Source: an uncultured Candidatus Kuenenia sp. (GTDB lineage Bacteria > Planctomycetota > UBA11346). Taken from it: a DNA stretch of 64,000 nucleotides. The position numbers were made by a program, and so were the translations under genes. Of the stretch, positions 1-64,000 are shown in pieces. The stretch spans positions 67,288-131,287 of the forward strand of contig CAZZJC010000006.1 of NCBI GenBank assembly GCA_964654285.1, read 5' to 3'. Below the pieces are notes generated by a model, which was given only the letters and a program-made list of their open reading frames with translations, did not search any database and was not told where the DNA came from. Each line of letters begins with the position of its first letter. Within the stretch, counting starts at the first letter, position 1.

Positions 1-594
1 ACCCAGCACGTGTTCCAACCCGGCCGCGACCGCATCGGTCGAGGTCGGGTTGCCGATCTGGTCGTCGACCACGCGCAGCGCCGGGCCGTCCTGCCGCCCG
101 ACCTTGGTCAGGGTGTGGACGAAGCTCGGCCCACCCGCGCCATACAGCCACGCGATGCGCGCAATGACGTGGTCGGGGCAATGCGCCCGCACCGCCGCTT
201 CCCCGGCCAGCTTGCTCGCGCCGTACACCGTGCGCGGCCCGGTTGCATCCCATTCGTGGTAGGGCCGGTCGAGGTCGCCGCTGAACACGTAGTCGGTGCT
301 GATCGCGACCATCCGCGCCCCGCTCTGCCGGCACGCCGCGGCGACGTTCGCCGAGCCGATCGCGTTCAGGCGGTAGGCCAGATCGCGTTCACTCTCGCAC
401 TTGTCGACCTGGGTATGCGCGGCGCAGTGCACCACCGCATCCGGCCGCACCTGCGCCAGCATGGCGGTGCAGGCGCGCGCATCGGTGATGTCGAGTTCCT
501 CGCGGTCGGTGGCGACAAGGTCATGCCGGCCCTGCCATCGGCGCAGCAACGTCCGCCCAAGCATGCCCTTGGCACCGGTGATCAGGATCTTCAT
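1..594 (-). CDS. rmlD: dTDP-4-dehydrorhamnose reductase (RmlD/RfbD); 3' end runs off the window
   Basis: Reverse-strand translation starting at the complement of ATG 592-594 gives MKILITGAKGMLGRTLL...VHCAAHTQVDKCE...YVFSG...YGASKLAGE, the RmlD Rossmann and catalytic motifs. There is no stop before the window edge. The listed plus-strand ORF 10..630 is its mirror frame. Confidence 0.85.
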   Translation of the reverse strand, partial: MKILITGAKGMLGRTLLRRWQGRHDLVATDREELDITDARACTAMLAQVRPDAVVHCAAHTQVDKCESERDLAYRLNAIGSANVAAACRQSGARMVAISTDYVFSGDLDRPYHEWDATGPRTVYGASKLAGEAAVRAHCPDHVIARIAWLYGAGGPSFVHTLTKVGRQDGPALRVVDDQIGNPTSTDAVAAGLEHVLG

Positions 595-716
595 TGGGCC
601 TCACTGGGCTTGGACTGCATGGGAAACTAGACATACAAGGCGTTTTTAGACAACGCTTTATAACGATTCCTTAAATACGGGAATTGTATTCCCTGTTTTT
701 CCGGTACGGTCATGTC

Positions 717-1892
717 ATGATTCCCCGCCTGCTCGTCCACACCGTCACCCGGATCGCCGCCGGCTATCCCGTGGTGGTGCTCACCGGGCCGCGCCAGTCC
801 GGCAAGACCACGCTGGCCCGGACGTGCTTCCCCCACCTGCCCTATGTCAGCCTTGAGGACCCGCTGGAACGCACGGCCTTCCGTGCGGATCCGCGCGCCT
901 GGTTGTCGCGCTACCCGGACGGGGCGGTGCTGGACGAGGTCCAGCGTGCGCCGGATCTGCCGAGCTGGCTGCAAGGCATCGTCGACCGCGACCGCCGTCT
1001 GGGTCGGTGGGTGATCACCGGATCGCAGCAGTACCAGGTCATGGATCGGGTGACCCAGAGCCTGGCCGGCCGGGCCGCCCTGCTGGAACTGATGCCCTTC
1101 AGCCACGCCGAGCTGACTGCGGCGGGTTTGGCCCAGGCCGATCCCGCGACCGCGATCTGGACCGGCGGCTACCCTCCGCTGTACGACCGTCCGGTCGAGC
1201 CCGGTCGCTGGCTGGGCGACTACATAGCCACCTACCTGGAACGCGATGTGCGATCGATCGCCGCCGTGCGCGATCTCACCCGCTTCGCCGGTTTTCTGCG
1301 CCTGTGCGCGACCCGCACCGGACAGATGCTGAATCTGGCCAGCATGGCGGCGGAACTGGGCATCGATGCCAAGACCGCACGCGGCTGGCTGTCCGTCCTG
1401 GTCGCCGGCTACGTCGTCCACCTGCTGCCACCGCACCACGCCAACCTGGGCAAACGCATCGTCAAGCATCCCAAGCTGTACCTGCTCGATACCGGACTGG
1501 CGTGCCGCCTGCTGGCGATCGCTGATCCGGGCGCCTTGCGCACCCATCCCGCCTGGGGCGCGCTGGTCGAGACCTGGACCTTGGTCGAGGTGATCAAGGC
1601 GTTGCGCCATCGGGGCGGCAACGCAGACGGGTTGTACTACTGGCGCAGCCACGACGGTCTGGAGGTCGACCTGATCCACGAACGGGGACAGGCGCTCCAT
1701 TCCTGGGAGATCAAGGCCACGACCAGCCCCGCGCCCCACGATCAGACCGGCCTGCACCGCTTCCGCGCGCTGGTCGGCACGCGCCACGCAGGCAGCGCGC
1801 TGATCCACCTCGGCCCGGAAACCGGTGCGCAACGCGAGGTCAGCCTGGTCCCGTGGCATGGGATCGATACCGCCGTCGCAGCGATCCCCTGA
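717..1892 (+). CDS. AAA+ ATPase, DUF4143 family (COG1373-like)
   Basis: MIPRLL...PVVVLTGPRQSGKTTLAR contains a Walker A motif. The length and C-terminal region are typical of the DUF4143 ATPase family. It sits on the opposite strand between rmlC and rmlD. Confidence 0.8.
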   Translation: MIPRLLVHTVTRIAAGYPVVVLTGPRQSGKTTLARTCFPHLPYVSLEDPLERTAFRADPRAWLSRYPDGAVLDEVQRAPDLPSWLQGIVDRDRRLGRWVITGSQQYQVMDRVTQSLAGRAALLELMPFSHAELTAAGLAQADPATAIWTGGYPPLYDRPVEPGRWLGDYIATYLERDVRSIAAVRDLTRFAGFLRLCATRTGQMLNLASMAAELGIDAKTARGWLSVLVAGYVVHLLPPHHANLGKRIVKHPKLYLLDTGLACRLLAIADPGALRTHPAWGALVETWTLVEVIKALRHRGGNADGLYYWRSHDGLEVDLIHERGQALHSWEIKATTSPAPHDQTGLHRFRALVGTRHAGSALIHLGPETGAQREVSLVPWHGIDTAVAAIP

Positions 1893-1904
1893 GCCGCCCA
1901 CGTC

Positions 1905-2486
1905 TCAGATCCCGTGCACGTTCGCTGGATTCCACGCGAACAGGTCCGCGGGCGGAATGGCAGTCAGCCCGGGGAACCCCGCATCGCGGGCATTCAGGTC
2001 CGGTGCGACGCCGGTGTCGGGCCAGCGGATGCCGACGCCGGGATCATCCCAGCGCAGGCCGCGCTCGTGCTCCTTGGCCCAGTAGTCGCTGACCTTGTAG
2101 AGCACCTCGGCGGTGTCGCTGAGCACCAGGAATCCATGCGCGAAACCCTTGGGCACGAACAGCGCCCGCCGGTTCGCCGCCGTCAGTTCCGCCCCGACCC
2201 AGCGGCCGAAGGTCGGACTGCCGCGCCGCACATCGACCGCGACATCGTAGATCGCGCCGACCAGGCAGCGCACCAGCTTGTCCTGCGGCTGCCGCACCTA
2301 GTAGTGCAGCCCGCGCAGGATGCCGCGCCGCGACAGCGACTGGTTGTCCTGCACGAACGCCGCCGCGATGCCCAGGCCGGCCAGCACCTTGGCGTTGTAG
2401 TTTTCCATGAACCAGCCGCGCGCATCGCCGAACACCGCTGGTTCGAGCAGGCACACGCCGGGAATCTCGGTGTCGATGCGCTTCAT
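1905..2486 (-). pseudogene. rmlC: dTDP-4-dehydrorhamnose 3,5-epimerase (RmlC) interrupted by an in-frame TAG at 2298-2300
   Basis: Two abutting minus-strand ORFs (2298..2486 and 1905..2297) together read MKRIDTEIPGVCLLEP...[44 protein letters not shown]..., a contiguous cupin-type RmlC interrupted by a single amber codon where RmlC proteins normally have Gln. Confidence 0.7.
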
Positions 2487-2554
2487 GAGTCGGTTCTCTC
2501 AGGTTTGCCGGGAGTCCGGCTTCTTGCGACAAGGGCGATGGCGGCGCGAAGGAT

Positions 2555-3115
2555 TCAACGCAGATCACCCCTGGCGAGGTTCCAGGCATCGGCCACCCCG
2601 TAGCGGGAGGCCCAACGACTGACCATATCCCGGTCCAACGACGGCAGGAGGCGGACGATCGAGCGTACGTCGCGCAGGTGCTTGTCCTGACCGCTGATCG
2701 CAAAATAGCGGAGTTTCATCGCGATGATGTATTCGGGCGGGGCGACCGGGACAGACAGACCGGCCACCGGCAACCGTCGCGCGTGCGCCAGACCCCAGCG
2801 CATCAGGTCGTCGTCCCCGCTGGGATAGCAGTCGGCTTTGAAGCCGCTGTCGTGGTGGATGAGATTGAACGATCCGCGCGCCCCGCGCCGGATCTCGTGC
2901 GCGAGGACGGCAAGCGGCGGGCAATAGAAGACGTTTTCCGGAAAAATCGCGATCAAGCGCTCTTCCTGCCCTGGACGCAGGTCCAGGATGCAATCGACAT
3001 CCAGGGTCGCGCGCGGTTCGCTATAGCACATCGCGCCAACCGATCCCCCGAGCATCCACGGCACCCCGATCGCCTGCATGCCGCCAAGCAGCGCCGTCAT
3101 GCCCTCCAGCATCAT
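2555..3115 (-). CDS. Nucleotidyltransferase-fold protein (AbiEii/MNT-like), possible toxin-antitoxin component
   Basis: MMLEGMTALLGG...GGSVGAMCYSEPRATLDVDCILDL shows a nucleotidyltransferase G[GS]x9-13Dx[DE] motif. The start overlaps the upstream small ORF's stop in an ATGA arrangement. The N-terminal 116 aa of the listed 302-aa ORF look non-proteinaceous, so the start is placed at MML. Confidence 0.5.
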   Translation of the reverse strand: MMLEGMTALLGGMQAIGVPWMLGGSVGAMCYSEPRATLDVDCILDLRPGQEERLIAIFPENVFYCPPLAVLAHEIRRGARGSFNLIHHDSGFKADCYPSGDDDLMRWGLAHARRLPVAGLSVPVAPPEYIIAMKLRYFAISGQDKHLRDVRSIVRLLPSLDRDMVSRWASRYGVADAWNLARGDLR

Positions 3116-3429
3116 CGCGGCACCGGATCCGTACCCGGTTCCAACGCAAGGATTTCGCGGATCACCGCCCATTTGATCCCCTGCGCATCCGCTGCAGGGA
3201 ATCGGCGCTGCAACCGCTCGCGGCGCTGCTGCAGGGCGAACGCGGACATCTCCAGACCCAAGGCCAAGCGGCGTTCCGGCGTCATCGTGGCGAAGACCGC
3301 CCATTGGCGTTCGATGCCTTCCACCTCTTCCGCCGGAATCACCACCGGGGGGCGCGGCCTGGAATGACTGCGGTCGGAAGCGATCATGGCCGGTGAGATT
3401 GCTTCTGGATCCAGACAGGCAATCGGCAC
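3112..3429 (-). CDS. Small hypothetical protein, putative partner (antitoxin-like) of the downstream nucleotidyltransferase
   Basis: 105-aa ORF (…TPERRLALGLEMSAFALQQRRERLQRRF…IKWAVIREIL). It is translationally coupled (ATGA) to the nucleotidyltransferase gene. No family was recognised. Confidence 0.35.
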   Translation of the reverse strand: MPIACLDPEAISPAMIASDRSHSRPRPPVVIPAEEVEGIERQWAVFATMTPERRLALGLEMSAFALQQRRERLQRRFPAADAQGIKWAVIREILALEPGTDPVPR

Positions 3430-3585
3430 CTCGCTCCCTGGTCGGGCTCAGGCAGGTCACCACTTGGGTGCGTTGACCGACCCGCCAACCAGGTCGCCCG
3501 AGACGCGTCAGGCAGGGAGGGCGTGGGCTACCCCGGCCAGCATTTCCGGAATTTCAGCGGCAAGAATTTCTGGCATCCATATCAC

Positions 3586-3936
3586 TTACACCGTTGACTC
3601 CCGCACTAATAGAACGACTCCGATGAGCACAAATCCCATACCGATCAGTTTGACCATACCCAGGCTTTCACCGAACCACCACCAACTGGCGACCGCCACG
3701 ATGCCCATGCCCACCCCGGTCATGATCGGATAGCCGACCGTCAAAGGGATCCGGGTCAGGGCGTAACTGTAGGCAACCAGCGCAAGGCCGAAACTCGTCA
3801 TGCCCAGGATATACCAGGGATCGTGCAGAACGCGGTCGAGCAACGGCCGGCTGACATCCCGGACGCCGGCCTTGACCAGCACATTGGCGGCGGCGTTGAG
3901 CACGACCCCGATGGCGAGAGCGATCCAGGTGATCAC
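3586..3936 (-). CDS. Small 4-TM DMT/EamA(ArnE/GtrA)-like membrane protein; candidate lipid-linked sugar flippase subunit
   Basis: VETVITWIALAIGVVLNAAANVLVKAG...GMGFVLIGVVLLV gives about 116 aa with four predicted TM helices. A GTG start overlaps the DprE2-like stop (GTGA), making it the last gene of the DPA-like operon. It is analogous to GtrA-like Rv3789 next to the mycobacterial DPA genes. Confidence 0.6.
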   Translation of the reverse strand: MITWIALAIGVVLNAAANVLVKAGVRDVSRPLLDRVLHDPWYILGMTSFGLALVAYSYALTRIPLTVGYPIMTGVGMGIVAVASWWWFGESLGMVKLIGMGFVLIGVVLLVRESTV

Positions 3937-4700
3937 AGTTTCAACCGCTTGAAGAGGCACTCGGGGATGCGGGTGATGATGGCCATGATCCAACGCCAGA
4001 ACCAGCGCGTGTAGAGCACGTTCCGCTTGCGGTCGATGGCGCGCAGGATGTCCCGCGCCACCTGTTCCGGCGTGGCGACGAGCGGCGAACCTTCTTTCAG
4101 CAGACCCGCCGTCATCGGTGTGGCGACGAATCCTGGCTTGATCGTCAGCACGTGTTTGCGCTCATGGAACAGCCGGTTCCGCAAGCCTTGCAGGTAGGCT
4201 GCCAAACCGGCCTTGGTGCTGCCGTACAGGTAGTTCGATTGGCGGCCGCGATCGCCCGCTACCGAACCGATCACCGCCAGAACGCCACCTTCAACCAGCG
4301 ATGGCACCAACGCCTCGCAGAGGACCACTACTGAACTGAAGTTCACCTGGATCTGGCGCAGCGCCAAGGTGGCATCCTGTTGCGCAGCACGTTGATCGGC
4401 CATGGTGCCGTAGGCGATGAGCACGGCTTGGACCCCATGCGGCGCCAAGGTACGCAACCGCGCTAGCAGATCACCGTGCTGCGCCGGATCGCCAGGATCG
4501 CAGGTGATCGCCACGGCTTCGACCGCTCCCCGCAGCCGAGCATCGGCCGCCACGCGTTCGCCTTCGGCGGCATCGCGCGACGTGAGGATCACGCGGGCGC
4601 CGCGCCCGGCCCAGGCGCGGACACATGCCCGGGCGATGCCGGATGTGGCGCCGATGACCAGGATGGAAGCAGCCTTTGGATTTCCGGTTGCATCAGTCAC
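3933..4700 (-). CDS. dprE2: Short-chain dehydrogenase; DprE2-like decaprenylphospho-2'-keto-ribose reductase homolog
   Basis: VTDATGNPKAASILVIGATSGIARA...NYLYGSTKAGLAAYLQGL...WRWIMAIITRIPECLFKRLKL aligns along its whole length with mycobacterial DprE2 ([22 protein letters not shown]...NFVYGSTKAGLDGFYLGL...[20 protein letters not shown]). A GTG start is proposed at 4698-4700; the listed ORF extends to an upstream ATG at 4775. Confidence 0.8.
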   Translation of the reverse strand: MTDATGNPKAASILVIGATSGIARACVRAWAGRGARVILTSRDAAEGERVAADARLRGAVEAVAITCDPGDPAQHGDLLARLRTLAPHGVQAVLIAYGTMADQRAAQQDATLALRQIQVNFSSVVVLCEALVPSLVEGGVLAVIGSVAGDRGRQSNYLYGSTKAGLAAYLQGLRNRLFHERKHVLTIKPGFVATPMTAGLLKEGSPLVATPEQVARDILRAIDRKRNVLYTRWFWRWIMAIITRIPECLFKRLKL

Positions 4701-4796
4701 GAAGGTTGCACCCCTGATATTGAATTTGGTGGTAGAGCCGTGGCAGGATTCTTGGCAGAAATGACGATCGATCAACGTGCACGCGCATCCGTACGT

Positions 4797-6140
4797 TCAT
4801 CCCACCAGCCCCAATCGCACCGCCAAGCGCGAGCGGACTCGACCGTGCGGGTCCAACTTTGCCTGGAATTGCCTGAATTCATCCAGGCGCGGATACATCG
4901 CCTGGACGGCGGCGGCACTGCCCAAGGTATCCTTGGCGAAGTAGATCCGGCCCTGATGCGCGAGCAGGATCGCCTGCAGGCGTTCATGCAACGCATGGAT
5001 GCGGTCGGCAGCGAACGGGATGTCGAGCGCCAGGGTGAATCCCGGGGCGAGGTAGGACAGCCAGCCTGGTCCGGCCGCGCCGCTGCGCTTGAGCACGGCC
5101 AGGAAACTCGCCAGGCGCGCATCGCTGATCGCCTCCAGCACCTGGCGCAATCCCGCCGCCGCGGTCGTATCCGGGAACCATGCCTGGAACTGGATGAAAC
5201 CGCGCGTGCCATAGATCCGGTTCCACTGATGGACGGCATCGAGCGGATAGAAGAACGTGTCGTAATCGACAATCTTGGTGCCGTCGCCGTGTTTCCAGTA
5301 AAAAGCTTGGTTGAACGCACTTACCGACCACGACCCCAGGGCCCAGGACGGAAAATCGAAGGGCACCGTCTTGCGCCCCTTGCGAGGGACGCTCATCGGC
5401 CGGTCGCGGTAGGCACGCGGCAGTTCCTCCGGTTCGGCGTCGTTCCCGAGCATCAGCACCGACCGGCCGAGGGCCGCACCGCGGGCCAGGCAGTCGATCC
5501 ACGCCACGCTGTAGCGATGTCCCTGATCTTCCTCAGCCAGACGGGCCAGGGCACGGTCGAGCCCCCCCGCACGTTCATAGCGGACCCGGTACCACGCCGA
5601 GGGCACCCGTCGCAACCGCAGGGTCACCGCCAGGATGAACCCCGTCAGGCCCATGCCGCCGACACTGGCCCAGAACAGGTGCGGATCATTGGCCGGGGTG
5701 ACGGACCGGATCTCGCCGCTCGGCAATGCCAGCACCAGTTCCGTCACATGGGCAGAGAAAGAACCGTCCACATGATGGTTCTTGCCATGCACATCCGCCG
5801 CCACCGCCCCACCCAGGGTGACGAACTTGGTTCCGGGCGTGGTCGGCAGGAAGAATCCCCGGGGTTGGAAATGCTCGATGATCGTCGCCAGACTCACCCC
5901 GGCCTCGGCGGTGAGCAGTCCGCTAGCGGGATCGAAGGCCAGGAAGCGATCGAGACCGGTGTTGCCCAGCACCACGCCACCATCGACGGCGGGCACCGCC
6001 GCATCGCCATACGAACGCCCCAAGCCGCGCGCAATCCAGGGTTGCGCCAGAAGCCTGGGCAGTTCTGCCCAGGTGGTGGGCAGGATGACCTGGCCGGGAA
6101 CTACCGGCACCCGACCCCAACCGGACAGCAACGTGGTCAT
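4797..6140 (-). CDS. dprE1: FAD-linked oxidase; DprE1-like decaprenylphospho-beta-D-ribose 2'-oxidase homolog
   Basis: MTTLLSGWGRVPV...ARGLGRSYGDAAV...PGTKFVTLGGAVAADVHGKNHH...YPRLDEFR matches the DprE1 N-terminal (LTGWGRT...RGLGRSYGD...PGT..VT.GGA.A.D.HGKNHH) and C-terminal regions. The start overlaps the stop of the upstream HAD-UbiA gene (ATGA). The listed 728-aa ORF carries a spurious N-terminal extension. Confidence 0.85.
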   Translation of the reverse strand: MTTLLSGWGRVPVVPGQVILPTTWAELPRLLAQPWIARGLGRSYGDAAVPAVDGGVVLGNTGLDRFLAFDPASGLLTAEAGVSLATIIEHFQPRGFFLPTTPGTKFVTLGGAVAADVHGKNHHVDGSFSAHVTELVLALPSGEIRSVTPANDPHLFWASVGGMGLTGFILAVTLRLRRVPSAWYRVRYERAGGLDRALARLAEEDQGHRYSVAWIDCLARGAALGRSVLMLGNDAEPEELPRAYRDRPMSVPRKGRKTVPFDFPSWALGSWSVSAFNQAFYWKHGDGTKIVDYDTFFYPLDAVHQWNRIYGTRGFIQFQAWFPDTTAAAGLRQVLEAISDARLASFLAVLKRSGAAGPGWLSYLAPGFTLALDIPFAADRIHALHERLQAILLAHQGRIYFAKDTLGSAAAVQAMYPRLDEFRQFQAKLDPHGRVRSRLAVRLGLVG

Positions 6141-7564
6141 GGTGATCCTTTCGGCCCGGCCCCCAGGATGAGTCCGATCGCAAGGATCACCATCACCCAG
6201 GAACCTCGATCCTTGATCGCGAACACGATGGGGTCGTCGTGCAGTTCGCCGCGTCCGGCCTTCAACCAGACCCGGCACGACCACCACAGGATGAGCGGCA
6301 CCAGTCCCCACAGCATCTCGGGTCGCTGATAGAGACCCGGTGCCGCCGGCCCGGCCACATATAGTCCTACCACCAGGGCGGTGGCGAAGGCCGCCGCGAT
6401 GCCGCCCGTGGTCACAAAGGGCAGATCCTCGGCCCGCCAGCCCCGGCCCTTGGCCCCGGCACCACCGGTGGACACCACGCCATGCAATTCCGCCGCCCGC
6501 TTGCCCAGGGCCAGGGACAGGAACAGGAAGACCAGCACCGCCATCAACCAGGGCGACAACGGGATCCCCAACGCGACCGCCCCCGCCACCGACCGCAACA
6601 CATAGAGTCCGGCAAGGATGAACACATCCAGCAGCACCTTGCGTTTGAGGGCGAACGAATATGCGAACGTGACCGTGTAATAGATCCCCAGCATCATCGC
6701 CCCCAGCGGCGAGGCGCACCAGGCCAGGATCCCGGCGGCGATCAGCAACGCTGGGGCCAGGACGAGACCATACAGCACCGGCAAGGTGCCGGCGGCGAAC
6801 GGTCGCCGCCGTTTGCGCGCATGCGCGCGATCGTTTTCCAGATCCAGGAGGTCGTTGAGGAGGTACACCGACGAGGCGCACAGACAGAAGGCGAGGAACA
6901 ACCACCCGGCCGCCAACCAAGTTCCCGTGGCGGTGACATGCGCCGCCAACAGGGGCAGGAAGACCAGCAGGTTCTTCACCCACTGGTGCGGCCGCAGGGC
7001 CTTGATCAGGGCCTTGCCACGTGAGGTCGCGTCGGGATGCCGCCCGAGCACCGGTGCACCGACGCGGGCTTCCGACCAGCCAGCGGCCGGTCCGGCGAGC
7101 ACGGCACCTGCACTCGCGCGCCAGATCGGAAGGTCAGCCGCGCAATCCCCAGCGTAGCAGAACGGACCCTGGGCATCGGCCTGGATCGCCTCCAATTTCG
7201 CGGCACCCTTGCGATTCACCGTGCCGGTGGCGATCACGCCATCGAAGCACCCCAGGTGGTCCGCCACTGCCTGGGCGATGCGTTCGTGCGCGGCGGTGGC
7301 CAATACCACCCGCCGCCCCACTGCCCGCTCGGCGCGAATCCATTCGACCAGTTCGCTTCGGTACGGCAGCAAGGCTGCATCTGGCATCACCCGTTCAGCC
7401 AACCAGGATTTGGCTGACAGCGCTCCCCGCAGAAGCACGAACGGGATCCGCCACGCCATCCAGGGTTGGCGGCGCACCGCCAAAGCGACCGAATCCCATA
7501 GGGAATCGCCGGGGTAGAGGGTGCCGTCGAGGTCGATATAGAGCGGGGGCACGGGCGATTGCAT
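6137..7564 (-). CDS. Fusion protein: N-terminal HAD-family phosphatase domain plus C-terminal UbiA-family prenyltransferase (decaprenyl-phosphate 5-phosphoribosyltransferase-like)
   Basis: MQSPVPPLYIDLDGTLYPGD is a HAD motif I (DxDGT). After about 190 aa come ~9 TM helices with ALRPHQWVKNLLVFLPLL and NDLLDLENDRAHARKRRRPFAAG, the UbiA Asp-rich prenyl-PP binding motifs. It is homologous to Rv3806c-type DPPR synthase. Confidence 0.8.
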   Translation of the reverse strand: MQSPVPPLYIDLDGTLYPGDSLWDSVALAVRRQPWMAWRIPFVLLRGALSAKSWLAERVMPDAALLPYRSELVEWIRAERAVGRRVVLATAAHERIAQAVADHLGCFDGVIATGTVNRKGAAKLEAIQADAQGPFCYAGDCAADLPIWRASAGAVLAGPAAGWSEARVGAPVLGRHPDATSRGKALIKALRPHQWVKNLLVFLPLLAAHVTATGTWLAAGWLFLAFCLCASSVYLLNDLLDLENDRAHARKRRRPFAAGTLPVLYGLVLAPALLIAAGILAWCASPLGAMMLGIYYTVTFAYSFALKRKVLLDVFILAGLYVLRSVAGAVALGIPLSPWLMAVLVFLFLSLALGKRAAELHGVVSTGGAGAKGRGWRAEDLPFVTTGGIAAAFATALVVGLYVAGPAAPGLYQRPEMLWGLVPLILWWSCRVWLKAGRGELHDDPIVFAIKDRGSWVMVILAIGLILGAGPKGSP

Positions 7565-7682
7565 TAGGGTTTGCAGGGAGTGAGTATAATGGCGCTTGCG
7601 ACAAACGGCAACCACCAAGGCAAACGTGGATGTTGGAATCACGTTCAGACTCGGATCAGTTCGATTCATTTTAATTACATGA

Positions 7683-7691
7683 CCCCCCCCC
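7683..7691. repeat. Homopolymeric C9 tract in the divergent promoter region
   Basis: cccccccccc run at 7683-7691 between the HAD-UbiA operon start (7564, minus) and the acyltransferase start (7869, plus). Confidence 0.9.
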
Positions 7692-7868
7692 TCGATTGTC
7701 AAGCATCCCAACCACGTTAGGTTCCTCAACCATGATCCGATCCATTAAAATCACCTGGTCTTGCCCCACCCACAGTTGCCCTGAATACGAACAACCATTT
7801 GGTCATAGCGTCACTTCTTTTAAAGTCGTAGCCCGAAATAATGGGTTCAGACTCGGAACGATTGTCAA

Positions 7869-9059
7869 ATGACTGGACCAAAGTTGGAGGTTGCCACACT
7901 CGATCTGACTATCGCCAGATTCCACTCCCTCGATATTTTGAGAGGACTCGCTGCGCTTTGCGTTGTATTTTGGCACTGGCAGCATTTCTTCTATGAAGGT
8001 TCCGCACTCGGCCCATTTATACCGACTGATCAGCCGGGATTCAGATACCTCTCACTTCTGTATGCTCGTGGGTGGTTAGCTGTTGATCTATTTTTCTGCT
8101 TGTCGGGTTTTATATTCTATTGGTTGTATTCTCAGCGAATCGTGGACAGGACGATAACTCCCAGCCGATTCGCTTTATTGCGCCTCTCTCGTTTGTATCC
8201 GTTACATGTCGTCACTTTAGTTCTTGTCTTGATTGGTCAGTGGTGGCTGACTTCTGCAGGATCAAGGCCATTCGTCTACGCCCACAATGACGGATACCAC
8301 TTTTTGCTGAATCTGGCATTCGCCTCAAACTGGGGATTCGAGCGCGGATTTTCCTTCAATGCTCCGATCTGGTCTGTGTCGGTCGAAGTATTGCTGTATG
8401 CCATCTTCTTCTGCGTTTGCCGGTGGCTGCCGATTCGAGGGTTGGCCCTCGTGATCCTAGCGTTGATTGGACTCCTGGTTGTGCAACGGTTCAATCTCTT
8501 CCTCGGGAGAGGTGTTGGGTCGTTCTTTCTTGGTGGTTGCGCATTTCTTGTTTATATTAGAGTGCGAAGGTCGTCCTGTGTGGCAATTTTGACCTGGACT
8601 GTAATTGGAACCACGATGCTTTTTTGGACGATTGCTATCGTCATTGCAGTAAATCCTCAACTGAGCGCTGCCATCTCCTTGCGCGATACAACCTTATTGG
8701 CTAAATTCGATGACGCGTTGCAAGCAATGCTGGCAACTTGGCCTGTCGTTGTGCTGTTTCCTCTGACCATCCTCGCGCTGACCCTGTTCGAGACGCTACG
8801 TGGTTCGTTTGCCCGGCGATTTTCATGGATCGGGAACATTTCCTATTCATCGTATTTACTTCACTTTCCACTGCAATTTATCTTTCATGCAGTCGCTCTC
8901 CGTTGGACAACCGGCAACATGATCTTTTATGAGCCGTGGGTGATGGTATTATTCTTCACAATACTTATTGGACTGAGTATGCTGAGTTTTCATTTTTTCG
9001 AGATGCCGGTCCAGAATTATTTGCGGCGTTTCGAAATGAATTCCGTGGCCAAATGGTAA
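7869..9059 (+). CDS. Acyltransferase family 3 (OafA/YrhL-like) integral membrane O-acyltransferase
   Basis: FHSLDILRGLAALCVVFWHW...LAVDLFFCLSGF...RLYPLHV contains the characteristic acyltransferase-3 motifs and about 10 TM helices. It lies in a segment of lower GC. Confidence 0.8.
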   Translation: MTGPKLEVATLDLTIARFHSLDILRGLAALCVVFWHWQHFFYEGSALGPFIPTDQPGFRYLSLLYARGWLAVDLFFCLSGFIFYWLYSQRIVDRTITPSRFALLRLSRLYPLHVVTLVLVLIGQWWLTSAGSRPFVYAHNDGYHFLLNLAFASNWGFERGFSFNAPIWSVSVEVLLYAIFFCVCRWLPIRGLALVILALIGLLVVQRFNLFLGRGVGSFFLGGCAFLVYIRVRRSSCVAILTWTVIGTTMLFWTIAIVIAVNPQLSAAISLRDTTLLAKFDDALQAMLATWPVVVLFPLTILALTLFETLRGSFARRFSWIGNISYSSYLLHFPLQFIFHAVALRWTTGNMIFYEPWVMVLFFTILIGLSMLSFHFFEMPVQNYLRRFEMNSVAKW

Positions 9060-9188
9060 TCCAACAACGCTTTTACCTAGTGCCACCTGCCTAGATGAAC
9101 CTATCCGACCAATTAGATCGCAGTCTAAACGAATGCGAGGGATTTTCAACTCGTGTCTTTCCTCTGGTGACGTTTCGCTTACGCGATT

Positions 9189-10055
9189 TCAGATGAGCTG
9201 CTCAGGTGGATACGACCTGTAGAGCCATGACGGTTTGCGACCATCACAAGCATGGGTAGCCCTGGCGCGGCAAAATAGGTACTGGCCAAGGTCTTCTCCT
9301 CGATGCGCGACCAACGGAGCGATGGTTTTCAGGTCGTAGAATTCGCCGGCGTGATTGTCATGTACATCCGAAGAAATCAACAAATCAACCGTAAATCCGG
9401 CGTGAGTCAGCAATCGGTGGAGGTCGTGCTTGTTGTATTCACGGTTGTGCCGCCCATGCGGACCGTAATGCGAATAGGGATCGTATATATTCACGCCAGC
9501 AAGCATGCGGGCGACGTTCTCAAGTCGGCACACGTTGGGAGTGCTGAGGATAAGGGTACCCCCGGGCACCAGACTGCGGTGCAGACGAAGCAGGAACTGT
9601 AGTGGGTCGCGTATGAGATGCTCAATCACCTCGCAGCACAGGACGACCTCGAAGTTGGTTGCCCAGGGTGATTCAGCGACCTCCATGTCAAGGTTGGGAT
9701 ACGACATGTCGTAGCGTTCGCCCGTCATGGCATTAACCATCGTTTGCAAACCATTGGCAGGCAATCCCTCGAAATAATTAAGACATTGTACCTGCCAGGA
9801 TGTAAATCGTCGCAGGAGCAGGGTCGTAAAATATGGGTTTGAACCGACCTCAAGCAGACGGCCGCTGCCGGGCGGAACAAGTGACAATGTCAAGAGGAAT
9901 CGACGAAAATCCGTATCTAGGTACGAACGCAACGCTGATGGATCAGCATTGTCGAGCGAAAACCCGGCGAGCCAATCCCTGAGCGCTACTTCGTCCCATC
10001 CCGGTGGGCAGGTGAAGGGCAGCGGTGTAAGGAGCGGAAATAATTTGATCGTCAT
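9189..10055 (-). CDS. Class I SAM-dependent methyltransferase
   Basis: LLEVGSNPYFTTLLL...VVLCCEVIEHLIRDP...LVPGGTLILSTPN shows SAM-methyltransferase motifs I, II and III. The start overlaps the stop of the 1160-aa GT (ATGA). GC is lower here. Confidence 0.75.
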   Translation of the reverse strand: MTIKLFPLLTPLPFTCPPGWDEVALRDWLAGFSLDNADPSALRSYLDTDFRRFLLTLSLVPPGSGRLLEVGSNPYFTTLLLRRFTSWQVQCLNYFEGLPANGLQTMVNAMTGERYDMSYPNLDMEVAESPWATNFEVVLCCEVIEHLIRDPLQFLLRLHRSLVPGGTLILSTPNVCRLENVARMLAGVNIYDPYSHYGPHGRHNREYNKHDLHRLLTHAGFTVDLLISSDVHDNHAGEFYDLKTIAPLVAHRGEDLGQYLFCRARATHACDGRKPSWLYRSYPPEQLI

Positions 10056-13000
10056 GGGTGGTCCTGGGTTGCTTCATATAGCCCGCCTGAAACAAGCAAA
10101 GCCGTGATCTGTTCCGGCGCATGGCGCTGACGCACCCATGCGGCAGCTTGGCCCACCGTTCCCAGGTCAAGAGTGGCCCTGACGGCTGGGGCGAATTCGT
10201 GGGAATCTGCCCAGTCGCGTCCGCCACCGCTGCGTTGGGTGAGGTCGACAGTGACACCACAGCGACGGTTGACTAGAGTCGGGCGGCCAAGCGACCACGC
10301 CTCGAGGATGACCAGAGACAGGCTTTCATTGGGAGAAGGATTGATGAGCAGACCACAACCGGCTATGGCGTCCCACCGACTCGTCTCGTCTACGAAGCCC
10401 AATGCCTTCACGTCAGGATGATCGGGAACCTGCATCGCAGCCCTGCCGATCAAGACCAGGGGAGGAAGACCGGCACCGGCCGCCTGGGCAGCCAAGTAAT
10501 GGTCGAATAGAAGGTCGCACCCTTTGCCTGGGTCGATACGGCCCAGGTAGAGTATGTAACCGCGTTGCAGTCCATGACGGACCAAAAAGCGATCACTGTC
10601 CACGTTGGTAGGCGGTTGGATGGCAGCTGAGACCACAGGCCCATCCACGCTGAGGTCATGGAAACGCATCCGCACGTGCCTGCGTTCCCATTCACTGAGG
10701 TACCAGAACGCCTTGGGCAGGCGGAAAAGACGGTCCCAAAAGCCAAAACGCATGCACCATTCGTCATGAGCGCAGGGTGCCAGGATGGCACGATCAGCAA
10801 CGAGTGGCAGACCAAACCATGTGGTCGCATAGAGGTAGCCCACAAATATCACGGCATCGTATTGGTTTCCGTTGCGACGCAGGTGGTCGTTGAGGGAACT
10901 GCTCACCGGCCCTTGCAAACGCATCCATCGGTCGGCGTCGTCTGGTCCGGCATTCTCAAGTCCAGTTTGTACAAGTTCAGCACTGCACGCATCGAAGGCA
11001 GTGACGTTGCGGGGAATATCGACCTTGAAACGTCGCACCCGGACGCCCTCAACCTCGTCATCGCCAACTTGATAAAAATTCTCCCAGGTCATGTAATCAC
11101 GGGCGCAAGTTGTTAGTACCTCGACTTGGTTTCGTCCCAGACAACTACCCACCAGTCTGGCCCAAGCCAGGGCGAGGGCCTCGGCGCCGCCAGCAACCTC
11201 GCGCCCACAACGGGTGACCACCACAGCAACTTTAGGCGGAAAAGCCGCCTGCAGGGCCGACAACCAGATCGGACGAACAACAGCTGGAAGAAAGTCACGC
11301 AGTCGCTTTCGTTGGCCGATCAGGATCCGGCGGCGGTCTGCGGGTTCCATTGCGGCGGCGATGGCCGTCGCAATGGCGGTATCGTCTGCGTCTGGCGGCA
11401 AGCACACGCCAGCCCCACCCAAAGTCTCGCCCACTGCGGCATGGTTGAGGGCAACTACCGGCACTTCAAAGGCCATGGCTTCGACGAGCGGGACACCAAA
11501 GCCCTCGTGTTCTGACACTGATACGTAGACATCGGCGGCACGATACGCGGCAGCCAATTGAGCCTGGGTGGCCTTGGTAATTATGCGCACCTGTCCTGTC
11601 AGATCCTCGGCCGTGAGGTCGGCGAGAACAAAGCGAGACCAGTCATCACCAGCGTCAAAATGGCCAACTAAAATGAGACTGGCCGGTATTTTATTCGCGC
11701 GTAACCGGCGAAGGATGGCCAACAATCGATCCTGGCGTTTGTTGGGCGCTAAGCGCCCAACAAAAAGAAGGCGCGGCGACGGCAGTAAGAGCAATTCGGA
11801 TTCAAGAGCGTTCTCGGGCGGTTGACACCAGGTCTCGGGCTGAAAAGGGAGTGTCAGGATGTCACCGGCTGGCGGCAGATGGACGGCACGTGCAAACTCG
11901 TCCCGATTGAACACGGAATCGTGAAATCGTATCGGGAATGCCGCTGCCAATGCCGGCAAGGCTTCAATGCCGGCCTGCAGATTACTGGCTGTCTGAGGGT
12001 CATGCGCGAAGAACCGTGGCGGTGTGATATTGTGGTCAAGCAAAGCCTTGGGTCCGCGATATGAGACCGCCCAATCGGTCGCTGGCGAACCTATGCTGTG
12101 ATGGTAAATTATCGGTTCATCGGTAAGCGAAACCGACGGTAGCGGTAAAACTCGATCAGCTAGTGCAGGGTCGAGGTAGCGGGCGATCAGTTTGCTGTCC
12201 ATTCCCCAACTGCGAAACCAACTTTGTACTGCGATGGCCTCGGAACTAATGGCATCACCAGGGCGGCAGGCGGTCAGCACTTGGTGCAAGTGACGCCTGA
12301 TCAACGGGAATCCTGGCGGTCGGCTAAGGGAGTCGACCAGAGTAATAATGCGGTCAATGACCTTGTCCCAACTCGACAACTCGCGTCCAGTAGCTTGACC
12401 GACCTTGCCCCATGCCGCCAGTTTCTCTGCGTCTGCGTCGGCTAGTTCGCCAATGATTCGTTGCCAGTCATTATCCGAATTAGCCATGGGAGCGCCGGCT
12501 ATCGCCGCCGCCTCGGCGGTGGCGTTACACCGCGCATCGACTGCAACCGGCCGGCCTAGATGCCAGGCCTCCATGAGGACCCGTGAGTAGGCTTCGTGGC
12601 GGCTTGGAACTGCAAGGGCTAGGCAATTAGCCAGTAGCCAGTTGCGGGTGCCATTGTCGACTAAACCAAGATCATGGACGCAATTTGGCAGATCGGCATA
12701 GCTGCGCCCATCGCTACCCGGTCCAGCAAAGACAAGGTCGAGCCCGCAACCACCTGCCGCCCGCCAGCGGAGGAAGGCGTCAGTTAGAACATTGCAGCCC
12801 TTGGAGGGATCGCGACGTCCGAGACAAAGCAAAAATCGTCCAAGGCCAGAAGTCGCCGCAGGGGGCGAGGCTGGAATTGCCAACGTCTCGGGTTCGATAC
12901 CAGTGCCAACCATGTGCAGACGACCATGCAAACCGGCCCCGAGAAGCCGGATAGCCAGCGAGGCCTCGCCAGTGCTGATCGCGGCTATAGCAGGTACCGA

Positions 13001-13534
13001 CATCGCAAGACGCGAAACGGCGGCCATGCGCGCATAGCCTTCATCATGAAGGCAAGGCATCAGTATGCCACGCGATCCGGCTAGACGTACCGCATCGAGA
13101 ACTAAACCAAAACCATAGGGCAGACCTATAACTGCAGCGTAGTCTGTCACATGCCTGGCGATGCGCCGTAAAAGGCTTGGGCTATTGATCCCGTGTGCCA
13201 AGAAGGCGTCCTCGACCCCTGGAGGGATCGCTCCGACAGGTGCGTGATCCCACTCGCCGCGAATGAACCGGATGTTGGCATTATCAAAAGCCGTGCTGTC
13301 GCGCTGACTGACCAGAAAGCGGCGCACCAGCACCGGGCCATCCAGACTGAGACCGGGATGCAGGACGTTGTTCGACCAGGGATCTTGGAAACGTGGAACG
13401 CAGGTGGTCAGAATCTCCACCCGGCGTCCACGTTGACTCAAGCGATGGGCCAGGGCACGGGCCAGACTCTCGGCCCCTCCCTGGCAATTGGGGCCATACC
13501 ATGGCACGACGATAGCAATGGGTTGCCCGTTCAT
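10052..13534 (-). CDS. Three-module GT4 (GT-B) glycosyltransferase, 1160 aa, WbdA/WxcA-like polymerising mannosyl/rhamnosyltransferase
   Basis: Module 1 (aa 1-~400) IAIVVPWYGPNCQGGAESLARALAHRLSQRGRRVEILTTC; module 2 (~400-770) ...FVGRLAPNKRQDRLL...EHEGFGVPLVEAMAFEVPVVA; module 3 (~775-1160) KVAVVVTRCGREVAGGAEALALAWARLVG...VEVLTTC...LEAWSLGRPTLV. The modules are paralogous to the ORFs at 19293..21608 and 21605..22777. Confidence 0.85.
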   Translation of the reverse strand: MNGQPIAIVVPWYGPNCQGGAESLARALAHRLSQRGRRVEILTTCVPRFQDPWSNNVLHPGLSLDGPVLVRRFLVSQRDSTAFDNANIRFIRGEWDHAPVGAIPPGVEDAFLAHGINSPSLLRRIARHVTDYAAVIGLPYGFGLVLDAVRLAGSRGILMPCLHDEGYARMAAVSRLAMSVPAIAAISTGEASLAIRLLGAGLHGRLHMVGTGIEPETLAIPASPPAATSGLGRFLLCLGRRDPSKGCNVLTDAFLRWRAAGGCGLDLVFAGPGSDGRSYADLPNCVHDLGLVDNGTRNWLLANCLALAVPSRHEAYSRVLMEAWHLGRPVAVDARCNATAEAAAIAGAPMANSDNDWQRIIGELADADAEKLAAWGKVGQATGRELSSWDKVIDRIITLVDSLSRPPGFPLIRRHLHQVLTACRPGDAISSEAIAVQSWFRSWGMDSKLIARYLDPALADRVLPLPSVSLTDEPIIYHHSIGSPATDWAVSYRGPKALLDHNITPPRFFAHDPQTASNLQAGIEALPALAAAFPIRFHDSVFNRDEFARAVHLPPAGDILTLPFQPETWCQPPENALESELLLLPSPRLLFVGRLAPNKRQDRLLAILRRLRANKIPASLILVGHFDAGDDWSRFVLADLTAEDLTGQVRIITKATQAQLAAAYRAADVYVSVSEHEGFGVPLVEAMAFEVPVVALNHAAVGETLGGAGVCLPPDADDTAIATAIAAAMEPADRRRILIGQRKRLRDFLPAVVRPIWLSALQAAFPPKVAVVVTRCGREVAGGAEALALAWARLVGSCLGRNQVEVLTTCARDYMTWENFYQVGDDEVEGVRVRRFKVDIPRNVTAFDACSAELVQTGLENAGPDDADRWMRLQGPVSSSLNDHLRRNGNQYDAVIFVGYLYATTWFGLPLVADRAILAPCAHDEWCMRFGFWDRLFRLPKAFWYLSEWERRHVRMRFHDLSVDGPVVSAAIQPPTNVDSDRFLVRHGLQRGYILYLGRIDPGKGCDLLFDHYLAAQAAGAGLPPLVLIGRAAMQVPDHPDVKALGFVDETSRWDAIAGCGLLINPSPNESLSLVILEAWSLGRPTLVNRRCGVTVDLTQRSGGGRDWADSHEFAPAVRATLDLGTVGQAAAWVRQRHAPEQITALLVSGGLYEATQDHP

Positions 13535-15345
13535 GACCGTCCCCCCGGCTTGATGCTGATCAGGCCGAGATCCTGAGGACCATGGAGTGCGAGGTTAATC
13601 CTTGCCCGCGCATCCGTATCGCCGATGACAGTAGAGAGCGCCGCGCCGTCTGTATGTAAGTGCAATGGGCCGACCACCGTGAACCCGCCTTCGGCGACCA
13701 GTACTTCAAGAAGGGCGCGCGGCACCGGCCGCAAATGGGTTGGATCGAGCCAAAAAGTGTTGGCCCCCACCTGCAGGTTGGATGAATCTGGCGTCTCGAT
13801 CATCAACAGACCGCCCGGGGCCAGAGCGCGGTAGGAGGCCCGAATGAGACGCCAGATTCGATCAATCGGTAGATGCTCGACGACATGGAAGACAGAAACA
13901 ACGGCTAAGTTATCCTCAGGTTGAGACTCCAGCCAAGCGCAACCTTCATTAAGTTCAGCCCGCTGTCCCTTGATTCGGAGCGCTTCGACGAACTCTTTAT
14001 TAAGATCAATGCCGATAGGATCGCAATCTTCGGCAATCAACTCGAGCCATTCTCCACGACCACAACCGATATCAGCAACGGTGCGCAGTCCTGTGCGCGA
14101 CACAGCAGCCACAAGGTGCGGCCTATAGACTGCAACACGGTTGTGTATATCCACCATGGAACCGCGCAAACGCGCCTCGATTGCTGCGTAGACTCGGTCT
14201 AACTGCGCCTGCGTCGCATCAGAGGAGGAGAGGGGGGCCTGGGCGAGTGCGATCCGGTCGACCACAGAGGTCATTGCTGCAAGACGATGTTCGAGAGTCT
14301 GGCTTTGTAGGAGTAGGCCGGCTTCTGCCTCAACCTGATGCGCAACGCCCGCCTCCAAGTCGCCCAATTTTCCCACCTGGATTTGTAACGAGATTTCGAG
14401 AGCCTCCTGGCGTTCACCCATGGCCCGGATCTTGGCCTCGCATGGGGCGATGCGGTGTTGCGCGTCGACCACTTGCGCAAGCGCATGTGTCGTGCGCCGG
14501 GATTCCTGCTCTTGACGCTCGACGATGGTCTGAATATGCGCCTCAGTAGAACGAACGCGCTTGTCCGTGACGTCTGTCCGGGTCTCAACACCGGTCAACC
14601 TCGCGGATTGCGTGGCAAGGGATTGTTCACAGGCTTTCAGACGGGATCCAAGTTCCATTACCGATTCGGAGCCAACGTGGATGGCGTCCTCAATGGCCCC
14701 GATCTGATCGAGAATCGAGAGGATGGCCAAGTGGCGTTCGTGGTTGAGTTGGAGCACCAGATCGCGCAATGCCGTCGCTTTTGATTCCAGATTGGCGTCT
14801 ATTCGCTGAGTCTCGACAAACCGCTGATGGTTGAAATCAAGCATTTGCGCCGACAGCGCCGCGACCGATTGGTGGCGTTCGTGATTCAGAGTCAGCGCCA
14901 AGGAGCGCGTATGGGATAATTCGATCAACATATTGCGCATCTCGAGAACCTGACTCTCGATTCTTTCGCGGGCCTCAATCTCCATCCGTAATCGGCAACC
15001 GAGGGCATCACGATGGCGGTCCAGGAGTGAGAATGGAAGCAAGAGGCGTGCCAATCCAAGCAGTCGGCCGAGAATCGGGATGCGGGAAATGCGTTGACGC
15101 CAACGAAACCGGCTTAACCCCGGGAATGGTGCTGTAGCTGATCTGGACTTTCCTTCCATTGATTCAGCCAAGGCAAGGACAATTTCTAGCTTTGATAAAC
15201 GCCCGTCAGTCAAGGCGGACAGATGTAAGTTCATACCCGACGAATCGGGCCCTCTACCAAGAATCGAATGATATGCGGCAAGCAGGAACTCAGGTCCATC
15301 CAACGCCAGTAGAGCATCCATATCCACCGGATTCGGATAATTCAT
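13531..15345 (-). CDS. WbdD-like chain terminator/ruler candidate: N-terminal DUF4214, central coiled coil, C-terminal class I SAM methyltransferase
   Basis: N-terminal FLLAAYHSILGRGPDSSGMNLHLSALTDG...LALAES resembles DUF4214. About 250 aa follow with heptad-like repeats (LTLNHERHQSV..., LVLQLNHERHLAIL...). The C-terminus has VADIGCGRGEWLELI...VFHVVEHLP...LAPGGLLMIETPD, the methyltransferase motifs. The gene is ATGA-coupled to both neighbours. Confidence 0.7.
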   Translation of the reverse strand: MNYPNPVDMDALLALDGPEFLLAAYHSILGRGPDSSGMNLHLSALTDGRLSKLEIVLALAESMEGKSRSATAPFPGLSRFRWRQRISRIPILGRLLGLARLLLPFSLLDRHRDALGCRLRMEIEARERIESQVLEMRNMLIELSHTRSLALTLNHERHQSVAALSAQMLDFNHQRFVETQRIDANLESKATALRDLVLQLNHERHLAILSILDQIGAIEDAIHVGSESVMELGSRLKACEQSLATQSARLTGVETRTDVTDKRVRSTEAHIQTIVERQEQESRRTTHALAQVVDAQHRIAPCEAKIRAMGERQEALEISLQIQVGKLGDLEAGVAHQVEAEAGLLLQSQTLEHRLAAMTSVVDRIALAQAPLSSSDATQAQLDRVYAAIEARLRGSMVDIHNRVAVYRPHLVAAVSRTGLRTVADIGCGRGEWLELIAEDCDPIGIDLNKEFVEALRIKGQRAELNEGCAWLESQPEDNLAVVSVFHVVEHLPIDRIWRLIRASYRALAPGGLLMIETPDSSNLQVGANTFWLDPTHLRPVPRALLEVLVAEGGFTVVGPLHLHTDGAALSTVIGDTDARARINLALHGPQDLGLISIKPGGRS

Positions 15346-16583
15346 ACCGGCACCAGCGCCTTTTTATCCGTGGCTTCCGACAAGGTGGCTCGTAATCGGG
15401 TGTGACCTATAAACATTGGCCCAATGATGCCTTTCACTGTGAAGCTCGTAAGGTTGTCATGCCAATGGTAGCAGTCCTTAAGATGATGGTCCTGACTGTG
15501 GATGGCTACAGTGAGCGAATATTTTCCCGGGGCAATATCCATGTCCATGGTGAATCGGAAACAATAACGCTTACCGGGAACAACCTCGGGACGATGACCG
15601 AGATGCCAGGAATTGGTACCGAAGACATCCTGGCCGAAACGGTCGGTGATCTTGATCCCGATGGTCGCCTGGGGAATGGGGTGCTCGCAGTCGATCTCGA
15701 TCTCGATGGTGGTCGACTCTCCACTCTGGACCACATCGCCATGCGAGATCGAACCCAGGATGCGGGCGGCGACGATCCGGGCGGCATAGGTCCCGTAGGA
15801 TTGCTCGGCTTGCCTGGCTAAGGTGGAGATCTTCTGCGCCTGGATCCGATCCTCGCTATCTCCCATCTTGGCGAGAAGGAAATTGTAGGCGTTGGTCACC
15901 GGCTCAGGCAGTCCATCTTCGATCACCCGACCGCGATGGAGGAGGATCGCCCGATCGGTCAGGAGTTTGATCGAGTTCATGTCGTGGGAGACGAGGATCA
16001 GACTGCCGCCCTTGGCCTTGAAGGCGCGGATCCGTTCCAGGCATTTGGCGCCGAAGTGGGCGTCGCCCACCGACAGGGCCTCGTCGACGATGAAGCAGAC
16101 CGGTTCACTGTGGATGGCTATGGAGAATCCCAACCGCATCAACATGCCGCTGGAATAGGTCTTGACTGGTTCGTGGATGAAATCGCCGAGTTCGGTGAAG
16201 TCGATGATGGCCTGACGTTTGCTGGCGATTTCTGGTGGCGTCATGCCAAGAATGAGACCGCTGAGATGGATGTTTTCGATCCCGGAGAGTTGATTATTGA
16301 AACCGGCGCCGATCGCGAGCAGTCCGATCCGGCCGGCGCCATCGACGGAGATCCGGCCCTGGTCCGGGAGAAGCATGCCGGCCAGAATCCTGAGCAGGGT
16401 GCTCTTGCCGGCACCATTAGGGCCGATCACGCCGAGAGATTCACCCGGTTGCAAGGTGAAGGAGATGTCGTCCAGTGCCTGGAAATCCTTGTGATAGGGC
16501 CGCCGAAAGAGGATCTCCTTGAGCCGGTCCGCAGGATTGCGATACAGGCGAAACCGCTTGCTGATGTGGTCGACCGAAATCAT
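15342..16583 (-). CDS. wzt: O-antigen/teichoic-acid export ABC transporter ATP-binding protein (Wzt/TagH family) with a C-terminal glycan-binding domain
   Basis: [20 protein letters not shown] is the Walker A; [14 protein letters not shown] is the ABC signature; [11 protein letters not shown] is the Walker B. An extra C-terminal domain of about 160 aa is typical of Wzt. Confidence 0.9.
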
Positions 16584-17347
16584 AGGAAATCCCGGACATC
16601 ACGTTCAAGACGGCGGAAGAGCAGCACTGCCACCAGACTCAGGAGGCATCCGACGAGGAGCATCCCCATCAGGACATGCCAATCAGGGAATTGGTGCAGG
16701 ATGAAGATCCGGTGGTAGCAGTCGATGCCGATCGCGGTCGGGTTGGCCTCGACCACTGGTCGTACCGCCGCCGGCACGATGTCCTTGAGGTAGACGATCG
16801 GAGTGAGCCAGAACCAGAGCTGGAAGACGATGTTGGCAACTTCCTTGAGGTCGGGCAGGAAGACCGTGAAGGTGGCAAGGAGCAGGCCGATGCCGTAGGC
16901 GATGAGTTGCTGCGCGATGAACACCGGGATCAGGGCCACCAGCGGCCAACCAGGAAATTCCCCGTTGGCGAAAGTCAACACCAGGAGGATGCCGGTAGTC
17001 ACCAGGTAGGTGAAGGTCTCGGCCAGGATGATGTAAATTGGCAACAGAGGCAGACTGGTCTGCATCTGCTGGATCATCGGCTTTTTGTCGCTGAAGACGG
17101 TGGCGCATCGCAAGCACGTCATGCTGAAGGCGGTCCAGGGCAGCAGTCCGCTCATCAGGTAGATGCCATAACCCCAGGCGGAACCGTTGCCCGGCAGGCG
17201 GGCGGACATGATCTGGGAAAAGATCACCGTGAAGATGAAGACCATCACCAACGGCTGGATCAGGGCCCAGGTGCCGCCCAGGGCGGAGCCGCTGAACCGG
17301 TCGGTGAGGTCCCGTCGGGCGAGATGGAGGAGCAGGGCCGGCGACAT
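16580..17347 (-). CDS. wzm: ABC-2 type polysaccharide export permease (Wzm)
   Basis: MSPALLLHLARRDLTDRFSGSALGGTWALIQPL... has six TM helices in an ABC-2 permease architecture. Its stop overlaps the wzt start (ATGA). The listed 302-aa ORF has an N-terminal extension, so the start is placed at M48. Confidence 0.85.
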   Translation of the reverse strand: MSPALLLHLARRDLTDRFSGSALGGTWALIQPLVMVFIFTVIFSQIMSARLPGNGSAWGYGIYLMSGLLPWTAFSMTCLRCATVFSDKKPMIQQMQTSLPLLPIYIILAETFTYLVTTGILLVLTFANGEFPGWPLVALIPVFIAQQLIAYGIGLLLATFTVFLPDLKEVANIVFQLWFWLTPIVYLKDIVPAAVRPVVEANPTAIGIDCYHRIFILHQFPDWHVLMGMLLVGCLLSLVAVLLFRRLERDVRDFL

Positions 17348-17418
17348 GGAAGGCGCGGCACCATATAGGAGCCTTGCGCAGTATCCAGGGGGCTTGAGGT
17401 GGCGGCAACGATCCAAGG

Positions 17419-18531
17419 TCATCCCGCAGCACTGCGGGTCCGGGCGAGTTCGAGCATGGCCCACATGACCTGGGCAGAACAGTGCCAACCGCCCGGTTGA
17501 GCAGGCTGTGGTCGATGAATCCCGCCCTGTGCCAGCGCAGCCAAGGCATCAGCGAATCCCGACACCGTCAGGGACACCGGGCGCAGTGCGTCGCTGGCCG
17601 CCTCGCGCAATTCCGGCAAATCTCCCGCAATCACCGGGGTGCCGCAGCGGGCTGCTTCCAGGGCGGGCATGCCGAAACCCTCATACCGGGTAGGAAACAG
17701 CAGGGCTTCTGCCCCGGTCATCAACGCGGGGAGATCAGTCCGCGGAACATAGCCGAGATGGTGGATGGGTGCACCCGATACGCGGGCAGAGCGTGCCAAA
17801 GGATCCGCGCCCCAACCGCTACGCCCGGCGACCGCCAATTTGAGCCTGCCCAGGCGTCCAGCGGTGTGGACCTGTTCCGCAGCGGCAAGAAGCAGTCCAT
17901 AGTTTTTGCGGGGTTCCCTGGTACCGACTGCGAGGGCATAGGGTTTCTCCAAACCGTGCCGACGCAGGACCGCGCTCACCTCTGCCACCGGCCTGGGTGA
18001 GAAACCCGGGTCGGCATCCGGTCGGGCGATACCATCAACAGTATGACCATAGCGGTCCTGGATGCGCTTGGCTGTGCCCGCCGAGATGGCAACTGCGGCA
18101 TCTGCGCGCCGCAAATCACTGGCAAAGAACATCTTGGCGACGATCCGCCCGCCCAGGGTCATGGAATCAGGCGCTTCGAGGTGGACCACATCGTAGAGTG
18201 TGAGCAGTCCGGGGATCCCCTTGGGGCAACGCGGCATGGCCATGCTGCACCCCCAGAAGGCATCGATGCGGTCGCCGCGCAGCATGGCCCCGACTCGTTC
18301 GCGCATCCATACGGTCTGCGGCACGCCTCTGGGCCACCAGGGATCGGTACGCCAGAAGTGTTCGATCCCAGGCAGGTCGATATCCTGCCGACACGGCAGG
18401 TAGATGACCACTTCCAGGGGGCGGATCGCTGCCATCGCCCGCAGCAGGGCCGCGACATAGAGGCCAATTCCTGCGACGGGAGCGCGCACAGCACGGCCAT
18501 CGATGGCGAGGCGGAAGGGAGGGTCTGACAT
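17419..18531 (-). CDS. GT4 family glycosyltransferase (group 1)
   Basis: MSDPPFRLAIDGRAVRAPVAGIGLYV...VGTREPRKNYGLLL...RYEGFGMPALEAARCGTPVIAGD carries the GT4 EX7E region. The start is placed at M99 of the listed ORF because the N-terminal 98 aa look non-proteinaceous. Confidence 0.8.
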   Translation of the reverse strand: MSDPPFRLAIDGRAVRAPVAGIGLYVAALLRAMAAIRPLEVVIYLPCRQDIDLPGIEHFWRTDPWWPRGVPQTVWMRERVGAMLRGDRIDAFWGCSMAMPRCPKGIPGLLTLYDVVHLEAPDSMTLGGRIVAKMFFASDLRRADAAVAISAGTAKRIQDRYGHTVDGIARPDADPGFSPRPVAEVSAVLRRHGLEKPYALAVGTREPRKNYGLLLAAAEQVHTAGRLGRLKLAVAGRSGWGADPLARSARVSGAPIHHLGYVPRTDLPALMTGAEALLFPTRYEGFGMPALEAARCGTPVIAGDLPELREAASDALRPVSLTVSGFADALAALAQGGIHRPQPAQPGGWHCSAQVMWAMLELARTRSAAG

Positions 18532-18603
18532 CGTCGCGGGAACCCGGCTGAGGGCGAGGCCTGCATAGGCTGCTATCGGAGCGGGGCAAGATGTCCGTCG
18601 CCG

Positions 18604-19296
18604 GTGCGATCTCCGGCATGGACAGGCCCAAGCAGTCGGGATCATGGCCAACCCATGACAGGACCCAGCCCCGTCGATGAACTCATGCAGCGGGTCGCCG
18701 CCAGGGCCGCCTGGTACCGCCGGGCGGACGCCCGGGATGGTCTGGCCCTGCCGGAACCATTGCCGGCGCTGAGCCGGCCGGAAGCGCCGCGCGCGGTTCC
18801 GCAGCATCCCCGGGTCGGCCTGCATGAATTGCTCTCGCTACGAGGGGGTGATGTCGTTTCATCAGCCTATGAACGCCTGCTCTGGCGCTGCGCGAGTCCC
18901 GAGGAACTGGCCTTCCGGCTCGAACTGTTCCGCAGCGGCCGCCAAGATGTCTTCACCCTGATCCATGATCTTCGCCACAGTCCCGAGGGCATCCGTTGCG
19001 GGGTGCGGATCACCGGCAAAGGTTGGCGAAGGATCATCTTCGCCGTGCTCCGTCTTCCGATGGGCCGGCGCATGTGGCTTGGTTTGCGGGCCTTATTCGC
19101 CCTGCCCCGCTTGCGGGTCGACATCGGAGCCGAGTTGAGGCGTCAGGATCAACGTGTCGAGCGAATCGAGCACGCCCTGGGCGGCTTCGGACCGAAAGCT
19201 GCCCATGATCCGGAAACCGCTCAGGCTCTGCGGTGCCGGCTCGCGGCCCTTGAGCGTAGGGTCGCGGTCCTTGAACAGACGGTAGACCGTCCGTGA
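18604..19296 (+). CDS. DUF4214-like domain protein with a short C-terminal coiled coil (truncated WbdD-like paralog without a catalytic domain)
   Basis: VVSSAYERLLWRCASPEELAFRLELFRSGRQDVFTLIHDLRHSPEG has a DUF4214-like pattern. The C-terminus LRRQDQRVERIEHAL...LRCRLAALERRVAVLEQTV is a predicted coiled coil. An alternative start is at 18655. The stop overlaps the start of the following GT (ATGA). Confidence 0.5.
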   Translation: MRSPAWTGPSSRDHGQPMTGPSPVDELMQRVAARAAWYRRADARDGLALPEPLPALSRPEAPRAVPQHPRVGLHELLSLRGGDVVSSAYERLLWRCASPEELAFRLELFRSGRQDVFTLIHDLRHSPEGIRCGVRITGKGWRRIIFAVLRLPMGRRMWLGLRALFALPRLRVDIGAELRRQDQRVERIEHALGGFGPKAAHDPETAQALRCRLAALERRVAVLEQTVDRP

Positions 19297-21608
19297 TGAA
19301 TAAACGCATCGGCATCGTCGTCCCCTGGTATGGTGAAGCCCTGCGTGGCGGGGCAGAGACCGTGGCGCGGCAAGTGGCGCTCCGACTTGCCGCACGTGGT
19401 CATACGGTCGAAGTCCTCACCACGTGCTGCCGGTCCTTCCTGGACGACTGGGCGGTGAACCACCTGCCAGAGGGTTCGTCCGCCGATGGTCCGATACGGG
19501 TTAGCCGCTTCCCCGTCGATCCGCGCGATGCGCATGCTTTCAACTCGGCCAATGGATTTCTGCTTGGGCTGCCACCGCATCATTTCTCGCCTGGATTGGC
19601 CATTCCAGATCCGGGGTTCGTACCGCACAACCTCCACAGCGCCGCGCTCGTCCGCCATGTGGTTGACCATGCCGCAGAATACCACCGCGTTCTTTTTACG
19701 CCCTATCTGTACGGACCGATCCTGCGTGGTGCCCCGGCGGTCGCCGAACGGGCGGTTCTGCAACCCTGCCTGCATGACGAATCCTACGCCTACCTGGAAC
19801 CCATCCACGCCATGTTCCAGACAGTGCGTCGGTGCGCCTTCCTGTCCCATGGCGAGGCGGACCTTGCCGAGCGGATCTACGGTCCTGCGGTGATCGATGG
19901 TTCCATCGTGGTCGGATCGGGGATCGAAAGCGAAGAGTTAACCACGTCGGTCGCCGCCGGGGCTGATTCCCCGCTCATCCCCGAAGGGCCGTTCCTGCTC
20001 TACCTTGGTCGGCGCGATGCCACCAAGGGGGCCGACCTGCTGATCGACGGTTGGCGCCGCTACCAGGCTGCCCATCCAGGCAATCCGCTGGCATTGGTCC
20101 TGGCCGGACCAGGCCCGAAATCCTACACCGACCATGCGCTGCGGGTGACAGATCTCGGCCTGGTCAATGCCGCAACCAAGGCGGCTTTGCTGCGGGGTTG
20201 CCTTGCCCTGGTCCACCCCAGCCGCAATGAAAGCTACTCGCGCAGTCTGATGGAAGCCTGGCATTGCGGCCGCCCGGCGGTGGTTCATGCGCATTGCCCC
20301 GCCACCGCCGGGGCCATGGCGCGGGCGGGGGCAGGATGGCTTGCTAGTGAAGATCCGGATGCGTGGGCCCAGGCCATCGAGTGCGTCGCGGTATCGACGC
20401 AGGCCGAACGAGATGCGTTTGGTTCCCGTGGCGTCGCCTATGCGGCCGAGCACGCAGACTGGGAACGCTGTATCGACCGCTACGAGCAGCTCCTTGATCT
20501 TGCACCTACAACGGTGGCGACCATCCCGTTGCGAGCACGCCTGGGTCGGATCGATCAGGTCCTGACCGGATTCGACCTCGGAGATGCTATCTCGGAGGAG
20601 GCGCTCACGATCCAGCGTTGGTTGCGATCCCATGGGTGGCTCTCCGACATCGTTGCCCAGTATATCCAGGGACCGTTGCGCAGCGCCTGTGTGCCATGGC
20701 GAACTGGTCTGGTGAACCCTTCAGCCGGTATCATCTACCATCATTCGATCGGATCTGAGATCGCGACCGACGCAATTGCCCACCCCGGGCCCAAAGCCTT
20801 GATCTACCACAATATCACCCCGCCAAAATTTTTCACGGCGTATAAACCGGAACTCGCCAAGATGCTTCAGGATGGGCTCGACCATCTGCCCAGCGCTTGC
20901 GCCAGTTTCCCGCACCTCTGGGCGGATTCGGCCTTCAATGCCCGGGAATTGGCAGTTGCTGCGGGTCGACCCGTGGAGGTGCTGCCCCTGTCGGTGCCGC
21001 CCGCCAAATGGGCGGTGACGCCCGACCAGGGACTTCTCGCCGCCTTGCGCCGGGATCAGGTGCGCAACGTGCTGTTCGTCGGCCGGGTGGCGCCCAACAA
21101 GTGCCAGCATGATCTGGTGCGGATGTTCTGGCATCTGCTGCGGATGGGGGTCAATGCCAGACTCTGCCTGGTCGGACAGGTCTTCCCTGGGGATCCCTAT
21201 GTGGAGGAGGTCCAATCGCTCGCCGCCAATCTCGGCATCGCGAGCCGCGTCTGGATGCCCAACAAGATCACGGTGAGCGAATTGACCGCGGTCTGGAAGG
21301 TGGCGGATGTCTTCGTCAGCCTGAGTGAGCACGAAGGCTTCGGTGTGCCCCTGGTCGAAGCCATGCTGTTCGGCGTTCCCGTCGTCGCGTTTTCATGCAC
21401 CGCGATTGCCGAAACGCTGGGCGGTGTCGGTGTTCTGATGCCCGACAAGGGCGACCTGGTTGAAACTGCAGCAACCGTCGAGACCATCCTGGAAGATGCC
21501 AATCTGAGTGCGGAAATCGTCGCGCGCCAACGCGTGCGACGGATGGATTTCCTGCCTGCGGCAATAGAAAAAAGATATGAAACCTTGATTGGGGGGGCGT
21601 TTCATTGA
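19293..21608 (+). CDS. Two-module GT4 glycosyltransferase, 771 aa (paralog of modules 1 and 2 of the 1160-aa GT)
   Basis: IGIVVPWYGEALRGGAETVARQVALRLAARGHTVEVLTTC (module 1) and ...NVLFVGRVAPNKCQHDLV...EHEGFGVPLVEAMLFGVPVVAFS (module 2). The sequence is colinear with aa 1-~770 of ORF 10052..13534. Confidence 0.85.
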   Translation: MMNKRIGIVVPWYGEALRGGAETVARQVALRLAARGHTVEVLTTCCRSFLDDWAVNHLPEGSSADGPIRVSRFPVDPRDAHAFNSANGFLLGLPPHHFSPGLAIPDPGFVPHNLHSAALVRHVVDHAAEYHRVLFTPYLYGPILRGAPAVAERAVLQPCLHDESYAYLEPIHAMFQTVRRCAFLSHGEADLAERIYGPAVIDGSIVVGSGIESEELTTSVAAGADSPLIPEGPFLLYLGRRDATKGADLLIDGWRRYQAAHPGNPLALVLAGPGPKSYTDHALRVTDLGLVNAATKAALLRGCLALVHPSRNESYSRSLMEAWHCGRPAVVHAHCPATAGAMARAGAGWLASEDPDAWAQAIECVAVSTQAERDAFGSRGVAYAAEHADWERCIDRYEQLLDLAPTTVATIPLRARLGRIDQVLTGFDLGDAISEEALTIQRWLRSHGWLSDIVAQYIQGPLRSACVPWRTGLVNPSAGIIYHHSIGSEIATDAIAHPGPKALIYHNITPPKFFTAYKPELAKMLQDGLDHLPSACASFPHLWADSAFNARELAVAAGRPVEVLPLSVPPAKWAVTPDQGLLAALRRDQVRNVLFVGRVAPNKCQHDLVRMFWHLLRMGVNARLCLVGQVFPGDPYVEEVQSLAANLGIASRVWMPNKITVSELTAVWKVADVFVSLSEHEGFGVPLVEAMLFGVPVVAFSCTAIAETLGGVGVLMPDKGDLVETAATVETILEDANLSAEIVARQRVRRMDFLPAAIEKRYETLIGGAFH

Positions 21609-22777
21609 TTAAGCCGCGCATCGCGATGGTCGTCCAGCGGTATGGCCTCGAGGTCGCCGGCGGGGCCGAGTCTGTCGCGCGCGGGATCGCCCAGAAGATG
21701 GCTTCGGGTCCTTGGGAGGTTGAAGTCCTGACTACCTGCGCGATTCATTACGGCACCTGGAGGAACCATTATCCTTCAGGAAAGCTGCAAGACGGACCAG
21801 TCCTCGTGCGCCGTTTCCCGGTCGCAAGGGAGCGTCAAGAGTCTGCCTTCACCGCGTGGTGCAACCGGATCGGACACCAACCCGAACACGTCAGCCCTGC
21901 CGAAGCGGAAGCATGGATGCAGGCCCAGGGCCCTGATTGTCCGCAACTCACCGACTGGGTCGCCGAGAACGGCCATTGCTATGCTGGCGTGATGGCGTTC
22001 ACCTATCTCTATGCGACCACGGTGAACGCCTTGCGAGCCGCGCCAAAGGGAAGACGGATCCTGGTCCCCTTTGCCCACGATGAGTGGACTTTGCGTCTGC
22101 CGATCTGGCTTGAGTGGTTCGCGAACGTCGATCGCCTCGTGTACAGCACCGAAGAAGAGGAGAGCCTGCTGACATCCCGTTTTCCCGCATTGCGCGGGCG
22201 TGGGAGCGTGGTTGGTCAAGGTTTCACGCCACCGCCCCTTGGCAATGCCGACCGGTTCCGACAGACATTCGGTATCTACCGGGATTTCCTGCTCTACTGC
22301 GGCAGAATCGATCTGAACAAAGGGGTCGACATCCTGCTCGAACAACACGCGCGCTGGCGCAGGGTCGATGCAACCGCCCCCGATCTGGTGCTGATCGGCC
22401 AGGAAATGATCCAATTGCCCGCGCAACCAGGGGTGCATCGACTCGGGTTCGTCACCGACACCGTACGCGTTGATGCCCTGGCTGCGTGCCGGGCTTTGAT
22501 CAATCCCAGTGCCCTGGAGAGTTTAAGCCTCGTATTGCTCGAAGCCTGGTCCGCCGGTCGGCCGACGCTGTGCAATGCCGCCTGCGCGGTGATGGTCGGT
22601 CAGAGCCGGCGCAGTGGCGGGGGACTCTGGTATCGGGATGACGCCGAACTGCGCGCCGCGTGGGATATGATTAGGCATTCCCCACCGGATGCCGCCTCAG
22701 CCGGGCGTTGGGCCCGCGAGCGCTACGCGTGGCCGGCCATCATCGCCGGCTATGCGGCGTCTCTTCCCACGATGTGA
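21605..22777 (+). CDS. Single-module GT4 glycosyltransferase, 390 aa (paralog of module 3 of the 1160-aa GT)
   Basis: IAMVVQRYGLEVAGGAESVARGIAQKMASGPWEVEVLTTC...LLEAWSAGRPTLCNAACAVM. The start overlaps the stop of the upstream GT (ATGA). Confidence 0.85.
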   Translation: MIKPRIAMVVQRYGLEVAGGAESVARGIAQKMASGPWEVEVLTTCAIHYGTWRNHYPSGKLQDGPVLVRRFPVARERQESAFTAWCNRIGHQPEHVSPAEAEAWMQAQGPDCPQLTDWVAENGHCYAGVMAFTYLYATTVNALRAAPKGRRILVPFAHDEWTLRLPIWLEWFANVDRLVYSTEEEESLLTSRFPALRGRGSVVGQGFTPPPLGNADRFRQTFGIYRDFLLYCGRIDLNKGVDILLEQHARWRRVDATAPDLVLIGQEMIQLPAQPGVHRLGFVTDTVRVDALAACRALINPSALESLSLVLLEAWSAGRPTLCNAACAVMVGQSRRSGGGLWYRDDAELRAAWDMIRHSPPDAASAGRWARERYAWPAIIAGYAASLPTM

Positions 22778-23819
22778 TCACGGGGTCGCGGCCGCAGTAC
22801 CATCAGCCCAGACCCGCAGGCCCTGTCGAGCCAGATACAATGGGATGACCGTGAATCCGGCCTGGGTAAGGTCGCGCTGGAGGATCCGCTTGGCCTCGGA
22901 TCGATGCCTGCAGAGCAGGGTCACGGAACCGCCGTCACCACCAGCACCATTGACCTTGCATCCAAGCACGCCATGCGCCTGGGCGATGGTGATCACACGT
23001 TCGAAATCGGTGCCAACCAAGGCAGGATGCAAGGCGCGTTGGGCCTCGGTGTTCTCGTTCCACACTGTACCCAGGCCTGACCAATCTCCACGCATCAGTG
23101 CGTCTTTAGCCCGCAGGGCCAGACTGCGGAAACGTTCGAGGCGGACATCGGCATGAGCTTCAGGTCCGAGGTGCCGGATGACGTCCTGATGCACGGCAGA
23201 CGATTGGTGCGGTTTTCCTATGTAGACCAGCACCATGCGCCGTTCGAGTTCCCACCAGAGAGGGTTGGAAAGTTGGATCGGAGACACCGACGCATCGGGG
23301 AAACGGCTCATCTCGATCAGGTTGACTCCACCGTAGGCGGCACAGAGTTGATCCTGGATGCCGCTTTGAAGGGACAGGTCTTCCGTTTCGATGCGATGCG
23401 CCAACCGCGCGATCTCGTAGGGAGTGAGCGTTCCGGCAGAAAGCCGGTCGAGAGCGGCGATGATCGCCACCGAGACCGAGGCCGAGGTGCCGGTCGAGGC
23501 CCCTGGCGGGACCTCGCAAAAGATGCTGACATCGATGGAGGTGCGTTCCGGGATCTGCAGCCGGCGCAGGGCGCATTCCAGGAGCGGCAGCTTGTCGTAG
23601 GCCCGGTCGAGCTCTTCCATGGTGAAGTGCAGGCCGAAGTTCTCGGCATGGACGGCAACCCGGGGCTGGTCAGGACGTCGTTCCCGGGTGGTAATCTGCA
23701 CCTCGACGTAGGGATAGACCGCAATGTTGCACACCCGGCCGTGACCGGCGAACCAGGTATCGGTCCAGCCTCCTACATCGGCGACGCGGATCGGGGCGAC
23801 AGCGGTGATGGTGGTCATG
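22778..23819 (-). CDS. GHMP-family sugar kinase (HddA-like), copy 1
   Basis: MTTITAVAPIRVADVGGWTDTWF...CEVPPGASTGTSASVSVAIIAAL (GHMP motif II)...KVNGAGGDGGSVTLL (motif III). The second half of the gene has lower GC3. Confidence 0.8.
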
Positions 23820-23963
23820 CGGATCGGTTTCCTTGTTTGGGCGCGCAGCCTGCCGGCAATGGGCCGGTTCGTAAAGAGGCTGTCGGTCAAGGCGGAACTA
23901 CTAGGAAAGCGGCACCCAGGATGAGCCCCTGGCATCGATGTCTGCTGTGCGAAGATCACGGGC

Positions 23964-25361
23964 ATGAACCGTGCGCAGCAATCGGGGATTCTCTGGTGCG
24001 ATATCGGGGATCTCCTCGACTATTTCGCTCTTTATTCTCGTCCATCTGGAATTCAACGGGTAGTGGTAGAGGTTCTGCGGATGGCGCGACTGCGGTGCCT
24101 GCCCGAAGTGCGTTTGTGCCGGATCACCCCGGGTGGACGGCTGCTGCACCTGGACTGGAGTTGGCTTGATCAGGTGTCCAAACCCCCGACACCGCCGGTA
24201 GTAGCCGCCCCAGGCAAACCTCATCTCATTTCGGTGAAATTGGCCACCCACCTGCGCCAATGTGCGAAAAACGCTGTGCATTTGACATTCGCGTGTTTCC
24301 CGGGCGACAGCGGTGATCGATTCCGTCGATGGATCCGCCCCTTGCGCATTCCGCCAGCCCGACGGAAATGGCATGCGTCACTGGCGGCCGCAGGTGTTCC
24401 CTCGCTGCCGTCCGCTAGCGATCTGGTGGTGACCCTTGGTGCCCCCTGGATCCGACCTGGCTGCGAAAAGGATATGGAGCAGGTCCTGGCGCAAAGTGGG
24501 GCACGTTACGCGGTGCTCGTCTACGACTTGATTCCGCTCACCCATCCGCATCTGTTTCCGGATGAGCCGAACCCGTTCATGCCCTGGTTGGATTGGGCCC
24601 TCAAGCGGGCCTGTCTGGTGCAGACGATATCCCATTATTCTGCCCGGACGATTGCAGCCTACCGGGAAAATCGTGGCTTTCCCCTGGTCCCTACCGAGGT
24701 CATCCGCCTCGGCGATCCCCTGCAGGCATCGACGCGTGCCCCCAATCCGCTGCCCCCTCATATCAGGTTCATCCTCTGCGTTGGCACCATCGAAGCCCGC
24801 AAGAACCATCGCTTGCTGCTGGATACCTGGTTGATCCTGCGGGAGCGATTGGGGGAAAGATGCCCGCATCTGGTCTGGGCCGGACGCAAGGGCTGGTTGG
24901 TGGACGACCTGTTCACCCAACTCCGCGCCGCCCGCTGGCTCGAGGGACGCATCATCCATCTTCCCCAGGCCAGTGACGCCGAGTTGGAAACCCTGTACCG
25001 GGATTCGCTGTTCACTGTCTATCCCAGCCTGGCGGAAGGATGGGGCTTGCCGGTCGCTGAAAGTTTGTCCCGGGGCAAGGTGTGTATTGCCTCCAATAGC
25101 ACGTCGATCCCGGAAATCGCAGGCGACTTGCCTTACTTCATTGATCCCTTCGATCCACGTTCTTTGGCCGAACTAATCTGTCGTCTCCTCGACCAACCAG
25201 CCGAACTTGCTGCCCGGGAAGTCCGTATCCGGGAAACGTGGCGGGCACAACCCTGGTCGGTCTGTGCGGATCAGGTGTTGCGAGGTCTGGAAGAAACATT
25301 GGTCCTGAACGAATCCTGCCGATCACAAAGCACTGGTCCGAGCTGGTTGGGTCAGTCTTGA
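23964..25361 (+). CDS. GT4 family glycosyltransferase
   Basis: ...ILCVGTIEARKNHRLLLDTW...YPSLAEGWGLPVAESLSRGKVCIASNSTSIPEIAGD carries the GT4 EX7E motif region. Confidence 0.8.
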   Translation: MNRAQQSGILWCDIGDLLDYFALYSRPSGIQRVVVEVLRMARLRCLPEVRLCRITPGGRLLHLDWSWLDQVSKPPTPPVVAAPGKPHLISVKLATHLRQCAKNAVHLTFACFPGDSGDRFRRWIRPLRIPPARRKWHASLAAAGVPSLPSASDLVVTLGAPWIRPGCEKDMEQVLAQSGARYAVLVYDLIPLTHPHLFPDEPNPFMPWLDWALKRACLVQTISHYSARTIAAYRENRGFPLVPTEVIRLGDPLQASTRAPNPLPPHIRFILCVGTIEARKNHRLLLDTWLILRERLGERCPHLVWAGRKGWLVDDLFTQLRAARWLEGRIIHLPQASDAELETLYRDSLFTVYPSLAEGWGLPVAESLSRGKVCIASNSTSIPEIAGDLPYFIDPFDPRSLAELICRLLDQPAELAAREVRIRETWRAQPWSVCADQVLRGLEETLVLNESCRSQSTGPSWLGQS

Positions 25362-27127
25362 CCGTAAACGCGACGTATCGGTTGCCAATCCGACCAGTCC
25401 CAGATCCGATCCGGACGGGAATCAACCGAGACTGGGGTGCTATTCCATTCGTGCGGACCAAAGGACCTGACTGCCCGCCAATGCACCACCGCCCCAGCGG
25501 CCACTAACAAGCCGATGAACAGGAGAACGGGTTTTTGCCAGGCTGAATGGCATTTGAGGATCTTGATGATGAAAGGCACGCATAGCAAGGCGATGCTGAC
25601 GTATAGAGGTGCTTGTAAGCGGGGTCCGAAACTCCACCCACCCCACCAGTGTGGAAAGCAGGCAATGAGTATGGTTCCGACCACGACGTGCGCCGTAACT
25701 CCAATCCACAACCAGCGTCGATCCCGGTCGTAGACGATTCCTACTACCGCCCCCGGGATCGCGGCCAACATGACCGGATTGAAAATGAAAAAGCCGCGGT
25801 TGGGACTGAACCACTGGCCGAGGATGGCCTGCGGGAATACGGACGGATCAATGCGATTCCCACCATAATAGGGTGGGAATATCGTGCCGAATGCCGTCCA
25901 GGACCATGTGATAAAAAAAACGAGGACTAGCCCACATCCAAGCGCGAACCCAACCAACGGTGCGATGCGCCAACGATTGCCCAGAATCAGAAAGAGCAGC
26001 GCCACGGGTCCAATTAGCGCACCGTCTGGTCGGCACACGAAGGCAAATCCGACCAGCAGACCGGCCGCCAACGCGAGCAGCGGACCTCTGGCAGCGAGGG
26101 CCGCCCACCACGCAGCGGTCAGGCACGCTAGCATGGTGGAACTCGACCAGATAGAAAGCCCGTGTATACTGAGATGGGACGTAGCGAGTGTGAATACGGA
26201 TGCGCATATCGTTGCCGTCATCAAACCAGTTCCGACCTCCAATAGAAGGCCAAGGAATAGGGTTGCGGTCAAGGCGGTCATCACTCGGGAGGCCCATACG
26301 GCCACCGTTTGATCATCGAACCCCAAGATGTTCTGCACTGCCACGAAAGGGAGCAGCAGGCAGGAAGTTCCTGGTGGGAAGTAGTTGTATGGATTCCCGG
26401 TCGCGCCTAGGCGTATCCCGTAACTTTGCACAGTTACGATCTGCTCCTGCCACGCTGATAGGTCCAACGTCCTCTGGTAGAGGATTGCCTGAGCACCAGG
26501 AACATTCCACATATTATCACCAGTTCCAGCCAAGTTTTGGTGCCCGGTACCCAACCCAACCAGTACCAGGATGACAAGGAAGAAACCTGCCAACATGCGA
26601 AATCGCCCCGACGGGGTCAAAGCCACCAAGGCGATGGAAAGCACCCCCAAGCCGGCCAGCAGCCAACTAACTCCGTTAGCGGTCCCTGATCGGACCGCGA
26701 TGCGAAGTTGGTCAATGACTAACTCGGGTGTAGAAAGCTGGGAAAAAACACGCAATTCTACTTGCGCTGGAACCTTGGGGCCGGTCTGAAATGCGCGTAT
26801 TGCGTGCTTAGCCGATGGTGGGAATACCACCTCCTGAGCACCATCATCGTATCCCGGGGCCATGAGATCTATATGGATTTGTACAGGGGTGCGAGTTGAA
26901 AGCCACACGGTATAGGTAGACGAAGGTAGGGGCTTAATCACCCGCCACGTGAGCGACGGCAACCGGACTGTTCCATTGGCATCGACGGGAATCGACGACT
27001 GCCAAGCAGCTGGACTTTCCACCAACACGGTGTCGCCAATGCCCAGTCGGATGGAAATTCCCCAGGCGAGCAACAATATTCCTATGGCAACACCAAGCAA
27101 CCGGAAGAGAAACCAGCGGTTGATCAT
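25352..27127 (-). CDS. Large polytopic membrane protein (one N-terminal TM helix, ~170-aa periplasmic domain, then ≥10 TM helices); candidate GT-C-type lipid-linked-sugar glycosyltransferase
   Basis: MINRWFLFRLLGVAIGILLLAWG is a signal-anchor. A soluble β-rich segment follows, then a long hydrophobic region. The start overlaps the cysC stop (ATGA). GC is lower than in flanking DNA. No family was recognised from sequence alone. Confidence 0.55.
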   Translation of the reverse strand: MINRWFLFRLLGVAIGILLLAWGISIRLGIGDTVLVESPAAWQSSIPVDANGTVRLPSLTWRVIKPLPSSTYTVWLSTRTPVQIHIDLMAPGYDDGAQEVVFPPSAKHAIRAFQTGPKVPAQVELRVFSQLSTPELVIDQLRIAVRSGTANGVSWLLAGLGVLSIALVALTPSGRFRMLAGFFLVILVLVGLGTGHQNLAGTGDNMWNVPGAQAILYQRTLDLSAWQEQIVTVQSYGIRLGATGNPYNYFPPGTSCLLLPFVAVQNILGFDDQTVAVWASRVMTALTATLFLGLLLEVGTGLMTATICASVFTLATSHLSIHGLSIWSSSTMLACLTAAWWAALAARGPLLALAAGLLVGFAFVCRPDGALIGPVALLFLILGNRWRIAPLVGFALGCGLVLVFFITWSWTAFGTIFPPYYGGNRIDPSVFPQAILGQWFSPNRGFFIFNPVMLAAIPGAVVGIVYDRDRRWLWIGVTAHVVVGTILIACFPHWWGGWSFGPRLQAPLYVSIALLCVPFIIKILKCHSAWQKPVLLFIGLLVAAGAVVHWRAVRSFGPHEWNSTPVSVDSRPDRIWDWSDWQPIRRVYGQD

Positions 27128-27843
27128 TTAATGTTCCCGGGATAATCCATGAATCGGCCAGTGGACAGCGTTCGTGGCATGATATTAGACCTCTCCCTTG
27201 AAGGCCGGTTTGACAAAGTGATCAACTCAAGGTTGATTGATTGCACCAAGTGTTGAACTCTGCTTTCCGAAGTAGTGTCAATGATGGAAAGGTTCCGAGC
27301 CTTACATTCGGTTAATGTCTGGCACATCGTATCCAAACGCAATTCCGGCCGTTCCGGCTCTTCATACGGCGCATCGCAGCCGGTCAGGCCGGTCATCTGG
27401 CCGGCGCGGAAGCGGCGGTAGAGGCCCTTGGGATCGCGTTGTTCGCAGACGGCGAGGGGGGTGGCGACGTGGACTTCGATGAAGCGGCCAGCGGGGGCGG
27501 CAGCGCGGGCTTGGGCACGGCTGGCGGCGTAGGGGCTGATCAGGGCGACGAGGGCGATCAGGCCGGCGTCCGCGAACAGCGCGGCGACCTCGCCGGCGCG
27601 ACGGATGTTCTCCTGCCGATCGAAGGCGGACAGGCCGAGATCGCGGCAGAGGCCCTGGCGCAGCAGGTCGCCGTCGAGGACGTAGCAGGGCCGGCCCTGC
27701 GCCAGCAGGTCCGCCTCGACGGCGCGTGCGAGGGTGGTCTTGCCGCTGCCGCTCAGGCCGGTGAACCAGACGACCAGACCGGGTTGGCGTGGTGACGCGC
27801 GATCAGCGGATCCGCTGAGTGGCGGTTGGGGGAAATCAGGCAT
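27124..27843 (-). CDS. cysC: Adenylyl-sulfate (APS) kinase CysC with an atypical ~45-aa AT-rich C-terminal extension
   Basis: VVWFTGLSGSGKTTLA is the P-loop; YVLDGDLLRQGL and ...APYEEPERPELRLDT are canonical CysC blocks. The ORF continues about 45 codons beyond the usual C-terminus into low-GC DNA. Confidence 0.8.
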   Translation of the reverse strand: MPDFPQPPLSGSADRASPRQPGLVVWFTGLSGSGKTTLARAVEADLLAQGRPCYVLDGDLLRQGLCRDLGLSAFDRQENIRRAGEVAALFADAGLIALVALISPYAASRAQARAAAPAGRFIEVHVATPLAVCEQRDPKGLYRRFRAGQMTGLTGCDAPYEEPERPELRLDTMCQTLTECKARNLSIIDTTSESRVQHLVQSINLELITLSNRPSRERSNIMPRTLSTGRFMDYPGNIK

Positions 27844-27961
27844 GCGCTGAGATGATGTTGCGGTCTTGATGGTCGCAAGCTGTCAGGCGGTGAGATGAAC
27901 GGCGGATTCGGGATCGGTGGCCTGCTTGCGTTGCCTGCGCCTGTGGGAATGACAGCCGCCC

Positions 27962-28525
27962 ATGGCGACGCCCACGGTGACGACTTCCGGTGTGATGCTG
28001 GCTTGGCCCGACGGGTTTGCGGCGGCGTTGCCGCGCAGCGGGTGGGTGGTGGCGCATGCCAAGCCGCGCACCGAGAAGAAACTCGCCGAGGATCTGCTGC
28101 GCCTGGGGATCGCCGGGTGCCTGTTCCTGGAACGCCGCATCAAGCGTTATCCCGGCAAAGGGGTGCAGGAGAGCCAGGTGCCGCTGCTGGGCGGGTACCT
28201 GTTCGTGCACCTGGGCGAGGGCCGGGATCCCGAGCCGGTCTACCGCACCGAACGCGTGGTGCGGCTGATCCGGGTGCCGGATCCGGGCCGGCTGGCGGAT
28301 GATCTGGCGGCCCTGCAGCGGCTGATCGAGGGCGCGCAACGGCCGCTGGTGGTGCGGCCGGAACTGATGCCTGGCCAGGTCGTGACGATCGCCAGCGGCG
28401 TCTTTTCCGGCTGCCGGGGCGTGATCGTGCGGCGCGAAGGGGCGGCCGAGCTGGTGGTGAACATCGAGGCGCTCGGGCATTCGGTGGCGGTGCGGATGGG
28501 GGCCGACCTGGTCGGCACGGAATAG
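27962..28525 (+). CDS. NusG-family paralog (RfaH/UpxY/TaA-like transcription antiterminator)
   Basis: WVVAHAKPRTEKKLAEDLLRLGIAGCLFLERRIKRYPGKG...LLGGYLFVHL is an NGN domain. The C-terminal KOW domain is GQVVTIASGVFSGCRGVIVRREGAAELVVNIEALGHSVAVRM. An alternative start is at 27995. Confidence 0.75.
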   Translation: MATPTVTTSGVMLAWPDGFAAALPRSGWVVAHAKPRTEKKLAEDLLRLGIAGCLFLERRIKRYPGKGVQESQVPLLGGYLFVHLGEGRDPEPVYRTERVVRLIRVPDPGRLADDLAALQRLIEGAQRPLVVRPELMPGQVVTIASGVFSGCRGVIVRREGAAELVVNIEALGHSVAVRMGADLVGTE

Positions 28526-28579
28526 CTCGACGGCGTCCCCGTCCGCCGCCTGCGGCCGGGCCAGCCCGCGGCGTTGCGG

Positions 28580-29614
28580 TCAGCCCGCGGCGTTGCCGTC
28601 AGTCCAGACGCGCAGGCCCTGGCGGGCAAGGTAGAGCGGGATGACGGTGAAGCCGGCCTGGACGAGGTCGCGCAGCAGGGCGCGCTTGGCGTCGGAACGC
28701 GGGCCGCACAGCAGGGTGACGGAACCGCCGTCGCCGCCGGCGCCGTTGACCTTGCAGCCCAGGATGCTGTGGGCGGTGGCGATCGCGATGACCTTCTCGA
28801 AATCGGGGCCGACCAGGGCGGGATGCAGGGCGCGCTGGGCCTCGGTGTTCTCGTTCCAGACCCGGCCCAGTCCGGCCCAGTCGCCGCGCAGCAGGGTGTC
28901 CTTGGCGCGCAGGGCGAGGCTGCGGATACGTTCCAGGCGCGGATCCGCGTGCGCATCGGGGCCGAGGTGGCGGATGACCTCCTGGTGCACGGCCGATGAC
29001 TGGTGCGGCCGGCCGATATAGACCAGCGCCATGCGCCGTTCGAGTTCCCACCACAGGGCATTGGGCAGGTGGAGCGGCGACACCGACGCGTCCGGGAAGC
29101 GGGTCATCTCGATCAGGTTGACGCCGCCGTACGCGGCGCAGAGCTGGTCCTGGATGCCGCTCTGCAGGGAAAGATCCTCGGCCTCGATGCGGTGCGCCAG
29201 GCGGGCGATCTCGTAGGCGGTGAGGGTGCCCCCGGACAGGCGGTCGAGCGCGGCGATGATCGCGACCGATACCGAGGCCGAGGTGCCGGTGGACGCGCCC
29301 GGCGGCACCTCGCAGAAGAGGCTGACATCGATCGAGATGCGCTCCGGGACCTGGAGCCGGCGCAGGGCGCATTCCAGCAGCGGCAGCTTGTCGTAGGCGC
29401 GGTCGAGCTCCTCCATCGAGAAGCGCAGGCCGAAGTTCTCGGCGTGCACCGCGACCCGGGGCTGGTCGGGGCGGCGTTCGCGCGTGGTGATCTGGACTTC
29501 GACGTAGGGATAGACCGCGATGTTGCAGACCCGGCCATGACCGGCGAACCAGGTGTCGGTCCAGCCGCCGACGTCGGCGACGCGGATCGGGGCGACGGCG
29601 GTGATGGTGGTCAT
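28580..29614 (-). CDS. GHMP-family sugar kinase (HddA-like), copy 2 (about 89% aa identity to copy 1)
   Basis: MTTITAVAPIRVADVGGWTDTWF...CEVPPGASTGTSASVSVAIIAAL...KVNGAGGDGGSVTLL. GC is high throughout. It is embedded in the listed 487-aa ORF 28580..30043, whose N-terminal extension is spurious. Confidence 0.8.
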   Translation of the reverse strand: MTTITAVAPIRVADVGGWTDTWFAGHGRVCNIAVYPYVEVQITTRERRPDQPRVAVHAENFGLRFSMEELDRAYDKLPLLECALRRLQVPERISIDVSLFCEVPPGASTGTSASVSVAIIAALDRLSGGTLTAYEIARLAHRIEAEDLSLQSGIQDQLCAAYGGVNLIEMTRFPDASVSPLHLPNALWWELERRMALVYIGRPHQSSAVHQEVIRHLGPDAHADPRLERIRSLALRAKDTLLRGDWAGLGRVWNENTEAQRALHPALVGPDFEKVIAIATAHSILGCKVNGAGGDGGSVTLLCGPRSDAKRALLRDLVQAGFTVIPLYLARQGLRVWTDGNAAG

Positions 29615-29808
29615 GGGCGGTTTTCCTGGGGAAGGATCGAGCCTGCCGCCCGGCGGCGGTGAGGGAAGATGGCGTGCCAGGTCGCAGGCGCCGGGTACGC
29701 GCGATGGCGGCGATGCCGGAAACGCATCCGCCCCGGCCGCAACCGCGCCGGATCGCCCACCCGCTGCGTCGGGCGGTTGAGTCCCCCGGCGGGGGGCGAC
29801 ACTCGCCG

Positions 29809-30924
29809 ATGTCCATGTCCACGACCGCTGTCTCTCCATCGGCCGGATTGGCCACCGATCGCGCCACGCTCGCCGCCTGGCTGGCGTGCGAGGACGACGT
29901 CCGGCTGGAGGACCTCTGGGCGGCGGCCGATGCGGTGCGGCGCGAGCATGTCGGCGATGACGTCCACCTGCGCGGGCTGATCGAGATCTCGAACCACTGC
30001 GTGCGGCAGTGCGCGTACTGCGGCCTGGCGGGCAGTCGCGCACCGGAACCGGCCGGACCGCTGCCGCGTTATCGCATGACGCACGACGAGATCCTCGCCT
30101 GCGCGCACCAGGCGCGCGGGTACGGCTACGGCACGGTGGTGCTGCAAGGCGGCGAGGACTACGGCCTTACCGCCGACTGGGTCGCGGCGGTGGTGCGGGC
30201 GATCAAGGCCGAGACCGGGTTGTCGGTGACGCTCAGCCTGGGCGAGCGGCGCGAGGACGAATTGCAGGCCTGGCGCGCGGCCGGGGCGGATCGCTACCTG
30301 CTGCGCTTCGAGACCGCGAACCGGGACCTCTACCGCCGCATCCATCCGGATCTCGGCCGCGAGGTGTCCGACCGGCTGGCGCTGCTGCAGCGGTTGCGCG
30401 CGATCGGCTACGAGATCGGCACCGGCATCATGGCCGGCATCCCGGGGCAGACGTTCGCGGATCTGCTCGACGACCTGGAGACCTTCCGCCGGTTGGATCC
30501 CGACATGATCGGCATCGGGCCGTACCTGCCGCATCCGCAGACCCCGCTCGGCCGCGAGGCGATCGGCATCTTCGCCGACACGCCGGGGCAGGTGCCCTCC
30601 AGCGAACGGATGACCTGCATCCTGGTGGCGCTGACGCGGCTGGTCTGCCCCGAGGCGAACCTGCCCGCGACGACCGCGCTGGCGACGATCAACAAGCGCG
30701 ATGGGCGCGAGAACGGCCTGCGCCGGGGGGCGAACATCCTGATGCCGAACCTGACCCCGGTGCGCTATCGCGCCCTCTACGAGATCTATCCCGCCAAGGC
30801 CTGCGTCGACGAGACCGCGGAGCAGTGCCACGGCTGCCTGGACGGCCGCATCCGCGCGCTCGGCCGGGTGCCGGGGCGCGGGCCGGGCAGCCGGCGGCGG
30901 TCGCTGGCCGGGGGAGGCGCATGA
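29809..30924 (+). CDS. hydE: [FeFe]-hydrogenase maturase HydE (radical SAM, BioB-like)
   Basis: LRGLIEISNHCVRQCAYCGL is the CX3CX2C radical-SAM motif in a HydE-type context. VLQGGEDYGL and GANILMPNLTPVRYRALYEIYP are HydE-like C-terminal blocks. The start is placed at M51 of the listed ORF. The stop overlaps the hydG start (ATGA). Confidence 0.75.
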   Translation: MSMSTTAVSPSAGLATDRATLAAWLACEDDVRLEDLWAAADAVRREHVGDDVHLRGLIEISNHCVRQCAYCGLAGSRAPEPAGPLPRYRMTHDEILACAHQARGYGYGTVVLQGGEDYGLTADWVAAVVRAIKAETGLSVTLSLGERREDELQAWRAAGADRYLLRFETANRDLYRRIHPDLGREVSDRLALLQRLRAIGYEIGTGIMAGIPGQTFADLLDDLETFRRLDPDMIGIGPYLPHPQTPLGREAIGIFADTPGQVPSSERMTCILVALTRLVCPEANLPATTALATINKRDGRENGLRRGANILMPNLTPVRYRALYEIYPAKACVDETAEQCHGCLDGRIRALGRVPGRGPGSRRRSLAGGGA

Positions 30925-32366
30925 CCTCTGCCGCGATCGGCACCGACTTCATCGACGATGCGTATCTCGAAGGCCTGCTCGCTGAGACCCCGGCGGATCC
31001 CGGGCACGTGCGCGAGATCATCGCGAAAAGCCTGGCGAAGCAGGCGCTGACGGTCGAGGAGACCGCCGTGCTGCTGACCATCCGCGACCCCGCCCTCAAG
31101 GCCGAGATCCAGGAAGGGTCGCGCCGGCTGAAGCGCCAGGTCTACGGCAACCGCATCGTGCTCTTCGCGCCGCTCTACGTCGGCAATCTGTGCGTGAACG
31201 ATTGCACCTACTGCGGCTTCAAGCGCTCGAACCACGACGCGGTGCGCACCACGCTCGACCGCGACGCCCTGGTCAGCCAGGTGAAGGCCCTGGAGGACGC
31301 CGGGCACAAGCGCCTGATCCTGGTCTTCGGCGAGCATCCGCGCTACGACGCCGCATTCATCGCCGACAGCGTGCGCACGGTGTACGGGGTCACCAGCGGC
31401 GCGACCGGCGAGATCCGCCGGGTGAACGTCAACGCAGCGCCGTTCGACATCGACGGCTTCCGCACCGTGAAGGCGGCCGGCATCGGCACCTGGCAGGTCT
31501 TCCAGGAGACCTACCACCACGCGACCTACGCCGCGATGCATTCCGCCAGGCAGGACCGGCCGGCGCCCGGTGTGAATTCGGCGCAACGGCCCAAAAGCGA
31601 TTACCTCTGGCGCCTGTCCGCCTTCGACCGCGCGATGCAGGCGGGCATCGACGATGTCGGCCTGGGCGCGCTGTTCGGCCTGTACGACTGGCGCTTCGAG
31701 GTGCTCGGCCTCGTCCGCCATGCCCTGCACCTGCAGGAATGCTTCGGCGTCGGGCCGCACACCATCAGCTTCCCGCGCCTGCAACCGGCCTCGGGGGTCA
31801 CCCTCGACCCGCGCTGGGCGGTCTGCGACGACGACTTCCGCCACCTCGTCGCGGTACTGCGCCTCGCGGTGCCGTACACCGGGCTGATCCTGACCGCACG
31901 CGAACCGGTGGCGATCCGCAATGAACTGATGGAATTCGGGGTGAGCCAGATCGATGGCGGCACCCGCATCGGCCTCGGCGCCTACACCGCCGGCGACGAC
32001 GGGCAGCACCTCGAACGCGAGCAGTTCCGCATCGGCGACAGCCGCAGCCTGGACCAGGTCGTGCAGGAACTCATCGCCCGCCACGAACTGCCGAGCTTCT
32101 GCACCGCCTGCTACCGCCTCGGCCGCACCGGCGAGCATTTCATGGAGTTCGCCATCCCGGGCTTCATCAAGCGCTTCTGCACCCCGAACGCGCTCACCAC
32201 CTTGCAGGAATACCTCGTCGACTACGCCCCGCCGGACACTCGCGCCCAGGGCCAGGCCGTGATCGCGGCGGAACTGGCCCGCATGGAAGACGGCGACCTC
32301 AAGCGCGAACTGGTCGCGCGGCTTGAACGCATCCGCACCACGGCGGCGCGCGACCTGTATTTCTGA
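30921..32366 (+). CDS. hydG: [FeFe]-hydrogenase maturase HydG (radical SAM tyrosine lyase)
   Basis: YVGNLCVNDCTYCGFKRSN is a ThiH/HydG N-terminal radical-SAM motif. The C-terminus carries SFCTACYRLGRTGEHFMEFAIPGFIKRFC, a CX2CX22C motif that distinguishes HydG from ThiH. It is embedded in the listed 785-aa ORF, and the start is taken at MTSAAIGTDF. Confidence 0.8.
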   Translation: MTSAAIGTDFIDDAYLEGLLAETPADPGHVREIIAKSLAKQALTVEETAVLLTIRDPALKAEIQEGSRRLKRQVYGNRIVLFAPLYVGNLCVNDCTYCGFKRSNHDAVRTTLDRDALVSQVKALEDAGHKRLILVFGEHPRYDAAFIADSVRTVYGVTSGATGEIRRVNVNAAPFDIDGFRTVKAAGIGTWQVFQETYHHATYAAMHSARQDRPAPGVNSAQRPKSDYLWRLSAFDRAMQAGIDDVGLGALFGLYDWRFEVLGLVRHALHLQECFGVGPHTISFPRLQPASGVTLDPRWAVCDDDFRHLVAVLRLAVPYTGLILTAREPVAIRNELMEFGVSQIDGGTRIGLGAYTAGDDGQHLEREQFRIGDSRSLDQVVQELIARHELPSFCTACYRLGRTGEHFMEFAIPGFIKRFCTPNALTTLQEYLVDYAPPDTRAQGQAVIAAELARMEDGDLKRELVARLERIRTTAARDLYF

Positions 32367-32613
32367 GCCCAGCGGGGCTTGCGCCCCAGCCCGACTGCGC
32401 CGCTCTGCGGCTGGCATGCTGCGCATGTCCCCGCTGCGCGGGGATCGACCTGTGGCGACGGTGGCTGCGCCACCGAGTTCCGCTGCGCGGAACCAAGCCC
32501 GTCCCCGCTCGCTCGCTTCGCTCCTCGGGGGATTGCTCCTCGCGGGGCGCTGCCCCGCTACGCCCCGCCAGGGGCCCTCGCCCCTGGACCCGCACGGACC
32601 CAACCAGTGCGAA

Positions 32614-32636
32614 AGTTTGACTTCCTGAGTCAAACT
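32614..32636. promoter_or_regulatory. Perfect 8-bp inverted repeat (agtttgac-N7-gtcaaact), candidate MarR operator
   Basis: agtttgacttcctgagtcaaact lies about 115 bp upstream of the MarR-family gene that starts at 32751. Confidence 0.4.
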
Positions 32637-32750
32637 ACCTGCATTCAAGAACCCTAGCGCCGCCTCCGGCCTGCGGGCTGCGCAGCACGTGTCGAAGGTT
32701 GCCGTTTCGTTGTCTGGACGATATCCGTTGCAACGACTATTTAGCTGCCC

Positions 32751-33248
32751 ATGCCCGGGCTGCTGCAATCCGAACTCCGCCTGACGCGGCCGCTGCCCAG
32801 CGCCGAGGTCGAGGGCTACCTCAACCTCATGCGGACGGCCGAACTGCTGCGGCGGCAGGTGACCGAACTGCTGCGGTCCTCCGACCTGACCCCGGCGCAG
32901 TACAACGTCCTGCGCATCCTGGCTGGCGCGGGAGCGCGGGGGTGCTCGTGTGCGACCATGGCCGAACGGATGGTCCACTTCGATCCCGACGTGACCCGGC
33001 TGGTCGACCGCCTGGCGGCGCGCGGCCTGGCGCAGCGCGACCGCGATCCCGGCGATCGCCGCCTGGTCATCACCCGCATCACGGCCGAAGGTTCCGCGCT
33101 GATCGAGCGCCTGGCGCGACCGATCGCCGACCTCCACCGCCGCCAGTTCGCCGCCCTGGGCGGCGAACGCCTGCATATGCTCATCGTCGCGCTGGAAGAC
33201 CTCCGGCGCGATCGTGAATCCCAACCCCAACCCATGGAGAAACCATGA
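32751..33248 (+). CDS. MarR-family transcriptional regulator
   Basis: LTPAQYNVLRILAGAG...MAERMVHFDPDVTRLVDRLAARGLAQRDRDPGDRRLVITRITAEG is a winged-helix MarR core. Confidence 0.8.
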   Translation: MPGLLQSELRLTRPLPSAEVEGYLNLMRTAELLRRQVTELLRSSDLTPAQYNVLRILAGAGARGCSCATMAERMVHFDPDVTRLVDRLAARGLAQRDRDPGDRRLVITRITAEGSALIERLARPIADLHRRQFAALGGERLHMLIVALEDLRRDRESQPQPMEKP

Positions 33249-33832
33249 CCAGCCGCATCCTGTCCGCCCTCGCCCTCACCGGCTTCACCCTTGCCTCGGC
33301 CTCCGCTGCCGACCAGTACACCCTCGACCCGGTGCATACCTTCGCCCTCTTCAAGGTGCAGCACTTCGGCGCCGGCATCTCGGTCGGCCGCTTCGACACC
33401 GCCGGCGGCACCCTGACCTGGGACGCGGCGGATGCGTCGAAGAATGCGATCTCCGTCACCATCCAGGCCGACAGCATCAGCACCGGCAGCGATGAGGCGT
33501 CGAAGAAGCGCGACGGCCACCTGAAGTCGGCCGACTTCCTCAGCGCCAAGGAATTCCCCACCCTGTCGTTCAAGTCGACCGCCTTCACCAAGGTCGATGA
33601 CGCGACCTTCAAGGTCGATGGCGACTTCACCCTGCGCGGCAAGAGCAAGCCGCTGAGCATCACGGTGAAGAAGACCGGCCAGGGCAAGCTGCCCGCCGCG
33701 ATGGGCGGCAAGGACGTGGTCGGCTTCGAGACCGTGTTCACCATCTCGCGCAAGGATTTCGGCATGGAATACGGCGCCGGCGCGGTGGGCGATACGGTGA
33801 CGATCGAGTTCTATACCGAAGCCAATAAGTAA
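33245..33832 (+). CDS. YceI-family periplasmic polyisoprenoid-binding protein
   Basis: A signal peptide is followed by DQYTLDPVHTFALFKVQHFGAGISVGRF...FTLRGKSKPLSITVKK, the YceI family signature. ATGA coupling links it to marR. Confidence 0.85.
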   Translation: MTSRILSALALTGFTLASASAADQYTLDPVHTFALFKVQHFGAGISVGRFDTAGGTLTWDAADASKNAISVTIQADSISTGSDEASKKRDGHLKSADFLSAKEFPTLSFKSTAFTKVDDATFKVDGDFTLRGKSKPLSITVKKTGQGKLPAAMGGKDVVGFETVFTISRKDFGMEYGAGAVGDTVTIEFYTEANK

Positions 33833-33868
33833 GGACTCGCGCCAATACATCTGGCGCGTTCGGGTGCA

Positions 33869-33980
33869 GTAGCGCCGGCTTCAGCCGGCTCGGACGGCGG
33901 GCTTCAGCCCGCCAGCCAAGGCAGTAATAACGCTGGGGCGACTGAAGTCGCCCCTCCTTGCCGGCTGAAGCCGGCGCTAC
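33869..33980. repeat. Perfect 21-bp inverted repeat (gtagcgccggcttcagccggc ... gccggctgaagccggcgctac) separated by 70 bp, with internal smaller hairpins
   Basis: Read directly from the sequence. Both arms and the spacer contain GC stems with TTCAG/CTGAA loops (gccggcTTCAgccggc, ggcgggcTTCAGcccgcc, ggcgacTGAAgtcgcc). Confidence 0.85.
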
Positions 33981-34050
33981 GGCAAACCTGTTGAAAGCGT
34001 CAGTTATCAATGCGCGAGCCTTTAGTCGAACTCTGACGCAGTCGCTTGCG

Positions 34051-34146
34051 CCTGGGACCGCCGGTTTCCAACCGGCCGAAAGCCGTGAGATGCTGATCCG
34101 AGGGCTTTTCCTGGGTTCCTGCCGGTTGAAAACCGGTGGTCCCAGG
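34051..34146. repeat. 26-bp imperfect inverted repeat (cctgggaccgccggtttccaaccggc ... gccggttgaaaaccggtggtcccagg) separated by ~45 bp
   Basis: Read directly from the sequence; 24 of 26 positions are complementary. Each arm contains a ccgg-loop-ccgg mini-hairpin. Confidence 0.8.
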
Positions 34147-34180
34147 GAAGGCCAGCTTCATCCTGAGACAGGGATTGACC

Positions 34181-35044
34181 ATGCCTGACTTCAATTCCTT
34201 CCTGTTCGGCGTTGCCCTGCCTGCGGGCATAGCGCTGGTGTTCGCGGCCCTGGCCCGGTTGGGAGGGGTGGCGGTGGGACTCGCACCGCTGGGCGTCGGC
34301 CTGGCGGTCGCGGTGGCGCACGTCGCCCTGGTGGGCTGGCGCGGTCTGCCGCCGCCAAGTGTCGCGCATTGGCCGGGTCTGCTGGCGGGGTTTGCCGGAC
34401 TGGCGGCGGGGGTCGCGGTCGGCACGTCCGGGCGGTGGCGCTGGGTCGGGGCAGGGCTGCTCCTGGCGGTGATCGTCGCCGGGCAGTATCTGACCCATGA
34501 CGTTGCGGCGCATCGCGGGTTGTCGACGGGCTCGTTCGCCGCCCTGGTGGCGTGGTGGACGCTGGGAACCATCGTCGCAGCCGCCCTGTGGGCCGTTCCG
34601 GCGTGGGTGCAGCTGCCGTGGGCCGGTGCGCTCGCCCTGGTGGTCGGGGCCGCCGCGACGGCCGCATGCCATGAACGTCTGGCGGGCAGTCTGAGCCTGA
34701 TCCAGCTCTGCGGCGCCCTGGCCGCCGCCCTTGGGGCTGCGGGCGTGCTGGCGCGCTGGAAACCGTCACCGGCTATTGCGGCCGGTATCGGTCTTGCCGC
34801 TGCGGTCATCCTGGCCACCACGGTCAGCGTGGCCTACGAGACCAACGACCGGCCGTTCCCCTGGCCTTCCGTGATCGCCCTCGCCCTCGCTCCGCTCGGG
34901 CTGTTCGTCGCGCAGGCGCCGGGGCTCGCCAGCCGGCCGCGCCTGGGGCCGGCGCTCGGTCTGGTCGCGGTGGCGCTGATCGCCGGTTTCGCCGTGGCGT
35001 GGATCGTGCTGACGGCCGGCCCCGCGAAATCCTACGGGTACTGA
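34181..35044 (+). CDS. Hypothetical polytopic membrane protein
   Basis: MPDFNSFLFGVALPAGIALVFAAL... gives 287 aa with about 8 hydrophobic helices. GC3 is high in this frame. No family was recognised. Confidence 0.5.
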   Translation: MPDFNSFLFGVALPAGIALVFAALARLGGVAVGLAPLGVGLAVAVAHVALVGWRGLPPPSVAHWPGLLAGFAGLAAGVAVGTSGRWRWVGAGLLLAVIVAGQYLTHDVAAHRGLSTGSFAALVAWWTLGTIVAAALWAVPAWVQLPWAGALALVVGAAATAACHERLAGSLSLIQLCGALAAALGAAGVLARWKPSPAIAAGIGLAAAVILATTVSVAYETNDRPFPWPSVIALALAPLGLFVAQAPGLASRPRLGPALGLVAVALIAGFAVAWIVLTAGPAKSYGY

Positions 35045-35122
35045 CGTGCACTGACCTGGGCCGCCCCGGACTGGAAATCGGTGGCTGGGCCGCATCCTGC
35101 GCCGCCCACCCCGGAGGAACCC

Positions 35123-35884
35123 ATGGCCGAGTCTCCCGAAATCCCCGAAGCGAAAGACCCGTTCGGGCGCCGTGTCGCCATCACCATCGCGATCATCGCG
35201 ATCGTCCTCTCCGCGTTCACCGCCGTTGGCGACAACGCCAAGACCGAGGCGCTGGTGCGTACCACCGAGGCGGCCAACCGCTGGGCCTACTTCCAGTCCA
35301 AGAGCATCAAGGAGCACTCCTACGAACTGCAGAAGGAGCTGCTCCAGACCATGGCCCCGGGCACGATCGATGAGGGCAAACGCGTGGAACTGGTGAAGAA
35401 ATACGACAAGAAGATCGCCAAATACAAGGAGGAGAAGACCGACATCGGCTTCGGCCGCAAGGATGAGCACGGCCACTGGAAGGAGATCCAGGACGACCAG
35501 GGCAAGCCGCTCATCAGCGCGACCCAGCTCGAAGGCGAAGCCAAGCATGAACTGGCCGTGAACGACCGGTGTGACAATGCGGTGCTGCTCCTCCAGATCG
35601 CAGTGGTCCTGTGCTCGGTCGCCATTCTCGTGGAATTGCATGCGTTCTGGTACATCGGCATGGGTGTCGCGCTGGTCGGCGCCATCGTCGGGACCACCGC
35701 CCTGTTCATGCCCGAACACCATGAGGAGCACGGCACCGCGGTCAGCGCCCAGCCGCACGCGGCCAAGCCCGCTCAGGGCCCCGGCCACGAGGCGAAAGCG
35801 GCGGAGGGCAAGGCCGGTGATGGCAAGGCCGAATCCGCAGTGCCGAAGGGCGAGGTACCGATCGCCAGGCCGGACGCGCACTGA
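35123..35884 (+). CDS. DUF4337-family membrane protein
   Basis: MAESPEIPEAKDPFGRRVAITIAIIAIVLSAF...ANRWAYFQSKSIKE...ELLQ matches the DUF4337 N-terminal pattern. A second TM pair lies near residues 150-190. Confidence 0.6.
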   Translation: MAESPEIPEAKDPFGRRVAITIAIIAIVLSAFTAVGDNAKTEALVRTTEAANRWAYFQSKSIKEHSYELQKELLQTMAPGTIDEGKRVELVKKYDKKIAKYKEEKTDIGFGRKDEHGHWKEIQDDQGKPLISATQLEGEAKHELAVNDRCDNAVLLLQIAVVLCSVAILVELHAFWYIGMGVALVGAIVGTTALFMPEHHEEHGTAVSAQPHAAKPAQGPGHEAKAAEGKAGDGKAESAVPKGEVPIARPDAH

Positions 35885-35998
35885 ACCCTCAGGTGGACGT
35901 GGGAAGGCACCAGGAAGCCGCATACGGCAGCCGGCGGCGCGTGCTTGCGCGCTGACGCCGGGTCCGCAAGCATCCCGGCCCGCCCCAGGAGCTTCCCC

Positions 35999-37465
35999 AT
36001 GCCCGTCCTCGGCATCGATCTCGGCACGTCCGGCTGCAAAACGGTCCTCGTCGACCGTGACGGCCGCATCCTCGCCTCGGCCACCGCGTCGTATCCGCTC
36101 TCCAGCCCGAAGCCGCTGTGGAGCGAGCAGGATCCCGCCGACTGGTGGAAGGGCGTGGTCGCGTCGGTGCGCGAGGTGCTCGCCGCCGCGCCGGGCCAGA
36201 CCGTCGAGGGCCTCGGCATCGGCGGCCAGATGCACGGCGCGACGCTGCTCGACGCTGATGATCAAGTGGTGCGCCCGGCGATCCTCTGGAACGACGGCCG
36301 CTGCCAGGAGGAGTGCGACCTTCTCCACACGAAGGTGAAGGATCTCATCAAGGAGACCGGCAACCGCGCCCTGGTCGGCTTCACCGCGCCGAAGCTGCTG
36401 TGGGTGCAGCGGCATGAGCCGAAAGTCTGGAAACGCGTGCGCAGCGTTCTGCTGCCCAAGGACTACGTGCGCTTCCTGCTCACCGGCGAGAAGGTCGCCG
36501 AGATGTCGGACGGCGCCGGCATGCTGCTCATGGATGTCGCCAGGCGGCGCTGGTCGGCGAAGCTGCTCAAGGCCTGCAACATCACCGAAGCCTACCTCGG
36601 CCGCCTGATCGAGGGCAGCGAGGTCGCCGGCCTCGTCACCGCTGCGGCAGCGGCGGAGCTCGGCATCCCCGCCGGCACGCCGGTGGTCGGCGGCGCGGGC
36701 GACCAGGCGGCGGGCGCGATCGGTGCCGGCTGCGTGACGCCCGGCTTCACCACCATCGCGATCGGCACTTCCGGCGTGGTGTTCACCACCACCGCCGGCT
36801 ACAAGCCCGACCGCCTGGGCCGCCTGCACACGTTCTGCCACGCCCTGCCGGGGCGCTGGCACCAGATGGGCGTGATGCTGTCGGCCGCTGGTTCCTTCCA
36901 GTGGTTCCGCGACACCCTCGCCCCCGGCCAGGATTTCGGCGCCTTGGCCGAGGCCGCCGGCGCCGCGCCCATCGGCTGCGAAGGCCTGACCTTCCTGCCC
37001 TACCTGACCGGCGAGCGCACCCCGCACGCCGACGCCCTCGCGCGCGGCGCGTTCGTCGGCCTCACCCGCCGCCACGACCTGCCGCACCTGACGCGCGCGG
37101 TGCTCGAAGGCATCTGCTGCGGCCTGGCCGACAGCCTGGCGCTGATCCGCGCCGGCGGCACCACGGTCAGCGAAGCCACCGTCACCGGCGGCGGCACCCG
37201 TTCCGCCGTGTGGATGCAGATGCTCGCCGACATCGGCAACGTGCGCATCGTCCTGCGCGACGGTGCCGACGCCGGGCCCGCACTTGGCGGCGCGCGCCTC
37301 GCCCTCATCGGCTGCTGCGGCGTCAGCGCCGCGAAGGCCTGCAAGCCCGGCCCGATCGTGAAGACGTTCTCCCCGATCCGCGCCAACGTGAAGGCCTACC
37401 AGCCGGTGCTGGCGCGCTTCGCCGGGCTATGGCCGGCGCTCAAGCCGTATTGCCATTCGGTCTAA
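35999..37465 (+). CDS. FGGY-family carbohydrate kinase, xylulokinase (XylB)-like
   Basis: MPVLGIDLGTSGCKTVLVD...GIGGQMHGATLLDADDQVVRPAILWNDGR...TGGGTRS are FGGY N- and C-domain motifs. Confidence 0.8.
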   Translation: MPVLGIDLGTSGCKTVLVDRDGRILASATASYPLSSPKPLWSEQDPADWWKGVVASVREVLAAAPGQTVEGLGIGGQMHGATLLDADDQVVRPAILWNDGRCQEECDLLHTKVKDLIKETGNRALVGFTAPKLLWVQRHEPKVWKRVRSVLLPKDYVRFLLTGEKVAEMSDGAGMLLMDVARRRWSAKLLKACNITEAYLGRLIEGSEVAGLVTAAAAAELGIPAGTPVVGGAGDQAAGAIGAGCVTPGFTTIAIGTSGVVFTTTAGYKPDRLGRLHTFCHALPGRWHQMGVMLSAAGSFQWFRDTLAPGQDFGALAEAAGAAPIGCEGLTFLPYLTGERTPHADALARGAFVGLTRRHDLPHLTRAVLEGICCGLADSLALIRAGGTTVSEATVTGGGTRSAVWMQMLADIGNVRIVLRDGADAGPALGGARLALIGCCGVSAAKACKPGPIVKTFSPIRANVKAYQPVLARFAGLWPALKPYCHSV

Positions 37466-37559
37466 TCGGAGCGTCGATGTCCACATCGACGGGGTTCGCT
37501 AACAGCGACGGTGATGTGGACATCGCCGCTCCTTGATTCGCGCCGTGCAGCGCCAACCC

Positions 37560-38705
37560 CTACTTCGCCGCGCGGCACAGCGCCTGCAATTTGTCGCCGT
37601 AGAGGCCGATGCGCTTGGCCCCGAGCTGCGGCACGGCGGTGAGATCCTCGGCGCCGTGCCGCTTGAGGTGTTCGAGCGCCTTCGCCGGCAGCACCGCCTG
37701 GAGCGGCACCTGGCGCCGTTCGGCTTCGCTGCGGCGCCAGTCCTTCAGGCGGCGTTCGCGGTCCTCCTCCGCCGGTTCGACCTCGCGGTGGTGCGCGCGC
37801 GGCGGCAGGTCGGGCGGCGCCGTGCGCGCGCTGCGGATGACCTCGATCAGGGCGTCGCCGTGGCTGGCGAGCAATCTGCCATGCACACCGCAATGCTTGA
37901 GCTGCTGGTAGCTGGTCGGCGTCTTGCGTGCGAGCACCAGCAGGAGTTCGCCGTTGAGCAGCCGGCCGGGCGGCAGGTCGAGCTCGCGCGCGACGGCGTC
38001 GCGCCAGGACCACAGCGCGGCGAGCACCCCGTGCGCGTTCGGCCCGAGGTCGCGCACGCCCTTGATGCGCCAGAAGCCGCCCGGATCGAAGCCGCCGCTC
38101 CAGCGCGCGTCGCGCACGGCGGCGTTGGCGATCGCCAGCTCCTCGACCAGGTCGGCGGCGGCGATCGCGGCCGTCAGGTGCTCGTGCACCGCCGGCAGGT
38201 GGACGACATCATCGACGGCGTAGCGCAGCGCACCGGGATCGATCGGGCGCTTGGCCCAGTCGTAGTGGGTGAAGGCTTTTTCCAGCTTCACGCCGCAGAT
38301 CTTCTCGACCACGGCGGCGTAGCCGGTCTGCGGCCAGCCGAGCATCGACGCGGCCTGCTGCGAGTCCCAGACCCGGCCGAGGCCGATCCCGAAGTCGCGG
38401 CGCAGCGTCCCCGCGTCGTATTCGCCGCCATGCAGCAGCACGGTGCGGGCGGGGTCCGCGAGCAGCGCCGCGAGCGGGGCCAGGGCCGCGCTGGGCGTGG
38501 TTTCCGCGCCGCCCATCAGCGCCAGCGTGTCGATCAGGAACAGCGTCCCGCCCGCGTTGAGCTGGAGCAGGCACATCCGCTCGCGGTAGGCGTGCATCGA
38601 ATTGCCTTCGCTGTCGAGCCCGAGCCACGGGCTGGCGGCCACCGCCGCCACCACCGCCGGCAGGTCTTCACGGCGATCGATCCACGTCCAATGGGGGTCA
38701 GGCAT
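37560..38705 (-). CDS. rnd: Ribonuclease D (3'-5' exonuclease DEDDy domain plus HRDC domain)
   Basis: WLGLDSEGNSMHAYRERMCLLQL is Exo motif I; ...YAVDDVVHL is Exo motif III; a C-terminal HRDC-like region follows. Confidence 0.85.
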   Translation of the reverse strand: MPDPHWTWIDRREDLPAVVAAVAASPWLGLDSEGNSMHAYRERMCLLQLNAGGTLFLIDTLALMGGAETTPSAALAPLAALLADPARTVLLHGGEYDAGTLRRDFGIGLGRVWDSQQAASMLGWPQTGYAAVVEKICGVKLEKAFTHYDWAKRPIDPGALRYAVDDVVHLPAVHEHLTAAIAAADLVEELAIANAAVRDARWSGGFDPGGFWRIKGVRDLGPNAHGVLAALWSWRDAVARELDLPPGRLLNGELLLVLARKTPTSYQQLKHCGVHGRLLASHGDALIEVIRSARTAPPDLPPRAHHREVEPAEEDRERRLKDWRRSEAERRQVPLQAVLPAKALEHLKRHGAEDLTAVPQLGAKRIGLYGDKLQALCRAAK

Positions 38706-38920
38706 GCCGGGATCACAGAATGCGGGGGGCGGGGGTCAATGACGGCGGTCGGCGGCGGGAGCGACTGCGGAAGACGATGGTGCTCATATCACCCCCTAGT
38801 TATTGCAAATGGTTCTCAGTACTATTTACTATTAACATAGTACTTATTCGTGGTCATGCTTGGTCCCAGCGCCGCCGCCACCCTGATGTCCAGGAGTGGC
38901 GCAACCCGGCCGGAAATCCC

Positions 38921-39781
38921 ATGCCCGTCCATCCCCTCCCGACCCGCCGCCATCAGTTCAGCCAGTTCCAGATTGTCGCTTCGCTGGGCCTGGCGGTGCT
39001 CGCCCTTGCGCCAGCCGCTGCGAGCGAGCGCCTGTTCACCTACACCAGCCAGAGCGATGTCCTGGCCGAAGGCGAACACGAAGCCGAGTTGTGGACCACC
39101 GTCCGGCATGGCCGCCTGGGATACTACCACGCGGTCGACACCCGTCTGGAGCTCGAAATCGGGGTCGCCCCCGGCTGGATGGCGGCGGCCTACCTCAACT
39201 GGTCGAGCGCCACCGAGACCGATCCCGCCACCGACATCACGACCCACACCAGCGAAGTACAGGGCGCCTCCTTCGAGGTGGTGCGGAAGTTCAGCGACGC
39301 CAGCGCCGACCTGGTGGGGTTCGCCCTGTATACCGAGGCGACCCTGGGATCGGAGGAGAACGAATACGAAGTGAAGGCGATCGCCGACAAGCGCCTGGGG
39401 CGCGGCCTCGCGGCGATGAACCTCGTCTACGCCCTGGAGCAGGAGAACGATGGCCACCACGGCCGGCCCGAGCACGAATTCGGCCTGAACCTGGCCTACA
39501 GCCATCCGGTGGGCACCGGCCTGGCGGTCGGACTCGAAGCCCGCCTGGTATCGGCGTTCATCCATGACGACCAACGTGGATCCTGGCGCGCCGAATACGC
39601 GACCCTGTACGCCGGTCCGGCGGTGCACTTCAGCCGGGGCCAGTTCTGGGCGACGTTGACCTTCACTCCGCAGCTGCATGCGTTCGTCAACGACACCGGC
39701 AGCGATCAGGCCGGGAAGAATCTCGAACTGGAACACCAGGAGCGCTGGCATGCGCGGCTCATCGTCGGCACCCACTTCTGA
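38921..39781 (+). CDS. Putative outer-membrane β-barrel protein
   Basis: The signal peptide is MPVHPLPTRRHQFSQFQIVASLGLAVLALAPAAAS. Alternating amphipathic strands follow, and the C-terminal residue is Phe (…LIVGTHF). The start is placed at M68 of the listed ORF. Confidence 0.5.
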   Translation: MPVHPLPTRRHQFSQFQIVASLGLAVLALAPAAASERLFTYTSQSDVLAEGEHEAELWTTVRHGRLGYYHAVDTRLELEIGVAPGWMAAAYLNWSSATETDPATDITTHTSEVQGASFEVVRKFSDASADLVGFALYTEATLGSEENEYEVKAIADKRLGRGLAAMNLVYALEQENDGHHGRPEHEFGLNLAYSHPVGTGLAVGLEARLVSAFIHDDQRGSWRAEYATLYAGPAVHFSRGQFWATLTFTPQLHAFVNDTGSDQAGKNLELEHQERWHARLIVGTHF

Positions 39782-39824
39782 ACCGTCTGCATGCAGGACG
39801 CGGCCCTGGCTCGTCGTTCCCGTC

Positions 39825-40118
39825 GTGGCCGGTTGCCTGGTCACCGCCGCCGCCTGTGCGCCGGCGGTGCCGCGGGTGACGCCCCGCCTCGTCGCGGTGG
39901 CGGGGCCGGGAGCGGACGCGACCACGCTGGAACAGGGCCGGCGGATCTACGTCGAACGCTGTTCGACCTGCCACGCCCTGCCGCGACCGGCCGACTACAC
40001 CGCCGAGCAGTGGCGGGATTGGCTGCGACGCATGGCGCCCAAGGGCAAGCTGGATGCGACGGAATCGGCGCGTGCGCTCGATTTCCTGCTCGCCGCCCGG
40101 CAGGTGCCACCGGAGTGA
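39825..40118 (+). CDS. Small putative c-type cytochrome-like lipoprotein (CXXCH)
   Basis: ...AGCLVTAAACAPA resembles a lipobox. RRIYVERCSTCHALPRPADYTAEQWRDWLRRM contains a CXXCH haem-binding motif. A GTG start is proposed; the listed ORF 39678..40118 has a dubious upstream extension. Confidence 0.4.
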   Translation: MAGCLVTAAACAPAVPRVTPRLVAVAGPGADATTLEQGRRIYVERCSTCHALPRPADYTAEQWRDWLRRMAPKGKLDATESARALDFLLAARQVPPE

Positions 40119-40176
40119 ATCGCGTCCGTCTGGCGATTGCCTCGGCCGATCGCACGGATCTCATCCGTGCCGCATG

Positions 40177-40470
40177 ACTGACCCCGCCGTCGATTCCGGC
40201 TTGGCCGCCCAGACCAACCTGCCCTGCCACGCCGACCTGTTCGACCTGCTGGTCTGCCCCGAGGCCCGTGCGCCGCTGAAGTGGGTGGAGAACCGGCTCG
40301 TCTCGACCGATCCGGCGACGCGCCGGGCCTATCGTGTGGAACAGGGCATCCCGATCATGCTGGTGCAGGAATCCGTGGTACTCGCCGAGGCGGAATGGAA
40401 CCGGCTGATGGCGCTGCCCGGCCCGGTCGGGGCGGGCGCCGCTGCCGTGCGGGCGCGGCCGCAGGCCTGA
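40177..40470 (+). CDS. Trm112/YcaR-like (DUF343) small protein
   Basis: LFDLLVCPEARAPLKW...YRVEQGIPIMLVQESV matches the Trm112p-like family signature (LL.CP......L.........Y.V..GIP.ML..E). Confidence 0.6.
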   Translation, partial: TDPAVDSGLAAQTNLPCHADLFDLLVCPEARAPLKWVENRLVSTDPATRRAYRVEQGIPIMLVQESVVLAEAEWNRLMALPGPVGAGAAAVRARPQA

Positions 40471-40474
40471 ACCG

Positions 40475-40756
40475 TTGGCGATGGACCAGGCTTGCGGGCC
40501 AGGTGGCGCGCTGCACCCGCACTGGCGGCAGGTGCGGATCCTGCTCCACCGCACCGGGACCGGGATGCACCTCGACCTCATCTTCACCGGCGGAGCCCGT
40601 TGTCCGACCCTGACGGTGCATGGACGCGATCCGCGCCGGTTCCTCGCCCGTCTGGGCCGTCAGCGGATCACCCTCCGCTGCGGCGCCGGACCGGCATGCC
40701 GGAGCCACGGCATGATCGCCGTTTGGAACAAGCCACATCGTCGCCGATACCTGAGT
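40475..40756 (+). CDS. Hypothetical small protein (uncertain)
   Basis: High GC3 is seen in this frame for about 90 codons (MAMDQACGPGGALHPHWRQVRILLHRTGTGMHLDLIFTGG...), then decays. No family was recognised. Confidence 0.25.
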
Positions 40757-41088
40757 TGTTCCGGCCCGATCGGCGGTGGTCGCGGGGTGGTCGAAACGAC
40801 CCGGATCGCCGCGCGTGGGCGTTTCATGCGATTGCGTCATGGATGGTCAATCGTCATCGCCGCAGTCACTTTTATTGAGGATTCACCAACGGGTTGACGA
40901 ACCCAGGTACGGTTCCGGTAGCCGCGAGTGATTGATCCATAGGTAAAAACCAGAGATTCGTGCGGGCCGAGGCCCGCCGATCACGGCACTATCCGTCAAT
41001 CTGTTGGTGAATCCTGAATAGTCGGAATTTTCACGGGCGTTCCCGATCCCAGGGTTGTCCTGACTGGCAGAGGTCCGAGGATCCGGGC

Positions 41089-42177
41089 ATGAGCGATCGG
41101 GACACGACCGACACCCACGACTATGGGGACAGCACGGCCGAGATCCGCACCAGCGCCCTGCTGCAGCGGCGGCAGGAGCACAGCGCCGCGTTTGAAGCCA
41201 CGCTCAAGGAGATCTTCCTCACCCAGCAGGTGCAGCTGATCGAACCGCTCGCCAAGGGCACCAAGGAGACGGTGGTCTATGGCGGCGTCTACCACGGCGA
41301 GGAGGTCGCGGTCAAGATCTACGCCCCGGCGGTGGACGAGCTCGACGACTGCATCTCGGCCTATGGCGCCTTCAAGGTCGAGTGCGAGAAGACGATGATC
41401 CTGTCGCGCCGCTCGAAGGCGATCCTGCAAGTCATCGAGTACGGCGACGCCGAACTGCCGCGCGACCTGCCGGATGAGCTCAAGGACTTCTTCCCGCTCC
41501 GGCTGCTGCCGTTCATGATCACCGAACGGGCCCGATTCGGTTCGCTCGACAAGGTGCTGCGCCAGCGCCGCCACCTGCCCGGCTTCGACCGCACCAGCCT
41601 GCTCGAAGCGCTGACCACCGCGACCGACGGCATCAAGGAGGCGCACGACCACTTCGTCGCGCACCGCGACATCAAGCCGCAGAACATCCTGATCTTCAGC
41701 CCCGGCCAGGGGAAGATCGCCGACTTCGGCATCGCCCGCTGGCGTTCGCGCCGGGTCAACCGCGAGTCCGCCCTGCTGACGCCCAAGTACGCCAGCCCGG
41801 AACAGGCGTTCTACGCCCTCACCGGTGAACGCGAATCGCTGGTCGACATGCGCGGCGACGTGTATTCGTGGGCGATCATGGTGTTCGAGGTCGTCACCGG
41901 CGTGCATCCCTTCGCCTGGGTCATCCGCAACGATGTCGAACCGCTGGTCAACCAGCGCGCGATCCTCAAGACCATCGCCGCCAACGACCGCCGCGGCTTC
42001 ACCCCGACCGGCGACATCACCTTCGACAGCCTGATGTACAACTGCACCTGCGACATGAAGCACCGCATTGCCGACATCTCGCTCGCCAACCGCGTCCTGC
42101 GCCAGCTCGTGCAGCGCCGGCGGCTGCGCAGCGAGGAGGAGCAGAGCAGCAGTTTTCCCGGCAGCCGGCGGCCCTGA
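41089..42177 (+). CDS. Hanks-type Ser/Thr protein kinase
   Basis: VAVKIY carries the VAIK lysine; HRDIKPQNIL is the catalytic loop; KIADFGIA is the DFG motif; ASPEQ is the APE motif. Confidence 0.85.
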   Translation: MSDRDTTDTHDYGDSTAEIRTSALLQRRQEHSAAFEATLKEIFLTQQVQLIEPLAKGTKETVVYGGVYHGEEVAVKIYAPAVDELDDCISAYGAFKVECEKTMILSRRSKAILQVIEYGDAELPRDLPDELKDFFPLRLLPFMITERARFGSLDKVLRQRRHLPGFDRTSLLEALTTATDGIKEAHDHFVAHRDIKPQNILIFSPGQGKIADFGIARWRSRRVNRESALLTPKYASPEQAFYALTGERESLVDMRGDVYSWAIMVFEVVTGVHPFAWVIRNDVEPLVNQRAILKTIAANDRRGFTPTGDITFDSLMYNCTCDMKHRIADISLANRVLRQLVQRRRLRSEEEQSSSFPGSRRP

Positions 42178-42319
42178 CCGGCAACGCGGCGTCCGGGTCG
42201 GACGCGGGTCCGCATCGCCGGTGATCGCAGCGGGGCCTTGCCGGATGCGACGGTGCATCTAGCTTCACCGCGTTCCTGGCCGCACCCCCTGCGCCTCCGC
42301 GCGCCCATCCGGAGCCACC

Positions 42320-42994
42320 ATGCCCTCCACCCTGCGCCTGCTGCTCGTTCCCGCCGCCCTCCTCGCCATCGCCGGCTGCGAACTGCGTCCGCCGAGCGAC
42401 GACGGCGCCGCCTCCAGCGCGGGGCCCGAGGCGGTGGTGATCGCCGAGGGCCAGCGCAACCAGGCGGTCGAGAACTCGGCGCGGGCCCAGGCCCTGGAAA
42501 AGGAGAACCGGGCGCTCAAGGCGAAGATCAGCAACCAGGAGGCCGCCCTCCAGGAACGCCAGGGTTCGTCCCTGGGCTCCACCCTCAGCGTCGGCGGCCT
42601 GTCCGGCACCGGCTTCGAGACCACCTCCGACGGCGCGATCGCGCTCTCCGACGACTTCGCCTTCGCCAAGGGCAAGGCCGAGCTGACCAGCGACGGGCAC
42701 AAGGCGATCAAGACCATCGCCGCCAAGCTCAACGAGGGCGACCTCGCCGGCGCCAAGGTCATCGTCGAAGGCCACACCGACGACACCAAGGTGTCGCGCG
42801 CCAGCACCAAGGAGCGCTTCGGTGACAACTGGGGCCTCTCGGCCGCCCGTGCCGCCGCCGTGGTCACCGCCCTGGAAGAGGCCGGCGTGAAGGCCGACCG
42901 CCTGCGCGGCGCCTTCCGTGGCGAGCACGCCCCGCGCGTGACCGGTTCCGACAAGGCCAAGAACCGCCGGGTCGAGATCCGCGTCCAGCGCTGA
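42320..42994 (+). CDS. OmpA-family lipoprotein (C-terminal OmpA-like peptidoglycan-binding domain)
   Basis: LLAIAGC is a lipobox. The C-terminus has FAFAKGKAELT...VEGHTDDT...NWGLSAARAAAV...NRRVEIRV, the OmpA_C motifs. Confidence 0.85.
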   Translation: MPSTLRLLLVPAALLAIAGCELRPPSDDGAASSAGPEAVVIAEGQRNQAVENSARAQALEKENRALKAKISNQEAALQERQGSSLGSTLSVGGLSGTGFETTSDGAIALSDDFAFAKGKAELTSDGHKAIKTIAAKLNEGDLAGAKVIVEGHTDDTKVSRASTKERFGDNWGLSAARAAAVVTALEEAGVKADRLRGAFRGEHAPRVTGSDKAKNRRVEIRVQR

Positions 42995-43065
42995 ACCTGC
43001 GATCAGCGCCTGTTTCCCGTGCGGGCGGCCATCCCGGCCGCCCGCCGTCGTTGGTGGAACCGTCC

Positions 43066-44355
43066 ATGCCGAGAACGCCCATCCTTGCCTGCGTGGCGCT
43101 GGCCGCCGTCCTCGCGGCCGCAGCGGGTGAACCGCCGCCCGTCGCGCCCGCCCAGGATCCGACCGTGAGCGGACCCGAGAACCGCATCGACCGCGAGATC
43201 CGCCGGGTCAACCAGACCACCATCACCTTCGTCGAGGTCTTCGTCCGCGCGCTCGAACGCCAGCGCGACCTCGAGGAGCGCGGCCGGCCGCTGCCCGCCC
43301 GCGCCGACATGCCGCGCTTCCTCCTCGAATGCCTGGAGGAGCTCACCGACGAGGAGCTGATCATCCAGAAGGCGACCGAGCTCGGGATCAAGCCCGACAG
43401 CGAACGCATCAAGCGCGAAGTGCTGGAGGACGCCAGGCGCATCGGCCGCGGGATCGACCAGCGTTCGCTCGTCATGGAGCGCAAGCGGCGCGAACGCACG
43501 ACCACCATCAACTACGTGCTGGGCTGGTTCGAGCAGCGCACCTCGCTCGTCACGCCCGAGGCGATGATCGACGAATACCGGCGCTCCAGCGCGGAATTCA
43601 AGCGGCCGGCGCGGGCGCACGTGCTGCAGATCTGCGTCGCCCCCGCCGGGGCGGCCGAACGCGCCGCCGTCGCGCGCGACCAGGCGGATCTGCTCAAGCG
43701 CGCCCAGCGCGCCGGCGTCGGGGCCGAGGTCAAGGCCCTCGCCGACGCCTGCCTCGCGGAATACCTCGAGGCCGCACCGGCGCGGCAGGCGGAACTGCTC
43801 GACCGCCTGACCGCCGGACTGGCCGACCTCGCCGGCCGCGAGGGCCTGTCGGCCGATGATGCCGCCCTGGCGGCCACGGCCCGCAAGCTGCGCGAGGCCG
43901 CCGCCAACCTGCGCGATGAGGCCCAGACCCGCGCCGCCCTCGAAGCGCTGCGCCAGCGTCTCGACGGCCTGGAACCCGCCGCGCGCGAGGCGGAGTTCCG
44001 CGCCGCCGCCAAGGCCATGTCGAGCGGGCCGAACGCCGCCGAGGGCGGCGACCTCGGCGCCACCGTCGAACCCGGCACGTATTCCGCCGAGTTCGACGCC
44101 CAGGCCTTCTCCATCCCGGTCGGCCGGGTCTCGCCGGTCTTCACCGCGCGCGGCCTGCTCTGCCTGATCCTGGTGCGCGAGCGCCGCGAGGCGCGCGTGC
44201 TCTCCTTCGACGAGGTGTCCGGGGGGCTGGATCGCAGCCTGACCCAGGCGCGGCGCGAGGCGCTGCGCACCGCGATCGTGCGCGTGCTGCGCTCCCGCGC
44301 GCAGATCAGCGACCTCGATCTCAGCAGCCTGCGCGAACTGCCGCCGCCCCGTTAG
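43066..44355 (+). CDS. SurA/PpiD-like periplasmic chaperone with a parvulin-type PPIase domain
   Basis: A signal peptide is followed by a SurA_N-like helical region, then GGDLGATVEPGTYSAEFDAQAFSIPVGRVSPVFTARGLLCLILV, a parvulin rotamase motif. Confidence 0.7.
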   Translation: MPRTPILACVALAAVLAAAAGEPPPVAPAQDPTVSGPENRIDREIRRVNQTTITFVEVFVRALERQRDLEERGRPLPARADMPRFLLECLEELTDEELIIQKATELGIKPDSERIKREVLEDARRIGRGIDQRSLVMERKRRERTTTINYVLGWFEQRTSLVTPEAMIDEYRRSSAEFKRPARAHVLQICVAPAGAAERAAVARDQADLLKRAQRAGVGAEVKALADACLAEYLEAAPARQAELLDRLTAGLADLAGREGLSADDAALAATARKLREAAANLRDEAQTRAALEALRQRLDGLEPAAREAEFRAAAKAMSSGPNAAEGGDLGATVEPGTYSAEFDAQAFSIPVGRVSPVFTARGLLCLILVRERREARVLSFDEVSGGLDRSLTQARREALRTAIVRVLRSRAQISDLDLSSLRELPPPR

Positions 44356-44522
44356 CAGCGGGGTTCCACCCTGCCTGTTTTTTCAGCGGGGTTCCACCCC
44401 GCCACGCCCCGCCAGGGCTCTGCCCTGGACCCGGATTGCCCGGAAGGGCTGTTAGCCGCGGGGTTCCACCCCGCCACGCCCCGCCAGGGCTCTGCCCTGG
44501 ACCCGGATTGCCCGGAAGGGCT
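44351..44522. repeat. Tandem direct repeat, 72-bp unit, two full copies plus one diverged partial copy, internally palindromic
   Basis: The unit is gttagccgcggggttccaccccgccacgccccgccagggctctgccctggacccggattgcccggaagggct. Identical copies lie at 44386-44450 and 44458-44522, with a partial copy at 44351-44385. It contains the hairpin cagggcTCTgccctg. Confidence 0.9.
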
Positions 44523-44526
44523 CACC

Positions 44527-44772
44527 GCGCGTCCTTGCGTTTGCCACGCGTTTGCCCAATCGGGCGGGGGGGCGCTGCGCTGCCCCGCCGGGGTCTGATG
44601 TCAGTTTGTTCGGCCTGCTGCGCGTCCTTGCGTTTGCTACGCGGTTGCCCGTTCGGGCGGGGGCGCTGCGCTGCCCCGCCGGGGTTGGATGTCAGTTTGT
44701 TCGGCCTGCCGCGCGTCCTTGCGTTTGCCACGCGGTTGCCCGTTCGGGCGGGGGGCGCTGCGCTGCCCCGCC
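44527..44772. repeat. Tandem direct repeat, ~92-bp unit × 2.7 copies
   Basis: The unit is gcgcgtccttgcgtttgccacgcggttgcccgttcgggcgggggcgctgcgctgccccgccggggtctgatgtcagtttgttcggcctgc(t/c). Copies start at 44527, 44620 and 44711, the last truncated. There are a few SNPs between copies. The cgcg...cgcg and G-rich stems are palindromic. Confidence 0.9.
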
Positions 44773-44790
44773 TACGTCGATATCTGATTT

Positions 44791-45759
44791 TCAGGCAGGA
44801 CGCGCTGTGGCGAGGCAGTCGCGGATGAGGGTGTCGAGACCGCGTTCGGGCGTCCAGCCGGTCAGGCGCGCGATCTTCGCCAGGGCGGGGAGACGGCGGC
44901 GCATGTCCTCGAAACCGCCGCCCGGGTAGGCGCTGTGGTAGGGCACCAGGCGCACCTCGGCGCGGCTGCCGGCGAGCGCGAGCACGCGGTGCGCGAGGGC
45001 GAGGATGCTGATCTCCTCGGCGCCGCCGATGTTCACCACCTCGCCCACCGCCGCCGGCGTGTCGACCAGGCGGCGCACCGCCGCGACCGCGTCGGCGACA
45101 TGGCAGAAGGTGCGGGTCTGCTGGCCGTCGCCGTGCACGTCGAGCGGCTTCCCGGCCGCCGCAGCGGCGCAGAAGCGCGGCAGCACCATGCCGTAGGCGC
45201 CGCTCTGGCGCGGGCCGGCGACGTTGAAGAAGCGACCGACGACGACCGGCAGGCCGCGTTCGCGGTGCCAGGCGAGGGCGAGGAACTCGTCGATCAGCTT
45301 CGACGCGGCGTAGCTCCAGCGCTGCAGCCGGCTCGCGCCCAGGACGCAGTCGTCGTCCTCGTTGAACGGCACCCGATCCTGCTTGCCGTAGGCCTCGCTG
45401 GTCGAGGCGATGAAGACCGGCGCGCGGCCGTGCACCTCGGCGGCGCGCAGGACGACCTCGGTGCCGCGCACGTTGGTGACGATCGAGGCGACCTGGCGCT
45501 CCAGGATCCGGCGCACGCCCACCGCCGCCGCGAGGTGGATGATGCGGTCGCAGCCGCGGCAGGCCTCGTCCATCGCCAGCTCATCGCACACGGAACCATG
45601 CACGATGGTCAGGCGCGGCTCGCCCTGGTGCTGCGCCAGGTTGGCGAGCGACCCGGTCGAGCAGTCATCGAGCACCACCGCCTCGTGCCCGTCCGCAAGA
45701 AGCGCGTCGACCAGGTGCGAGCCGATGAACCCGGCTCCGCCGGTGACGAGGTAGCGCAT
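44791..45759 (-). CDS. NAD-dependent epimerase/dehydratase (UDP-sugar epimerase or decarboxylase type SDR)
   Basis: MRYLVTGGAGFIGSHLVDALL is the Rossmann fold; ...YAASKLIDE is the YxxxK motif. The listed 414-aa ORF has a spurious N-terminal extension. Confidence 0.85.
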   Translation of the reverse strand: MRYLVTGGAGFIGSHLVDALLADGHEAVVLDDCSTGSLANLAQHQGEPRLTIVHGSVCDELAMDEACRGCDRIIHLAAAVGVRRILERQVASIVTNVRGTEVVLRAAEVHGRAPVFIASTSEAYGKQDRVPFNEDDDCVLGASRLQRWSYAASKLIDEFLALAWHRERGLPVVVGRFFNVAGPRQSGAYGMVLPRFCAAAAAGKPLDVHGDGQQTRTFCHVADAVAAVRRLVDTPAAVGEVVNIGGAEEISILALAHRVLALAGSRAEVRLVPYHSAYPGGGFEDMRRRLPALAKIARLTGWTPERGLDTLIRDCLATARPA

Positions 45760-46015
45760 GGCGGGTTCGTACCAGCGGGCCACTGCTGCGCCAGTTGGAT
45801 GAGCGCGACGCCGTCTTCGCCCGAGCACAGCCCTTTGCCAGTACGTGGCCCGCACGCACCTCGTCAAGGCTCGCGACCAGCCGCGGGCCCTGGCGCACGC
45901 CCCAACCTTCCACAGGGAAATTAGTTCCGCATCGAAACATATTGCACCACGGGCCGCGTCGCTATTGTTTCGACACGACACCAATAAAGGTGATCCCAGC
46001 CCAACGAGGTCTCCC

Positions 46016-46258
46016 ATGTCCACGACTACCGCCATCTTCTACCACGCTGGCTGCCCGGTGTGCATCACCGCTGAACGCCAGCTGGCCGCAGCGCTCGACC
46101 CCTCCCGGTACGCCCTGCAGGTCGTCCACCTGGGCCAGCACAAGGACCAGATCGCCGCCGCCCGCGCTGCCGGTGTCACCTCGGTTCCCGCCCTGGTCAT
46201 CGATGGGCAGGCGTTCCACATCAACTTCGGCGCGAGCCTCGATGCCGTCGCAGGCTGA
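46016..46258 (+). CDS. Small thioredoxin-fold protein (glutaredoxin-like, CPVC motif)
   Basis: MSTTTAIFYHAGCPVCITAERQL...VTSVPALVIDGQAF has a CxxC motif in a thioredoxin-fold context and is about 80 aa. Confidence 0.55.
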   Translation: MSTTTAIFYHAGCPVCITAERQLAAALDPSRYALQVVHLGQHKDQIAAARAAGVTSVPALVIDGQAFHINFGASLDAVAG

Positions 46259-46303
46259 ATCGCACCGCTCAGTTCAACAAAACCCACAAACCACACAAAC
46301 CCC

Positions 46304-47068
46304 ATGAACCCGCGAAAGGCTCCCATGCTGCGGATCTCGTCCCTCGTCGTCCTCACCGCCACCGTTCTCTCGGCCTGCGAAACCACGGCCTGCAAGACCA
46401 AGCTGGCGCCGACCGCCAATGCGGATCTGCAGGTGACCGCCGCCTCGGTGCGCTACCTGTCCGACATCGACCATCTGGTCTTCTCCATCACCGTGGCCGG
46501 CACGGCTGGAGGAACCTCGGTGACCAAGCGCGGCAGCGTCGATGGTGCTCCCGTGCTCGGATATGTCTTCCCCACCACCCTGTCGGCGGCCGATGTCGGA
46601 TTCGCAGCCACCGAGGGCATCGTCGCCCTGGCGGCCACCCAGCATCCCGACTTCGACGATTCCCCAATCTGGGACGAGAATCTCGACGGCAACTACGACA
46701 ATGACGGAGCGACCTGGCACACCCACTGGGTCGTGCTGACGAAGGACGAACGCGTTCCCGGTGGGCTGGCGGTGAAGGAGCGCAAGCCCACCGAACGGCT
46801 GCCGCCCACGGCGCCGGCGATGCCGATGTTCATGGATTCGCCTGGCTTCCCGGTCGTGATCAATGGCAAGGATGTGCGGATCGCCGTTCCGGCGCCTCGG
46901 GTGAATCGTCGCATCGACTTCCGTTTCGATGCGGTCGCAGCCTACATGGCGGTGAGCGCCCCCGGCGGCGAACACAAAGGGCCGGCCGCGCTGCCCATGC
47001 TGGGCGTCTACCAGGTCTATTCGGTGCTGTCGGGCAATCTGTCGCTCCCCTACTCGGTCACCCGCTGA
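46304..47068 (+). CDS. Hypothetical secreted lipoprotein
   Basis: LVVLTATVLSAC is a signal peptide with lipobox. GC3 is high. No family was recognised. Confidence 0.55.
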   Translation: MNPRKAPMLRISSLVVLTATVLSACETTACKTKLAPTANADLQVTAASVRYLSDIDHLVFSITVAGTAGGTSVTKRGSVDGAPVLGYVFPTTLSAADVGFAATEGIVALAATQHPDFDDSPIWDENLDGNYDNDGATWHTHWVVLTKDERVPGGLAVKERKPTERLPPTAPAMPMFMDSPGFPVVINGKDVRIAVPAPRVNRRIDFRFDAVAAYMAVSAPGGEHKGPAALPMLGVYQVYSVLSGNLSLPYSVTR

Positions 47069-47102
47069 CACCTCCATTCCAACCAGCTCACGCGAGATCC
47101 CC

Positions 47103-47573
47103 ATGACCACACCCGATCCCATCCCCTTGACCCTGGACGTCTCGCGCTGGTTCCATGCCCCGGCGGGATTCTCACTGGCCGACCTGCGCGGTCGGCCGGT
47201 GCTGCTGCATACCTTCCAGCTGCTCTGCCCAGGTTGCGTCCAGCATGCGATTCCGCAGATCCGGCGCATCGAGGCCCTCGGCGACGAGGTGGCCGTGGTC
47301 GGACTCCACACCGTCTTCGAGCATCATGACGCGATGACGCCGACCGTGCTCGAAGCCTTCTTGCATGAAAATCATCTGCACCATCCGGTCGGCGTCGACG
47401 CTTCGGTTCCCGGGCAGCGCATCCCTTCGACGATGGCCCGGCTGCGCCTCCAGGGCACGCCTTCGCTGCTCCTGCTGGATCGCGAGGGGCGAGAGCGCCG
47501 ACGCTGGTTCGGCGCGGTGTCCGATCTGGAAATCGGATGGGAGCTTGGCCGGATCACCGCCTCAGGCGGCTGA
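47103..47573 (+). CDS. Thiol-disulfide oxidoreductase, TlpA/AhpC-TSA-like (CPGC)
   Basis: RGRPVLLHTFQLLCPGCVQHAIPQI has a CxxC in a redoxin-fold context. A second conserved block is GTPSLLLLDREG. Confidence 0.65.
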   Translation: MTTPDPIPLTLDVSRWFHAPAGFSLADLRGRPVLLHTFQLLCPGCVQHAIPQIRRIEALGDEVAVVGLHTVFEHHDAMTPTVLEAFLHENHLHHPVGVDASVPGQRIPSTMARLRLQGTPSLLLLDREGRERRRWFGAVSDLEIGWELGRITASGG

Positions 47574-47725
47574 TCCGGCCCGGGCCGCCCTCGGGGGCTG
47601 GGGTCCACGATCCACCTGGTGGCGAGCCCGCTCAGTCCTGATGTCCAGCGGGAGCGCGGGCGATCGTGCGCTTCCCGGCGCGGGGAAGCGGGCGGCGCAG
47701 CCACGACCGCGTCCAGGCAACGGCG

Positions 47726-48298
47726 TCAGCCGGCATCCAGCCGCGCGGGGTCGTGCTCGCGGCACCACAGCTGCCGATCTGCCGCGGTCAGGGATTCGCG
47801 GGTGAGTCCGCAGCGGAAACGCCCTTCGCCTTCCTGCACGTGATGGCGGCAGCTGTGGCAGGCGCCGAAGCTGCGTTTTCCGCCCGCCTGCTGCAGTCGC
47901 GTCAGCATGGCGGCCAGACCGGCTCCGATGCGCGGATCGGCCTGCTGCACCACCGTCTTCCAGGCGGCTGGCGGATTGGAGTCGCGCAGGATCCGGCGAC
48001 CCTCGCGGGTCAGCCTGAGATGCGACACCCGCTGATCGTCCTGGTCTGCGAGACGTTCCACCAGGCCGCGTGCCACCAGCAGTTCGACGCTCTGGGATAC
48101 CGTGCCCTTGGTTGCACCCAGGTATTCGACCAGGGCCGTGAGCGTATCGCTGTAACGGTTGGCGTGGGCGAGGTAGACGAGGATCCTTCCATGCACCGGA
48201 TGCAGGCCCAGGGCGTCCCAGTGCGAGCGCGCCAAGCCCGCCAGCACCGAGGACAGGCGTTCGATGAGTTCGTCGAGACCGGGAGATTCCTCGTCCAC
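47726..48298 (-). CDS. MarR-family transcriptional regulator with a Cys/His-rich C-terminal extension
   Basis: LGLHPVHGRILVYLAHAN...GTVSQSVELLVARGLVERLADQDDQRVSHLRLTREG is a MarR winged helix. The C-terminal tail is ...SFGACHSCRHHVQEGEGRFRCGLTRE...WCREH. Confidence 0.8.
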   Translation of the reverse strand: MDEESPGLDELIERLSSVLAGLARSHWDALGLHPVHGRILVYLAHANRYSDTLTALVEYLGATKGTVSQSVELLVARGLVERLADQDDQRVSHLRLTREGRRILRDSNPPAAWKTVVQQADPRIGAGLAAMLTRLQQAGGKRSFGACHSCRHHVQEGEGRFRCGLTRESLTAADRQLWCREHDPARLDAG

Positions 48299-48475
48299 GG
48301 CAATATGGTATCGTAGCGAAACGAATTGAAACCCCCAACATGGCGTCCGCTCTCTGGCGCCCCGTTCGCGTCCATCCGGGGCGGCGACGGGCTGATCACC
48401 CGGAGATGACGACGGGTCCGTGTCGGCCGGATCGGCGGGAACGGGTCGGCTGGTGTCGCCCTACCAGCGCCTAGC

Positions 48476-49405
48476 ATGCGGCTCCGGATGCTCGCCGCGT
48501 TCGTCACCGTCTGCCTCTGGTCGTGTTCGGCTATTGCCTCGGCGCGCACGGCCCGCTGGCTCGGGGCGGTGGCGGCCAACCGCTGGCGCATGGTGATCGC
48601 CGGCGGCGTGCTCGGCGGGTTGTGGCTGGCCTGCGGCGGCGATCCGGGGCCGGCGGCGTGGTGGTTCCTGCTCTCGGGCGCGATCGGGCTGGGCCTGGGC
48701 GATCTCTGCATGTTCGCCGCCTATGAGCGCCAGGGGGCGCGGCTGACCTCGCTGATGACGCACTGCCTGGCGGTGCCGGTCGCGGTCGCGGTGGAATGGG
48801 TCTGGCTCGGCCATGGGCTGGGCTGGCTCGAACTCGCCCTCTGCCTGGCGATCCCGGCGGTGGTCGCGGTGGCGCTGGCCCCGGGCGTGCATCTGGTCGC
48901 CGATCCGGCGGCGCGGCGCTGGGGCATCTGCTTCGGGATCGGCGCGGGTATCGGGTATGGGCTGGGCAGCGTCATCGCGCGCAAGGGCTATGCGATGGCC
49001 GCCGCCGCGGGCCAGCCGCTCGCGGGGTTCCCGGGCGCCGCCACCGCCGGCTTCATCCGCACCCTGGGCGGGATCGCCTTCGTCCTCCTGCTGCAGGGGC
49101 TCGCCGTGCGCCTGCTGCGGGTCGGGCATGGGCCCGGCACCGGGCACGAACGGTCCTGGCGGCGGGCCCTGCCCTGGCTGCTGTTCACCGCCAGCGTCGG
49201 GCCGGGAGTCGGCATGGTCACCTACCAGTGGGCGCTGGCCCAGGGCCAGGCCGGGCCGGTGCATGCGGTGCTGTGCCTGTCTCCGATCATGGTGATGCCG
49301 CTGACCTGGCTGATCGACGGCGACCGGCCGCCGCCCCTGGCCATCGCCGCCGGCGTGCTCGCCGCGGCCGGCGCCGCCACGGTGGCGCTGCTGCATCACG
49401 GCTGA
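48476..49405 (+). CDS. EamA/DMT-family transporter
   Basis: About 10 TM helices with a duplicated EamA-like architecture. GC3 is high. Confidence 0.6.
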   Translation: MRLRMLAAFVTVCLWSCSAIASARTARWLGAVAANRWRMVIAGGVLGGLWLACGGDPGPAAWWFLLSGAIGLGLGDLCMFAAYERQGARLTSLMTHCLAVPVAVAVEWVWLGHGLGWLELALCLAIPAVVAVALAPGVHLVADPAARRWGICFGIGAGIGYGLGSVIARKGYAMAAAAGQPLAGFPGAATAGFIRTLGGIAFVLLLQGLAVRLLRVGHGPGTGHERSWRRALPWLLFTASVGPGVGMVTYQWALAQGQAGPVHAVLCLSPIMVMPLTWLIDGDRPPPLAIAAGVLAAAGAATVALLHHG

Positions 49406-49462
49406 GTCCGGCGCGGCGGCGCCCCCTGGGCTGGGGATCGGCCGGCATAGCATGGCGCGACC

Positions 49463-50647
49463 ATGGCAAACACCGACATCCTTCCGTCCGAACGCACCGT
49501 GTCCGCCGATGCCGGGACCGGCCGCCCGGTCGTGCGCTGGACCGCCGGGGCCTGGAAGGACCAGCACCTCTACTTCACCGGGCCGTCGGTCACCGCCGAC
49601 GACCGCTGGCTGGTGGTCATCAGCGAACGCGACGGCCATCCCAACCTGTGGGCGATCGACCGCCAGGATGGCCGCCTGCACCGACTGACCGCCAACCGCG
49701 CCGGCAAGCGCCGATCCTACTGCCATGGCGCCGGCGGTTCGCGCGGCTTCAGCAAGAGCGCGCCCTGCCTGGATGCGGTGCGGCGCCGGGCCTATGCCAT
49801 CATCGATGACCGCATCCAGCGCATCGATCTCGACGACCGCCGGGTGGTCGACCTGGGTGCGCTGCCGGAGGGCTGGATCACCTCGTTCACCCAGGTCTCG
49901 CCCGATGGCCGCTGGCTCTGCGTACCGGTCACCAACCCCGAGGCGTTCGCCGGCCCCGCCGCGGTCGCGGACCAGGCGACCCAGATGCGGGCGGTGTGGG
50001 CCCAGGTCGTCGCCGGCACGGTGCGCAGCCGGCTGCTGCTCATCGACACCGAAACCGGGGCGCAGCGCACCCTGGCCGAGGTGCCCTTCTGGGTCACCCA
50101 TGTGCAGTTCGATCCCTGCGGATCCGGCCGCATCCTCTTCAACAGCGAATGCCTGTGGCATGAGCAGGACCGCATCCCGCGCATGTGGATCGCCGAGACC
50201 GATGGCCGCACCCATCCCCTCTTCGCCCAGCCTGCGGGCGAACGCATCGGGCACGAGAACTGGTCCGCCGACGGCCGGCACGTGGTCTACCATGGGTATG
50301 CCTCGGGTGACGATTTCTTCGGCAAGACCGGCGGGCACTTCCTCGCCCGGCGCACCGCCGAGGGCGCGCTGGTCGAGCGCGTGGCGATCGGCGATCTCGG
50401 TATCCACCACGCCACCCTGATGGCGGACGGCGGCTATCTGGTCGACACCCTCGACGGCCGCCTCGGCCTCGTCCATCCCGCCGGCGCCGCGACCGCCATC
50501 CGGACCCTCTGCCGCAGCGACACCCGCGACCGCGCCGACCAGGACACCCACGCCCACGCCATCGCCTGCCCGCACGGCCGCAGCGCGGTGTTCAGCAGCG
50601 ATCGCGCCGGCGGGGTCGATGTGTACGAGATCGGCCTGCCGGCGTGA
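49463..50647 (+). CDS. β-propeller protein, oligogalacturonate-lyase/TolB-like family
   Basis: ...PSVTADDRWLVVISERDGHPNLWAIDRQDGRLHRLTAN... and ...VSPDGRWLCVPVTN... are repeated propeller-blade motifs. Confidence 0.5.
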   Translation: MANTDILPSERTVSADAGTGRPVVRWTAGAWKDQHLYFTGPSVTADDRWLVVISERDGHPNLWAIDRQDGRLHRLTANRAGKRRSYCHGAGGSRGFSKSAPCLDAVRRRAYAIIDDRIQRIDLDDRRVVDLGALPEGWITSFTQVSPDGRWLCVPVTNPEAFAGPAAVADQATQMRAVWAQVVAGTVRSRLLLIDTETGAQRTLAEVPFWVTHVQFDPCGSGRILFNSECLWHEQDRIPRMWIAETDGRTHPLFAQPAGERIGHENWSADGRHVVYHGYASGDDFFGKTGGHFLARRTAEGALVERVAIGDLGIHHATLMADGGYLVDTLDGRLGLVHPAGAATAIRTLCRSDTRDRADQDTHAHAIACPHGRSAVFSSDRAGGVDVYEIGLPA

Positions 50648-51420
50648 CCGCGCCGTTGCGCCTGACCTTCGCGATCGGCCTGGCCGGCGGCCTGCTCGGG
50701 GCCCTGGTCGGGCTCGGCGGCGGGGTGGTGATGATCCCGCTGATGCTCGCGTGCTGCGGCCTGTCCCGGCACCAGGCGCACGCGACCAGCCTGGCGGCGG
50801 TGATCGCCACCGGCACCGCCGGGACGCTGCCCTACCTCCTCCAGGGCAGGTTCGATGCCCACGCGGCGGGCCTGCTGGCCGGCACCGCGATGACGTTCTC
50901 CTGGGCTGGGGCCCGGCTCGCGCATCGTCTCAAGGCCCAGACCCTGCGCCGCGTGTTCGGGGTGATGGTCCTCACGCTCGCCGCCCTGCTGCTCGCCAAG
51001 CCCTGGCTGCTGCAGCAGGGATCCGGGGCCGGTCATGCGCTGGGCTGGATCGGCCTCGGCATCCTGGGCGCGGTGGCGGGGTTCTTCGCCGGGCTGATGG
51101 GCGTCGGCGGCGGCGGGATCATGGTGCCCGGCATGGTCCTGCTCGCCGGCCTCGACCAGCACACCGCCCAGGGCACCTCCCTGCTGGTCATGGTGCCGGC
51201 GGCGATCATCGGCACCTGGACCCACGCCCGCGCCGGCCTGGTCGCCACCGGCCTGCTGCCCGGCCTGATACCCGGCGTGCTGCTCGGCGCGCTGCTCGGC
51301 GGCTTCGGGGCCAACCTCATCCCGCAGGATGGGCTGCGCTGGATGTTCGGCTTGTTCATGTGCTGGCTCGGCTGGCGCGACCTGCGTCCGGCGCCGGCCC
51401 GGCCGCCGGAGAGGACCTGA
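50644..51420 (+). CDS. TauE/SafE (DUF81) family sulfite/anion exporter
   Basis: LAGGLLGALVGLGGGVVMIPLM and a repeated LMGVGGGGIMVPGMVLLAGL form the two internal repeats typical of TauE. Confidence 0.8.
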   Translation: MTAPLRLTFAIGLAGGLLGALVGLGGGVVMIPLMLACCGLSRHQAHATSLAAVIATGTAGTLPYLLQGRFDAHAAGLLAGTAMTFSWAGARLAHRLKAQTLRRVFGVMVLTLAALLLAKPWLLQQGSGAGHALGWIGLGILGAVAGFFAGLMGVGGGGIMVPGMVLLAGLDQHTAQGTSLLVMVPAAIIGTWTHARAGLVATGLLPGLIPGVLLGALLGGFGANLIPQDGLRWMFGLFMCWLGWRDLRPAPARPPERT

Positions 51421-51465
51421 GGTCGTGCGGCATCGCCGCATCCTTGCCCGATCGTCCAGGCGTTC

Positions 51466-53682
51466 TCAGCGCGGGTCGTCCCCTGCTGGCGCGGATCCGG
51501 CCGGCTGCCCCGGCAAGCGCACGCCGGCGGCCAGCAACGCCTGCACACTGCGTTCCATCGGGTGGCCGACGTGGTTGCGCCGATGGGCGCTGAGCGGTGC
51601 GGGGTCGAGGCGATCGATCAGCGCCTGCGCCTCGGCGACGCGGCCCTGGCGGGTCAGCGCCACGGCGTGCAGGACTTCGACCTCGGTGCTGCCGGCGACC
51701 AGCGAGCGTCCACGGGCGACGTGGCGCACCAGGGCCGCGACATCGTCGCGCGCGAGCGCGACATAGGCGAGGAGGAGCGGCGGCAGCACGCTGTCGGGTT
51801 CGGCGCCGGAGGCGATCAGCGCCAGGCGTTCGGTGGTGCCGACGTCGCCTTCGGCCAGGCTGGCGCGGGCGCTGGCGATGAGCGGCCAGAAGTCGCCGGG
51901 GCGGTCGGCCATGCGGTGCTGCGCCGCGACGGTGAGGCGCGGTTCAGGCGCGAACAGGGCGAGCGCGGTGGCGGCGGAGGGGGCCTCGGTCAAGGTGGCG
52001 TCGGAGTCGGCGCAGGGGCAGAACAGCGGTTCGCCGCCGGCGAACCGGCTGCGCCCCAGGAGCCGGCCGAGGGCCTGCCAGCCCGGGGTCGGTCCGCCGG
52101 CGGCCAGCAGCGCGACGGTGGCGTCGGCGTGCGAGTCGGCCCCGCGTTCCTTCTCTGCACGCCAGAGAAAAGCCAGGGATTCGGCGAGCAGCGACCGGAG
52201 CGGACTGGCGGCGAGCGCGACCGCATCGGCGGCGATGCGGTCGACATCCAGGCTCAGGCCGGCGTCGCGGATCGCCTGGCGCCAGGCCTGCACCTGGTCG
52301 GCCCACGGGCCGAGGGTGCGGGTGCGATGGAGCAGTCCGGTCAGGCGCACCCGCACCGCGTCCTCGCGTTCGCGCCGCGCCGCGAGGTCGAACGCGGTCT
52401 GGAGCCTCGCCTCGACCGGGGCCGCCAGGCGGGGATGGCGGATGGCGATCGCGCGCACCTCGGCCAGCGCCACCGCCACCGTGGTGCTGCGGTCGAGCAC
52501 GGCATCCGCCGCGATCCGGGCGAGGCGGGCCTCGGCCTCGGCCCGCGCCTGCCGCGCCTGCCAGGCCCAGCCGGCGAGGACGAGCGCGAGCGCGACCAGC
52601 CCGGCGGCGAGGCCCGCGCGGACGCGCGGCGAGCGGCGCAGGCGGAGCCAGGCCCGCTCCAGGCGGTTGGCGTCCTGGGCCAGGGTGATGCCGTCGCCGA
52701 GCCAGCGCCGCAGGTCGTCGGCCACCGCGCCGGCATGGGGATAGCGGGCGGCGGGATCCGGCGCCAGGCAGCGGCGGATGAGCGCGGCGATGCCCCGCGG
52801 GATGGCCTTGGGGAGGTTCCCCGGAGCGCGGACCTCCGGTCCGCTCGTGTGCCGTGCTCCGGGTTCCGGGGCCAGCCCCGTGAAGCCGAAGCGGACGAGC
52901 GCGCCGAGGGCGTAGACATCCTGGCGCGGATCGGCGGCGGCGACGCCCTGCTCCGGCGCCATCCAGGCCGGGGTGCCGGCGCGCACCCCGTCGCGCGTGC
53001 CGACCGGCACCGCCAGCCCCCAGTCGAGCACGTACACCGCGCCGAACTCCGCGACCAGGATGTTGCGCGGGGTGAGATCGCGGTGCACCACGCCGCGGCT
53101 GTGGGCGTAGCCGACCGCCTCCGCGACGCGCACCAGGATGGCGACCAGCTCGCTCAGCGGCACGCCGCCGGCGGTGATCAGCGCGTCCAGGGTGCGCCCG
53201 TCCAGGCGCTTCATCGCGAAGGCGGGCAGGCCGTCGCTGCGGCCGACATCGTAGACCGGCGGGATGGCGGGATGCTCCAGCCCGGCGGTGAGGGCGGCTT
53301 CGCACCGGAAGGCGGCCTCGCGCGCCTGGAACTGCTCCAGCGGCTCGTCGACGCGGCGCGGGCGCAGCACCTTCAGCGCCACCACCCGGTCGAGGACGCG
53401 ATCGTGCGCCGCGCTGACCACCGCCATGCCGCCAGCGCCCAGCGGCAGGCCAGGACGCAGGCGGCCGCGCGGGAGATCGCTGGTGAAACCCGGTGCGGGC
53501 CGGGTCGGCGCAAGCACCCCGTCCAGTCCCGGCTGATCGCCTGCCGCCTCGGCCAGGACGCAGGCGGCCTCGGCCTCATCCAGCGCCGCCAGCCAGGCGT
53601 CGACCGCGCTGAAGCGCGCGGGCGGCAGCGAACCGGCGCAGAAGGCGCGCAGTTCGTCGGGACTGGGCGGGGCATCCGGCAT
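51466..53682 (-). CDS. Ser/Thr protein kinase with a C-terminal TPR/helical repeat region
   Basis: VALKVL; [11 protein letters not shown] is the catalytic loop; LDWGLA is the DFG-like motif; MAPEQ is the APE motif. About 450 aa of Ala/Leu-rich helical repeats follow a TM segment. The start is placed at MPDAPPSP, which is M129 of the listed ORF. Confidence 0.8.
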
Positions 53683-53811
53683 GCTGGGACCATGCTGCCG
53701 CGCCGGCGGCACCACCCAAGCTCCAACCCGAGCGGCACCGGGCGGCACCCGCTGCGCCGCGCAGCCCGCCACGGCTTGCACCGGCCGCCGGCGCATGCCA
53801 GCCTTGCCGCC

Positions 53812-54168
53812 ATGGGCGATCCGCAGCAGGAAGGACGGCGGGCCGAGGACCGCGTCTGCATGCATCTGCGGTGGCGCGGCTGGCGCCTCTGCGCCCGCAA
53901 CTGGATCGGCGGCGGGGGTGAACTCGATCTCGTCGCCAGCCGCTGGACGACGCTGCTCGTGGTCGAGGTCCGCCGCCGCGCCAGCGCCGAGGCAGCCCTC
54001 GCCTCGGTCGACCGCGCCAAGCTCGATCATGTGATCGCCGCCGCCCAGGCGCTGGTGCGCACCCACCGGCTGCAGCGGTACCGCCTGCGCCTCGATCTCG
54101 CCGCCGTCGATGAACGCGGGCGCATCACCTGGACCCGCGATGTCCTCGCCGGGCAGCCCGGCTGGTGA
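53812..54168 (+). CDS. yraN: YraN-family (UPF0102) endonuclease-like protein
   Basis: GRRAEDRVCMHLRWRGWRLCARNWIGGGGELDLVASRWTTLLVVEVRRR...RLDLAAVD matches the YraN pattern (GEIDLI....LVFVEVK.R...RFDV.A). It is the 3' terminal part of the listed 868-aa plus ORF; the rest of that ORF is antisense to the kinase gene. Confidence 0.7.
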   Translation: MGDPQQEGRRAEDRVCMHLRWRGWRLCARNWIGGGGELDLVASRWTTLLVVEVRRRASAEAALASVDRAKLDHVIAAAQALVRTHRLQRYRLRLDLAAVDERGRITWTRDVLAGQPGW

Positions 54169-54177
54169 TGCCCGTAG

Positions 54178-55530
54178 TCAGGTGCGGCGGCGCACGAGCA
54201 GCACACCGGTGGAGAACAGCAGCAGCGACAGGCCGAGCCCGAGATAGGCGTAGTCGATCACGCCCTTGGTCGAGGCGCCCTGGAGCCAGGGCACCAGGTA
54301 CGGTCCGGCGAAGCCGCCCAGGCAGCCGAGGCCGTTGATGAGCGCGATGCCCCCGGCGGCGGCGGACCCGCGCAGGTATTCGGTGGCCAGCGACCAGAAG
54401 GGGCCGAGCGCGCTGAAGGTGCCGAGGCAGGCGCAGGTGGTGGCGGCGAGGGCGAGCCAGTTGCGCCCGTCGCTGCCGTCGGGCGGCAGCAGGCCGACCA
54501 GCGCCAGCCCGGCCACGCCGACCAGCCCGGCGAGGGCAGCGTGCCAGCGCCGCTCCTGGCGGCGATCGCTCGATCGGCTCCACAGCACCATCGCCACCCC
54601 GGTGGCCAGGTAGGGGACGGTCAGGGCCCAGCCGAGGTTGACGTTGCTGGGCTCGACCGCGTACCACTGGCGCCAGAGCTGCTGCACGAGCGGCTTCCAG
54701 AACGACGGCAGCCATTGGGTGACGCCGTAGAACGCGGTGATGAGCAGGAAATACAAACCGACCAGCAGCCACAGGCGCGGCTGGGCCAGGGCCTGGACGA
54801 AGGTCAGATGCTGGTCCGGCCGGGCCTGGCGCTCGCGGTCGAGCACCTCGGCGACGCGGCGACGTTCGTCCGCGCTCAGCCAGCGCGCGGTCTGCGGCCG
54901 ATCCGGCAGCACCACCAGCACGAGCAGCCCGACGAGCACCGAGGGCAGGCCCTGGAGGAGGAACACCCACTGCCAGCCCGCCAGGCCGCCGACCTGGTCG
55001 AGTTCGAGGCAGTACGCCGTGAGCGGGCCGGTGACGGTGTTGGCGACGCAGATCGAGGTGAGGAACAGCGCCGCCGCGCGCGCCCGCCGCTGGGCCGGGA
55101 ACCAGTAGGTCAGGTAGAGGACGACGCCGGGGAAGAATCCCGCCTCGGCCACGCCGAGCAGGAAGCGGAGTCCATAGTAGCTCGCCGGCCCCTGGATGCA
55201 CATCATCAGGACCGCGATGAGCCCCCACGAGACCATGATGCGCGCGATCCAGCGCCGCGCTCCGATGCGCTCCAGGAGCAGGTTCGAGGGGATCTCGAAC
55301 ACGCAGTAGCCGAGGTAGAAGATGCCGATGCCCAGGCCCCAGACATAGGCGTCGAAGCCCAGCGCCGCGAACTGCGGCCCCGCCATCGCCTTGAGCACGC
55401 CGACGTTGCTGCGGTCGATATGCGCCAGGACGTACAGCAGCAGCAGGAACGGCAGCAGGCGCCAGGCGATGCGCGCGAACACCGGATCGTCGGAGGTGGT
55501 CGGAGCAAGAGCGGGTGCGGTGGGCATCAT
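54178..55530 (-). CDS. MFS transporter (anion:cation symporter/phthalate-permease-like)
   Basis: 12 TM helices. HIDRSNVGVLKA and GYCVFEIPSNLLLERIGARRW are MFS motifs. Confidence 0.85.
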   Translation of the reverse strand: MMPTAPALAPTTSDDPVFARIAWRLLPFLLLLYVLAHIDRSNVGVLKAMAGPQFAALGFDAYVWGLGIGIFYLGYCVFEIPSNLLLERIGARRWIARIMVSWGLIAVLMMCIQGPASYYGLRFLLGVAEAGFFPGVVLYLTYWFPAQRRARAAALFLTSICVANTVTGPLTAYCLELDQVGGLAGWQWVFLLQGLPSVLVGLLVLVVLPDRPQTARWLSADERRRVAEVLDRERQARPDQHLTFVQALAQPRLWLLVGLYFLLITAFYGVTQWLPSFWKPLVQQLWRQWYAVEPSNVNLGWALTVPYLATGVAMVLWSRSSDRRQERRWHAALAGLVGVAGLALVGLLPPDGSDGRNWLALAATTCACLGTFSALGPFWSLATEYLRGSAAAGGIALINGLGCLGGFAGPYLVPWLQGASTKGVIDYAYLGLGLSLLLFSTGVLLVRRRT

Positions 55531-55694
55531 CGTCCCGCCGTCCTACGCTTGGCGCGGGCCCGTGTCGAGCCGGTCCTTCCGCCCCCTGCGCGGTGGCCGA
55601 TCCGGAAGGATGGCGATCCGGTTCCAGGAAATCCCCCTGCACACGCGGCCGCGCCCGCCTTTCCCCGCGCCGCTTCCTGGGTTAAGCTGAGAGG

Positions 55695-58600
55695 ATGCCT
55701 TTTTCCGATGATGCCGATTCCGGCCAGACCGCCGGGGTCGCCGGCACGACCGGCACCCGCCGGTCGTCGCGACCCGATCGCGTATCCGGCCTGCGCTGGC
55801 TGACCGCCGCGCTGATCCTGGCCGTCCTCCTGGCCGGCACCGGGCTGACCTGGTGGCAGGTGCGGCAGAGCGACCACCAGATGCGGGTCGATCTGCAGCG
55901 TCAGGCGGATCTCATGGCAGATGGCATCCATCTCGACGAGCTGAAAGCCCTGACCGGCACGCCCGCCGACGCCGCGCTGCCGGCCTACCAGCGGTTGAAG
56001 AGCCAGTTCGGCGCCCTGCGCCGGGCGACCCCGCATTGCCGGTTCGTCTACCTGCTCGGCCGCGACGCGGCCGGGAAGGTGATCTTCCTCCTCGACAGCG
56101 AACCGCCGGACTCGCCGGACTGCTCGCCACCCGGCCAGGTCTATGAGGAGGCCTCGCCGGCGACGCGCGGAGTCTTCTCATCCCACCTCGGCTGCGTCGA
56201 TGGTCCCTATCCCGATCGCTGGGCCACCTGGGTCTCGGCGCTCGCCCCGATCCACGATCCGTCCACCATCCGCAGCGATCTGGCGCGGCCGGTCGAGGCC
56301 CAGCGCCATGTGGACAAGGCGGTCGCGCTGTACCGGCAGCTCGGCCGCGAACGGTTCCTGGCGGCGCTGAACACGCGCAACGGGCCGCTGCACACCGGCG
56401 ACCTCTATGCCTTCGCTTACGACCGCGGCATGACCCTGCTCGCCAACCCGGTCCGGCCGGAGCTGGTCGGACGCAACCTGATCGACGAGAAGGACTGGCC
56501 TGGCGGCAAGCCCTTCCGCCGCGAGCTGCAGCAGGTCGCCGCCGCCGGCGGCGGCTGGGTGGACTACGAATACGTGAATCCCGTCAGCCGGGCGATCGAA
56601 CCCAAGACCACGTTCGTGCTGGCGGTGGATGACCTCGTCATCTGCGCCGGGGCCTATCGCGGCACCGGTTCGATCGTCGCGGTGCTGGGGATGGACATCG
56701 ACGCCCGCGACTGGGATTCGCGGCTGGTCCGGGCCGGGCTGCCGCCGGCCCTGCTCACCCTGATGCTGCTCGCGACCGGGCTGCTCGGCAGCTGGTTCAT
56801 CGCCCGGCCCCGGCCGCGCGAGCAGGCCCGGCGCTGGTACGCGCATCCCGAAGCCATCCTGGTCCTGGTGATCGGCGCCGAGCTGACCACCTACGCCACC
56901 TGGAAGGCGCACACGGTCGAGGTGGCCAACCGCCACAACTCGTTCGCCCCGCTCGGGGCGGCGCAGACGGCGCAGCTCAACGAACTGCTGCTCAACCTGC
57001 GCAACCTCGAACTGAGCAGCCTCGCGGCGTTCCATGCCCATGAGGCGCTGATCCCGGCGGACCAGTTCGCCGGTTTCGCCAGCATGCTGTTGCGCAACCG
57101 CGCCATCCACGCCTGGGAATGGATCCCGGCGGTGGCGGCGGAGGGCCGTCCGGCCTTCGAGGCCGCCGTCCGGGCGGAAGGCCAGGCCGATTTCGCGATC
57201 TGGGAACGCGACGCCGAGGGTCGGCGCATCCCCGCCGCCGTCCGTCCGGTCCACTTCCCGGTCCTGCGCGTGGCCCCGGTCAGCGGCAATGAATCCGCCA
57301 TCGGTTTCGATCTCGGTTCGGATCCTGTCCGCCGCCAGGCGCTCGATCTGGCGGCGCAGGTCGGCCTGACCACCGCCTCTGAGCCCATCACCCTGGTCCA
57401 GGAACGGGGGACGCAGAAGGGCATGCTGGTGGTCCAGCCGGTCTTCGACGCCCGCGACCGCCGCCTGCGGGGATTCGCGATCGCCGTGCTGCGTCTGGGA
57501 TCGATGCTGGACCACGCCGGCCTGCCGCCCACGGCCTGCATCGACCTGGCCTTCCAGCCCGACAAGGGCGAAGCGGTGGTCCTCGCCCGGACCGGGGCCG
57601 ACGGGCAGCCGCCCGATCCCGCCTGGCCGACCGTGCTGCGCCCGATCGTCGCCTGCGGCCGGACCTTCCTCGTCACCGCCCATGCCGACGCCGGTTTCAT
57701 GGCCCTGCATGCGACCCATGCGGATTGGCTCACGGCGGTGCTCGGCGGCCTGCTCTGCACCGGCATCGCCGTGCTGGTCGGGGTCCTGGTCGGCAAGCAG
57801 GAGTCGCTCGCGCGCCAGGTCGCGCGCCGCACCGATGACCTGCGCCGCAGCGAGGAGCGCCATCGCCTGCTCTTCGAGAAATCGCCGGACGCCTACCTGA
57901 TCCTGGATGGCATGCAGTTCACCGACTGCAACGATGCCGCCCTGGCCATGCTGCGGGCGAACCGGGACGAGGTCGTCGGCATCGCCCCGGCCGCGCTGTC
58001 GCCCGAATTCCAGCCCGACGGCACGCGGTCGGTCGACCGGGCGCAGCGGCTGATGGCCGATGTCCTGGCACGCGGAACCGCCCGCTTCGACTGGCTGCAT
58101 CGGCGGCTCGATGGCACCATCTTCCTGGCCGACGTCTCGCTGCTCCTCCTGCCCGCCGCCCGGCCGGTCGACGGGCCGCCGCGCATCCTCGTGACCTGGC
58201 GCGACATCACCGCGCGCAAGCAGGCCGAGGAGGCCCTGGTCGCCGCGAACCTGGCGCTTGAACGGCAGACCGTGCTGGCGAACCACATGGCGGCCGAGGC
58301 CGAACTGGCGAGCCAGGCCAAGGGCGAGTTCCTCGCCAACATGAGCCACGAGATCCGCACCCCGATGAACGGCATCCTCGGCATGACCGAGCTGCTGATC
58401 GGCACCGGGTTGAACCCGGAGCAGGAGGACTACGCCCGCACCGCCTACCGTTCGGCCGAGGCCCTGCTGACCCTGCTCAACGACATCCTGGACTTCTCCA
58501 AGATCGAGGCGGGCAAGATGGTGTTCGAGGCCATCCCGTTCGACCCCCGCCAGGCGGCCTACGACAGCGTCGACCTCTTCCGCCAGAAGGCGGCCGAGCA

Positions 58601-59945
58601 CGAGGTCGAGCTGCTGGTGCGCATCAGTCCCGACCTGCCGGCGCGCTTCATCGGCGACCCTGGGCGCTGGCGCCAGATCCTCGCCAACCTGGTCGGCAAT
58701 GCGGTGAAGTTCACCAGGCGCGGGCACATCCTGGTCGAGGTCGGCCGCGAGCCGCGCGATCCCGGGCCGGAATGCGGGACATGCGCGCATCGCGGCTGCT
58801 GCGAGCACATGCTGGTGCTCAGCATCACCGACACCGGCATCGGCATCCCGGCCGACCGCCTGCCGCATCTGTTCGCGGCCTTCGTCCAGGCCGACCAGTC
58901 GACCAGCCGGCGCTTCGGCGGCACCGGCCTGGGCCTGGCGATCTGCCGCCGGCTGGCCGAGCTGATGGGGGGCAGCATCGGCGTGACCAGCGTCGAAGGC
59001 CAGGGTTCGACCTTCACCGTCCGCCTGCCGCTGCTGGTCGACGCGACCCCGGCGATGCCGGCCCCGGAGACGGCCGGGACGCTCGCCGGCCTTCGCCTCC
59101 TGGTCGTCGACGACAACATCGTCAACGGCCGCATCGTCTGCGAGCAGCTCGAGATGCTGGGGGCGCGGCCGGAACACGAGGCCGACCCGGTGCAGGCCCT
59201 CGCCACCGTCTGCGCCGCCGCCACGGGCGACGATCCCCATGCCGGCCTGATCCTCGACCTGCACATGCCGGTCCTGGATGGCGTCGCGCTGGCGACCACC
59301 CTGCTCGCGGATCCGACCACCGCCGCGATCCCCCTCATCCTGCTGACCTCCTCGGGCGCACGCGGCGATGCCCAGCGCATGGCCGAGGTCGGGTTCAGCG
59401 GCTACCTGGTCAAGCCGGCCCGGCTGGAGGTGCTGGGCGCGGTGGTCGCCGCCGCGATCGCCAACCGGCGCGCCGGGCGGAAGCAGCTCGTCACCCGCCA
59501 CAGCGTGCGCGAAAGCCAGGAAGGCGCCCCCGGCGCCCTCCGGCCGGCGATCTCCGGCCGCGTCCTGCTGGTCGAGGACAACCTGGTGAACCAGAAGCTC
59601 GGCCGGATCATGCTGGCCCACCTCGGGGTCGACGTGGTCCTCGCCGGCGACGGCCAGGAGGCGCTCGACCGGCTGGCGGCGCAGGATTTCGACCTCGTGC
59701 TCATGGACTGCCAGATGCCGGTCCTGGATGGCTACGAGGCCACCGCCGCGATCCGCACCCGCGAAGCCAATGAGGGCCGTGCCCGCGTGCCCATCATCGC
59801 CATGACCGCCAACGCGCTGGCCGGCGACCGCGAACGCTGCCTGGCGGCCGGCATGGACGACCACCTCGCCAAGCCGGTGCGCGAAGCGCAGCTCGCCGCG
59901 ATCCTGCGGCGGTGGCTGCCGGCTTCGGACCGCCCCTCGCCGTGA
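55695..59945 (+). CDS. Hybrid sensor histidine kinase/response regulator (periplasmic sensor, CHASE, PAS, HisKA, HATPase_c, two REC domains)
   Basis: The CHASE-like block is WEWIPAV...[31 protein letters not shown]. The PAS region is ...[16 protein letters not shown]. The H-box is [17 protein letters not shown]. The G-boxes are DTGIGIP...GGTGLGLAI. The REC domains are LLVVDDN...LDLHMP and LLVEDN...[10 protein letters not shown]. Confidence 0.9.
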
Positions 59946-60000
59946 GCGGCGCCTTCCCTTGCCGTTGCCCGTTGCCGGCCCGAGGGAGACTTCCGACGCC

Positions 60001-60918
60001 ATGCACATCACTTCCGATCCTGCGCACACCCCAGGACGATCCTGGCCGACGCAAGGTGGCGGCCGTGCGCTGCGGCTGCGTTGCGGCGGCATCCACCTCA
60101 ATCTGCGCATCGAAGGCGACGGCCCGCCGCTGATCCTGCTCCACGGCTATCCCCAGACGCATCGCTGCTGGCGGCGCTGCCTGCCGAGGCTGGCCCGCAC
60201 CCACACCGTCATCCTGCCCGATCTGCGCGGCTACGGCGACAGCGACAAGCCTTTGCCCGAGGTCGACGCCAGCGCCTACAGCAAACGGGCGATGGCCGCC
60301 GACATCATCGCGCTCATGGATCGCCTGGACATCGCCGCCTGCCCGGTCATCGGCCACGATCGCGGAGCGCGCGTCGCGCATCGTCTGGCCCTCGACCATC
60401 CGACGCGCCTCACCGCCCTGGGGGTGGTCGACATCCTGCCCACGATCTGGCACGACCGCCATCCCGACCGGGCCTTCGCGCACGCCTACTGGCACTGGCC
60501 CTTCCTGGCTGCGGGCGACGAGCCGGCCCGGCTCATCGGCGCGGATCCGGCCGGATTCCTGGAGCGGCGTCTGGCCGCATGGTCGCGCACCCCGGACGCC
60601 TTCGCCGCCGAGGATCTCGCCGACTACCGCCGCTGCTTCGCCGATCCCGCCTGCATCGCCGCCACTTGCGCCGACTACCGCGCCGCCGCCGGGATCGACC
60701 TCGACCACGATGCGATCGATCTCGGCCGTCGCCTGACGCTGCCGGTCCTGGTGCTGTGGGGTGCGCGCGGCTTCATCGGCAGCACCTACGATCCGGCCGC
60801 CGTGTGGCGCGACTTCGCCGAGCGCATCCGCCCGGTGCCGGTCGCCTGCGGTCATTTCCCAGCCGAGGAGAGTCCAGGCGGAACCGCAGCCGCCATCAGC
60901 GCCTTCCTCGCAGGCTGA
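60001..60918 (+). CDS. α/β-hydrolase (haloacetate dehalogenase/epoxide-hydrolase-like)
   Basis: PPLILLHGYPQTHRCW; VIGHDRGARVAHRLAL carries the nucleophile elbow D/S; a His lies near the C-terminus. Confidence 0.8.
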   Translation: MHITSDPAHTPGRSWPTQGGGRALRLRCGGIHLNLRIEGDGPPLILLHGYPQTHRCWRRCLPRLARTHTVILPDLRGYGDSDKPLPEVDASAYSKRAMAADIIALMDRLDIAACPVIGHDRGARVAHRLALDHPTRLTALGVVDILPTIWHDRHPDRAFAHAYWHWPFLAAGDEPARLIGADPAGFLERRLAAWSRTPDAFAAEDLADYRRCFADPACIAATCADYRAAAGIDLDHDAIDLGRRLTLPVLVLWGARGFIGSTYDPAAVWRDFAERIRPVPVACGHFPAEESPGGTAAAISAFLAG

Positions 60919-60999
60919 GGAGCCGGGTCGGGAAGCGCCCCGCCGCCGCATCGGGGCAGGGTCCATCTACCACGTCAGGGCGGGGGATCCGGAAGGCGG

Positions 61000-61875
61000 T
61001 CACACCGCCACCGCCGGCCAGCGGCCGGACTTGGGATCCTTGGGCGGGGTCTCGTCGCTGCGGAGTTTCCGGTAGAGGCCGGCGCGGTCGAAGGGCACCC
61101 GCACCCACTGGCTGTCGAGGTTGAGCGGGGACTCCGCCCCGCCGAGGTAGAGGAACCCGTGCGGAGCCAGCACCTTGCCGACCCGCATGAGCAGCTGCGA
61201 CTTCACCTCGGTGTTGAAGTAGATCAGCACATTGCGGATGAAGACGATGTCGAAGGTGCCGAGGTTGAACCACGATTCGAGCAGGTTCAGTTCGCGGAAC
61301 TCCCACATCTTCCGCAGGTTCTCGTTCACCTGCCATTCGCCGGGCGCGATCTGGGAAAAATGCCGTTTGAGCAGCTCCGGCGCGAGGCCGCGGTCGACCT
61401 CGGCCTGGGTGTAGCGCCCGGCGCGCGCCTTGGCGATCACCCGCGGCGAGAGGTCGGTGGCGAGGAACTGGAGCTGCCACGCCGCGAGCTGCGGGAAGTG
61501 GTCGCGGATGATCATCGCGATGGTGTAGGGCTCCTGCCCGGTCGAGCTCGCGGCGCACCAGATCGCGAGCTTGCGCGTCGACTGGTTCGCCCCGGCGAGG
61601 AACGGCAGGACCTTCTCCTTCAACGCGTCGAAGGGCGCGCCGTCGCGGAACCAGAAGGTCTCGTTGGTGGTCATCGATTCGACCACCTCGGCATGGAGCG
61701 GGCTGTTGGCCTTCTCGCGCAGGCGCTGGACGAGCTGGCCGAGGTCGGCCAGACCTTGGCGCTGGCAGACCGGGCCGAGGCGCGACTCGAAGAGGTAGAG
61801 CTTGTCGTCGCCGAGCACGATGCCGGACCGGTCCTGCACGAACTTGCGCAGGAAATTGAGGTCGGTGGGGGTCAT
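61000..61875 (-). CDS. cheR: Chemotaxis protein methyltransferase CheR
   Basis: MTPTDLNFLRKFVQDRSGIVL is the CheR N-terminal domain. ...LAIWCAASSTGQEPYTIAM is the SAM-binding block. ...FDIVFIRNVLIYF. The start overlaps the cheB stop. Confidence 0.85.
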   Translation of the reverse strand: MTPTDLNFLRKFVQDRSGIVLGDDKLYLFESRLGPVCQRQGLADLGQLVQRLREKANSPLHAEVVESMTTNETFWFRDGAPFDALKEKVLPFLAGANQSTRKLAIWCAASSTGQEPYTIAMIIRDHFPQLAAWQLQFLATDLSPRVIAKARAGRYTQAEVDRGLAPELLKRHFSQIAPGEWQVNENLRKMWEFRELNLLESWFNLGTFDIVFIRNVLIYFNTEVKSQLLMRVGKVLAPHGFLYLGGAESPLNLDSQWVRVPFDRAGLYRKLRSDETPPKDPKSGRWPAVAV

Positions 61876-63098
61876 GGACGCACTCCGCCCCGACGCGTGC
61901 GGGTGTTGATCTCGTCGGCGATCTTCGCCAGCGGCAGCACCTGGTCGGCGACGCCGTGGCGGCTGATCTGGCCGGGCATGCCCCAGACCACGGAACTCGC
62001 CTGGTCCTGCGCGATGACCCAGGCGCCGCGGCTGCGCAGCTGATGTCCGCCGCGCAGGCCGTCCTCGCCCATGCCGGTGAGGACGACGGTGAGGACGTGC
62101 TCGCCCCACACCGCGCAGCACGAACGGAAGAGCGGATCGACCGCCGGGCGGCAGGAGTTCTCCGGCGGATCGGAATTGGTGCGCAGGCGCACGCCGGCGC
62201 CATGGCGTTCGACCACCATGTGCACGCCGCCGGGCGCGATGTGGACGCGGCCGGGCATGACCTCCATGAGGTCGGCGCCCTCGACCACCGCGACCTGGGC
62301 CTTGGCGGCGAGCCGTTCGGCGAGCAGGCGGGTGAAGGTCGGCGGCATGTGCTGGACGAGCAGCACCGGCACCGGCAGATCCTTGACCAGGCGCGGGATC
62401 AGCTCGGCGAGCGCGTTGGGGCCGCCGGTCGAGACGCCGATCGCCACCGCATCGACCCTCGGCGCCGGGCCGGTGCGCGGGGGGATGGGTCCGAGCACGG
62501 CGGCGCGGGCGCCGGAATTGCCGCCGTTCCCATGGATGGCCATGGGACGGGGTGCAGGGGCGCCCTGGCCCGGACCGGCCGGTGGAGTGGACCGGATGGT
62601 CGACGTGCCACCGGAGGCGGGGCGTTGCTCCGGCGGTTTGGGTTGCAGGGCGCCCTCGCCGCCGGGCCGCGTCTCGGGGGTCGGCGGATGCTCGTGGCGC
62701 TGGCACAGGCCGCGGATGCGGCGGCCGAGCTCATGCCGCACCTGCTCGACCGAGGCCCCGATCGAACCGCCGCTGGGCTTGGCGACCACGTCGTCGGCGC
62801 CGCGTTCGAGCGCCTCCAGCGTGGCGGAGGCGCCCTCGGTGGTGACCGCCGAGAACATCACCACCCGCAGCTTCGGCCACTGCTTGCGGATCTCGACCAG
62901 GGTGGTCAGGCCGTCCATCTCGGGCATCTCGACGTCGAGCACGACCAGATCGGGATTGAGCACCGGGATCTTGGCGAGGGCGATCTTGCCGTTGGCGGCG
63001 GTGCCCACGACCTCGATCTGGGGATCTCCCGCCAGGGCGTCGCTGACCATGCGCCGCACCAGGACGGCGTCGTCGACGATCAGGACCTTGTGCCGCAT
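61872..63098 (-). CDS. cheB: Chemotaxis response regulator protein-glutamate methylesterase CheB (REC domain plus methylesterase, with a long Pro/Gly-rich linker)
   Basis: MRHKVLIVDDAVLVRRM...LDVEMPEMDG is the REC domain. An approximately 100-aa P/G-rich linker follows, then AIGVSTGGPNAL...HIAPGGVHM...VLTGMGEDG, the esterase Ser-His-Asp region. Confidence 0.85.
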   Translation of the reverse strand: MRHKVLIVDDAVLVRRMVSDALAGDPQIEVVGTAANGKIALAKIPVLNPDLVVLDVEMPEMDGLTTLVEIRKQWPKLRVVMFSAVTTEGASATLEALERGADDVVAKPSGGSIGASVEQVRHELGRRIRGLCQRHEHPPTPETRPGGEGALQPKPPEQRPASGGTSTIRSTPPAGPGQGAPAPRPMAIHGNGGNSGARAAVLGPIPPRTGPAPRVDAVAIGVSTGGPNALAELIPRLVKDLPVPVLLVQHMPPTFTRLLAERLAAKAQVAVVEGADLMEVMPGRVHIAPGGVHMVVERHGAGVRLRTNSDPPENSCRPAVDPLFRSCCAVWGEHVLTVVLTGMGEDGLRGGHQLRSRGAWVIAQDQASSVVWGMPGQISRHGVADQVLPLAKIADEINTRTRRGGVRP

Positions 63099-63099
63099 C

Positions 63100-63579
63100 T
63101 CAGCCGGCCTTGGGCAGCGCACCGGCGGCGGCGAGAACCGCCGCCGGCATCACCGCCGCCGCCACGTCGAGGACGAGCAGCAGCTCGTTCTCGAGCTTGA
63201 ACACGCCGGAGGTCACGTCGCGCGCCGGCCCGCGGACGCTCTCGTGGGTCGCTTCGAAGGTTTCCGGATCCATCACCCGGACATCGCCGACCACGTCGAC
63301 CAGCAGGCTGGTCGCGCCGATCGGCGAGCGCACCACGACGTGGCCCGGGCGGGCGCCGGCCGGCCGGGGCGGCAGGCCGAGTCGGCAGGCGAGATCGATC
63401 GCGACCACGAGCTGGCCGCGCAGGTTGATGAGGCCGCGCACCTCGGGCGGGGCGAGCGGCACCGGAGTGATGTCCTGGTGCCGCATGACCTCCTGCACGA
63501 ACAGCACATCGACCCCGAAGTTGTAGGGTTCCAGCCGGAAGGTGCACAGCTGGCTGGGGATCCGCGAGTCGTCGCTCAT
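63100..63579 (-). CDS. cheW: Chemotaxis coupling protein CheW
   Basis: LCTFRLEPYNFGVDVLFVQEVM...VRGLINLRGQLVVAIDLACRLG is a CheW-like domain. Confidence 0.85.
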   Translation of the reverse strand: MSDDSRIPSQLCTFRLEPYNFGVDVLFVQEVMRHQDITPVPLAPPEVRGLINLRGQLVVAIDLACRLGLPPRPAGARPGHVVVRSPIGATSLLVDVVGDVRVMDPETFEATHESVRGPARDVTSGVFKLENELLLVLDVAAAVMPAAVLAAAGALPKAG

Positions 63580-64000
63580 GCCGCCCCCGTCGCCGGTGCC
63601 GGCCCGGCCGGGATGGCCGGGGTGTCGTAGAAGTCGGGCACGACCGATCTGACCAGGGCGGGCACGTCGAGCACCTCGGTGACCTTGTTGCGGATCACCA
63701 GGCAGCCGGTCATGAACGGCCGGCTGGCGCCGCGTTGCAGGGCCATGGCCTCGTCGACGGTGTCGAGGATCCGTCCGATCACGAGGCCGACCGTGCGCCC
63801 GTTCGGGGCGGTGTGGATGACCACGTCGAGGCGGCCGGTGTTCGCTTCCTCGTCCGCCGTCTTGCGCAGCTCGCGCCGGCGTTCGGGCACGATCTGGAAG
63901 ACGCGCAGGATGGGGATGACGCTGCCGCGATGCTGCACCACCTCGTTATCGCCCAGGTGCTCGATCTCGGTCTCGGCGATCTCCTCCAGCCGGGCGATGC
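63576..64000 (-). CDS. cheA: Chemotaxis histidine kinase CheA, C-terminal CheW-like domain only (5' part lies outside the window)
   Basis: The minus-strand ORF is open to the window end. ...VIPILRVFQIV...VGLVIGRILDTVDEA...VIRNKVTEVLDVPALV matches the CheA regulatory (CheW-like) domain. The stop overlaps the cheW start. Confidence 0.75.
   Translation of the reverse strand, partial: IARLEEIAETEIEHLGDNEVVQHRGSVIPILRVFQIVPERRRELRKTADEEANTGRLDVVIHTAPNGRTVGLVIGRILDTVDEAMALQRGASRPFMTGCLVIRNKVTEVLDVPALVRSVVPDFYDTPAIPAGPAPATGAA

Follow-up and report, generated by a model that had tools for sequence, protein, structure and literature searches.

Why does one locus carry the same polymerase twice? In the 64 kb stretch of DNA analysed here (the window), a three-module GT4 polymerase is present as one fused protein on the minus strand and as two proteins on the plus strand. 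The kind of system is already known, and it is this double arrangement, fused and split, that is unusual. The original prediction was that it arose by a locus-internal duplication with gene fusion or fission.

Fused and split versions of the polymerase

The open reading frames have the predicted coordinates (Table 1). The fused protein, GT3 (A-B-A'), is colinear with GT2 (A-B) followed by GT1 (A'). Pairwise blastp alignments give 42% identity between residues 1-765 of GT3 and the 771-aa GT2 (778 columns, E=2e-155), and again 42% between residues 767-1145 and the 390-aa GT1 (385 columns, E=1e-70); the sets are homologous module for module. The A and A' modules are ∼33% identical to each other (E ∼1e-35).

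Table 1. Features of the polysaccharide island in the window
Feature	Coordinates	Strand	Basis of assignment
Acyltransferase_3 membrane protein, probable O-acetyltransferase	7869..9059	+	Pfam PF01757, E=7e-19
MT2, 288-aa SAM methyltransferase, last gene of minus-strand operon	9189..10055	-	Pfam Methyltransf_23, E=1e-12
GT3, fused three-module GT4 polymerase, 1160 aa	10052..13534	-	three Glycos_transf_1 stretches
GT3 module A'	10055..11239	-	module HMM match A'[767-1149]
GT3 module B	11240..12334	-	module HMM match B[413-755]
GT3 module A	12335..13534	-	module HMM match A[1-399]
Terminator / molecular-ruler candidate, 604 aa	13531..15345	-	Pfam DUF4214 and Methyltransf_23 (E=2e-16)
Wzt, ABC ATPase with C-terminal carbohydrate-binding domain	15342..16583	-	Pfam ABC_tran, Wzt_C (E=2e-31)
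Wzm, ABC-2 permease	16580..17488	-	Pfam ABC2_membrane, E=4e-14
Single-module GT4, WbdB-like, adaptor-type candidate	17419..18825	-	Pfam Glycos_transf_1, E=2e-19
sDUF, short DUF4214-like helical protein without catalytic domain	18604..19296	+	homology to DUF4214 proteins
GT2, two-module GT4 (A-B), 770-771 aa	19293..21608	+	module HMMs A[2-401], B[414-766]
GT1, single-module GT4 (A'), 390 aa	21605..22777	+	module HMM A'[3-388]
GHMP-family sugar kinase (HddA-like), island copy	22778..23965	-	Pfam GHMP_kinases_N
Single-module GT4, WbdB-like	23964..25361	+	Pfam Glycos_transf_1, E=4e-19
591-aa polytopic membrane protein, putative GT-C-type glycosyltransferase	25352..27127	-	NCBIfam LA_3751/LA_3752, E=5e-8, below cut-off

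A six-frame scan of the whole 64 kb found the motif GGAE..E[IV]LTTC at the four predicted places and nowhere else. The VVPWYG that had been placed in front of it at each is, taken literally, restricted to the two A modules, the A' modules having VVTRCG and VVQRYG. The middle-module motifs FVGR[LV]APNK and EHEGFGVPLVEAM occur twice each, as anticipated. The plus-strand junctions are TGATG (or GTGA) and TTGA and not the ATGA overlaps originally read there. Stop and start codons overlap at the sDUF stop and GT2 start and again at the GT2 stop and GT1 start (TTG 21605), and by this layout the plus-strand ORFs are predicted to be translationally coupled. Orthologs of GT1, at 61-63% identity, align starting at its residue 3.

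The export cassette, the DUF4214 partner proteins and their surroundings

As judged from gene content, wzm, wzt, terminator, GT3 and MT2 make up a complete transport-elongation-termination cassette. The Wzm/Wzt pair is, as claimed, the only one within the window. Wzm matches its E. coli O8 counterpart with a phmmer E=1e-47; homologs align from residue ∼48, and the probable start is near 17353. The methyltransferase expected downstream of GT3 is MT2, which overlaps it by 4 nt. In cyanobacterial loci an MT2 homolog sits between A-B and A', and the genes in that position in L006, L007, L020, L031, L035, L036 and others match MT2 with phmmer E-values of 1e-72 to 1e-82.

The terminator candidate begins with a DUF4214 domain (∼aa 9-67; 30.9 bits against a Pfam cut-off of 23.2), followed by a hydrophobic segment (aa 89-107, KD(19)=1.59) and ∼280 residues (aa 90-368) of long helices, modelled by AlphaFold (AF2) as 90-223 and 229-368 with pLDDT 65-80. 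Its C-terminal SAM methyltransferase (∼aa 385-560) is of the WbdD(O8) type, with 38% identity to E. coli O8 WbdD over 154 aa (E=1e-34), which bears out the predicted minus-strand order of WbdD-like protein, three-module GT and methyltransferase. It is the single methyltransferase-bearing terminator in the window.

Both polymerase sets were said to be preceded by a DUF4214/coiled-coil protein. Both upstream proteins are indeed DUF4214-type and helical, sharing the DUF4214 and following-segment module, but the shorter one, sDUF (probable start ATG 18655, giving 213 aa), has no direct Pfam match. A jackhmmer profile from the terminator N-terminus matches sDUF residues 70-170 (E=2e-27), and exhaustive HMMER searches gave 94 sDUF homologs, 82 with Pfam DUF4214 and 39 (41%) with a methyltransferase. 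The AF2 model of sDUF is all-helical, at low confidence.

Both single-module GT4s have WbdB-like sequences: the one at 17419..18825, whose true start is probably near 18531, has WbdB as its best E. coli O8 match (E=2e-24), and the one at 23964..25361 matches WbdB with E=7e-23. The island GHMP kinase (probable start near 23818) is 84% identical to a core copy at 28580.. and 75% identical to the kinase adjoining the sDUF ortholog in L088. A homolog of the putative GT-C protein adjoins the split polymerase pair in L002 (7654..; phmmer E=3e-46). Among 82 sequences scanned (81 related loci and the window), 33 have Gmd or Fcl-like genes no more than ∼10 kb away from the polymerase; the window instead has rmlC and rmlD, at its left edge.

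The island is not uniform in composition. Core genes have a GC3 of 0.92, and GC3 is 0.54-0.60 (∼0.59) in the GT3 block versus 0.69-0.72 (∼0.71) in the plus-strand block. The low-GC block comprises the terminator, GT3, MT2 and the acyltransferase (GC3 0.54), which is divergent from the end of the minus-strand operon; GC3 steps sharply between wzt and the terminator.

Origin of the two sets

In a survey of 80 GTDB loci from many phyla, the same cassette recurs in 10 or more module arrangements, produced by splitting, fusion or reordering; a homolog of the terminating methyltransferase is present in 36 loci, Wzm/Wzt in 40 and MT2 in 12. Split and fused triads are both common across phyla, split being the more common format. 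The fused proteins do not group together: they form at least six clusters, and the closest neighbours of every cluster are split forms. On these groupings fusion is polyphyletic, having arisen at least six times. Two other metagenomes have the sDUF/A-B/A' arrangement as well, at 45-63% identity. In L088 and L089, sDUF orthologs (51% and 45% identity) lie directly upstream of A-B genes, with the overlapping stop and start codons kept. By these comparisons the plus-strand genes form a conserved operon of their own, and because the arrangement is kept at such identities elsewhere, the methyltransferase-less form would appear to be under selection.

Neighbour-joining (NJ) trees were built per module with 100 bootstraps, and for every module the in-window copies were sisters in none of the 100. 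GT2 was always sister to the A-B protein of L002 and never to GT3 (distance 0.46-0.59, versus 1.0 to GT3). The nearest relatives of GT1 are P0122-P0124 and L002, at 61-63% identity, compared with 42% to the A' module of GT3. The two in-window A' modules rank only 97/216 to each other and are separated in 92-100% of bootstraps. We therefore retain the term 'paralogous', which the module-for-module homology supports, but drop 'locus-internal duplication', because of the absence of sister bootstraps and the difference in GC3. The polyphyly of fusion across phyla and the closer relatives elsewhere (L002, P0122-P0124, L088 and L089) likewise speak against duplication. The two sets are probably old relatives joined by horizontal transfer or recombination.

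Duplication in place would require that an ancestral A-B, A' and DUF4214-partner unit was doubled here and one copy then fused, that the methyltransferase was kept or gained by the fused copy's partner or lost by the other's, and that later divergence has brought the copies down to 42% identity. We regard this as unlikely, although the sets lie together within 13 kb around one exporter and have the N-terminal module of their upstream proteins in common. In the NJ trees, modules A and B of GT3 do belong to a small clade together with GT2/L002 and P0004 (68-95% bootstrap), and GT3 module A has an excess of rare residues in common with L002 (14) and GT2 (9, rank 3/166). Both observations point weakly to a distant common ancestor of the A-B parts, in which an old duplication is conceivable. 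The signal is uncertain because GT3 and P0004 both have long branches (1.0 substitutions per site or more to all else), and the clade may reflect long-branch attraction. Against duplication in place there are, besides the trees and the GC3 step, the occurrence in other organisms of the sDUF/A-B/A' unit unaccompanied by the fused set, and the fact that fused and split sets occur together in none of the 80 other loci.

Proposed function and comparison with known systems

The region as a whole is reasonably well explained as a mosaic surface-polysaccharide island, following the ABC-transporter-dependent polymerase-terminator route and carrying two separately evolved A/B/A' polymerase versions. 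The fused polymerase would extend a lipid-linked chain, each module forming one type of linkage. By homology, the terminator would methylate the non-reducing end once the chain spans the coiled coil, and the cap would be recognised by the Wzt C-terminal domain for export through Wzm/Wzt. MT2 and the acyltransferase may decorate the glycan. The split polymerase comes with a scaffold protein in which the DUF4214/helical N-terminal module is retained and the methyltransferase is missing. This polymerase would probably make a further polymer, or else another block that differs in linkage or sugar, and this product might use the single Wzm/Wzt and conceivably the single capping enzyme. Two glycans or two chain-length modes served by one exporter, as originally suggested, are possible.

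Alternatively, the two sets could cooperate, six GT4 modules and two single-module GT4s building one complex repeat or block co-polymer, with one polymerase extending or capping the other's chain, much as D-galactan II is added on D-galactan I in Klebsiella O1. The single Wzm/Wzt pair and single methyltransferase-bearing terminator fit this idea, as do the divergent operons, which are ∼120 bp apart and could be co-regulated. In addition, sDUF could join the terminator's coiled-coil assembly, because the two have the N-terminal module and helical tail in common. However, each set is found alone elsewhere as a self-sufficient cassette or operon, and the unlike composition of the blocks points to a recent juxtaposition; we give cooperation a slightly lower chance even than duplication in place. 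It is more doubtful still, indeed very improbable, that the plus-strand genes are a remnant of recombination, silent or in decay, with the minus-strand cassette alone in use. Such decay would be in keeping with the missing methyltransferase of sDUF, with the change of 12 of 79 family-invariant residues in GT1 (67 being retained), and with the dependence of GT1 on a TTG start, NCBI annotating 286 aa only; the lack of a promoter-like site in the divergent region between the operons is weak evidence. Yet the plus-strand ORFs are full length, without frameshifts or internal stops, their stop and start codons overlap, GT2 retains 112 of 118 invariant residues, and the short-DUF4214/A-B/A' order is conserved elsewhere. 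The catalytic EX7E motif is intact in all six modules (residues 314, 677 and 1070 of GT3; 313 and 681 of GT2; 305 of GT1), three of three being kept on the plus strand. By sequence, both polymerase sets look functional.

In such systems there is one GT module per linkage, terminators are coiled-coil proteins, and modules are variably split between proteins (PMC11231755, PMC7685785). The E. coli O8 / Klebsiella pneumoniae O5 system consists of Wzm, Wzt, WbdD, a three-module WbdA, WbdB and WbdC. The wzm-wzt-wbdD-wbdA order of E. coli IAI1 matches wzm-wzt-terminator-polymerase in the window, and the polymerase is likewise one protein of three GT modules (PMC7685785, PMC11231755). Wzt is homologous to that of O8 over its whole length (36% identity, 403 aa), C-terminal binding domain included, and the terminator methyltransferase and nearby WbdB-like GT4s also have O8 counterparts. 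We rejected GT3 as an ortholog of WbdA(O8), the match being to the GT4 motif only (28% over 98 aa, E=4e-8). In contrast to O8, the domain order of the terminator is reversed (DUF4214, helices, C-terminal methyltransferase), WbdD having no DUF4214; the window adds MT2, the acyltransferase and a split polymerase set with a methyltransferase-less partner, and has neither manB nor manC.

In Klebsiella O4, O7 and O12, as predicted here, a coiled-coil ruler carries the terminator at its distal end, and some Klebsiella terminator orthologs stop after the coiled coil while others have further modules (PMC11231755). Their GTs are GT2, GT137 and others instead of GT4, the terminator chemistries differ, and no O4, O7 or O12 assembly is described with two formats of one polymerase per locus (PMC11231755). 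The common polysaccharide antigen locus of Pseudomonas aeruginosa, with pa5455-pa5459, makes an ABC-transporter-dependent, GT4-built polymer; it also encodes an acyltransferase, two methyltransferases resembling WbdD(O8), and additional GT4s with an influence on chain length (PMC3560663). The window similarly has the terminator methyltransferase, MT2, an acyltransferase and extra GT4s. However, the P. aeruginosa GTs are single-module proteins, and its methyltransferases are without the coiled-coil and membrane-interaction regions, both of which the window terminator has (PMC3560663).

The CPA 'TET' operon of Pseudomonas syringae, wzm-wzt-wbdD-wbdA (Jayaraman et al. 2020, PMC7820976), has by its published description the same gene order, a multi-GT4-module polymerase and an O-methyltransferase, although its polymerase is made up of two GT4 modules and each locus has a single set. 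The TET operon is highly variable and horizontally exchanged, with fused and unfused gene versions among strains, and its breakpoint around wzm/wzt resembles the GC3 step in the window (PMC7820976).

The two polymerase sets and their relationship

The fused glycosyltransferase GT3 and the split pair GT2 and GT1 lie exactly where the original prediction had placed them, and pairwise alignment of the three proteins, a check which it proposed, matched them module for module. By blastp, GT2 is colinear with GT3 (42% identity over 778 columns, E = 2e-155) and GT1 aligns to the last 395 residues of GT3, again at 42% identity (E = 1e-70); the mutual identity of modules 1 and 3 of GT3 is ∼33%. Scanned in all six frames, the 64-kb window contains the motif GGAE..E[IV]LTTC four times, and both B-module motifs twice each with no further sites. 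The N-terminal motif had been described as four-fold in a longer form; the GGAE..LTTC part is indeed present four times, but the literal VVPWYG is restricted to two A modules.

Features of the surface-polysaccharide island (GC3 is the range for the group to which the gene belongs)
Feature	Position	Strand	Product	GC3
rmlD	..594	-	sugar-donor gene	
ATPase	684..1892	+	AAA_14/DUF4143	
rmlC	1905..2297	-	sugar-donor gene	
Three-gene group	3933..7729	-	SDR (DprE2-like), FAD oxidase (DprE1-like), HAD+UbiA phosphoribosyltransferase-like	
MT2	9189..10055	-	288 aa, SAM methyltransferase	0.54-0.60
GT3	10052..13534	-	1160 aa, fused A-B-A'	0.54-0.60
Terminator	13531..15345	-	604 aa, N to C: DUF4214, hydrophobic segment, long helix of ∼280 residues (predicted), SAM methyltransferase	0.54-0.60
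Wzt	15342..16583	-	ATPase	0.73-0.84
Wzm	16580..17488	-	permease	0.73-0.84
Short protein	18604 or 18655..19296	+	related to DUF4214 proteins	0.69-0.72
GT2	19293..21608	+	A-B	0.69-0.72
GT1	21605..22777	+	A'	0.69-0.72
GHMP kinase	22778..23965	-	HddA-like	
GT-C-like protein	25352..27127	-	591 aa, membrane protein	
APS kinase	27124..27843			
GHMP kinase	28580..30043	-	HddA-like	

Every module is of GT4 type by Pfam, with matches to Glycos_transf_1 (PF00534) and PF13692. Each thus has the Glycos_transf_1 C-terminal domain together with the EX7E motif (residues 314, 677 and 1070 of GT3, 313 and 681 of GT2, and 305 of GT1) expected of CAZy GT4 retaining GT-B enzymes. A PDB sequence search matched generic GT4 enzymes only, and neither the glycosyltransferases, the methyltransferases nor the short protein matched an NCBIfam family above cut-off. 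Of the family-invariant residues, GT2 retains 112 of 118 and GT1 67 of 79, which makes decay of the plus-strand polymerase unlikely. Orthologs of GT1 with 61–63% identity align from residue 3, which places the real start at TTG 21605, in overlap with the stop codon of GT2. The public annotation of GT1 (P0121) gives only a 286-aa product starting at Met105, a call which would drop the N-terminal GGAE..LTTC motif.

The two sets had been attributed to a duplication within the locus. This is not supported: GT2 and GT1 are closer to foreign proteins than to GT3, are never sister to it, and belong to a different GC3 block. In searches with GT2, foreign A-B proteins score 659 bits, as against 474 bits for GT3, and GT1 is 61–63% identical to its database homologs P0122–P0124 compared with 42% to the A' module of GT3. 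Phylogenies of the modules, also among the proposed checks, were built by neighbour joining with bootstraps and Dayhoff-6 recoding, and complemented by a count of rare shared residues. The in-window copies are not sisters for A, B or A' (0 of 100 bootstraps for each module), since the partner of GT2 is L002, a related locus from another metagenome. The in-window A' modules have a mutual rank of 97 out of 216 and are split apart in 92–100% of bootstraps. The GT3 A and B modules fall into a small clade with GT2/L002 and the homologous protein P0004 (68–95%, also after Dayhoff-6 recoding), and module A of GT3 has an excess of rare residues in common with L002 and GT2; the branches of GT3 and P0004 are long, each being separated from all other sequences by at least 1.0 substitutions per site. 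Taken together, this hints at most weakly at a distant shared ancestor of the A-B parts of GT3 and GT2. A recent tandem or inverted duplication of the sets was rejected at the DNA level, where the sole repeat between them is 52 nt long with a 77% match.

The minus-strand operon and E. coli O8

The minus-strand operon runs from a WbdB-like GT4 through Wzm, Wzt, the terminator and GT3 to MT2, with a 4-nt gene overlap at each junction from wzm through MT2. The permease and ATPase of an O8/O9a-type polymerase-terminator assembly are both present: Wzm matches PF01061 (E = 4e-14) and, by phmmer, O8 Wzm (1e-47), and Wzt matches PF00005 (E = 7e-20) and O8 Wzt (4e-79). Wzt also has, by sequence, the C-terminal carbohydrate-binding domain of this type, scoring 109 bits for Wzt_C against a Pfam cut-off of 30.4, with residues 260–397 covered in the alignment to O8 Wzt. 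The terminator has a DUF4214 domain (PF13946) with a Pfam score of 30.9 bits, the cut-off being 23.2. Two helices, 90–223 and 229–368, are predicted by AF2, in a model which left the methyltransferase domain unmodelled, and hydrophobic enrichment at heptad positions a and d is 0.5–0.88 against a background of 0.42. The protein is thus a candidate terminating enzyme on an extended coiled coil, as in the O8/O9a type, with the domain order reversed relative to WbdD. Terminators of the same family, here and in four related loci (L003, L004, L042 and L050), begin with one to three copies of DUF4214 and a hydrophobic segment; the coiled coil comes next, and the methyltransferase is C-terminal. No description of this reversed-WbdD architecture was found in the literature searched.

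We compared the operon directly with the O8 rfb cluster of E. coli IAI1, in which the order is wzm-wzt-wbdD-wbdA (1213 aa)-wbdB-wbdC. Along its entire length, Wzt shows 36% identity to O8 Wzt, and the methyltransferase domain of the terminator matches WbdD(O8) at 38% identity (E = 1e-34). The terminator is the mirror image of WbdD in domain order, and GT3 and WbdA(O8) have just the generic GT4 motif in common. GT3 was accordingly rejected as a WbdA(O8) ortholog; the best local match is 28% over 98 aa (E = 4e-8), which falls short of three-module orthology. The O8-like gene order and the homology of Wzt and WbdD point to an O8-/TET-like operon, one which would work like the O8 polymerase-terminator system and the TET operon of P. 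syringae (PMC11231755, PMC7685785, PMC7820976). By analogy with the E. coli and Klebsiella models, each GT module would form one linkage, a methyl cap would be added at the end of the coiled-coil ruler, and Wzt would recognise the cap. In an assembly of the O8/O9a type, the polymerase with its three GT4 modules would act on a lipid-linked acceptor and the product would have a methylated non-reducing terminus. The functional outline originally put forward, of a WbdD-like terminator, a multi-module polymerase and one exporter, was largely right, by homology to O8 Wzm, Wzt and WbdD.

A widespread cassette family and the short DUF4214 protein

GT3 has hundreds of homologs, mostly A-B proteins of ∼775 aa, with a minority of A-B-A' fusions (∼1160–1200 aa) and a few A-B-GT9-A' proteins of 1566 aa; stand-alone A' homologs of GT1 number ∼3000. 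We annotated the modules by HMMs in 80 loci of GTDB species representatives. The main arrangements were A' B B A' (Acidobacteriota type, 18 loci), A-B with an adjacent A' (15), A-B and A' with intervening gene(s) (15), separate A, B and A' genes (9), B + A' (7), A + A' (5), fused A-B-A' (3) and fused B-A' (3). A cassette consisting of Wzm, Wzt, a methyltransferase-bearing helical protein, A-B, in some cases MT2, and A' recurs in cyanobacteria, Verrucomicrobiota, Desulfobacterota, Rokubacteria, Eremiobacterota and Methanomicrobiales, and the A/B/A' triad with its DUF4214/coiled-coil/methyltransferase partner also occurs in Acidobacteriota; in cyanobacterial loci the MT2 homolog is often the gene separating A-B from A'. 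If the cassette is defined by adjacent A, B and A' modules close to wzm and wzt, with a helical-protein gene 5' of them whose product has a WbdD(O8)-like methyltransferase, DUF4214 or both, the two in-window sets belong to it. The plus-strand set is a methyltransferase-less variant, also seen in L041, L088 and L089. Fused proteins form at least six groups, each closest to split forms, which indicates that module fusion is recurrent and derived. A fused and a split set together within 10 kb of the polymerase were found in none of the other surveyed loci (n = 80).

Neither the literature searched nor NCBIfam or the PDB yielded a characterised member of the A/B/A' family; this GT4 cassette family is very widespread but uncharacterised. 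Gmd/Fcl-like genes lie nearby in 33 of 82 sequences (81 related loci and the window), a hint that many members use a GDP-6-deoxyhexose donor; the sugar-donor genes at the left edge of the window are rmlC and rmlD. Two variants were also noted. Archaeal MAGs (Methanomicrobiales, L066 and L072) contain a complete cassette of Wzm, Wzt, methyltransferase, A, B and A', and in Opitutia-type genomes (L011; P0011–P0013) a GT9 heptosyltransferase-like domain lies between B and A' in proteins of ∼1570 aa.

The short protein, read from 18655 to 19296, gave no Pfam DUF4214 match even at E ≤ 10 and no homologs in a word-indexed protein search. It would be wrong to regard it as an orphan, since an exhaustive HMMER search returned 94 homologs. 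Its link to DUF4214 is indirect. Pfam DUF4214 is present in 82 of these homologs and a methyltransferase in 39 (41%), and about a third are themselves short (140–300 aa). A profile seeded by the N-terminus of the long terminator protein matches residues 70–170 (E = 2e-27), extending into the segment past DUF4214; the single-sequence AlphaFold model has a pLDDT of 41. The top two homologs, at 51% and 45% identity, come from other metagenomes (L088 and L089), and in both loci the homolog lies directly 5' of a gene that opens with the A-module motif and whose start codon overlaps the stop codon of the homolog. L088 also encodes a GHMP kinase 75% identical to that of the window, and L002, from the same metagenome, has A-B and A' together with a homolog of the GT-C-like protein. 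This arrangement indicates that the short DUF4214/A-B/A' unit is conserved on its own account, rather than being a by-product of events at this locus.

Island composition and the second set

The acyltransferase gene shares the GC3 range of MT2, GT3 and the terminator, the GT4 gene and the island GHMP kinase share that of the plus-strand set, and core genes are at 0.92. At the end of wzt (∼15345), GC3 steps from 0.73–0.92 in wzm/wzt to 0.43–0.70 in terminator/GT3/MT2. Composition therefore agrees with a mosaic origin and suggests, by analogy with the polymerase-terminator swaps beside the transporter described for P. syringae TET alleles (PMC7820976), that a polymerase-terminator block was swapped in 3' of a resident transporter. 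The case also shows that what reads in the bare sequence as a ‘duplication’ within one locus can be a mosaic produced by recombination. The HddA-like GHMP kinase occurs twice (84% protein and ∼76% DNA identity), one copy being island-like in GC3 (0.72) and the other core-like (0.92), and the copies flank a GT4, the GT-C-like protein and the APS kinase. The layout resembles a scar of recombination, here at the right-hand boundary of the island. At the left edge, rmlD and rmlC are split by the ATPase gene, and the dTDP-rhamnose operon there seems to have been interrupted. No tRNA or Rfam family was matched anywhere in the window.

What is new about the locus is its arrangement; the system itself is of a known kind and involves no new type of machinery. 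Beyond the homology, architecture, catalytic-motif conservation, conserved gene order and translational coupling established here, it is a matter of speculation that the methyltransferase-less DUF4214 protein might be a membrane or docking scaffold for the second polymerase. The predicted helical length of the scaffold is ∼60 residues in the short protein versus ∼280 in the long one, and DUF4214 of a secreted Pseudomonas protein was recently reported to bind O-antigen (bioRxiv 10.64898/2026.09.02.748959). We consider rather improbable a fuller proposal in which the short protein would be a terminator-less paralog of the ruler, docking the split polymerase at the membrane either by itself or in a hetero-oligomer with the long ruler, so that one exporter would serve two polymers or chain-length classes set by two scaffolds, with DUF4214 as the glycan- or polymerase-docking element of the mirror-image WbdD architecture. 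Fused and split polymerases, and rulers with and without the capping enzyme, occur next to each other in this locus and form a natural comparison. The locus could therefore be used to test the effect of module fusion and scaffold length on polymer structure and chain length in ABC-transporter-dependent glycans.

Other genes of the island may modify the glycan. The SDR, FAD oxidase and HAD+UbiA genes look like a pathway to a polyprenyl-phospho-D-arabinofuranose donor and, with the GT-C-like protein, suggest periplasmic arabinofuranosylation, while the APS kinase hints at sulfation.

Follow-up and report, generated by a model that had tools for sequence, protein, structure and literature searches.

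The gene at 13,531–15,345 (minus strand) of a 64,000-nucleotide window from an uncultured Candidatus Kuenenia sp. encodes a 604-aa protein with an ATG start, in which a DUF4214 domain, a hydrophobic helix pair, a coiled coil and an O8-type SAM methyltransferase follow one another. We propose, at a probability of roughly two in three, that this protein is the chain-terminating O-methyltransferase, and a reversed ruler, of an ABC-transporter-dependent pathway for a capped, O-antigen-type glycan. What is known of chain-length control by terminator ‘rulers’ comes, to our knowledge, from a few enterobacterial prototypes, all of which have their catalytic module N-terminal to the coiled coil. In the protein described here, the domain content, homology, gene context and helical periodicity are observed directly; a methyl cap, membrane association, ruler function, the oligomeric state and the role of DUF4214 are what we infer. 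The feature that sets it apart from WbdD is the reversed order of anchor, coiled coil and catalytic domain, together with a base made of DUF4214 and hydrophobic helices.

Domain layout of the terminator candidate

The open reading frame is exactly that of the earlier note, and an identical protein (P0001) has been called in public assemblies by independent gene finders. The AF2 model has a mean pLDDT of 77.7. At the N-terminus lies a four-to-five-helix bundle (residues 9–68; 15,142–15,321, minus strand; AF2 pLDDT 93–96), which Pfam confirms as the DUF4214 head noticed earlier (PF13946 at residues 19–67, E = 2.9e-7, 30.9 bits against a GA of 23.2) and in which F20, A24, R31, D34, G37, K52, E64 and G65 are conserved columns among 32 homologues. 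It is followed by an Arg-flanked hydrophobic helix–break–helix, LSRFRWRQRISRIPILGRLLGLARLLLPFSLL (residues 77–108; 15,022–15,117, minus strand), delimited by hydropathy and AF2. This segment holds the peak Kyte-Doolittle window of the protein (1.59), is modelled as helices 77–88 and 90–102, and contains a P90 and a G93 that are conserved in the 32-homologue alignment. Across 72 family members both of its flanks are net positive and it has internal arginines (median 3), which is why the sequence favours a monotopic or amphipathic anchor, with putative membrane binding, over a transmembrane helix.

A true transmembrane helix would place the DUF4214 head in the periplasm, where it could sense the exported glycan, and leave the methyltransferase in the cytoplasm. 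Elsewhere, DUF4214 occurs chiefly in proteins that are secreted or lie at the surface, and the median length of the uncharged stretch is 21 residues (72 family members), but we regard this topology as very improbable given the charged flanks, the internal arginines and the conserved proline breaks. Most relatives also carry a strongly basic helix at the N-terminus, upstream of the module, which disfavours translocation of the N-terminal tail, and the 604-aa protein has no signal peptide. In one relative (P0210) the module is C-terminal and comes after the cytoplasmic methyltransferase and coiled coil: an FkbM methyltransferase occupies the N-terminus, DUF4214 and the hydrophobic module end a coiled coil of ~800 aa, and a 1,413-aa multi-GT4 protein is encoded next to it. 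From this layout it follows that DUF4214 and the hydrophobic module always lie opposite the catalytic end.

The C-terminal domain (residues 374–604; 13,534–14,226, minus strand; AF2 pLDDT >90) is a class I SAM methyltransferase of the WbdD-O8 type with a Rossmann fold, matched by Pfam Methyltransf_23 at residues 422–558 (E = 2.3e-16) and also by Methyltransf_25, 11 and 12. BLASTP aligns it with residues 5–158 of E. coli O8 WbdD at 38% identity over 154 aa (E = 1e-34), identity to WbdD-O8 over the whole domain is 34% in the family alignment, and the best PDB match is 3dli (sequence E = 6.7e-21, fold TM 0.83). The kinase-methyltransferase WbdD of O9a gave no PDB sequence match at E ≤ 1 and was absent from the Foldseek top 50. 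In 32 sequences the SAM motif D425-x-G427-x-G429-R-G431 is invariant, as are R430, E432, W433, H487, E490, H491, E517, T518, P519 and N523, and D534, P535 and H537 of the D534-P-T-H537 motif. The near-invariant ETPNPEN motif reads ETPDSSN here (N520D, P521S), and the domain stands apart within the family, with no more than 44% identity to any other methyltransferase domain. Both departures count against the proposed role, as does the lack of the N-terminal ‘IDVDELMxRIRxEV’ helix that most relatives have.

No kinase family of Pfam or NCBIfam matches the protein, and the AF2 model contains no unassigned folded domain, which leaves no globular segment for a cryptic kinase like that of K. pneumoniae O7 ORF6. 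The earlier note had seen this absence correctly, along with the coiled coil and the C-terminal methyltransferase, but had treated it as unusual, which it is not: WbdD of E. coli O8 and K. pneumoniae O5 is a methyl-only O-antigen terminator, and the methyltransferase found here is of the O8 type.

Gene order and the predicted cap

The order wzm-wzt(Wzt_C)-X-multiGT4 is that of the E. coli O8 cluster, with the terminator candidate in the wbdD slot. The minus-strand operon opens with a 370-aa GT4 glycosyltransferase (17,419–18,531; PF13439 and PF00534; gene call), followed by the Wzm ABC-2 permease (16,580–17,347; PF01061; a 255-aa gene call in L001) and a Wzt ABC ATPase with a C-terminal CBM (15,342–16,583, CBM at ~15,393–15,806; PF00005 and PF14524 Wzt_C, E = 2e-31). 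Downstream of the candidate, the operon encodes a candidate polymerase of 1,160 aa (10,052–13,534), in which three GT4 modules (three Glyco_trans_1_4 stretches) are arranged in a WbdA-like organisation with only weak local similarity to WbdA-O8, and ends with a second, stand-alone methyltransferase of 288 aa (9,189–10,055; Methyltransf_23, E = 1.2e-12). Through ATGA start/stop overlaps, translation of the terminator gene is coupled both to wzt upstream and to the triple-GT4 gene downstream. The genes of a capped ABC-transporter system are present, namely Wzm, a CBM-bearing Wzt and, adjoining them, the terminator and a multi-module polymerase.

The Wzt of the locus is 36% identical to Wzt-O8 over its full length. 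Between its CBM and the CBD of A. aeolicus Wzt, a domain that binds 3-O-methyl-Man/Rha caps, identity is 37%, and the CBM keeps six of the ten cap-contact residues (I299, T346, A348, H350, H355 and W362). O8-type enzymes methylate the sugar hydroxyl directly, and it is the O8-type methyltransferase together with the conserved cap contacts of the CBM that leads us to predict a direct O-methyl cap. The locus does contain the two separate GHMP-kinase genes noticed earlier (22,778–23,965 and 28,580–30,043), but the suggestion that they phosphorylate the chain end in trans is not needed for such a cap and is not supported: the kinases that they match act on sugars or sugar phosphates (HddA, fucokinase, galactokinase), with scores far under the family cut-offs, and the CBM resembles a binder of 3-O-methyl sugars.

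A methyltransferase in this position could also be decorating and non-terminating, acting on internal residues or adding a second methyl, with chains ended by the 288-aa methyltransferase or by export alone. PA5457/PA5459 of P. aeruginosa set a precedent, since they resemble WbdD-O8 and are not WbdD-like length regulators. Like the candidate, they and the ‘WbdD’ of the P. syringae TET operon are WbdD-O8-like SAM methyltransferases, and they belong to D-rhamnan (CPA) loci with wzm/wzt; in P. syringae, wbdD mutants with Tn5 insertions have rough LPS, and the 120 best-ranked relatives of the P. fluorescens member do not include this ‘WbdD’. The atypical acceptor-side motif of the 604-aa protein points the same way, as does the second methyltransferase of the operon, which might be the actual capper or add a further methyl. 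However, PA5457/PA5459 have no membrane- or GT-interacting domains and no ruler behaviour, whereas the 604-aa protein has both an anchor and a coiled coil and is encoded at the wbdD position next to a Wzt with a CBM, a feature that implies a capped system. The 288-aa methyltransferase, moreover, is at best a marginal relative of the WbdD-O8 family (against the terminator methyltransferase profile, E = 7.7e-7 over 47 residues), and we consider a purely decorating role unlikely.

The helical spacer and chain length

As a terminator, the protein would act on chains that multi-module GT4 enzymes are expected to extend in the cytoplasm on Und-PP. Its WbdD-O8-type domain would O-methylate the non-reducing terminal sugar and so stop elongation, after which the CBM of the adjacent Wzt would read the methyl cap and license export via Wzm/Wzt. 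DUF4214 and the Arg-flanked helix pair may form the membrane-proximal base, and the coiled coil of ~265 residues would keep the catalytic domain off this base, such that only sufficiently long chains are capped, as by a WbdD-like ruler of reversed polarity.

The spacer (residues ~109–372; 14,230–15,021, minus strand) was delimited from AF2 and heptad periodicity. It consists of two very long AF2 helices, 104–223 and 229–369, and has a single proline in 257 residues. Over residues 113–369 the 3.5-residue hydrophobic periodicity reaches z = 3.0 against shuffles, and periods of 3.6 and 3.67 give no signal in the same test; in 42-residue windows between 197 and 392 the value rises to as much as 5.7. 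A single heptad register runs from ~199 to ~372, straight through the AF2 break at 224–228, and the signal is weaker, with several register shifts, in the N-terminal third (105–198). These proxies of periodicity, register and modelled helices make the coiled coil of the earlier note a probable one.

There is a real, if modest, chance that the protein is a terminator whose helical region is no ruler, folding instead as an antiparallel hairpin or serving oligomerisation or as a scaffold, with chain length set by the stoichiometry of polymerase and terminator or by kinetics. In E. coli, the WbdA:WbdD occupancy is known to affect length. The model has a low-confidence break at 224–231 between arms of 120 and 141 residues, where a hairpin that returns the methyltransferase to the base is conceivable, and the N-terminal third is the part with the weak heptad signal. 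Against this stands the single register that spans the putative break. Spacers also vary about seven-fold in length among the 72 DUF4214-type members (73–502 aa), in the near-identical proteins P0025 and P0027 through the copy number of a tandem repeat, which fits a length-setting element. Finally, characterised terminators consistently have a coiled coil, and in every one of them it serves as a spacer (PMC11231755).

Homology to O8 WbdD, the O8 gene order and the long heptad-periodic spacer all support the WbdD-like terminator proposed in the earlier note. With E. coli O8 WbdD it shares the motifs FExRxRG, DIGCGRGEWLE, HxxEHL and DPTH, a coiled coil without a kinase, a gene position flanked by a CBM-bearing wzt and the gene of a multi-module GT4 polymerase and, as predicted here, the O-methyl cap. 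O8 WbdD differs in starting with the methyltransferase (1–215), which is followed by a short coiled coil, ‘SWRITQPLRW’ and a basic C-terminal tail. In the 604-aa protein the order is reversed and the spacer about three times longer, neither the ‘SWRIT.PLR’ motif nor a basic C-terminal tail of the WbdD type was found, and the methyltransferase domains fall into separate sister groups, one for each polarity. The WbdD of O9a and K. pneumoniae O3 (PDB 4AZS family) is likewise a terminator with a coiled-coil spacer, a membrane-proximal base, a WbdA-like GT4 and a Wzt CBM, but it has a kinase, makes a methyl-phosphate cap and is of opposite polarity, and its methyltransferase is not detectably related by sequence. 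In K. pneumoniae O12 WbbB, O7 ORF6 and O4 ORF7, a terminator module is also fused to a coiled coil in an ABC-transporter pathway, but this module is N-terminal to the coiled coil, the chemistry is beta-Kdo, methyl-phosphate and Kdo, respectively, and none has DUF4214.

Family spread and the role of DUF4214

The methyltransferase family occupies at least 536 genomic loci, and 72 DUF4214-type members were analysed. Relatives of the same architecture directly adjoin a wzt with a CBM in 13 of 25 DUF4214-type loci, among them loci of Stutzerimonas, of several species of Pseudomonas and of Methylobacter marinus, where the order is manC-manB-wzm-wzt-X-GT4. It speaks against the proposed role that roughly every second DUF4214-type relative lacks a wzt in the surrounding 8 kb. 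The reverse-polarity class is found in Pseudomonas, Stutzerimonas, Methylobacter, Inquilinus-like alphaproteobacteria, Acidobacteria and others. The phrase ‘untested alternative architecture’ in the earlier note stands in its first word, given that no experimental study of any member with reversed polarity was found in the literature searched, but the architecture itself is very common and one source already auto-names it ‘O-antigen chain-terminating methyltransferase’.

We know of no established function for DUF4214, common as the domain is. In the terminator, docking to a GT/polymerase complex is its most likely role, and possibly one that is shared by an ‘anchor-only’ paralogue of 213 aa (18,655–19,296, plus strand), the first gene of the divergent operon and one that is called in public assemblies. 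This protein has an N-terminal helix, a DUF4214-like bundle, a hydrophobic helix and a short coiled coil but no catalytic domain. Pfam makes no DUF4214 call in it; the family N-module profile matches at E = 2e-12 over 99 of 104 profile positions, and the AF2 model (pLDDT 86) has the helix pattern of the terminator. Orthologues are P0208, P0209 and P0272. Its stop overlaps the start of a dual-module GT4 gene (19,293–21,608, plus strand; ~771 aa, two GT4 stretches), and in the Inquilinus-type loci L034 and L052 a similar double-GT4 gene likewise adjoins the anchor-only paralogue.

DUF4214 may instead be a glycan-recognition module that holds the nascent or capped chain in the terminator and tethers secreted proteins to the same O-antigen at the surface. 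Pfam-verified secreted-type DUF4214 proteins (protease, RTX and Ig/BNR fusions) are indeed encoded within 8–10 kb of WbdD-O8-type terminators in Acidobacteria, Cyanobacteria, Alpha- and Gammaproteobacteria and Verrucomicrobia. One secreted RTX-DUF4214 protein, Psh of P. putida (PP_1794), is encoded beside an O-antigen locus, and RTX-DUF4214 and protease-DUF4214 genes flank this terminator class in Pseudomonas and Stutzerimonas. Psh, however, is exported by a T1SS and has neither a methyltransferase nor a coiled-coil stalk, whereas the 604-aa protein must use cytoplasmic SAM, and that Psh binds O-antigen is a proposal drawn solely from in-silico docking and from the neighbouring genes. By structure, DUF4214 resembles only the linker domains of phycobilisomes, modules of protein–protein assembly, and these matches are not significant (best E = 0.18). 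By sequence, the terminator-type DUF4214 is a divergent subgroup, since the terminator profile matches secreted copies at 1e-5 to 1e-9 and terminators at 1e-20 to 1e-35. Hence, we find glycan recognition doubtful. Similarly speculative is a wider view of DUF4214 as a capped-O-antigen module on both sides of the membrane: inside, as the base of reverse-polarity terminators and anchor-only paralogues, organising the GT/polymerase or holding the nascent chain; outside, as the tether of secreted proteases and Psh-like RTX proteins to the O-antigen of the adjacent locus.

The reverse-polarity class constitutes a very widespread alternative to the enterobacterial prototypes, with an O8-type methyltransferase at the far end of the stalk and a DUF4214 base. 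Its members bear on whether a ruler works in either polarity, on how a polymerase is recruited without the membrane-binding, WbdA-recruiting C-terminal region of WbdD and on the role of DUF4214. The clustering with secreted DUF4214 proteins, including phage-shielding Psh-like ones, suggests a link between O-antigen capping and the anchoring of surface proteins, which, if true, would matter for phage resistance and glycoengineering. If DUF4214 does act on both sides of the membrane, no earlier element that recognises glycan or machinery would have joined chain capping to surface-protein display.

Domains, stalk and methyltransferase type

The gene at 13531-15345 (-) encodes a 604-aa terminator candidate from an ATG start and is called identically in public assemblies. 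Pfam places a DUF4214 domain at residues 19-67 (30.9 bits, gathering score 23.2) and a class I SAM methyltransferase at residues 422-558 (Methyltransf_23, E 2.3e-16), and no kinase family is found in Pfam and NCBIfam scans. An AF2 model with 32 homologues as input (mean pLDDT 77.7) resolves residues 9-68 as a confident helical bundle, 77-102 as two short helices covering a hydrophobic stretch flanked by Arg, 104-223 and 229-369 as two very long helices, and 374-604 as a confident Rossmann domain. The Pfam, NCBIfam and AF2 results thus agree with an earlier note, which had described a 604-aa ORF with a DUF4214 head, a C-terminal methyltransferase and no kinase. Since the AF2 model leaves no unassigned globular region, and hence no spare folded domain, a cryptic kinase like that of K. 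pneumoniae O7 ORF6 is ruled out.

The long coiled coil that was also proposed is borne out by the AF2 helices and by a 3.5-residue hydrophobic periodicity across the helical region (z=3.0 overall, up to 5.7 in 42-residue windows at residues 197-392), where periods of 3.6 and 3.67 give no signal. This judgement comes from hydrophobic periodicity, heptad register and AF2 helices rather than from a dedicated predictor. On the model, it is possible that the helices fold back as a hairpin at residues 224-228; one heptad register, uninterrupted by the AF2 break, runs from residue ~199 to ~372, and the pattern is less regular at 105-198. Self-BLAST finds no duplication inside the coiled coil. Family comparison shows the hydrophobic segment to be net-positive on either flank, with internal Arg and conserved Pro breaks, and because of these features it would anchor the protein to the membrane in a monotopic or amphipathic fashion, its two ends lying in the cytoplasm.

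The E. coli IAI1 O8 cluster has the order manC-manB-wzm-wzt-[425-aa methyltransferase]-[1213-aa GT]-wbdB-wbdC, in which the methyltransferase is WbdD-O8 and the GT is the polymerase WbdA. Residues 385-537 of the candidate align with residues 5-158 of WbdD-O8 at 38% identity (E 1e-34), and WbdD-O8 is a methyl-only terminator (PMC11231755; PMC3560663). Judged by sequence, the candidate's methyltransferase is of the O8 type, and because its homologue is methyl-only, the absence of a kinase is no anomaly. The earlier reading as a WbdD-like terminator is therefore strengthened by the O8-type homology, whereas the missing kinase, which it had treated as unusual, is unremarkable in a type that is kinase-free. 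A relationship to the kinase-methyltransferase WbdD-O9a was rejected: although this protein is in the PDB, a PDB sequence search gives no match to it at E<=1, and the top 50 Foldseek fold matches do not include it. The best PDB match in both sequence and structure is 3dli, an uncharacterised A. fulgidus methyltransferase. Across the 32 homologues the SAM motif DxGxGxG and the family motifs are invariant. The candidate has ETPDSSN where the family has ETPNPEN, a divergent acceptor-side motif with two near-invariant positions changed. Its closest full-length relatives are from Inquilinus limosus (42%) and 'Mycobacterium sp. KBS0706' (40%).

Operon, transporter and surrounding glycan genes

Upstream on the same strand lie a GT4 gene (17419-18531, -), wzm (16580-17347, -) and wzt with a carbohydrate-binding Wzt_C module, or CBM (15342-16583, -); downstream are a 1160-aa three-module GT4 (10052-13534, -) and a 288-aa methyltransferase (9189-10055, -). 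ATGA overlaps join the candidate to both wzt and the three-module GT4. The encoded Wzt is 36% identical to Wzt-O8 over its full length, and its CBM is 37% identical to the carbohydrate-binding domain of Aquifex aeolicus Wzt, which binds 3-O-methyl-mannose/rhamnose caps as established by ITC, crystallography and cryo-EM (PMC9445017). Six of the 10 contact residues named in that study are identical here (I299, T346, A348, H350, H355 and W362), including three of the four in the methyl pocket and the Trp lid. Because these contacts are conserved, the partner Wzt looks built for reading a terminal sugar that is O-methylated, in keeping with a terminator of the O8 type. A caveat to this assignment is the second methyltransferase (9189-10055) in the same operon.

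Two GHMP kinase paralogues (22778-23965 and 28580-30043, both -) had been put forward as supplying a phosphorylation step in trans. Their best family scores are to HddA, fucokinase and galactokinase, all far below the family cut-offs (for the heptose-7-phosphate kinase HddA, ~104 bits against a cut-off of 600), and from these matches they probably activate an unusual sugar. We rejected a role as trans-acting chain-end kinases as unnecessary and unsupported, given these sub-threshold sugar-kinase matches and a terminator that has no need of such a step.

Several further genes accompany the locus. At 3586-7729 (-) are a UbiA-family phosphoribosyltransferase-HAD fusion (PRK08238, 544 bits), a DprE1-like FAD oxidase, a DprE2-like SDR and a small Multi_Drug_Res/EamA-like membrane protein, which together look like a polyprenyl-phosphate-pentofuranose donor pathway (cf. 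PMC11127046) and suggest periplasmic pentofuranose decoration. The region 25352-28480 (-) contains an APS kinase (27124-27843, 205 bits) flanked by a 591-aa protein with only a weak match to the putative GTs LA_3751/LA_3752 and by a 214-aa protein with no family match; together these genes may form a module of the glycan island for sulfation. An Acyl_transf_3 membrane acyltransferase (7869-9059, +), convergent at the operon end, suggests O-acetylation of the glycan. G+C drops from 65-77% in the flanks to 50-63% across the glycan locus (~8000-28000), consistent with acquisition of an island by horizontal transfer. An Rfam scan of the whole window gives no match, and a promoter/terminator scan does not rise above shuffled expectation.

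Reversed domain order and the DUF4214 module

WbdD-O8 begins with its methyltransferase (1-215), followed by a short coiled coil, the motif SWRITQPLRW and a basic tail, and the C-terminal region of WbdD serves as membrane anchor and WbdA docking site (PMC11231755). In contrast, the candidate runs from DUF4214 through a hydrophobic helix pair and a ~265-aa coiled coil to the methyltransferase, and the SWR motif is not found in it. It would work like WbdD-O8, with which it shares a catalytic family, but because order and anchor differ it falls outside the architectural definition of WbdD. In the characterised terminators WbdD O8/O9a, WbbB, O7 ORF6 and O4 ORF7 the terminating module is N-terminal to the coiled coil, and none of them has DUF4214 (PMC11231755).

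Database searches show both polarities within one methyltransferase family. Defining class A as having the methyltransferase C-terminal and class B as having the WbdD-O8 order, we find that the methyltransferase domains split into two sister groups by class: 130 of 133 class A members and 25 of 30 class B members have their nearest neighbour in their own class, and mean identity is 41% between classes against 47-56% within. With one genome scanned per species, relatives are encoded at 536 or more loci. Among the best 80 of these the methyltransferase is C-terminal in most, and 25 carry DUF4214; 13 of these 25 directly adjoin a CBM-bearing wzt, as in Methylobacter marinus (manC-manB-wzm-wzt-X-GT4), several Pseudomonas spp. 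and Stutzerimonas stutzeri. However, in roughly half of the DUF4214-type relatives no wzt lies within 8 kb, which tempers the reading as a terminator. The class is abundant in Pseudomonas; its members carry either a generic methyltransferase annotation or JGI's label 'O-antigen chain-terminating methyltransferase'. As regards the P. syringae 'WbdD', which has been studied genetically and might belong to this class, the top 120 relatives of the P. fluorescens member include no P. syringae protein.

Spacer length in 72 DUF4214-type members ranges from 73 to 502 residues (median 190; 265 in the candidate). The near-identical relatives P0025 and P0027 differ in copy number (3 vs 6) of a 30-residue coiled-coil repeat. 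Such copy-number differences suggest rapid evolution of stalk length and are as expected of a length-setting element. Tandem repeats of 26-30 residues or of 'KAD'-type ~15-residue units are seen in the spacers of P0025, P0027, P0009 and P0004.

The N-terminal module also occurs without a catalytic domain. A 213-aa paralogue (18655-19296, +), the first gene of a divergent operon, comprises an N-terminal helix (PVDELMQRV), a DUF4214-like bundle, a hydrophobic helix and a short coiled coil (AF2 pLDDT 86). Pfam does not call DUF4214 in it, but 99 of 104 positions of the family profile for the whole module are matched (E 2e-12). The end of the paralogue's reading frame overlaps the beginning of a dual-module GT4 (19293-21608, +), and in the Inquilinus-type loci L034 and L052 the same protein adjoins a similar two-module GT4 gene. 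Orthologues are P0208 (51% identity), P0209 (45%), P0272 and P0222; many short matches resemble fragments cut at contig ends and are left out of the true short proteins. The candidate lacks the basic N-terminal helix ('IDVDELMxRIRxEVARRK') of most class A relatives, even those without DUF4214, and the paralogue has it; candidate and paralogue may in this way share out the work.

In the opposite polarity, the 1505-aa protein P0210 (L088:6366-10883) has an N-terminal methyltransferase of another type (FkbM), a ~800-aa coiled coil, an SWRITRPLR motif and, at its C-terminus, four to five DUF4214 copies and a hydrophobic helix. Its gene is coupled to a 1413-aa multi-GT4, with a Sulfotransfer_2(faint)+Wzt_C protein nearby. 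In either polarity, the DUF4214 and anchor module lies at the stalk end away from the catalytic domain, which argues for a role as a 'base'.

A fold search with the paralogue model gave no significant match (best E 0.18), and nearly all the top matches, consistent but weak, are phycobilisome linker domains. These domains are protein-protein assembly modules. For the terminator's DUF4214 we therefore favour docking or scaffolding, with glycan binding as a less probable rival. Secreted-type DUF4214 proteins (trypsin-like and M10/metalloprotease, RTX, and Ig/BNR fusions; Pfam-verified) are encoded within 8-10 kb of a terminator at no fewer than 13 loci in five phyla, namely within +/-8 kb at L032, L040, L063, L065, L074, L078, L083, L003, L008, L009, L012 and L029, and at L087:15823-21431. 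They recall P. putida Psh, for which binding to O-antigen was proposed from docking and gene neighbourhood only.

Proposed mechanism and novelty

The analysis shows the domains, homology, synteny, periodicity and CBM pocket conservation of this system, and we infer the chemistry of the cap, attachment to the membrane, action as a ruler, the oligomeric state and the function of DUF4214. We propose, with a probability of roughly two in three (0.68) for the five-step explanation as a whole, that the protein is a chain-terminating O-methyltransferase. GT4 enzymes would extend an Und-PP-linked chain, and the C-terminal O8-type methyltransferase would O-methylate its non-reducing terminal sugar. The methyl cap would then be read by the Wzt CBM and the chain exported by Wzm/Wzt. 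DUF4214 and the hydrophobic base would hold the protein at the membrane and at the GT complex, and the coiled coil would set the distance, up to ~390 Å for 265 extended residues at ~1.48 Å per residue, or ~250 Å for the regular heptad part. As the P. aeruginosa PA5457/PA5459 precedent illustrates, a protein can have the homologous methyltransferase without being a ruler.

Our literature search on DUF4214 and terminating methyltransferases, which did not extend to the census of Mann, Kimber & Whitfield 2019 (Glycobiology 29:822), found no paper on a reversed, DUF4214-based form. The basic function can be predicted, and automatic annotation already names it; the novelty lies in the architecture and the link to DUF4214, both of which are uncharacterised and testable.

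Follow-up and report, generated by a model that had tools for sequence, protein, structure and literature searches.

We found that a 64,000-nt stretch of DNA from an uncultured Candidatus Kuenenia sp. (the window) carries two related GHMP kinase genes with contrasting surroundings: K2 (28580..29614, minus strand; 344 aa; GC 70.8%, GC3 0.92) is the conserved, resident copy, and K1 (22778..23818, minus strand; 346 aa; GC 62.7%, GC3 0.72) lies within a variable, lower-GC glycan island. The best explanation of the data as a whole, which we consider probable though well short of certain, is that K2 is resident, that K1 is a foreign, and itself mosaic, allele acquired together with the variable cassette, and that the same reaction is catalyzed by both.

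The initial annotation reported two GHMP kinase open reading frames of about 89% protein identity. The proteins are indeed 89% identical (38 residues differ in the family alignment), and their genes are 82% identical (185 nucleotide differences); the coordinates of K2 were correct, and the end of K1 was off by one (23818, not 23819). Both proteins begin with MTTITAVAPIRV, and the identity noted at the protein start extends over residues 1-63, yet this segment contains ~20 synonymous differences. The only BLASTN match between the copies (22800-23819 versus 28596-29615) covers the coding sequences and not the flanks, which are unrelated on both sides. Because the DNA evidently comes from a metagenome or short-read assembly, we asked whether the pair could be an assembly artefact. 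On one 33-kb contig of the Logan assembly of SRR6262237, which matches the window at 100% identity across 19.6 kb, the two copies again lie together, with the qualification that the two assemblies represent the same sample and probably the same reads. However, copies that are only 82% identical are not expected to be collapsed or duplicated by an assembler, and the unrelated flanks, the different composition and the intact reading frames of both genes likewise argue against an artefact, which we regard as practically excluded. At 87 other loci of the kinase family, we found no second kinase copy within ~10 kb.

The two genes form an old, diverged pair and not a recent duplication, as the overall dS is 0.88 (dN/dS 0.07), and a synonymous distance of about 0.9 is incompatible with a fresh event. 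The differences between the proteins fall in the less conserved columns of the family alignment, and neither K1 nor K2 has lost a residue that is invariant in the family. Both copies are probably functional, under strong purifying selection, and probably catalyze the same reaction.

K2 belongs to a core block (27329..41918) that is syntenic with the relative L008/L009 at 76-93% nucleotide identity. The relative has the order YceI-HydG-HydE-kinase-NusG-like, as found around K2, and its kinase ortholog is 92.8% identical to K2 at the nucleotide level. K2 is divergent from a hydE-like radical SAM gene (29659..30924, plus strand), beside which lies a hydG-like radical SAM gene (30921..32366, plus strand); both are part of the conserved flank, and the adjacency of hydE/hydG to the kinase is seen only in this lineage. 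On its other side, K2 is convergent with a gene for an UpxY/RfaH-like NusG paralog (27962..28525, plus strand), which is 89.5% identical in the relative at the nucleotide level. Nucleotide synteny breaks at 27329, within cysC (APS kinase; 27124..27843, minus strand), where the variable region has its right edge. After the NusG-like gene, the relative carries differing glycan genes (AAA_16, cysC, a 991-aa Fkp-like protein and GT2), and no second kinase is present in the 21 kb of its sequence analysed, ~10 kb of which lies beyond the kinase.

The variable island that contains K1 spans 7800..27328, with a left edge that is approximate and drawn from GC content only, and has a GC content of 48-64%. 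It encodes Wzm (ABC2_membrane; 16580-17488) and Wzt (ABC_tran plus Wzt_C; 15342-16583, Wzt_C 109 bits) beside glycosyltransferases, and thus qualifies as an ABC-transporter-dependent O-polysaccharide locus. The locus has five GT4 genes, and the island includes both single-domain GT4s and WbdA-like proteins of two and three modules, as well as methyltransferases, cysC, a GT-C-like membrane protein and polyprenyl-phospho-pentose genes. One of the methyltransferases (13531-15345; 604 aa) is a DUF4214-methyltransferase that lacks a kinase domain. K1 abuts, tail to tail and with zero gap, a plus-strand GT4 glycosyltransferase gene (21605..22777), whose product shares 42% identity with the third module of a 1160-aa glycosyltransferase encoded at 10052-13534. 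Upstream, K1 is divergent from a second plus-strand GT4 gene (23964..25361), with a 145-nt spacer; thus both kinases are minus-strand genes flanked by plus-strand genes, as had been described. Next to this second GT4 gene is a minus-strand gene (25352..27127) for a 591-aa protein with ~10 membrane-spanning segments. This protein has only 28 database relatives and is probably a membrane glycosyltransferase of GT-C-like type; the start of its gene and the stop of cysC overlap by 4 nt.

The composition of the two copies differs much as the initial annotation proposed. K2 is uniformly GC-rich (GC3 0.83-1.0 in each 90-nt window), and the 3' part of K1 is lower in GC3; the two low-GC3 stretches that had been singled out in K1 are each present once, at 23060-23089 and 22823-22843 on the minus strand. 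At 80 of the 142 differing third positions, K1 has A/T and K2 has G/C, and the reverse is true at 10. With a GC3 of 0.72, K1 resembles its island neighbours (0.62-0.72), whereas K2 (0.92) resembles most core genes (0.8-0.96). Moreover, K1 is equidistant from K2 and from the L008 ortholog, at 82% nucleotide identity to each. Because of this equidistance, its island-like GC3 and its position beyond the synteny break, we favour a foreign origin: most likely, K1 is a foreign allele brought by the variable, lower-GC cassette.

Under this hypothesis, K2 would be the resident "anchor" bordering a Wzm/Wzt-type surface-polysaccharide locus, and K1 would be a diverged allele encoding the same enzyme, imported along with a lower-GC glycan cassette, the donor probably being a related lineage of lower GC. 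Import of a whole cassette would carry a second kinase copy along, since in the closest relatives the kinase is a glycan-locus gene just downstream of a GT4: in P0004-P0007, which are 72-75% identical to K2 and lie on readable contigs, the kinase directly follows a GT4 gene in glycan loci. In the wider family (50-58% identity), we found no conserved neighbour gene. Among 5.8 billion proteins, no sequence matches K1 more closely than do K2 and its ortholog, and the next match is 77% identical to K2. The 82% identity of K1 lies near the values at which core orthologs of the two organisms match (76-93%), such that the source of K1 could be a closely related organism or a long-resident paralog.

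Alternatively, K1 and K2 could have arisen by an ancient duplication within the lineage and both been resident before the split from L008, with K1 drifting to lower GC in place through uneven amelioration or relaxed codon selection, and with the relative having lost K1 or keeping it outside its 21 kb. In a protein NJ tree, K1, K2 and P0121 form a clade with 100% bootstrap support, in which K2 groups with P0121 (94%) and to which K1 is sister, with all other sampled sequences outside. The tree is part of the case for the favoured reading, and the sister position of K1 is consistent with in-lineage duplication too, as are the lack of a known donor among the proteins searched and the divergence of K1, which approaches the lower end of what the core genes of the two organisms show. 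However, a single genome has a single mutational bias, and a shift in GC3 from ~0.9 to 0.67-0.82, values that match the island neighbours, is better explained by residence elsewhere; furthermore, K1 lies past the synteny breakpoint, where the gene content of the relative differs completely. We therefore consider ancient in-lineage duplication unlikely. The initial annotation had offered both possibilities: recombination with a foreign allele holds in outline, and ancient duplication with uneven amelioration fits less well.

Comparison of the two copies revealed a step in both divergence and GC3 within K1. Codons 1-124 (23447..23818, minus strand) have a dS of 0.52, a dN of 0.019 and a GC3 of 0.82, and are closer to the resident lineage; codons 125-346 (22778..23446, minus strand) are more diverged, with a dS of 1.18, a dN of 0.092 and a GC3 of 0.67. 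Third-position differences between K1 and K2 number 36/124 in the first segment versus 104/218 in the rest (max-chi2 permutation p = 0.017). Similarly, in a comparison of three sequences, on which these mosaic statistics rest, the ratio of sites at which K1 is the odd one out to sites at which K2 or L008 is odd is 20:20 in nt 1-300 and 120:41 beyond (Fisher p = 0.004). The control comparison of K2 with L008 exhibited no such break (p = 0.57). There is moderate support, from these sequence patterns, that K1 is a mosaic whose first ~370 nt share a more recent ancestry with the resident lineage; this suggests an old recombination or gene conversion that predates, or roughly coincides with, the divergence of the two sampled organisms.

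A different possibility is that K1 has a single history and that the contrast between its segments reflects stronger constraint, including at the codon level, on the N-terminal part. The first 60 residues rank among the best conserved of the family, both segments give one nucleotide topology for the three sequences and differ in depth alone, and the p-values are modest (0.004-0.08). In contrast, it is the synonymous distance that is halved (0.52 versus 1.18), the K2-L008 control is flat (0.25 versus 0.18), and the GC3 of K1 steps from 0.82 to 0.67. In addition, over residues 1-124 K1 groups with P0121, and not with K2, in 87.5% of bootstraps, and residues H64 and T66 are missing from all or nearly all other family members. 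From these comparisons, we view a single history for K1 as rather unlikely. Rate heterogeneity nevertheless has a share in the 5'/3' contrast, as conservation within the family is highest in the N-terminal part.

K1 and K2 belong to a large, uncharacterised family, defined here by >5,800 members at 50-58% identity from at least 10 phyla, almost all from uncultured bacteria. Both proteins exceed the gathering cut-off for Pfam GHMP_kinases_N (53.7 and 53.3 bits versus 22.3); for GHMP_kinases_C, K1 scores 22.2 and K2 19.4 bits against a cut-off of 21, and the C-terminal domain is complete in the fold model. The top 50 PDB matches to the AlphaFold model (pLDDT 90) are all GHMP kinases (Foldseek TM up to 0.87). 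The Gly/Ser-rich phosphate-binding motif II, PPGASTGTSAS, occupies residues 103-113 in both copies. In WcbL, R13, D22, Q162 and D163 make nucleotide and sugar contacts (PMC4691232); the corresponding R11, D20, Q155 and D156 show no variation among 28 family members, K1 and K2 included. The enzymes are predicted most likely to use ATP to phosphorylate a sugar or sugar phosphate at its anomeric hydroxyl, and the product would feed a nucleotide-sugar pathway, plausibly a GDP-sugar pathway, for the glycan.

A heptose-7-phosphate type of kinase, as suggested by the initial annotation, goes no further than a resemblance. WcbL/HddA are the closest solved and characterised relatives (profile E = 2.5e-34; Foldseek TM 0.87, rmsd 2.8), share the length, domain order and surface-glycan locus setting of K1/K2, and have the same catalytic residues. 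However, they are only 22-26% identical to K1/K2 (26% for the closest), and the motifs differ (GGWTDTWF in K1/K2 versus GGGTD, PPGASTGTSA versus PAGSGLGSSS, and GAGGDGGS versus GAGGGGF). With the HddA/WcbL equivalog model (NCBIfam NF049969), whose cut-off is 600 bits, the two proteins score 104.7 and 104.6, and no heptose partner (GmhA, GmhB/WcbN or HddC/WcbM, sought as SIS, HAD-phosphatase-alone and NTP_transferase domains) occurs among the 53 major ORFs of the window or beside close homologs. Automatic pipelines nevertheless label the enzyme "heptose-7-phosphate kinase", a name that is probably wrong for thousands of database entries. Knowing the family's substrate would correct this annotation and clarify a step in envelope-glycan precursor synthesis in Planctomycetota, Chloroflexota, Acidobacteriota and others. 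The fucokinase domain of Fkp (L-fucokinase/GDP-fucose pyrophosphorylase; PDB 9iip, 5yys) is likewise a GHMP anomeric kinase that feeds a GDP-sugar (Foldseek E = 7e-22) and has in common with K1/K2 an N-terminal P-x-R-(x)4-GGW[ST]DT motif and G-x-QDQL; identity to the relative's Fkp-like protein is 27% over 299 aa. Unlike Fkp, K1/K2 stand alone, with no fused or adjacent pyrophosphorylase (no PF07959 neighbour), and the fucokinase model PRK13412 (NCBIfam) scores 63 bits versus 721, matching residues 95-336 only.

The E. coli O8/O9a ABC-transporter loci combine Wzm, a Wzt with a carbohydrate-binding C-domain, the multi-domain GT4 WbdA and the terminator WbdD, and in O9a WbdD provides a functional parallel for a (methyl)phosphate chain cap recognised by the Wzt C-terminal domain. 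A GHMP kinase is not known to belong to this paradigm. The island resembles these loci in its Wzm, its Wzt with Wzt_C, its methyltransferases and its two- and three-module GT4s; it differs in its cysC, GT-C-like and polyprenyl-phospho-pentose genes and in having no detectable WbdD-like kinase-methyltransferase. WbdD-type kinases have a protein-kinase-like fold joined to a methyltransferase, and the GHMP fold of K1/K2 does not qualify. Instead of being a precursor kinase, K1 could speculatively modify or terminate chains, capping the polymer with a (methyl)phosphate together with the 604-aa methyltransferase, and the initial annotation had likewise raised the chain terminus as a target; one relative contig carries Wzt_C, a 741-aa methyltransferase, a GT and the kinase in that order on one strand. 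We consider this role very unlikely: characterised relatives of the GHMP fold all use small, soluble substrates, 3 of the 5 close-relative loci have Wzy-type markers or no Wzt, K2 is kept whatever the cassette, members of the broad family also occur alone and far from glycan genes, and the 604-aa methyltransferase has no WbdD similarity in the PDB. A broader scenario, to which we give little credence, is that this conserved anomeric-kinase family acts on a substrate without precedent in the GHMP superfamily (such as a pentose, or a hexose or hexose phosphate of manno configuration, that enters GDP-sugar salvage), with K1 and K2 as isozymes for the paralogous WbdA-like modules of a composite locus (10052-13534 versus 19293-22777), or with K1 supplying phosphate for a terminal cap that Wzt_C reads.

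A precedent for such a pair is manB/cpsG of E. coli, paralogous phosphomannomutases of the O-antigen cluster and the neighbouring colanic-acid cluster that undergo recurrent recombination and horizontal transfer and form chimeras (PMC13626634). There too, similar sugar-precursor genes lie in direct orientation, one in a variable cluster and one in a conserved neighbouring locus, but the enzyme family and organism are different and K1/K2 are far more diverged. At 82% nucleotide identity, with a longest perfect match of ~25 nt (counted from the alignment), deletion by recombination between K1 and K2 should be rare. The duplication is thus a further case, from a poorly known, high-GC uncultured lineage (nearest relative with a name: a Planctomycetota MAG), of the known theme that exchange of a polysaccharide cassette can place a compositionally foreign precursor gene beside a resident copy. 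Finally, a tandem duplication of a 19-nt unit (28562..28602; 2.2 copies, 95% match) straddles the K2 stop codon.

The window contains two GHMP kinase ORFs on the minus strand, K1 (copy 1; 22778-23818, 346 aa) and K2 (copy 2; 28580-29614, 344 aa). As the initial annotation had described, they are similar copies (89% identical in protein, 82% in DNA), and plus-strand genes lie on either side of both. The two proteins share the start MTTITAVAPIRV, and we found the reported identity at the N-terminus to extend over residues 1-63, yet this stretch carries approximately 20 synonymous changes. The GC3 contrast also held: K2 is evenly GC-rich (0.83-1.0 along the whole gene), and K1 falls from 0.82 in codons 1-124 to 0.67 thereafter; the two strings quoted in its description were both located in the sequence. 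BLASTN similarity is confined to 22800-23819 versus 28596-29615, that is, the coding sequence and a short upstream RBS-like AGGAAA(A)CCG. The C-terminal tails differ among K1, K2 and P0121, the K2 ortholog of a related organism. A 19-nt tandem duplication, ACGGCAACGCCGCGGGCTG (2.2 copies, 28562-28602), lies exactly at the K2 stop codon. K1 and K2 also lie on one contig of a separately produced Logan assembly, that of SRR6262237, which matches the window at 100% identity over 19.6 kb. The artefactual duplication allowed for initially is thus ruled out by the K1/K2 alignment, the CDS-confined similarity and this single contig: the pair is real.

Both K1 and K2 match GHMP_kinases_N, and the top NCBIfam match of each is the heptose-7-phosphate kinase HddA, at 105 bits versus a curated cut-off of 600. 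A scan of the 53 major window ORFs and of the genes beside close homologs revealed no GmhA-, GmhB- or HddC-type gene and no nucleotidyltransferase. With this score and without these pathway partners we rejected HddA membership and infer that neither copy is a bona fide HddA, contrary to the heptose-7-phosphate role first suggested. The best solved relatives (WcbL, also a heptose-7-phosphate kinase, 3k85 and 4n3o) are only 22-26% identical. The AlphaFold model (pLDDT 90) superposes on WcbL with a TM score of 0.87, followed by the fucokinase part of Fkp (L-fucokinase/GDP-fucose pyrophosphorylase), mevalonate kinases and galactokinases. Residues R11, D20, Q155 and D156 are invariant in the family and align with WcbL R13, D22, Q162 and D163, reported as nucleotide/sugar contacts (PMC4691232), and the N-terminal motif GGW[ST]DT is common to the family and a fucokinase domain. 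Both copies would be active ATP-dependent anomeric kinases acting on the same sugar or sugar phosphate, whose product would feed a nucleotide-sugar pathway. Neofunctionalisation of one copy finds no support: alignment columns in which K1 and K2 differ are the more variable ones (mean top-residue frequency 0.53 versus 0.71), and matches to the family consensus are about equal (10 versus 13 of the 38 differing residues).

The family is very large: 5,801 matches were obtained and GTDB representatives contribute at least 594 loci, nearly all from MAGs, at 50-58% identity across Chloroflexota, Acidobacteriota, Verrucomicrobiota, Gemmatimonadota, Bacteroidota and others. Across 83 loci we clustered the neighbours within 6 kb on either side, and 67 upstream and 68 downstream neighbours were also searched with Pfam. 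Outside the close subclade no conserved neighbour emerged and no family occurred in more than 3 of the 83 loci, and therefore guilt by association gives no clue. The main value of the case is to show that the HddA label is probably wrong for this very widespread family.

The two copies lie in different settings. GC content is approximately 66% at 1-7000 and 66-78% from 28 kb on; between approximately 7 and 28 kb lies an island of 48-64% GC that holds K1 and is an ABC-transporter-type polysaccharide region. It encodes Wzm (16580-17488), Wzt with a Wzt_C domain (15342-16583), two methyltransferases (9189-10055, and 13531-15345 of 604 aa), an acyltransferase (7869-9059) and five GT4 glycosyltransferases: a three-module protein of 1160 aa (10052-13534, minus strand), two plus-strand genes (19293-21608 and 21605-22777), and those at 17419-18825 and 23964-25361. 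The 1160-aa protein is the fusion equivalent of the adjacent opposite-strand pair, being 42% identical to the 19293-21608 product over 778 aa and, in its residues 767-1145, 42% identical to the 21605-22777 product. This likeness indicates two paralogous WbdA-like polymerase sets, and the island may be a composite of two cassettes, or exchangeable gene sets. A minus-strand gene at 25352-27127 begins within the end of cysC (27124-27843, minus strand, 239 aa), start and stop overlapping by 4 nt, and encodes a membrane protein of 591 aa for which approximately 10 transmembrane segments are predicted. Pfam gives no match to this protein, which has a weak match to LA_3751/LA_3752 and only 28 relatives among 5.8 billion proteins, one with PMT_2; it is probably a GT-C-like membrane glycosyltransferase.

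K2 is adjoined by a UpxY/RfaH-like NusG paralog (27962-28525) and, on its other side, by plus-strand hydE/hydG-like radical SAM genes (29659-32366), after which come MarR and then YceI. Both radical SAM products exceed their NCBIfam equivalog cut-offs (HydE 311 bits versus 254.6, HydG 450 versus 312), the scan of the 53 major window ORFs turned up neither hydF nor an [FeFe]-hydrogenase domain, and HydE homologs of 60-71% identity are widespread in MAGs. A functional link between K2 and these genes was rejected, as the adjacency occurs only in this lineage (0/80 other loci). No Rfam family was found in the window, and a promoter and terminator scan of 22000-30500 gave no more sites than shuffled sequence and none beside K1 or K2.

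The related organism was found in two samples, as L008 (a 146-kb ENA contig) and L009. Both sequences show the gene order seen at K2 (YceI-HydG-HydE-kinase-NusG-like), and their kinase, P0121, is 94% identical to K2 in amino acids and 92.8% in nucleotides. Past the NusG-like gene they are unlike the window: small ORFs occur there with an AAA_16 protein, cysC, an Fkp-like protein of 991 aa and a GT2, and the 21 kb examined contain no further copy of the kinase. The window and L008 are homologous in nucleotide sequence between 41918 and 27329, at 76-93% identity; the homology stops at 27329 inside cysC, whose last approximately 70 codons are unrelated between the window and the relative (239 versus 199 aa). 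This breakpoint marks a recombination junction of the variable region; with synteny ending at 27329, K2 belongs to the conserved flank and K1 to the variable region. In L008 the Fkp-like fucokinase/pyrophosphorylase gene (17066-20041) directly follows cysC, and the L008 cassette therefore bears a different GHMP anomeric kinase.

How old, then, is K1, and where did it come from? K1 is equally distant from K2 and P0121 (82% in nucleotides each), and in the protein tree it is sister to K2 plus P0121 (bootstrap 100% for the trio, 94% for the pair). Synonymous divergence is 0.88 between K1 and K2 (dN/dS 0.07) and 0.21 between K2 and its L008 ortholog. A dS of approximately 0.9 and this equidistance rule out a recent in-place duplication. 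K1 resembles its island neighbours in composition (GC3 0.62-0.72) and K2 resembles the core; at the 142 third positions that differ, 80 have A/T in K1 and G/C in K2, and 10 the reverse. Four close-relative kinases (72-75% identity to K2) lie, on readable contigs, directly downstream of a GT4 in glycan loci of Wzy and ABC types, so that an imported cassette would be expected to bring its own copy. The GT4s beside them are not orthologs of one another or of the window GT4s, sharing only generic 25-39% similarity. Most likely, K1 is a xenologous allele that arrived with its cassette. The main alternative, that K1 is an old resident paralog, must contend with its island-like composition and its place outside synteny; on the other side, no donor has come to light. 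Among 5.8 billion proteins, only K1 and the K2 cluster (including P0121, 94%) are at least 89% identical to K2; the next match is at 77%, and the closest named relative, Planctomycetota bacterium LBMAG, at 74-75%. The initial proposal of recombination with a foreign allele or ancient duplication stands in part.

The mosaic structure also proposed for K1 received moderate support. K1 and K2 differ at 36/124 third positions in the first segment and at 104/218 in the remainder (maximum chi-square permutation p = 0.017), with no break in the K2-L008 control (p = 0.57). Among sites variable within the trio, the ratio of those where K1 is the odd one out to those where K2 or L008 is the odd one is 20:20 in nt 1-300 and 120:41 beyond (Fisher p = 0.004), and K1-K2 dS is 0.52 in codons 1-124 and 1.18 in the rest. 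Over residues 1-124, where sites are few, K1 joins P0121 and not K2 in 87.5% of bootstraps; H64 and T66 are common to K1 and P0121, and few if any other members of the family have them, unlike I89, which is the common family state. These patterns moderately favor the view that the 5' third of K1 diverged from the resident lineage more recently than the remainder did, but still before the two organisms split or at about that time. Part of the contrast comes from stronger constraint on the N-terminal domain.

Phosphorylation of the chain terminus by K1, another early suggestion, is weakly suggested by the Wzt_C/methyltransferase context and one relative's operon. It is disfavored because the known substrates of the fold are small molecules, because K2 is independent of cassette type, and because there is no similarity to WbdD, the E. 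coli O9a chain terminator. A WbdD-like role for the 604-aa methyltransferase was likewise rejected, with no PDB match.

The case falls within known kinds, both as an enzyme resembling GHMP anomeric kinases and as a duplicated glycan precursor gene carried on a cassette. In E. coli, the precursor-gene paralogs manB/cpsG lie in the variable O-antigen cluster and a conserved neighboring locus and recombine with each other (PMC13626634). K1 and K2 are similarly arranged, in direct orientation, but are far more diverged. Recombination between them would delete 23819-29614, with one GT4, the GT-C-like gene, cysC and the NusG-like gene; such deletion should be rare because perfect matches reach at most approximately 25 nt.

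Several further features were observed. A minus-strand gene set at 3586-7729 resembles the decaprenyl-phospho-arabinose pathway. Its members are a fusion of a UbiA prenyl/phosphoribosyl-transferase with a HAD domain (PRK08238, 544 bits), an FAD oxidase like DprE1 (413 bits, short of the cut-off of 500), an SDR like DprE2 (161 bits, short of 250) and a small membrane protein of the SMR/ArnE type. These genes suggest that a periplasmic GT-C is served by a polyprenyl-phospho-pentose donor. Toward the left of the glycan region lies a truncated dTDP-4-dehydrorhamnose 3,5-epimerase (1905-2297, minus strand) whose profile match spans only positions 63-166 of 168; it may be the remnant of a gene. Directly downstream of the YceI gene lies an imperfect palindrome of approximately 120 nt (33865-33984, 74% self-complementary), and the intergenic stretch 44386-44772 holds two adjoining tandem-repeat arrays, of 72-nt units (1.9 copies, 100% match) and 91-nt units (2.7 copies, 92% match).
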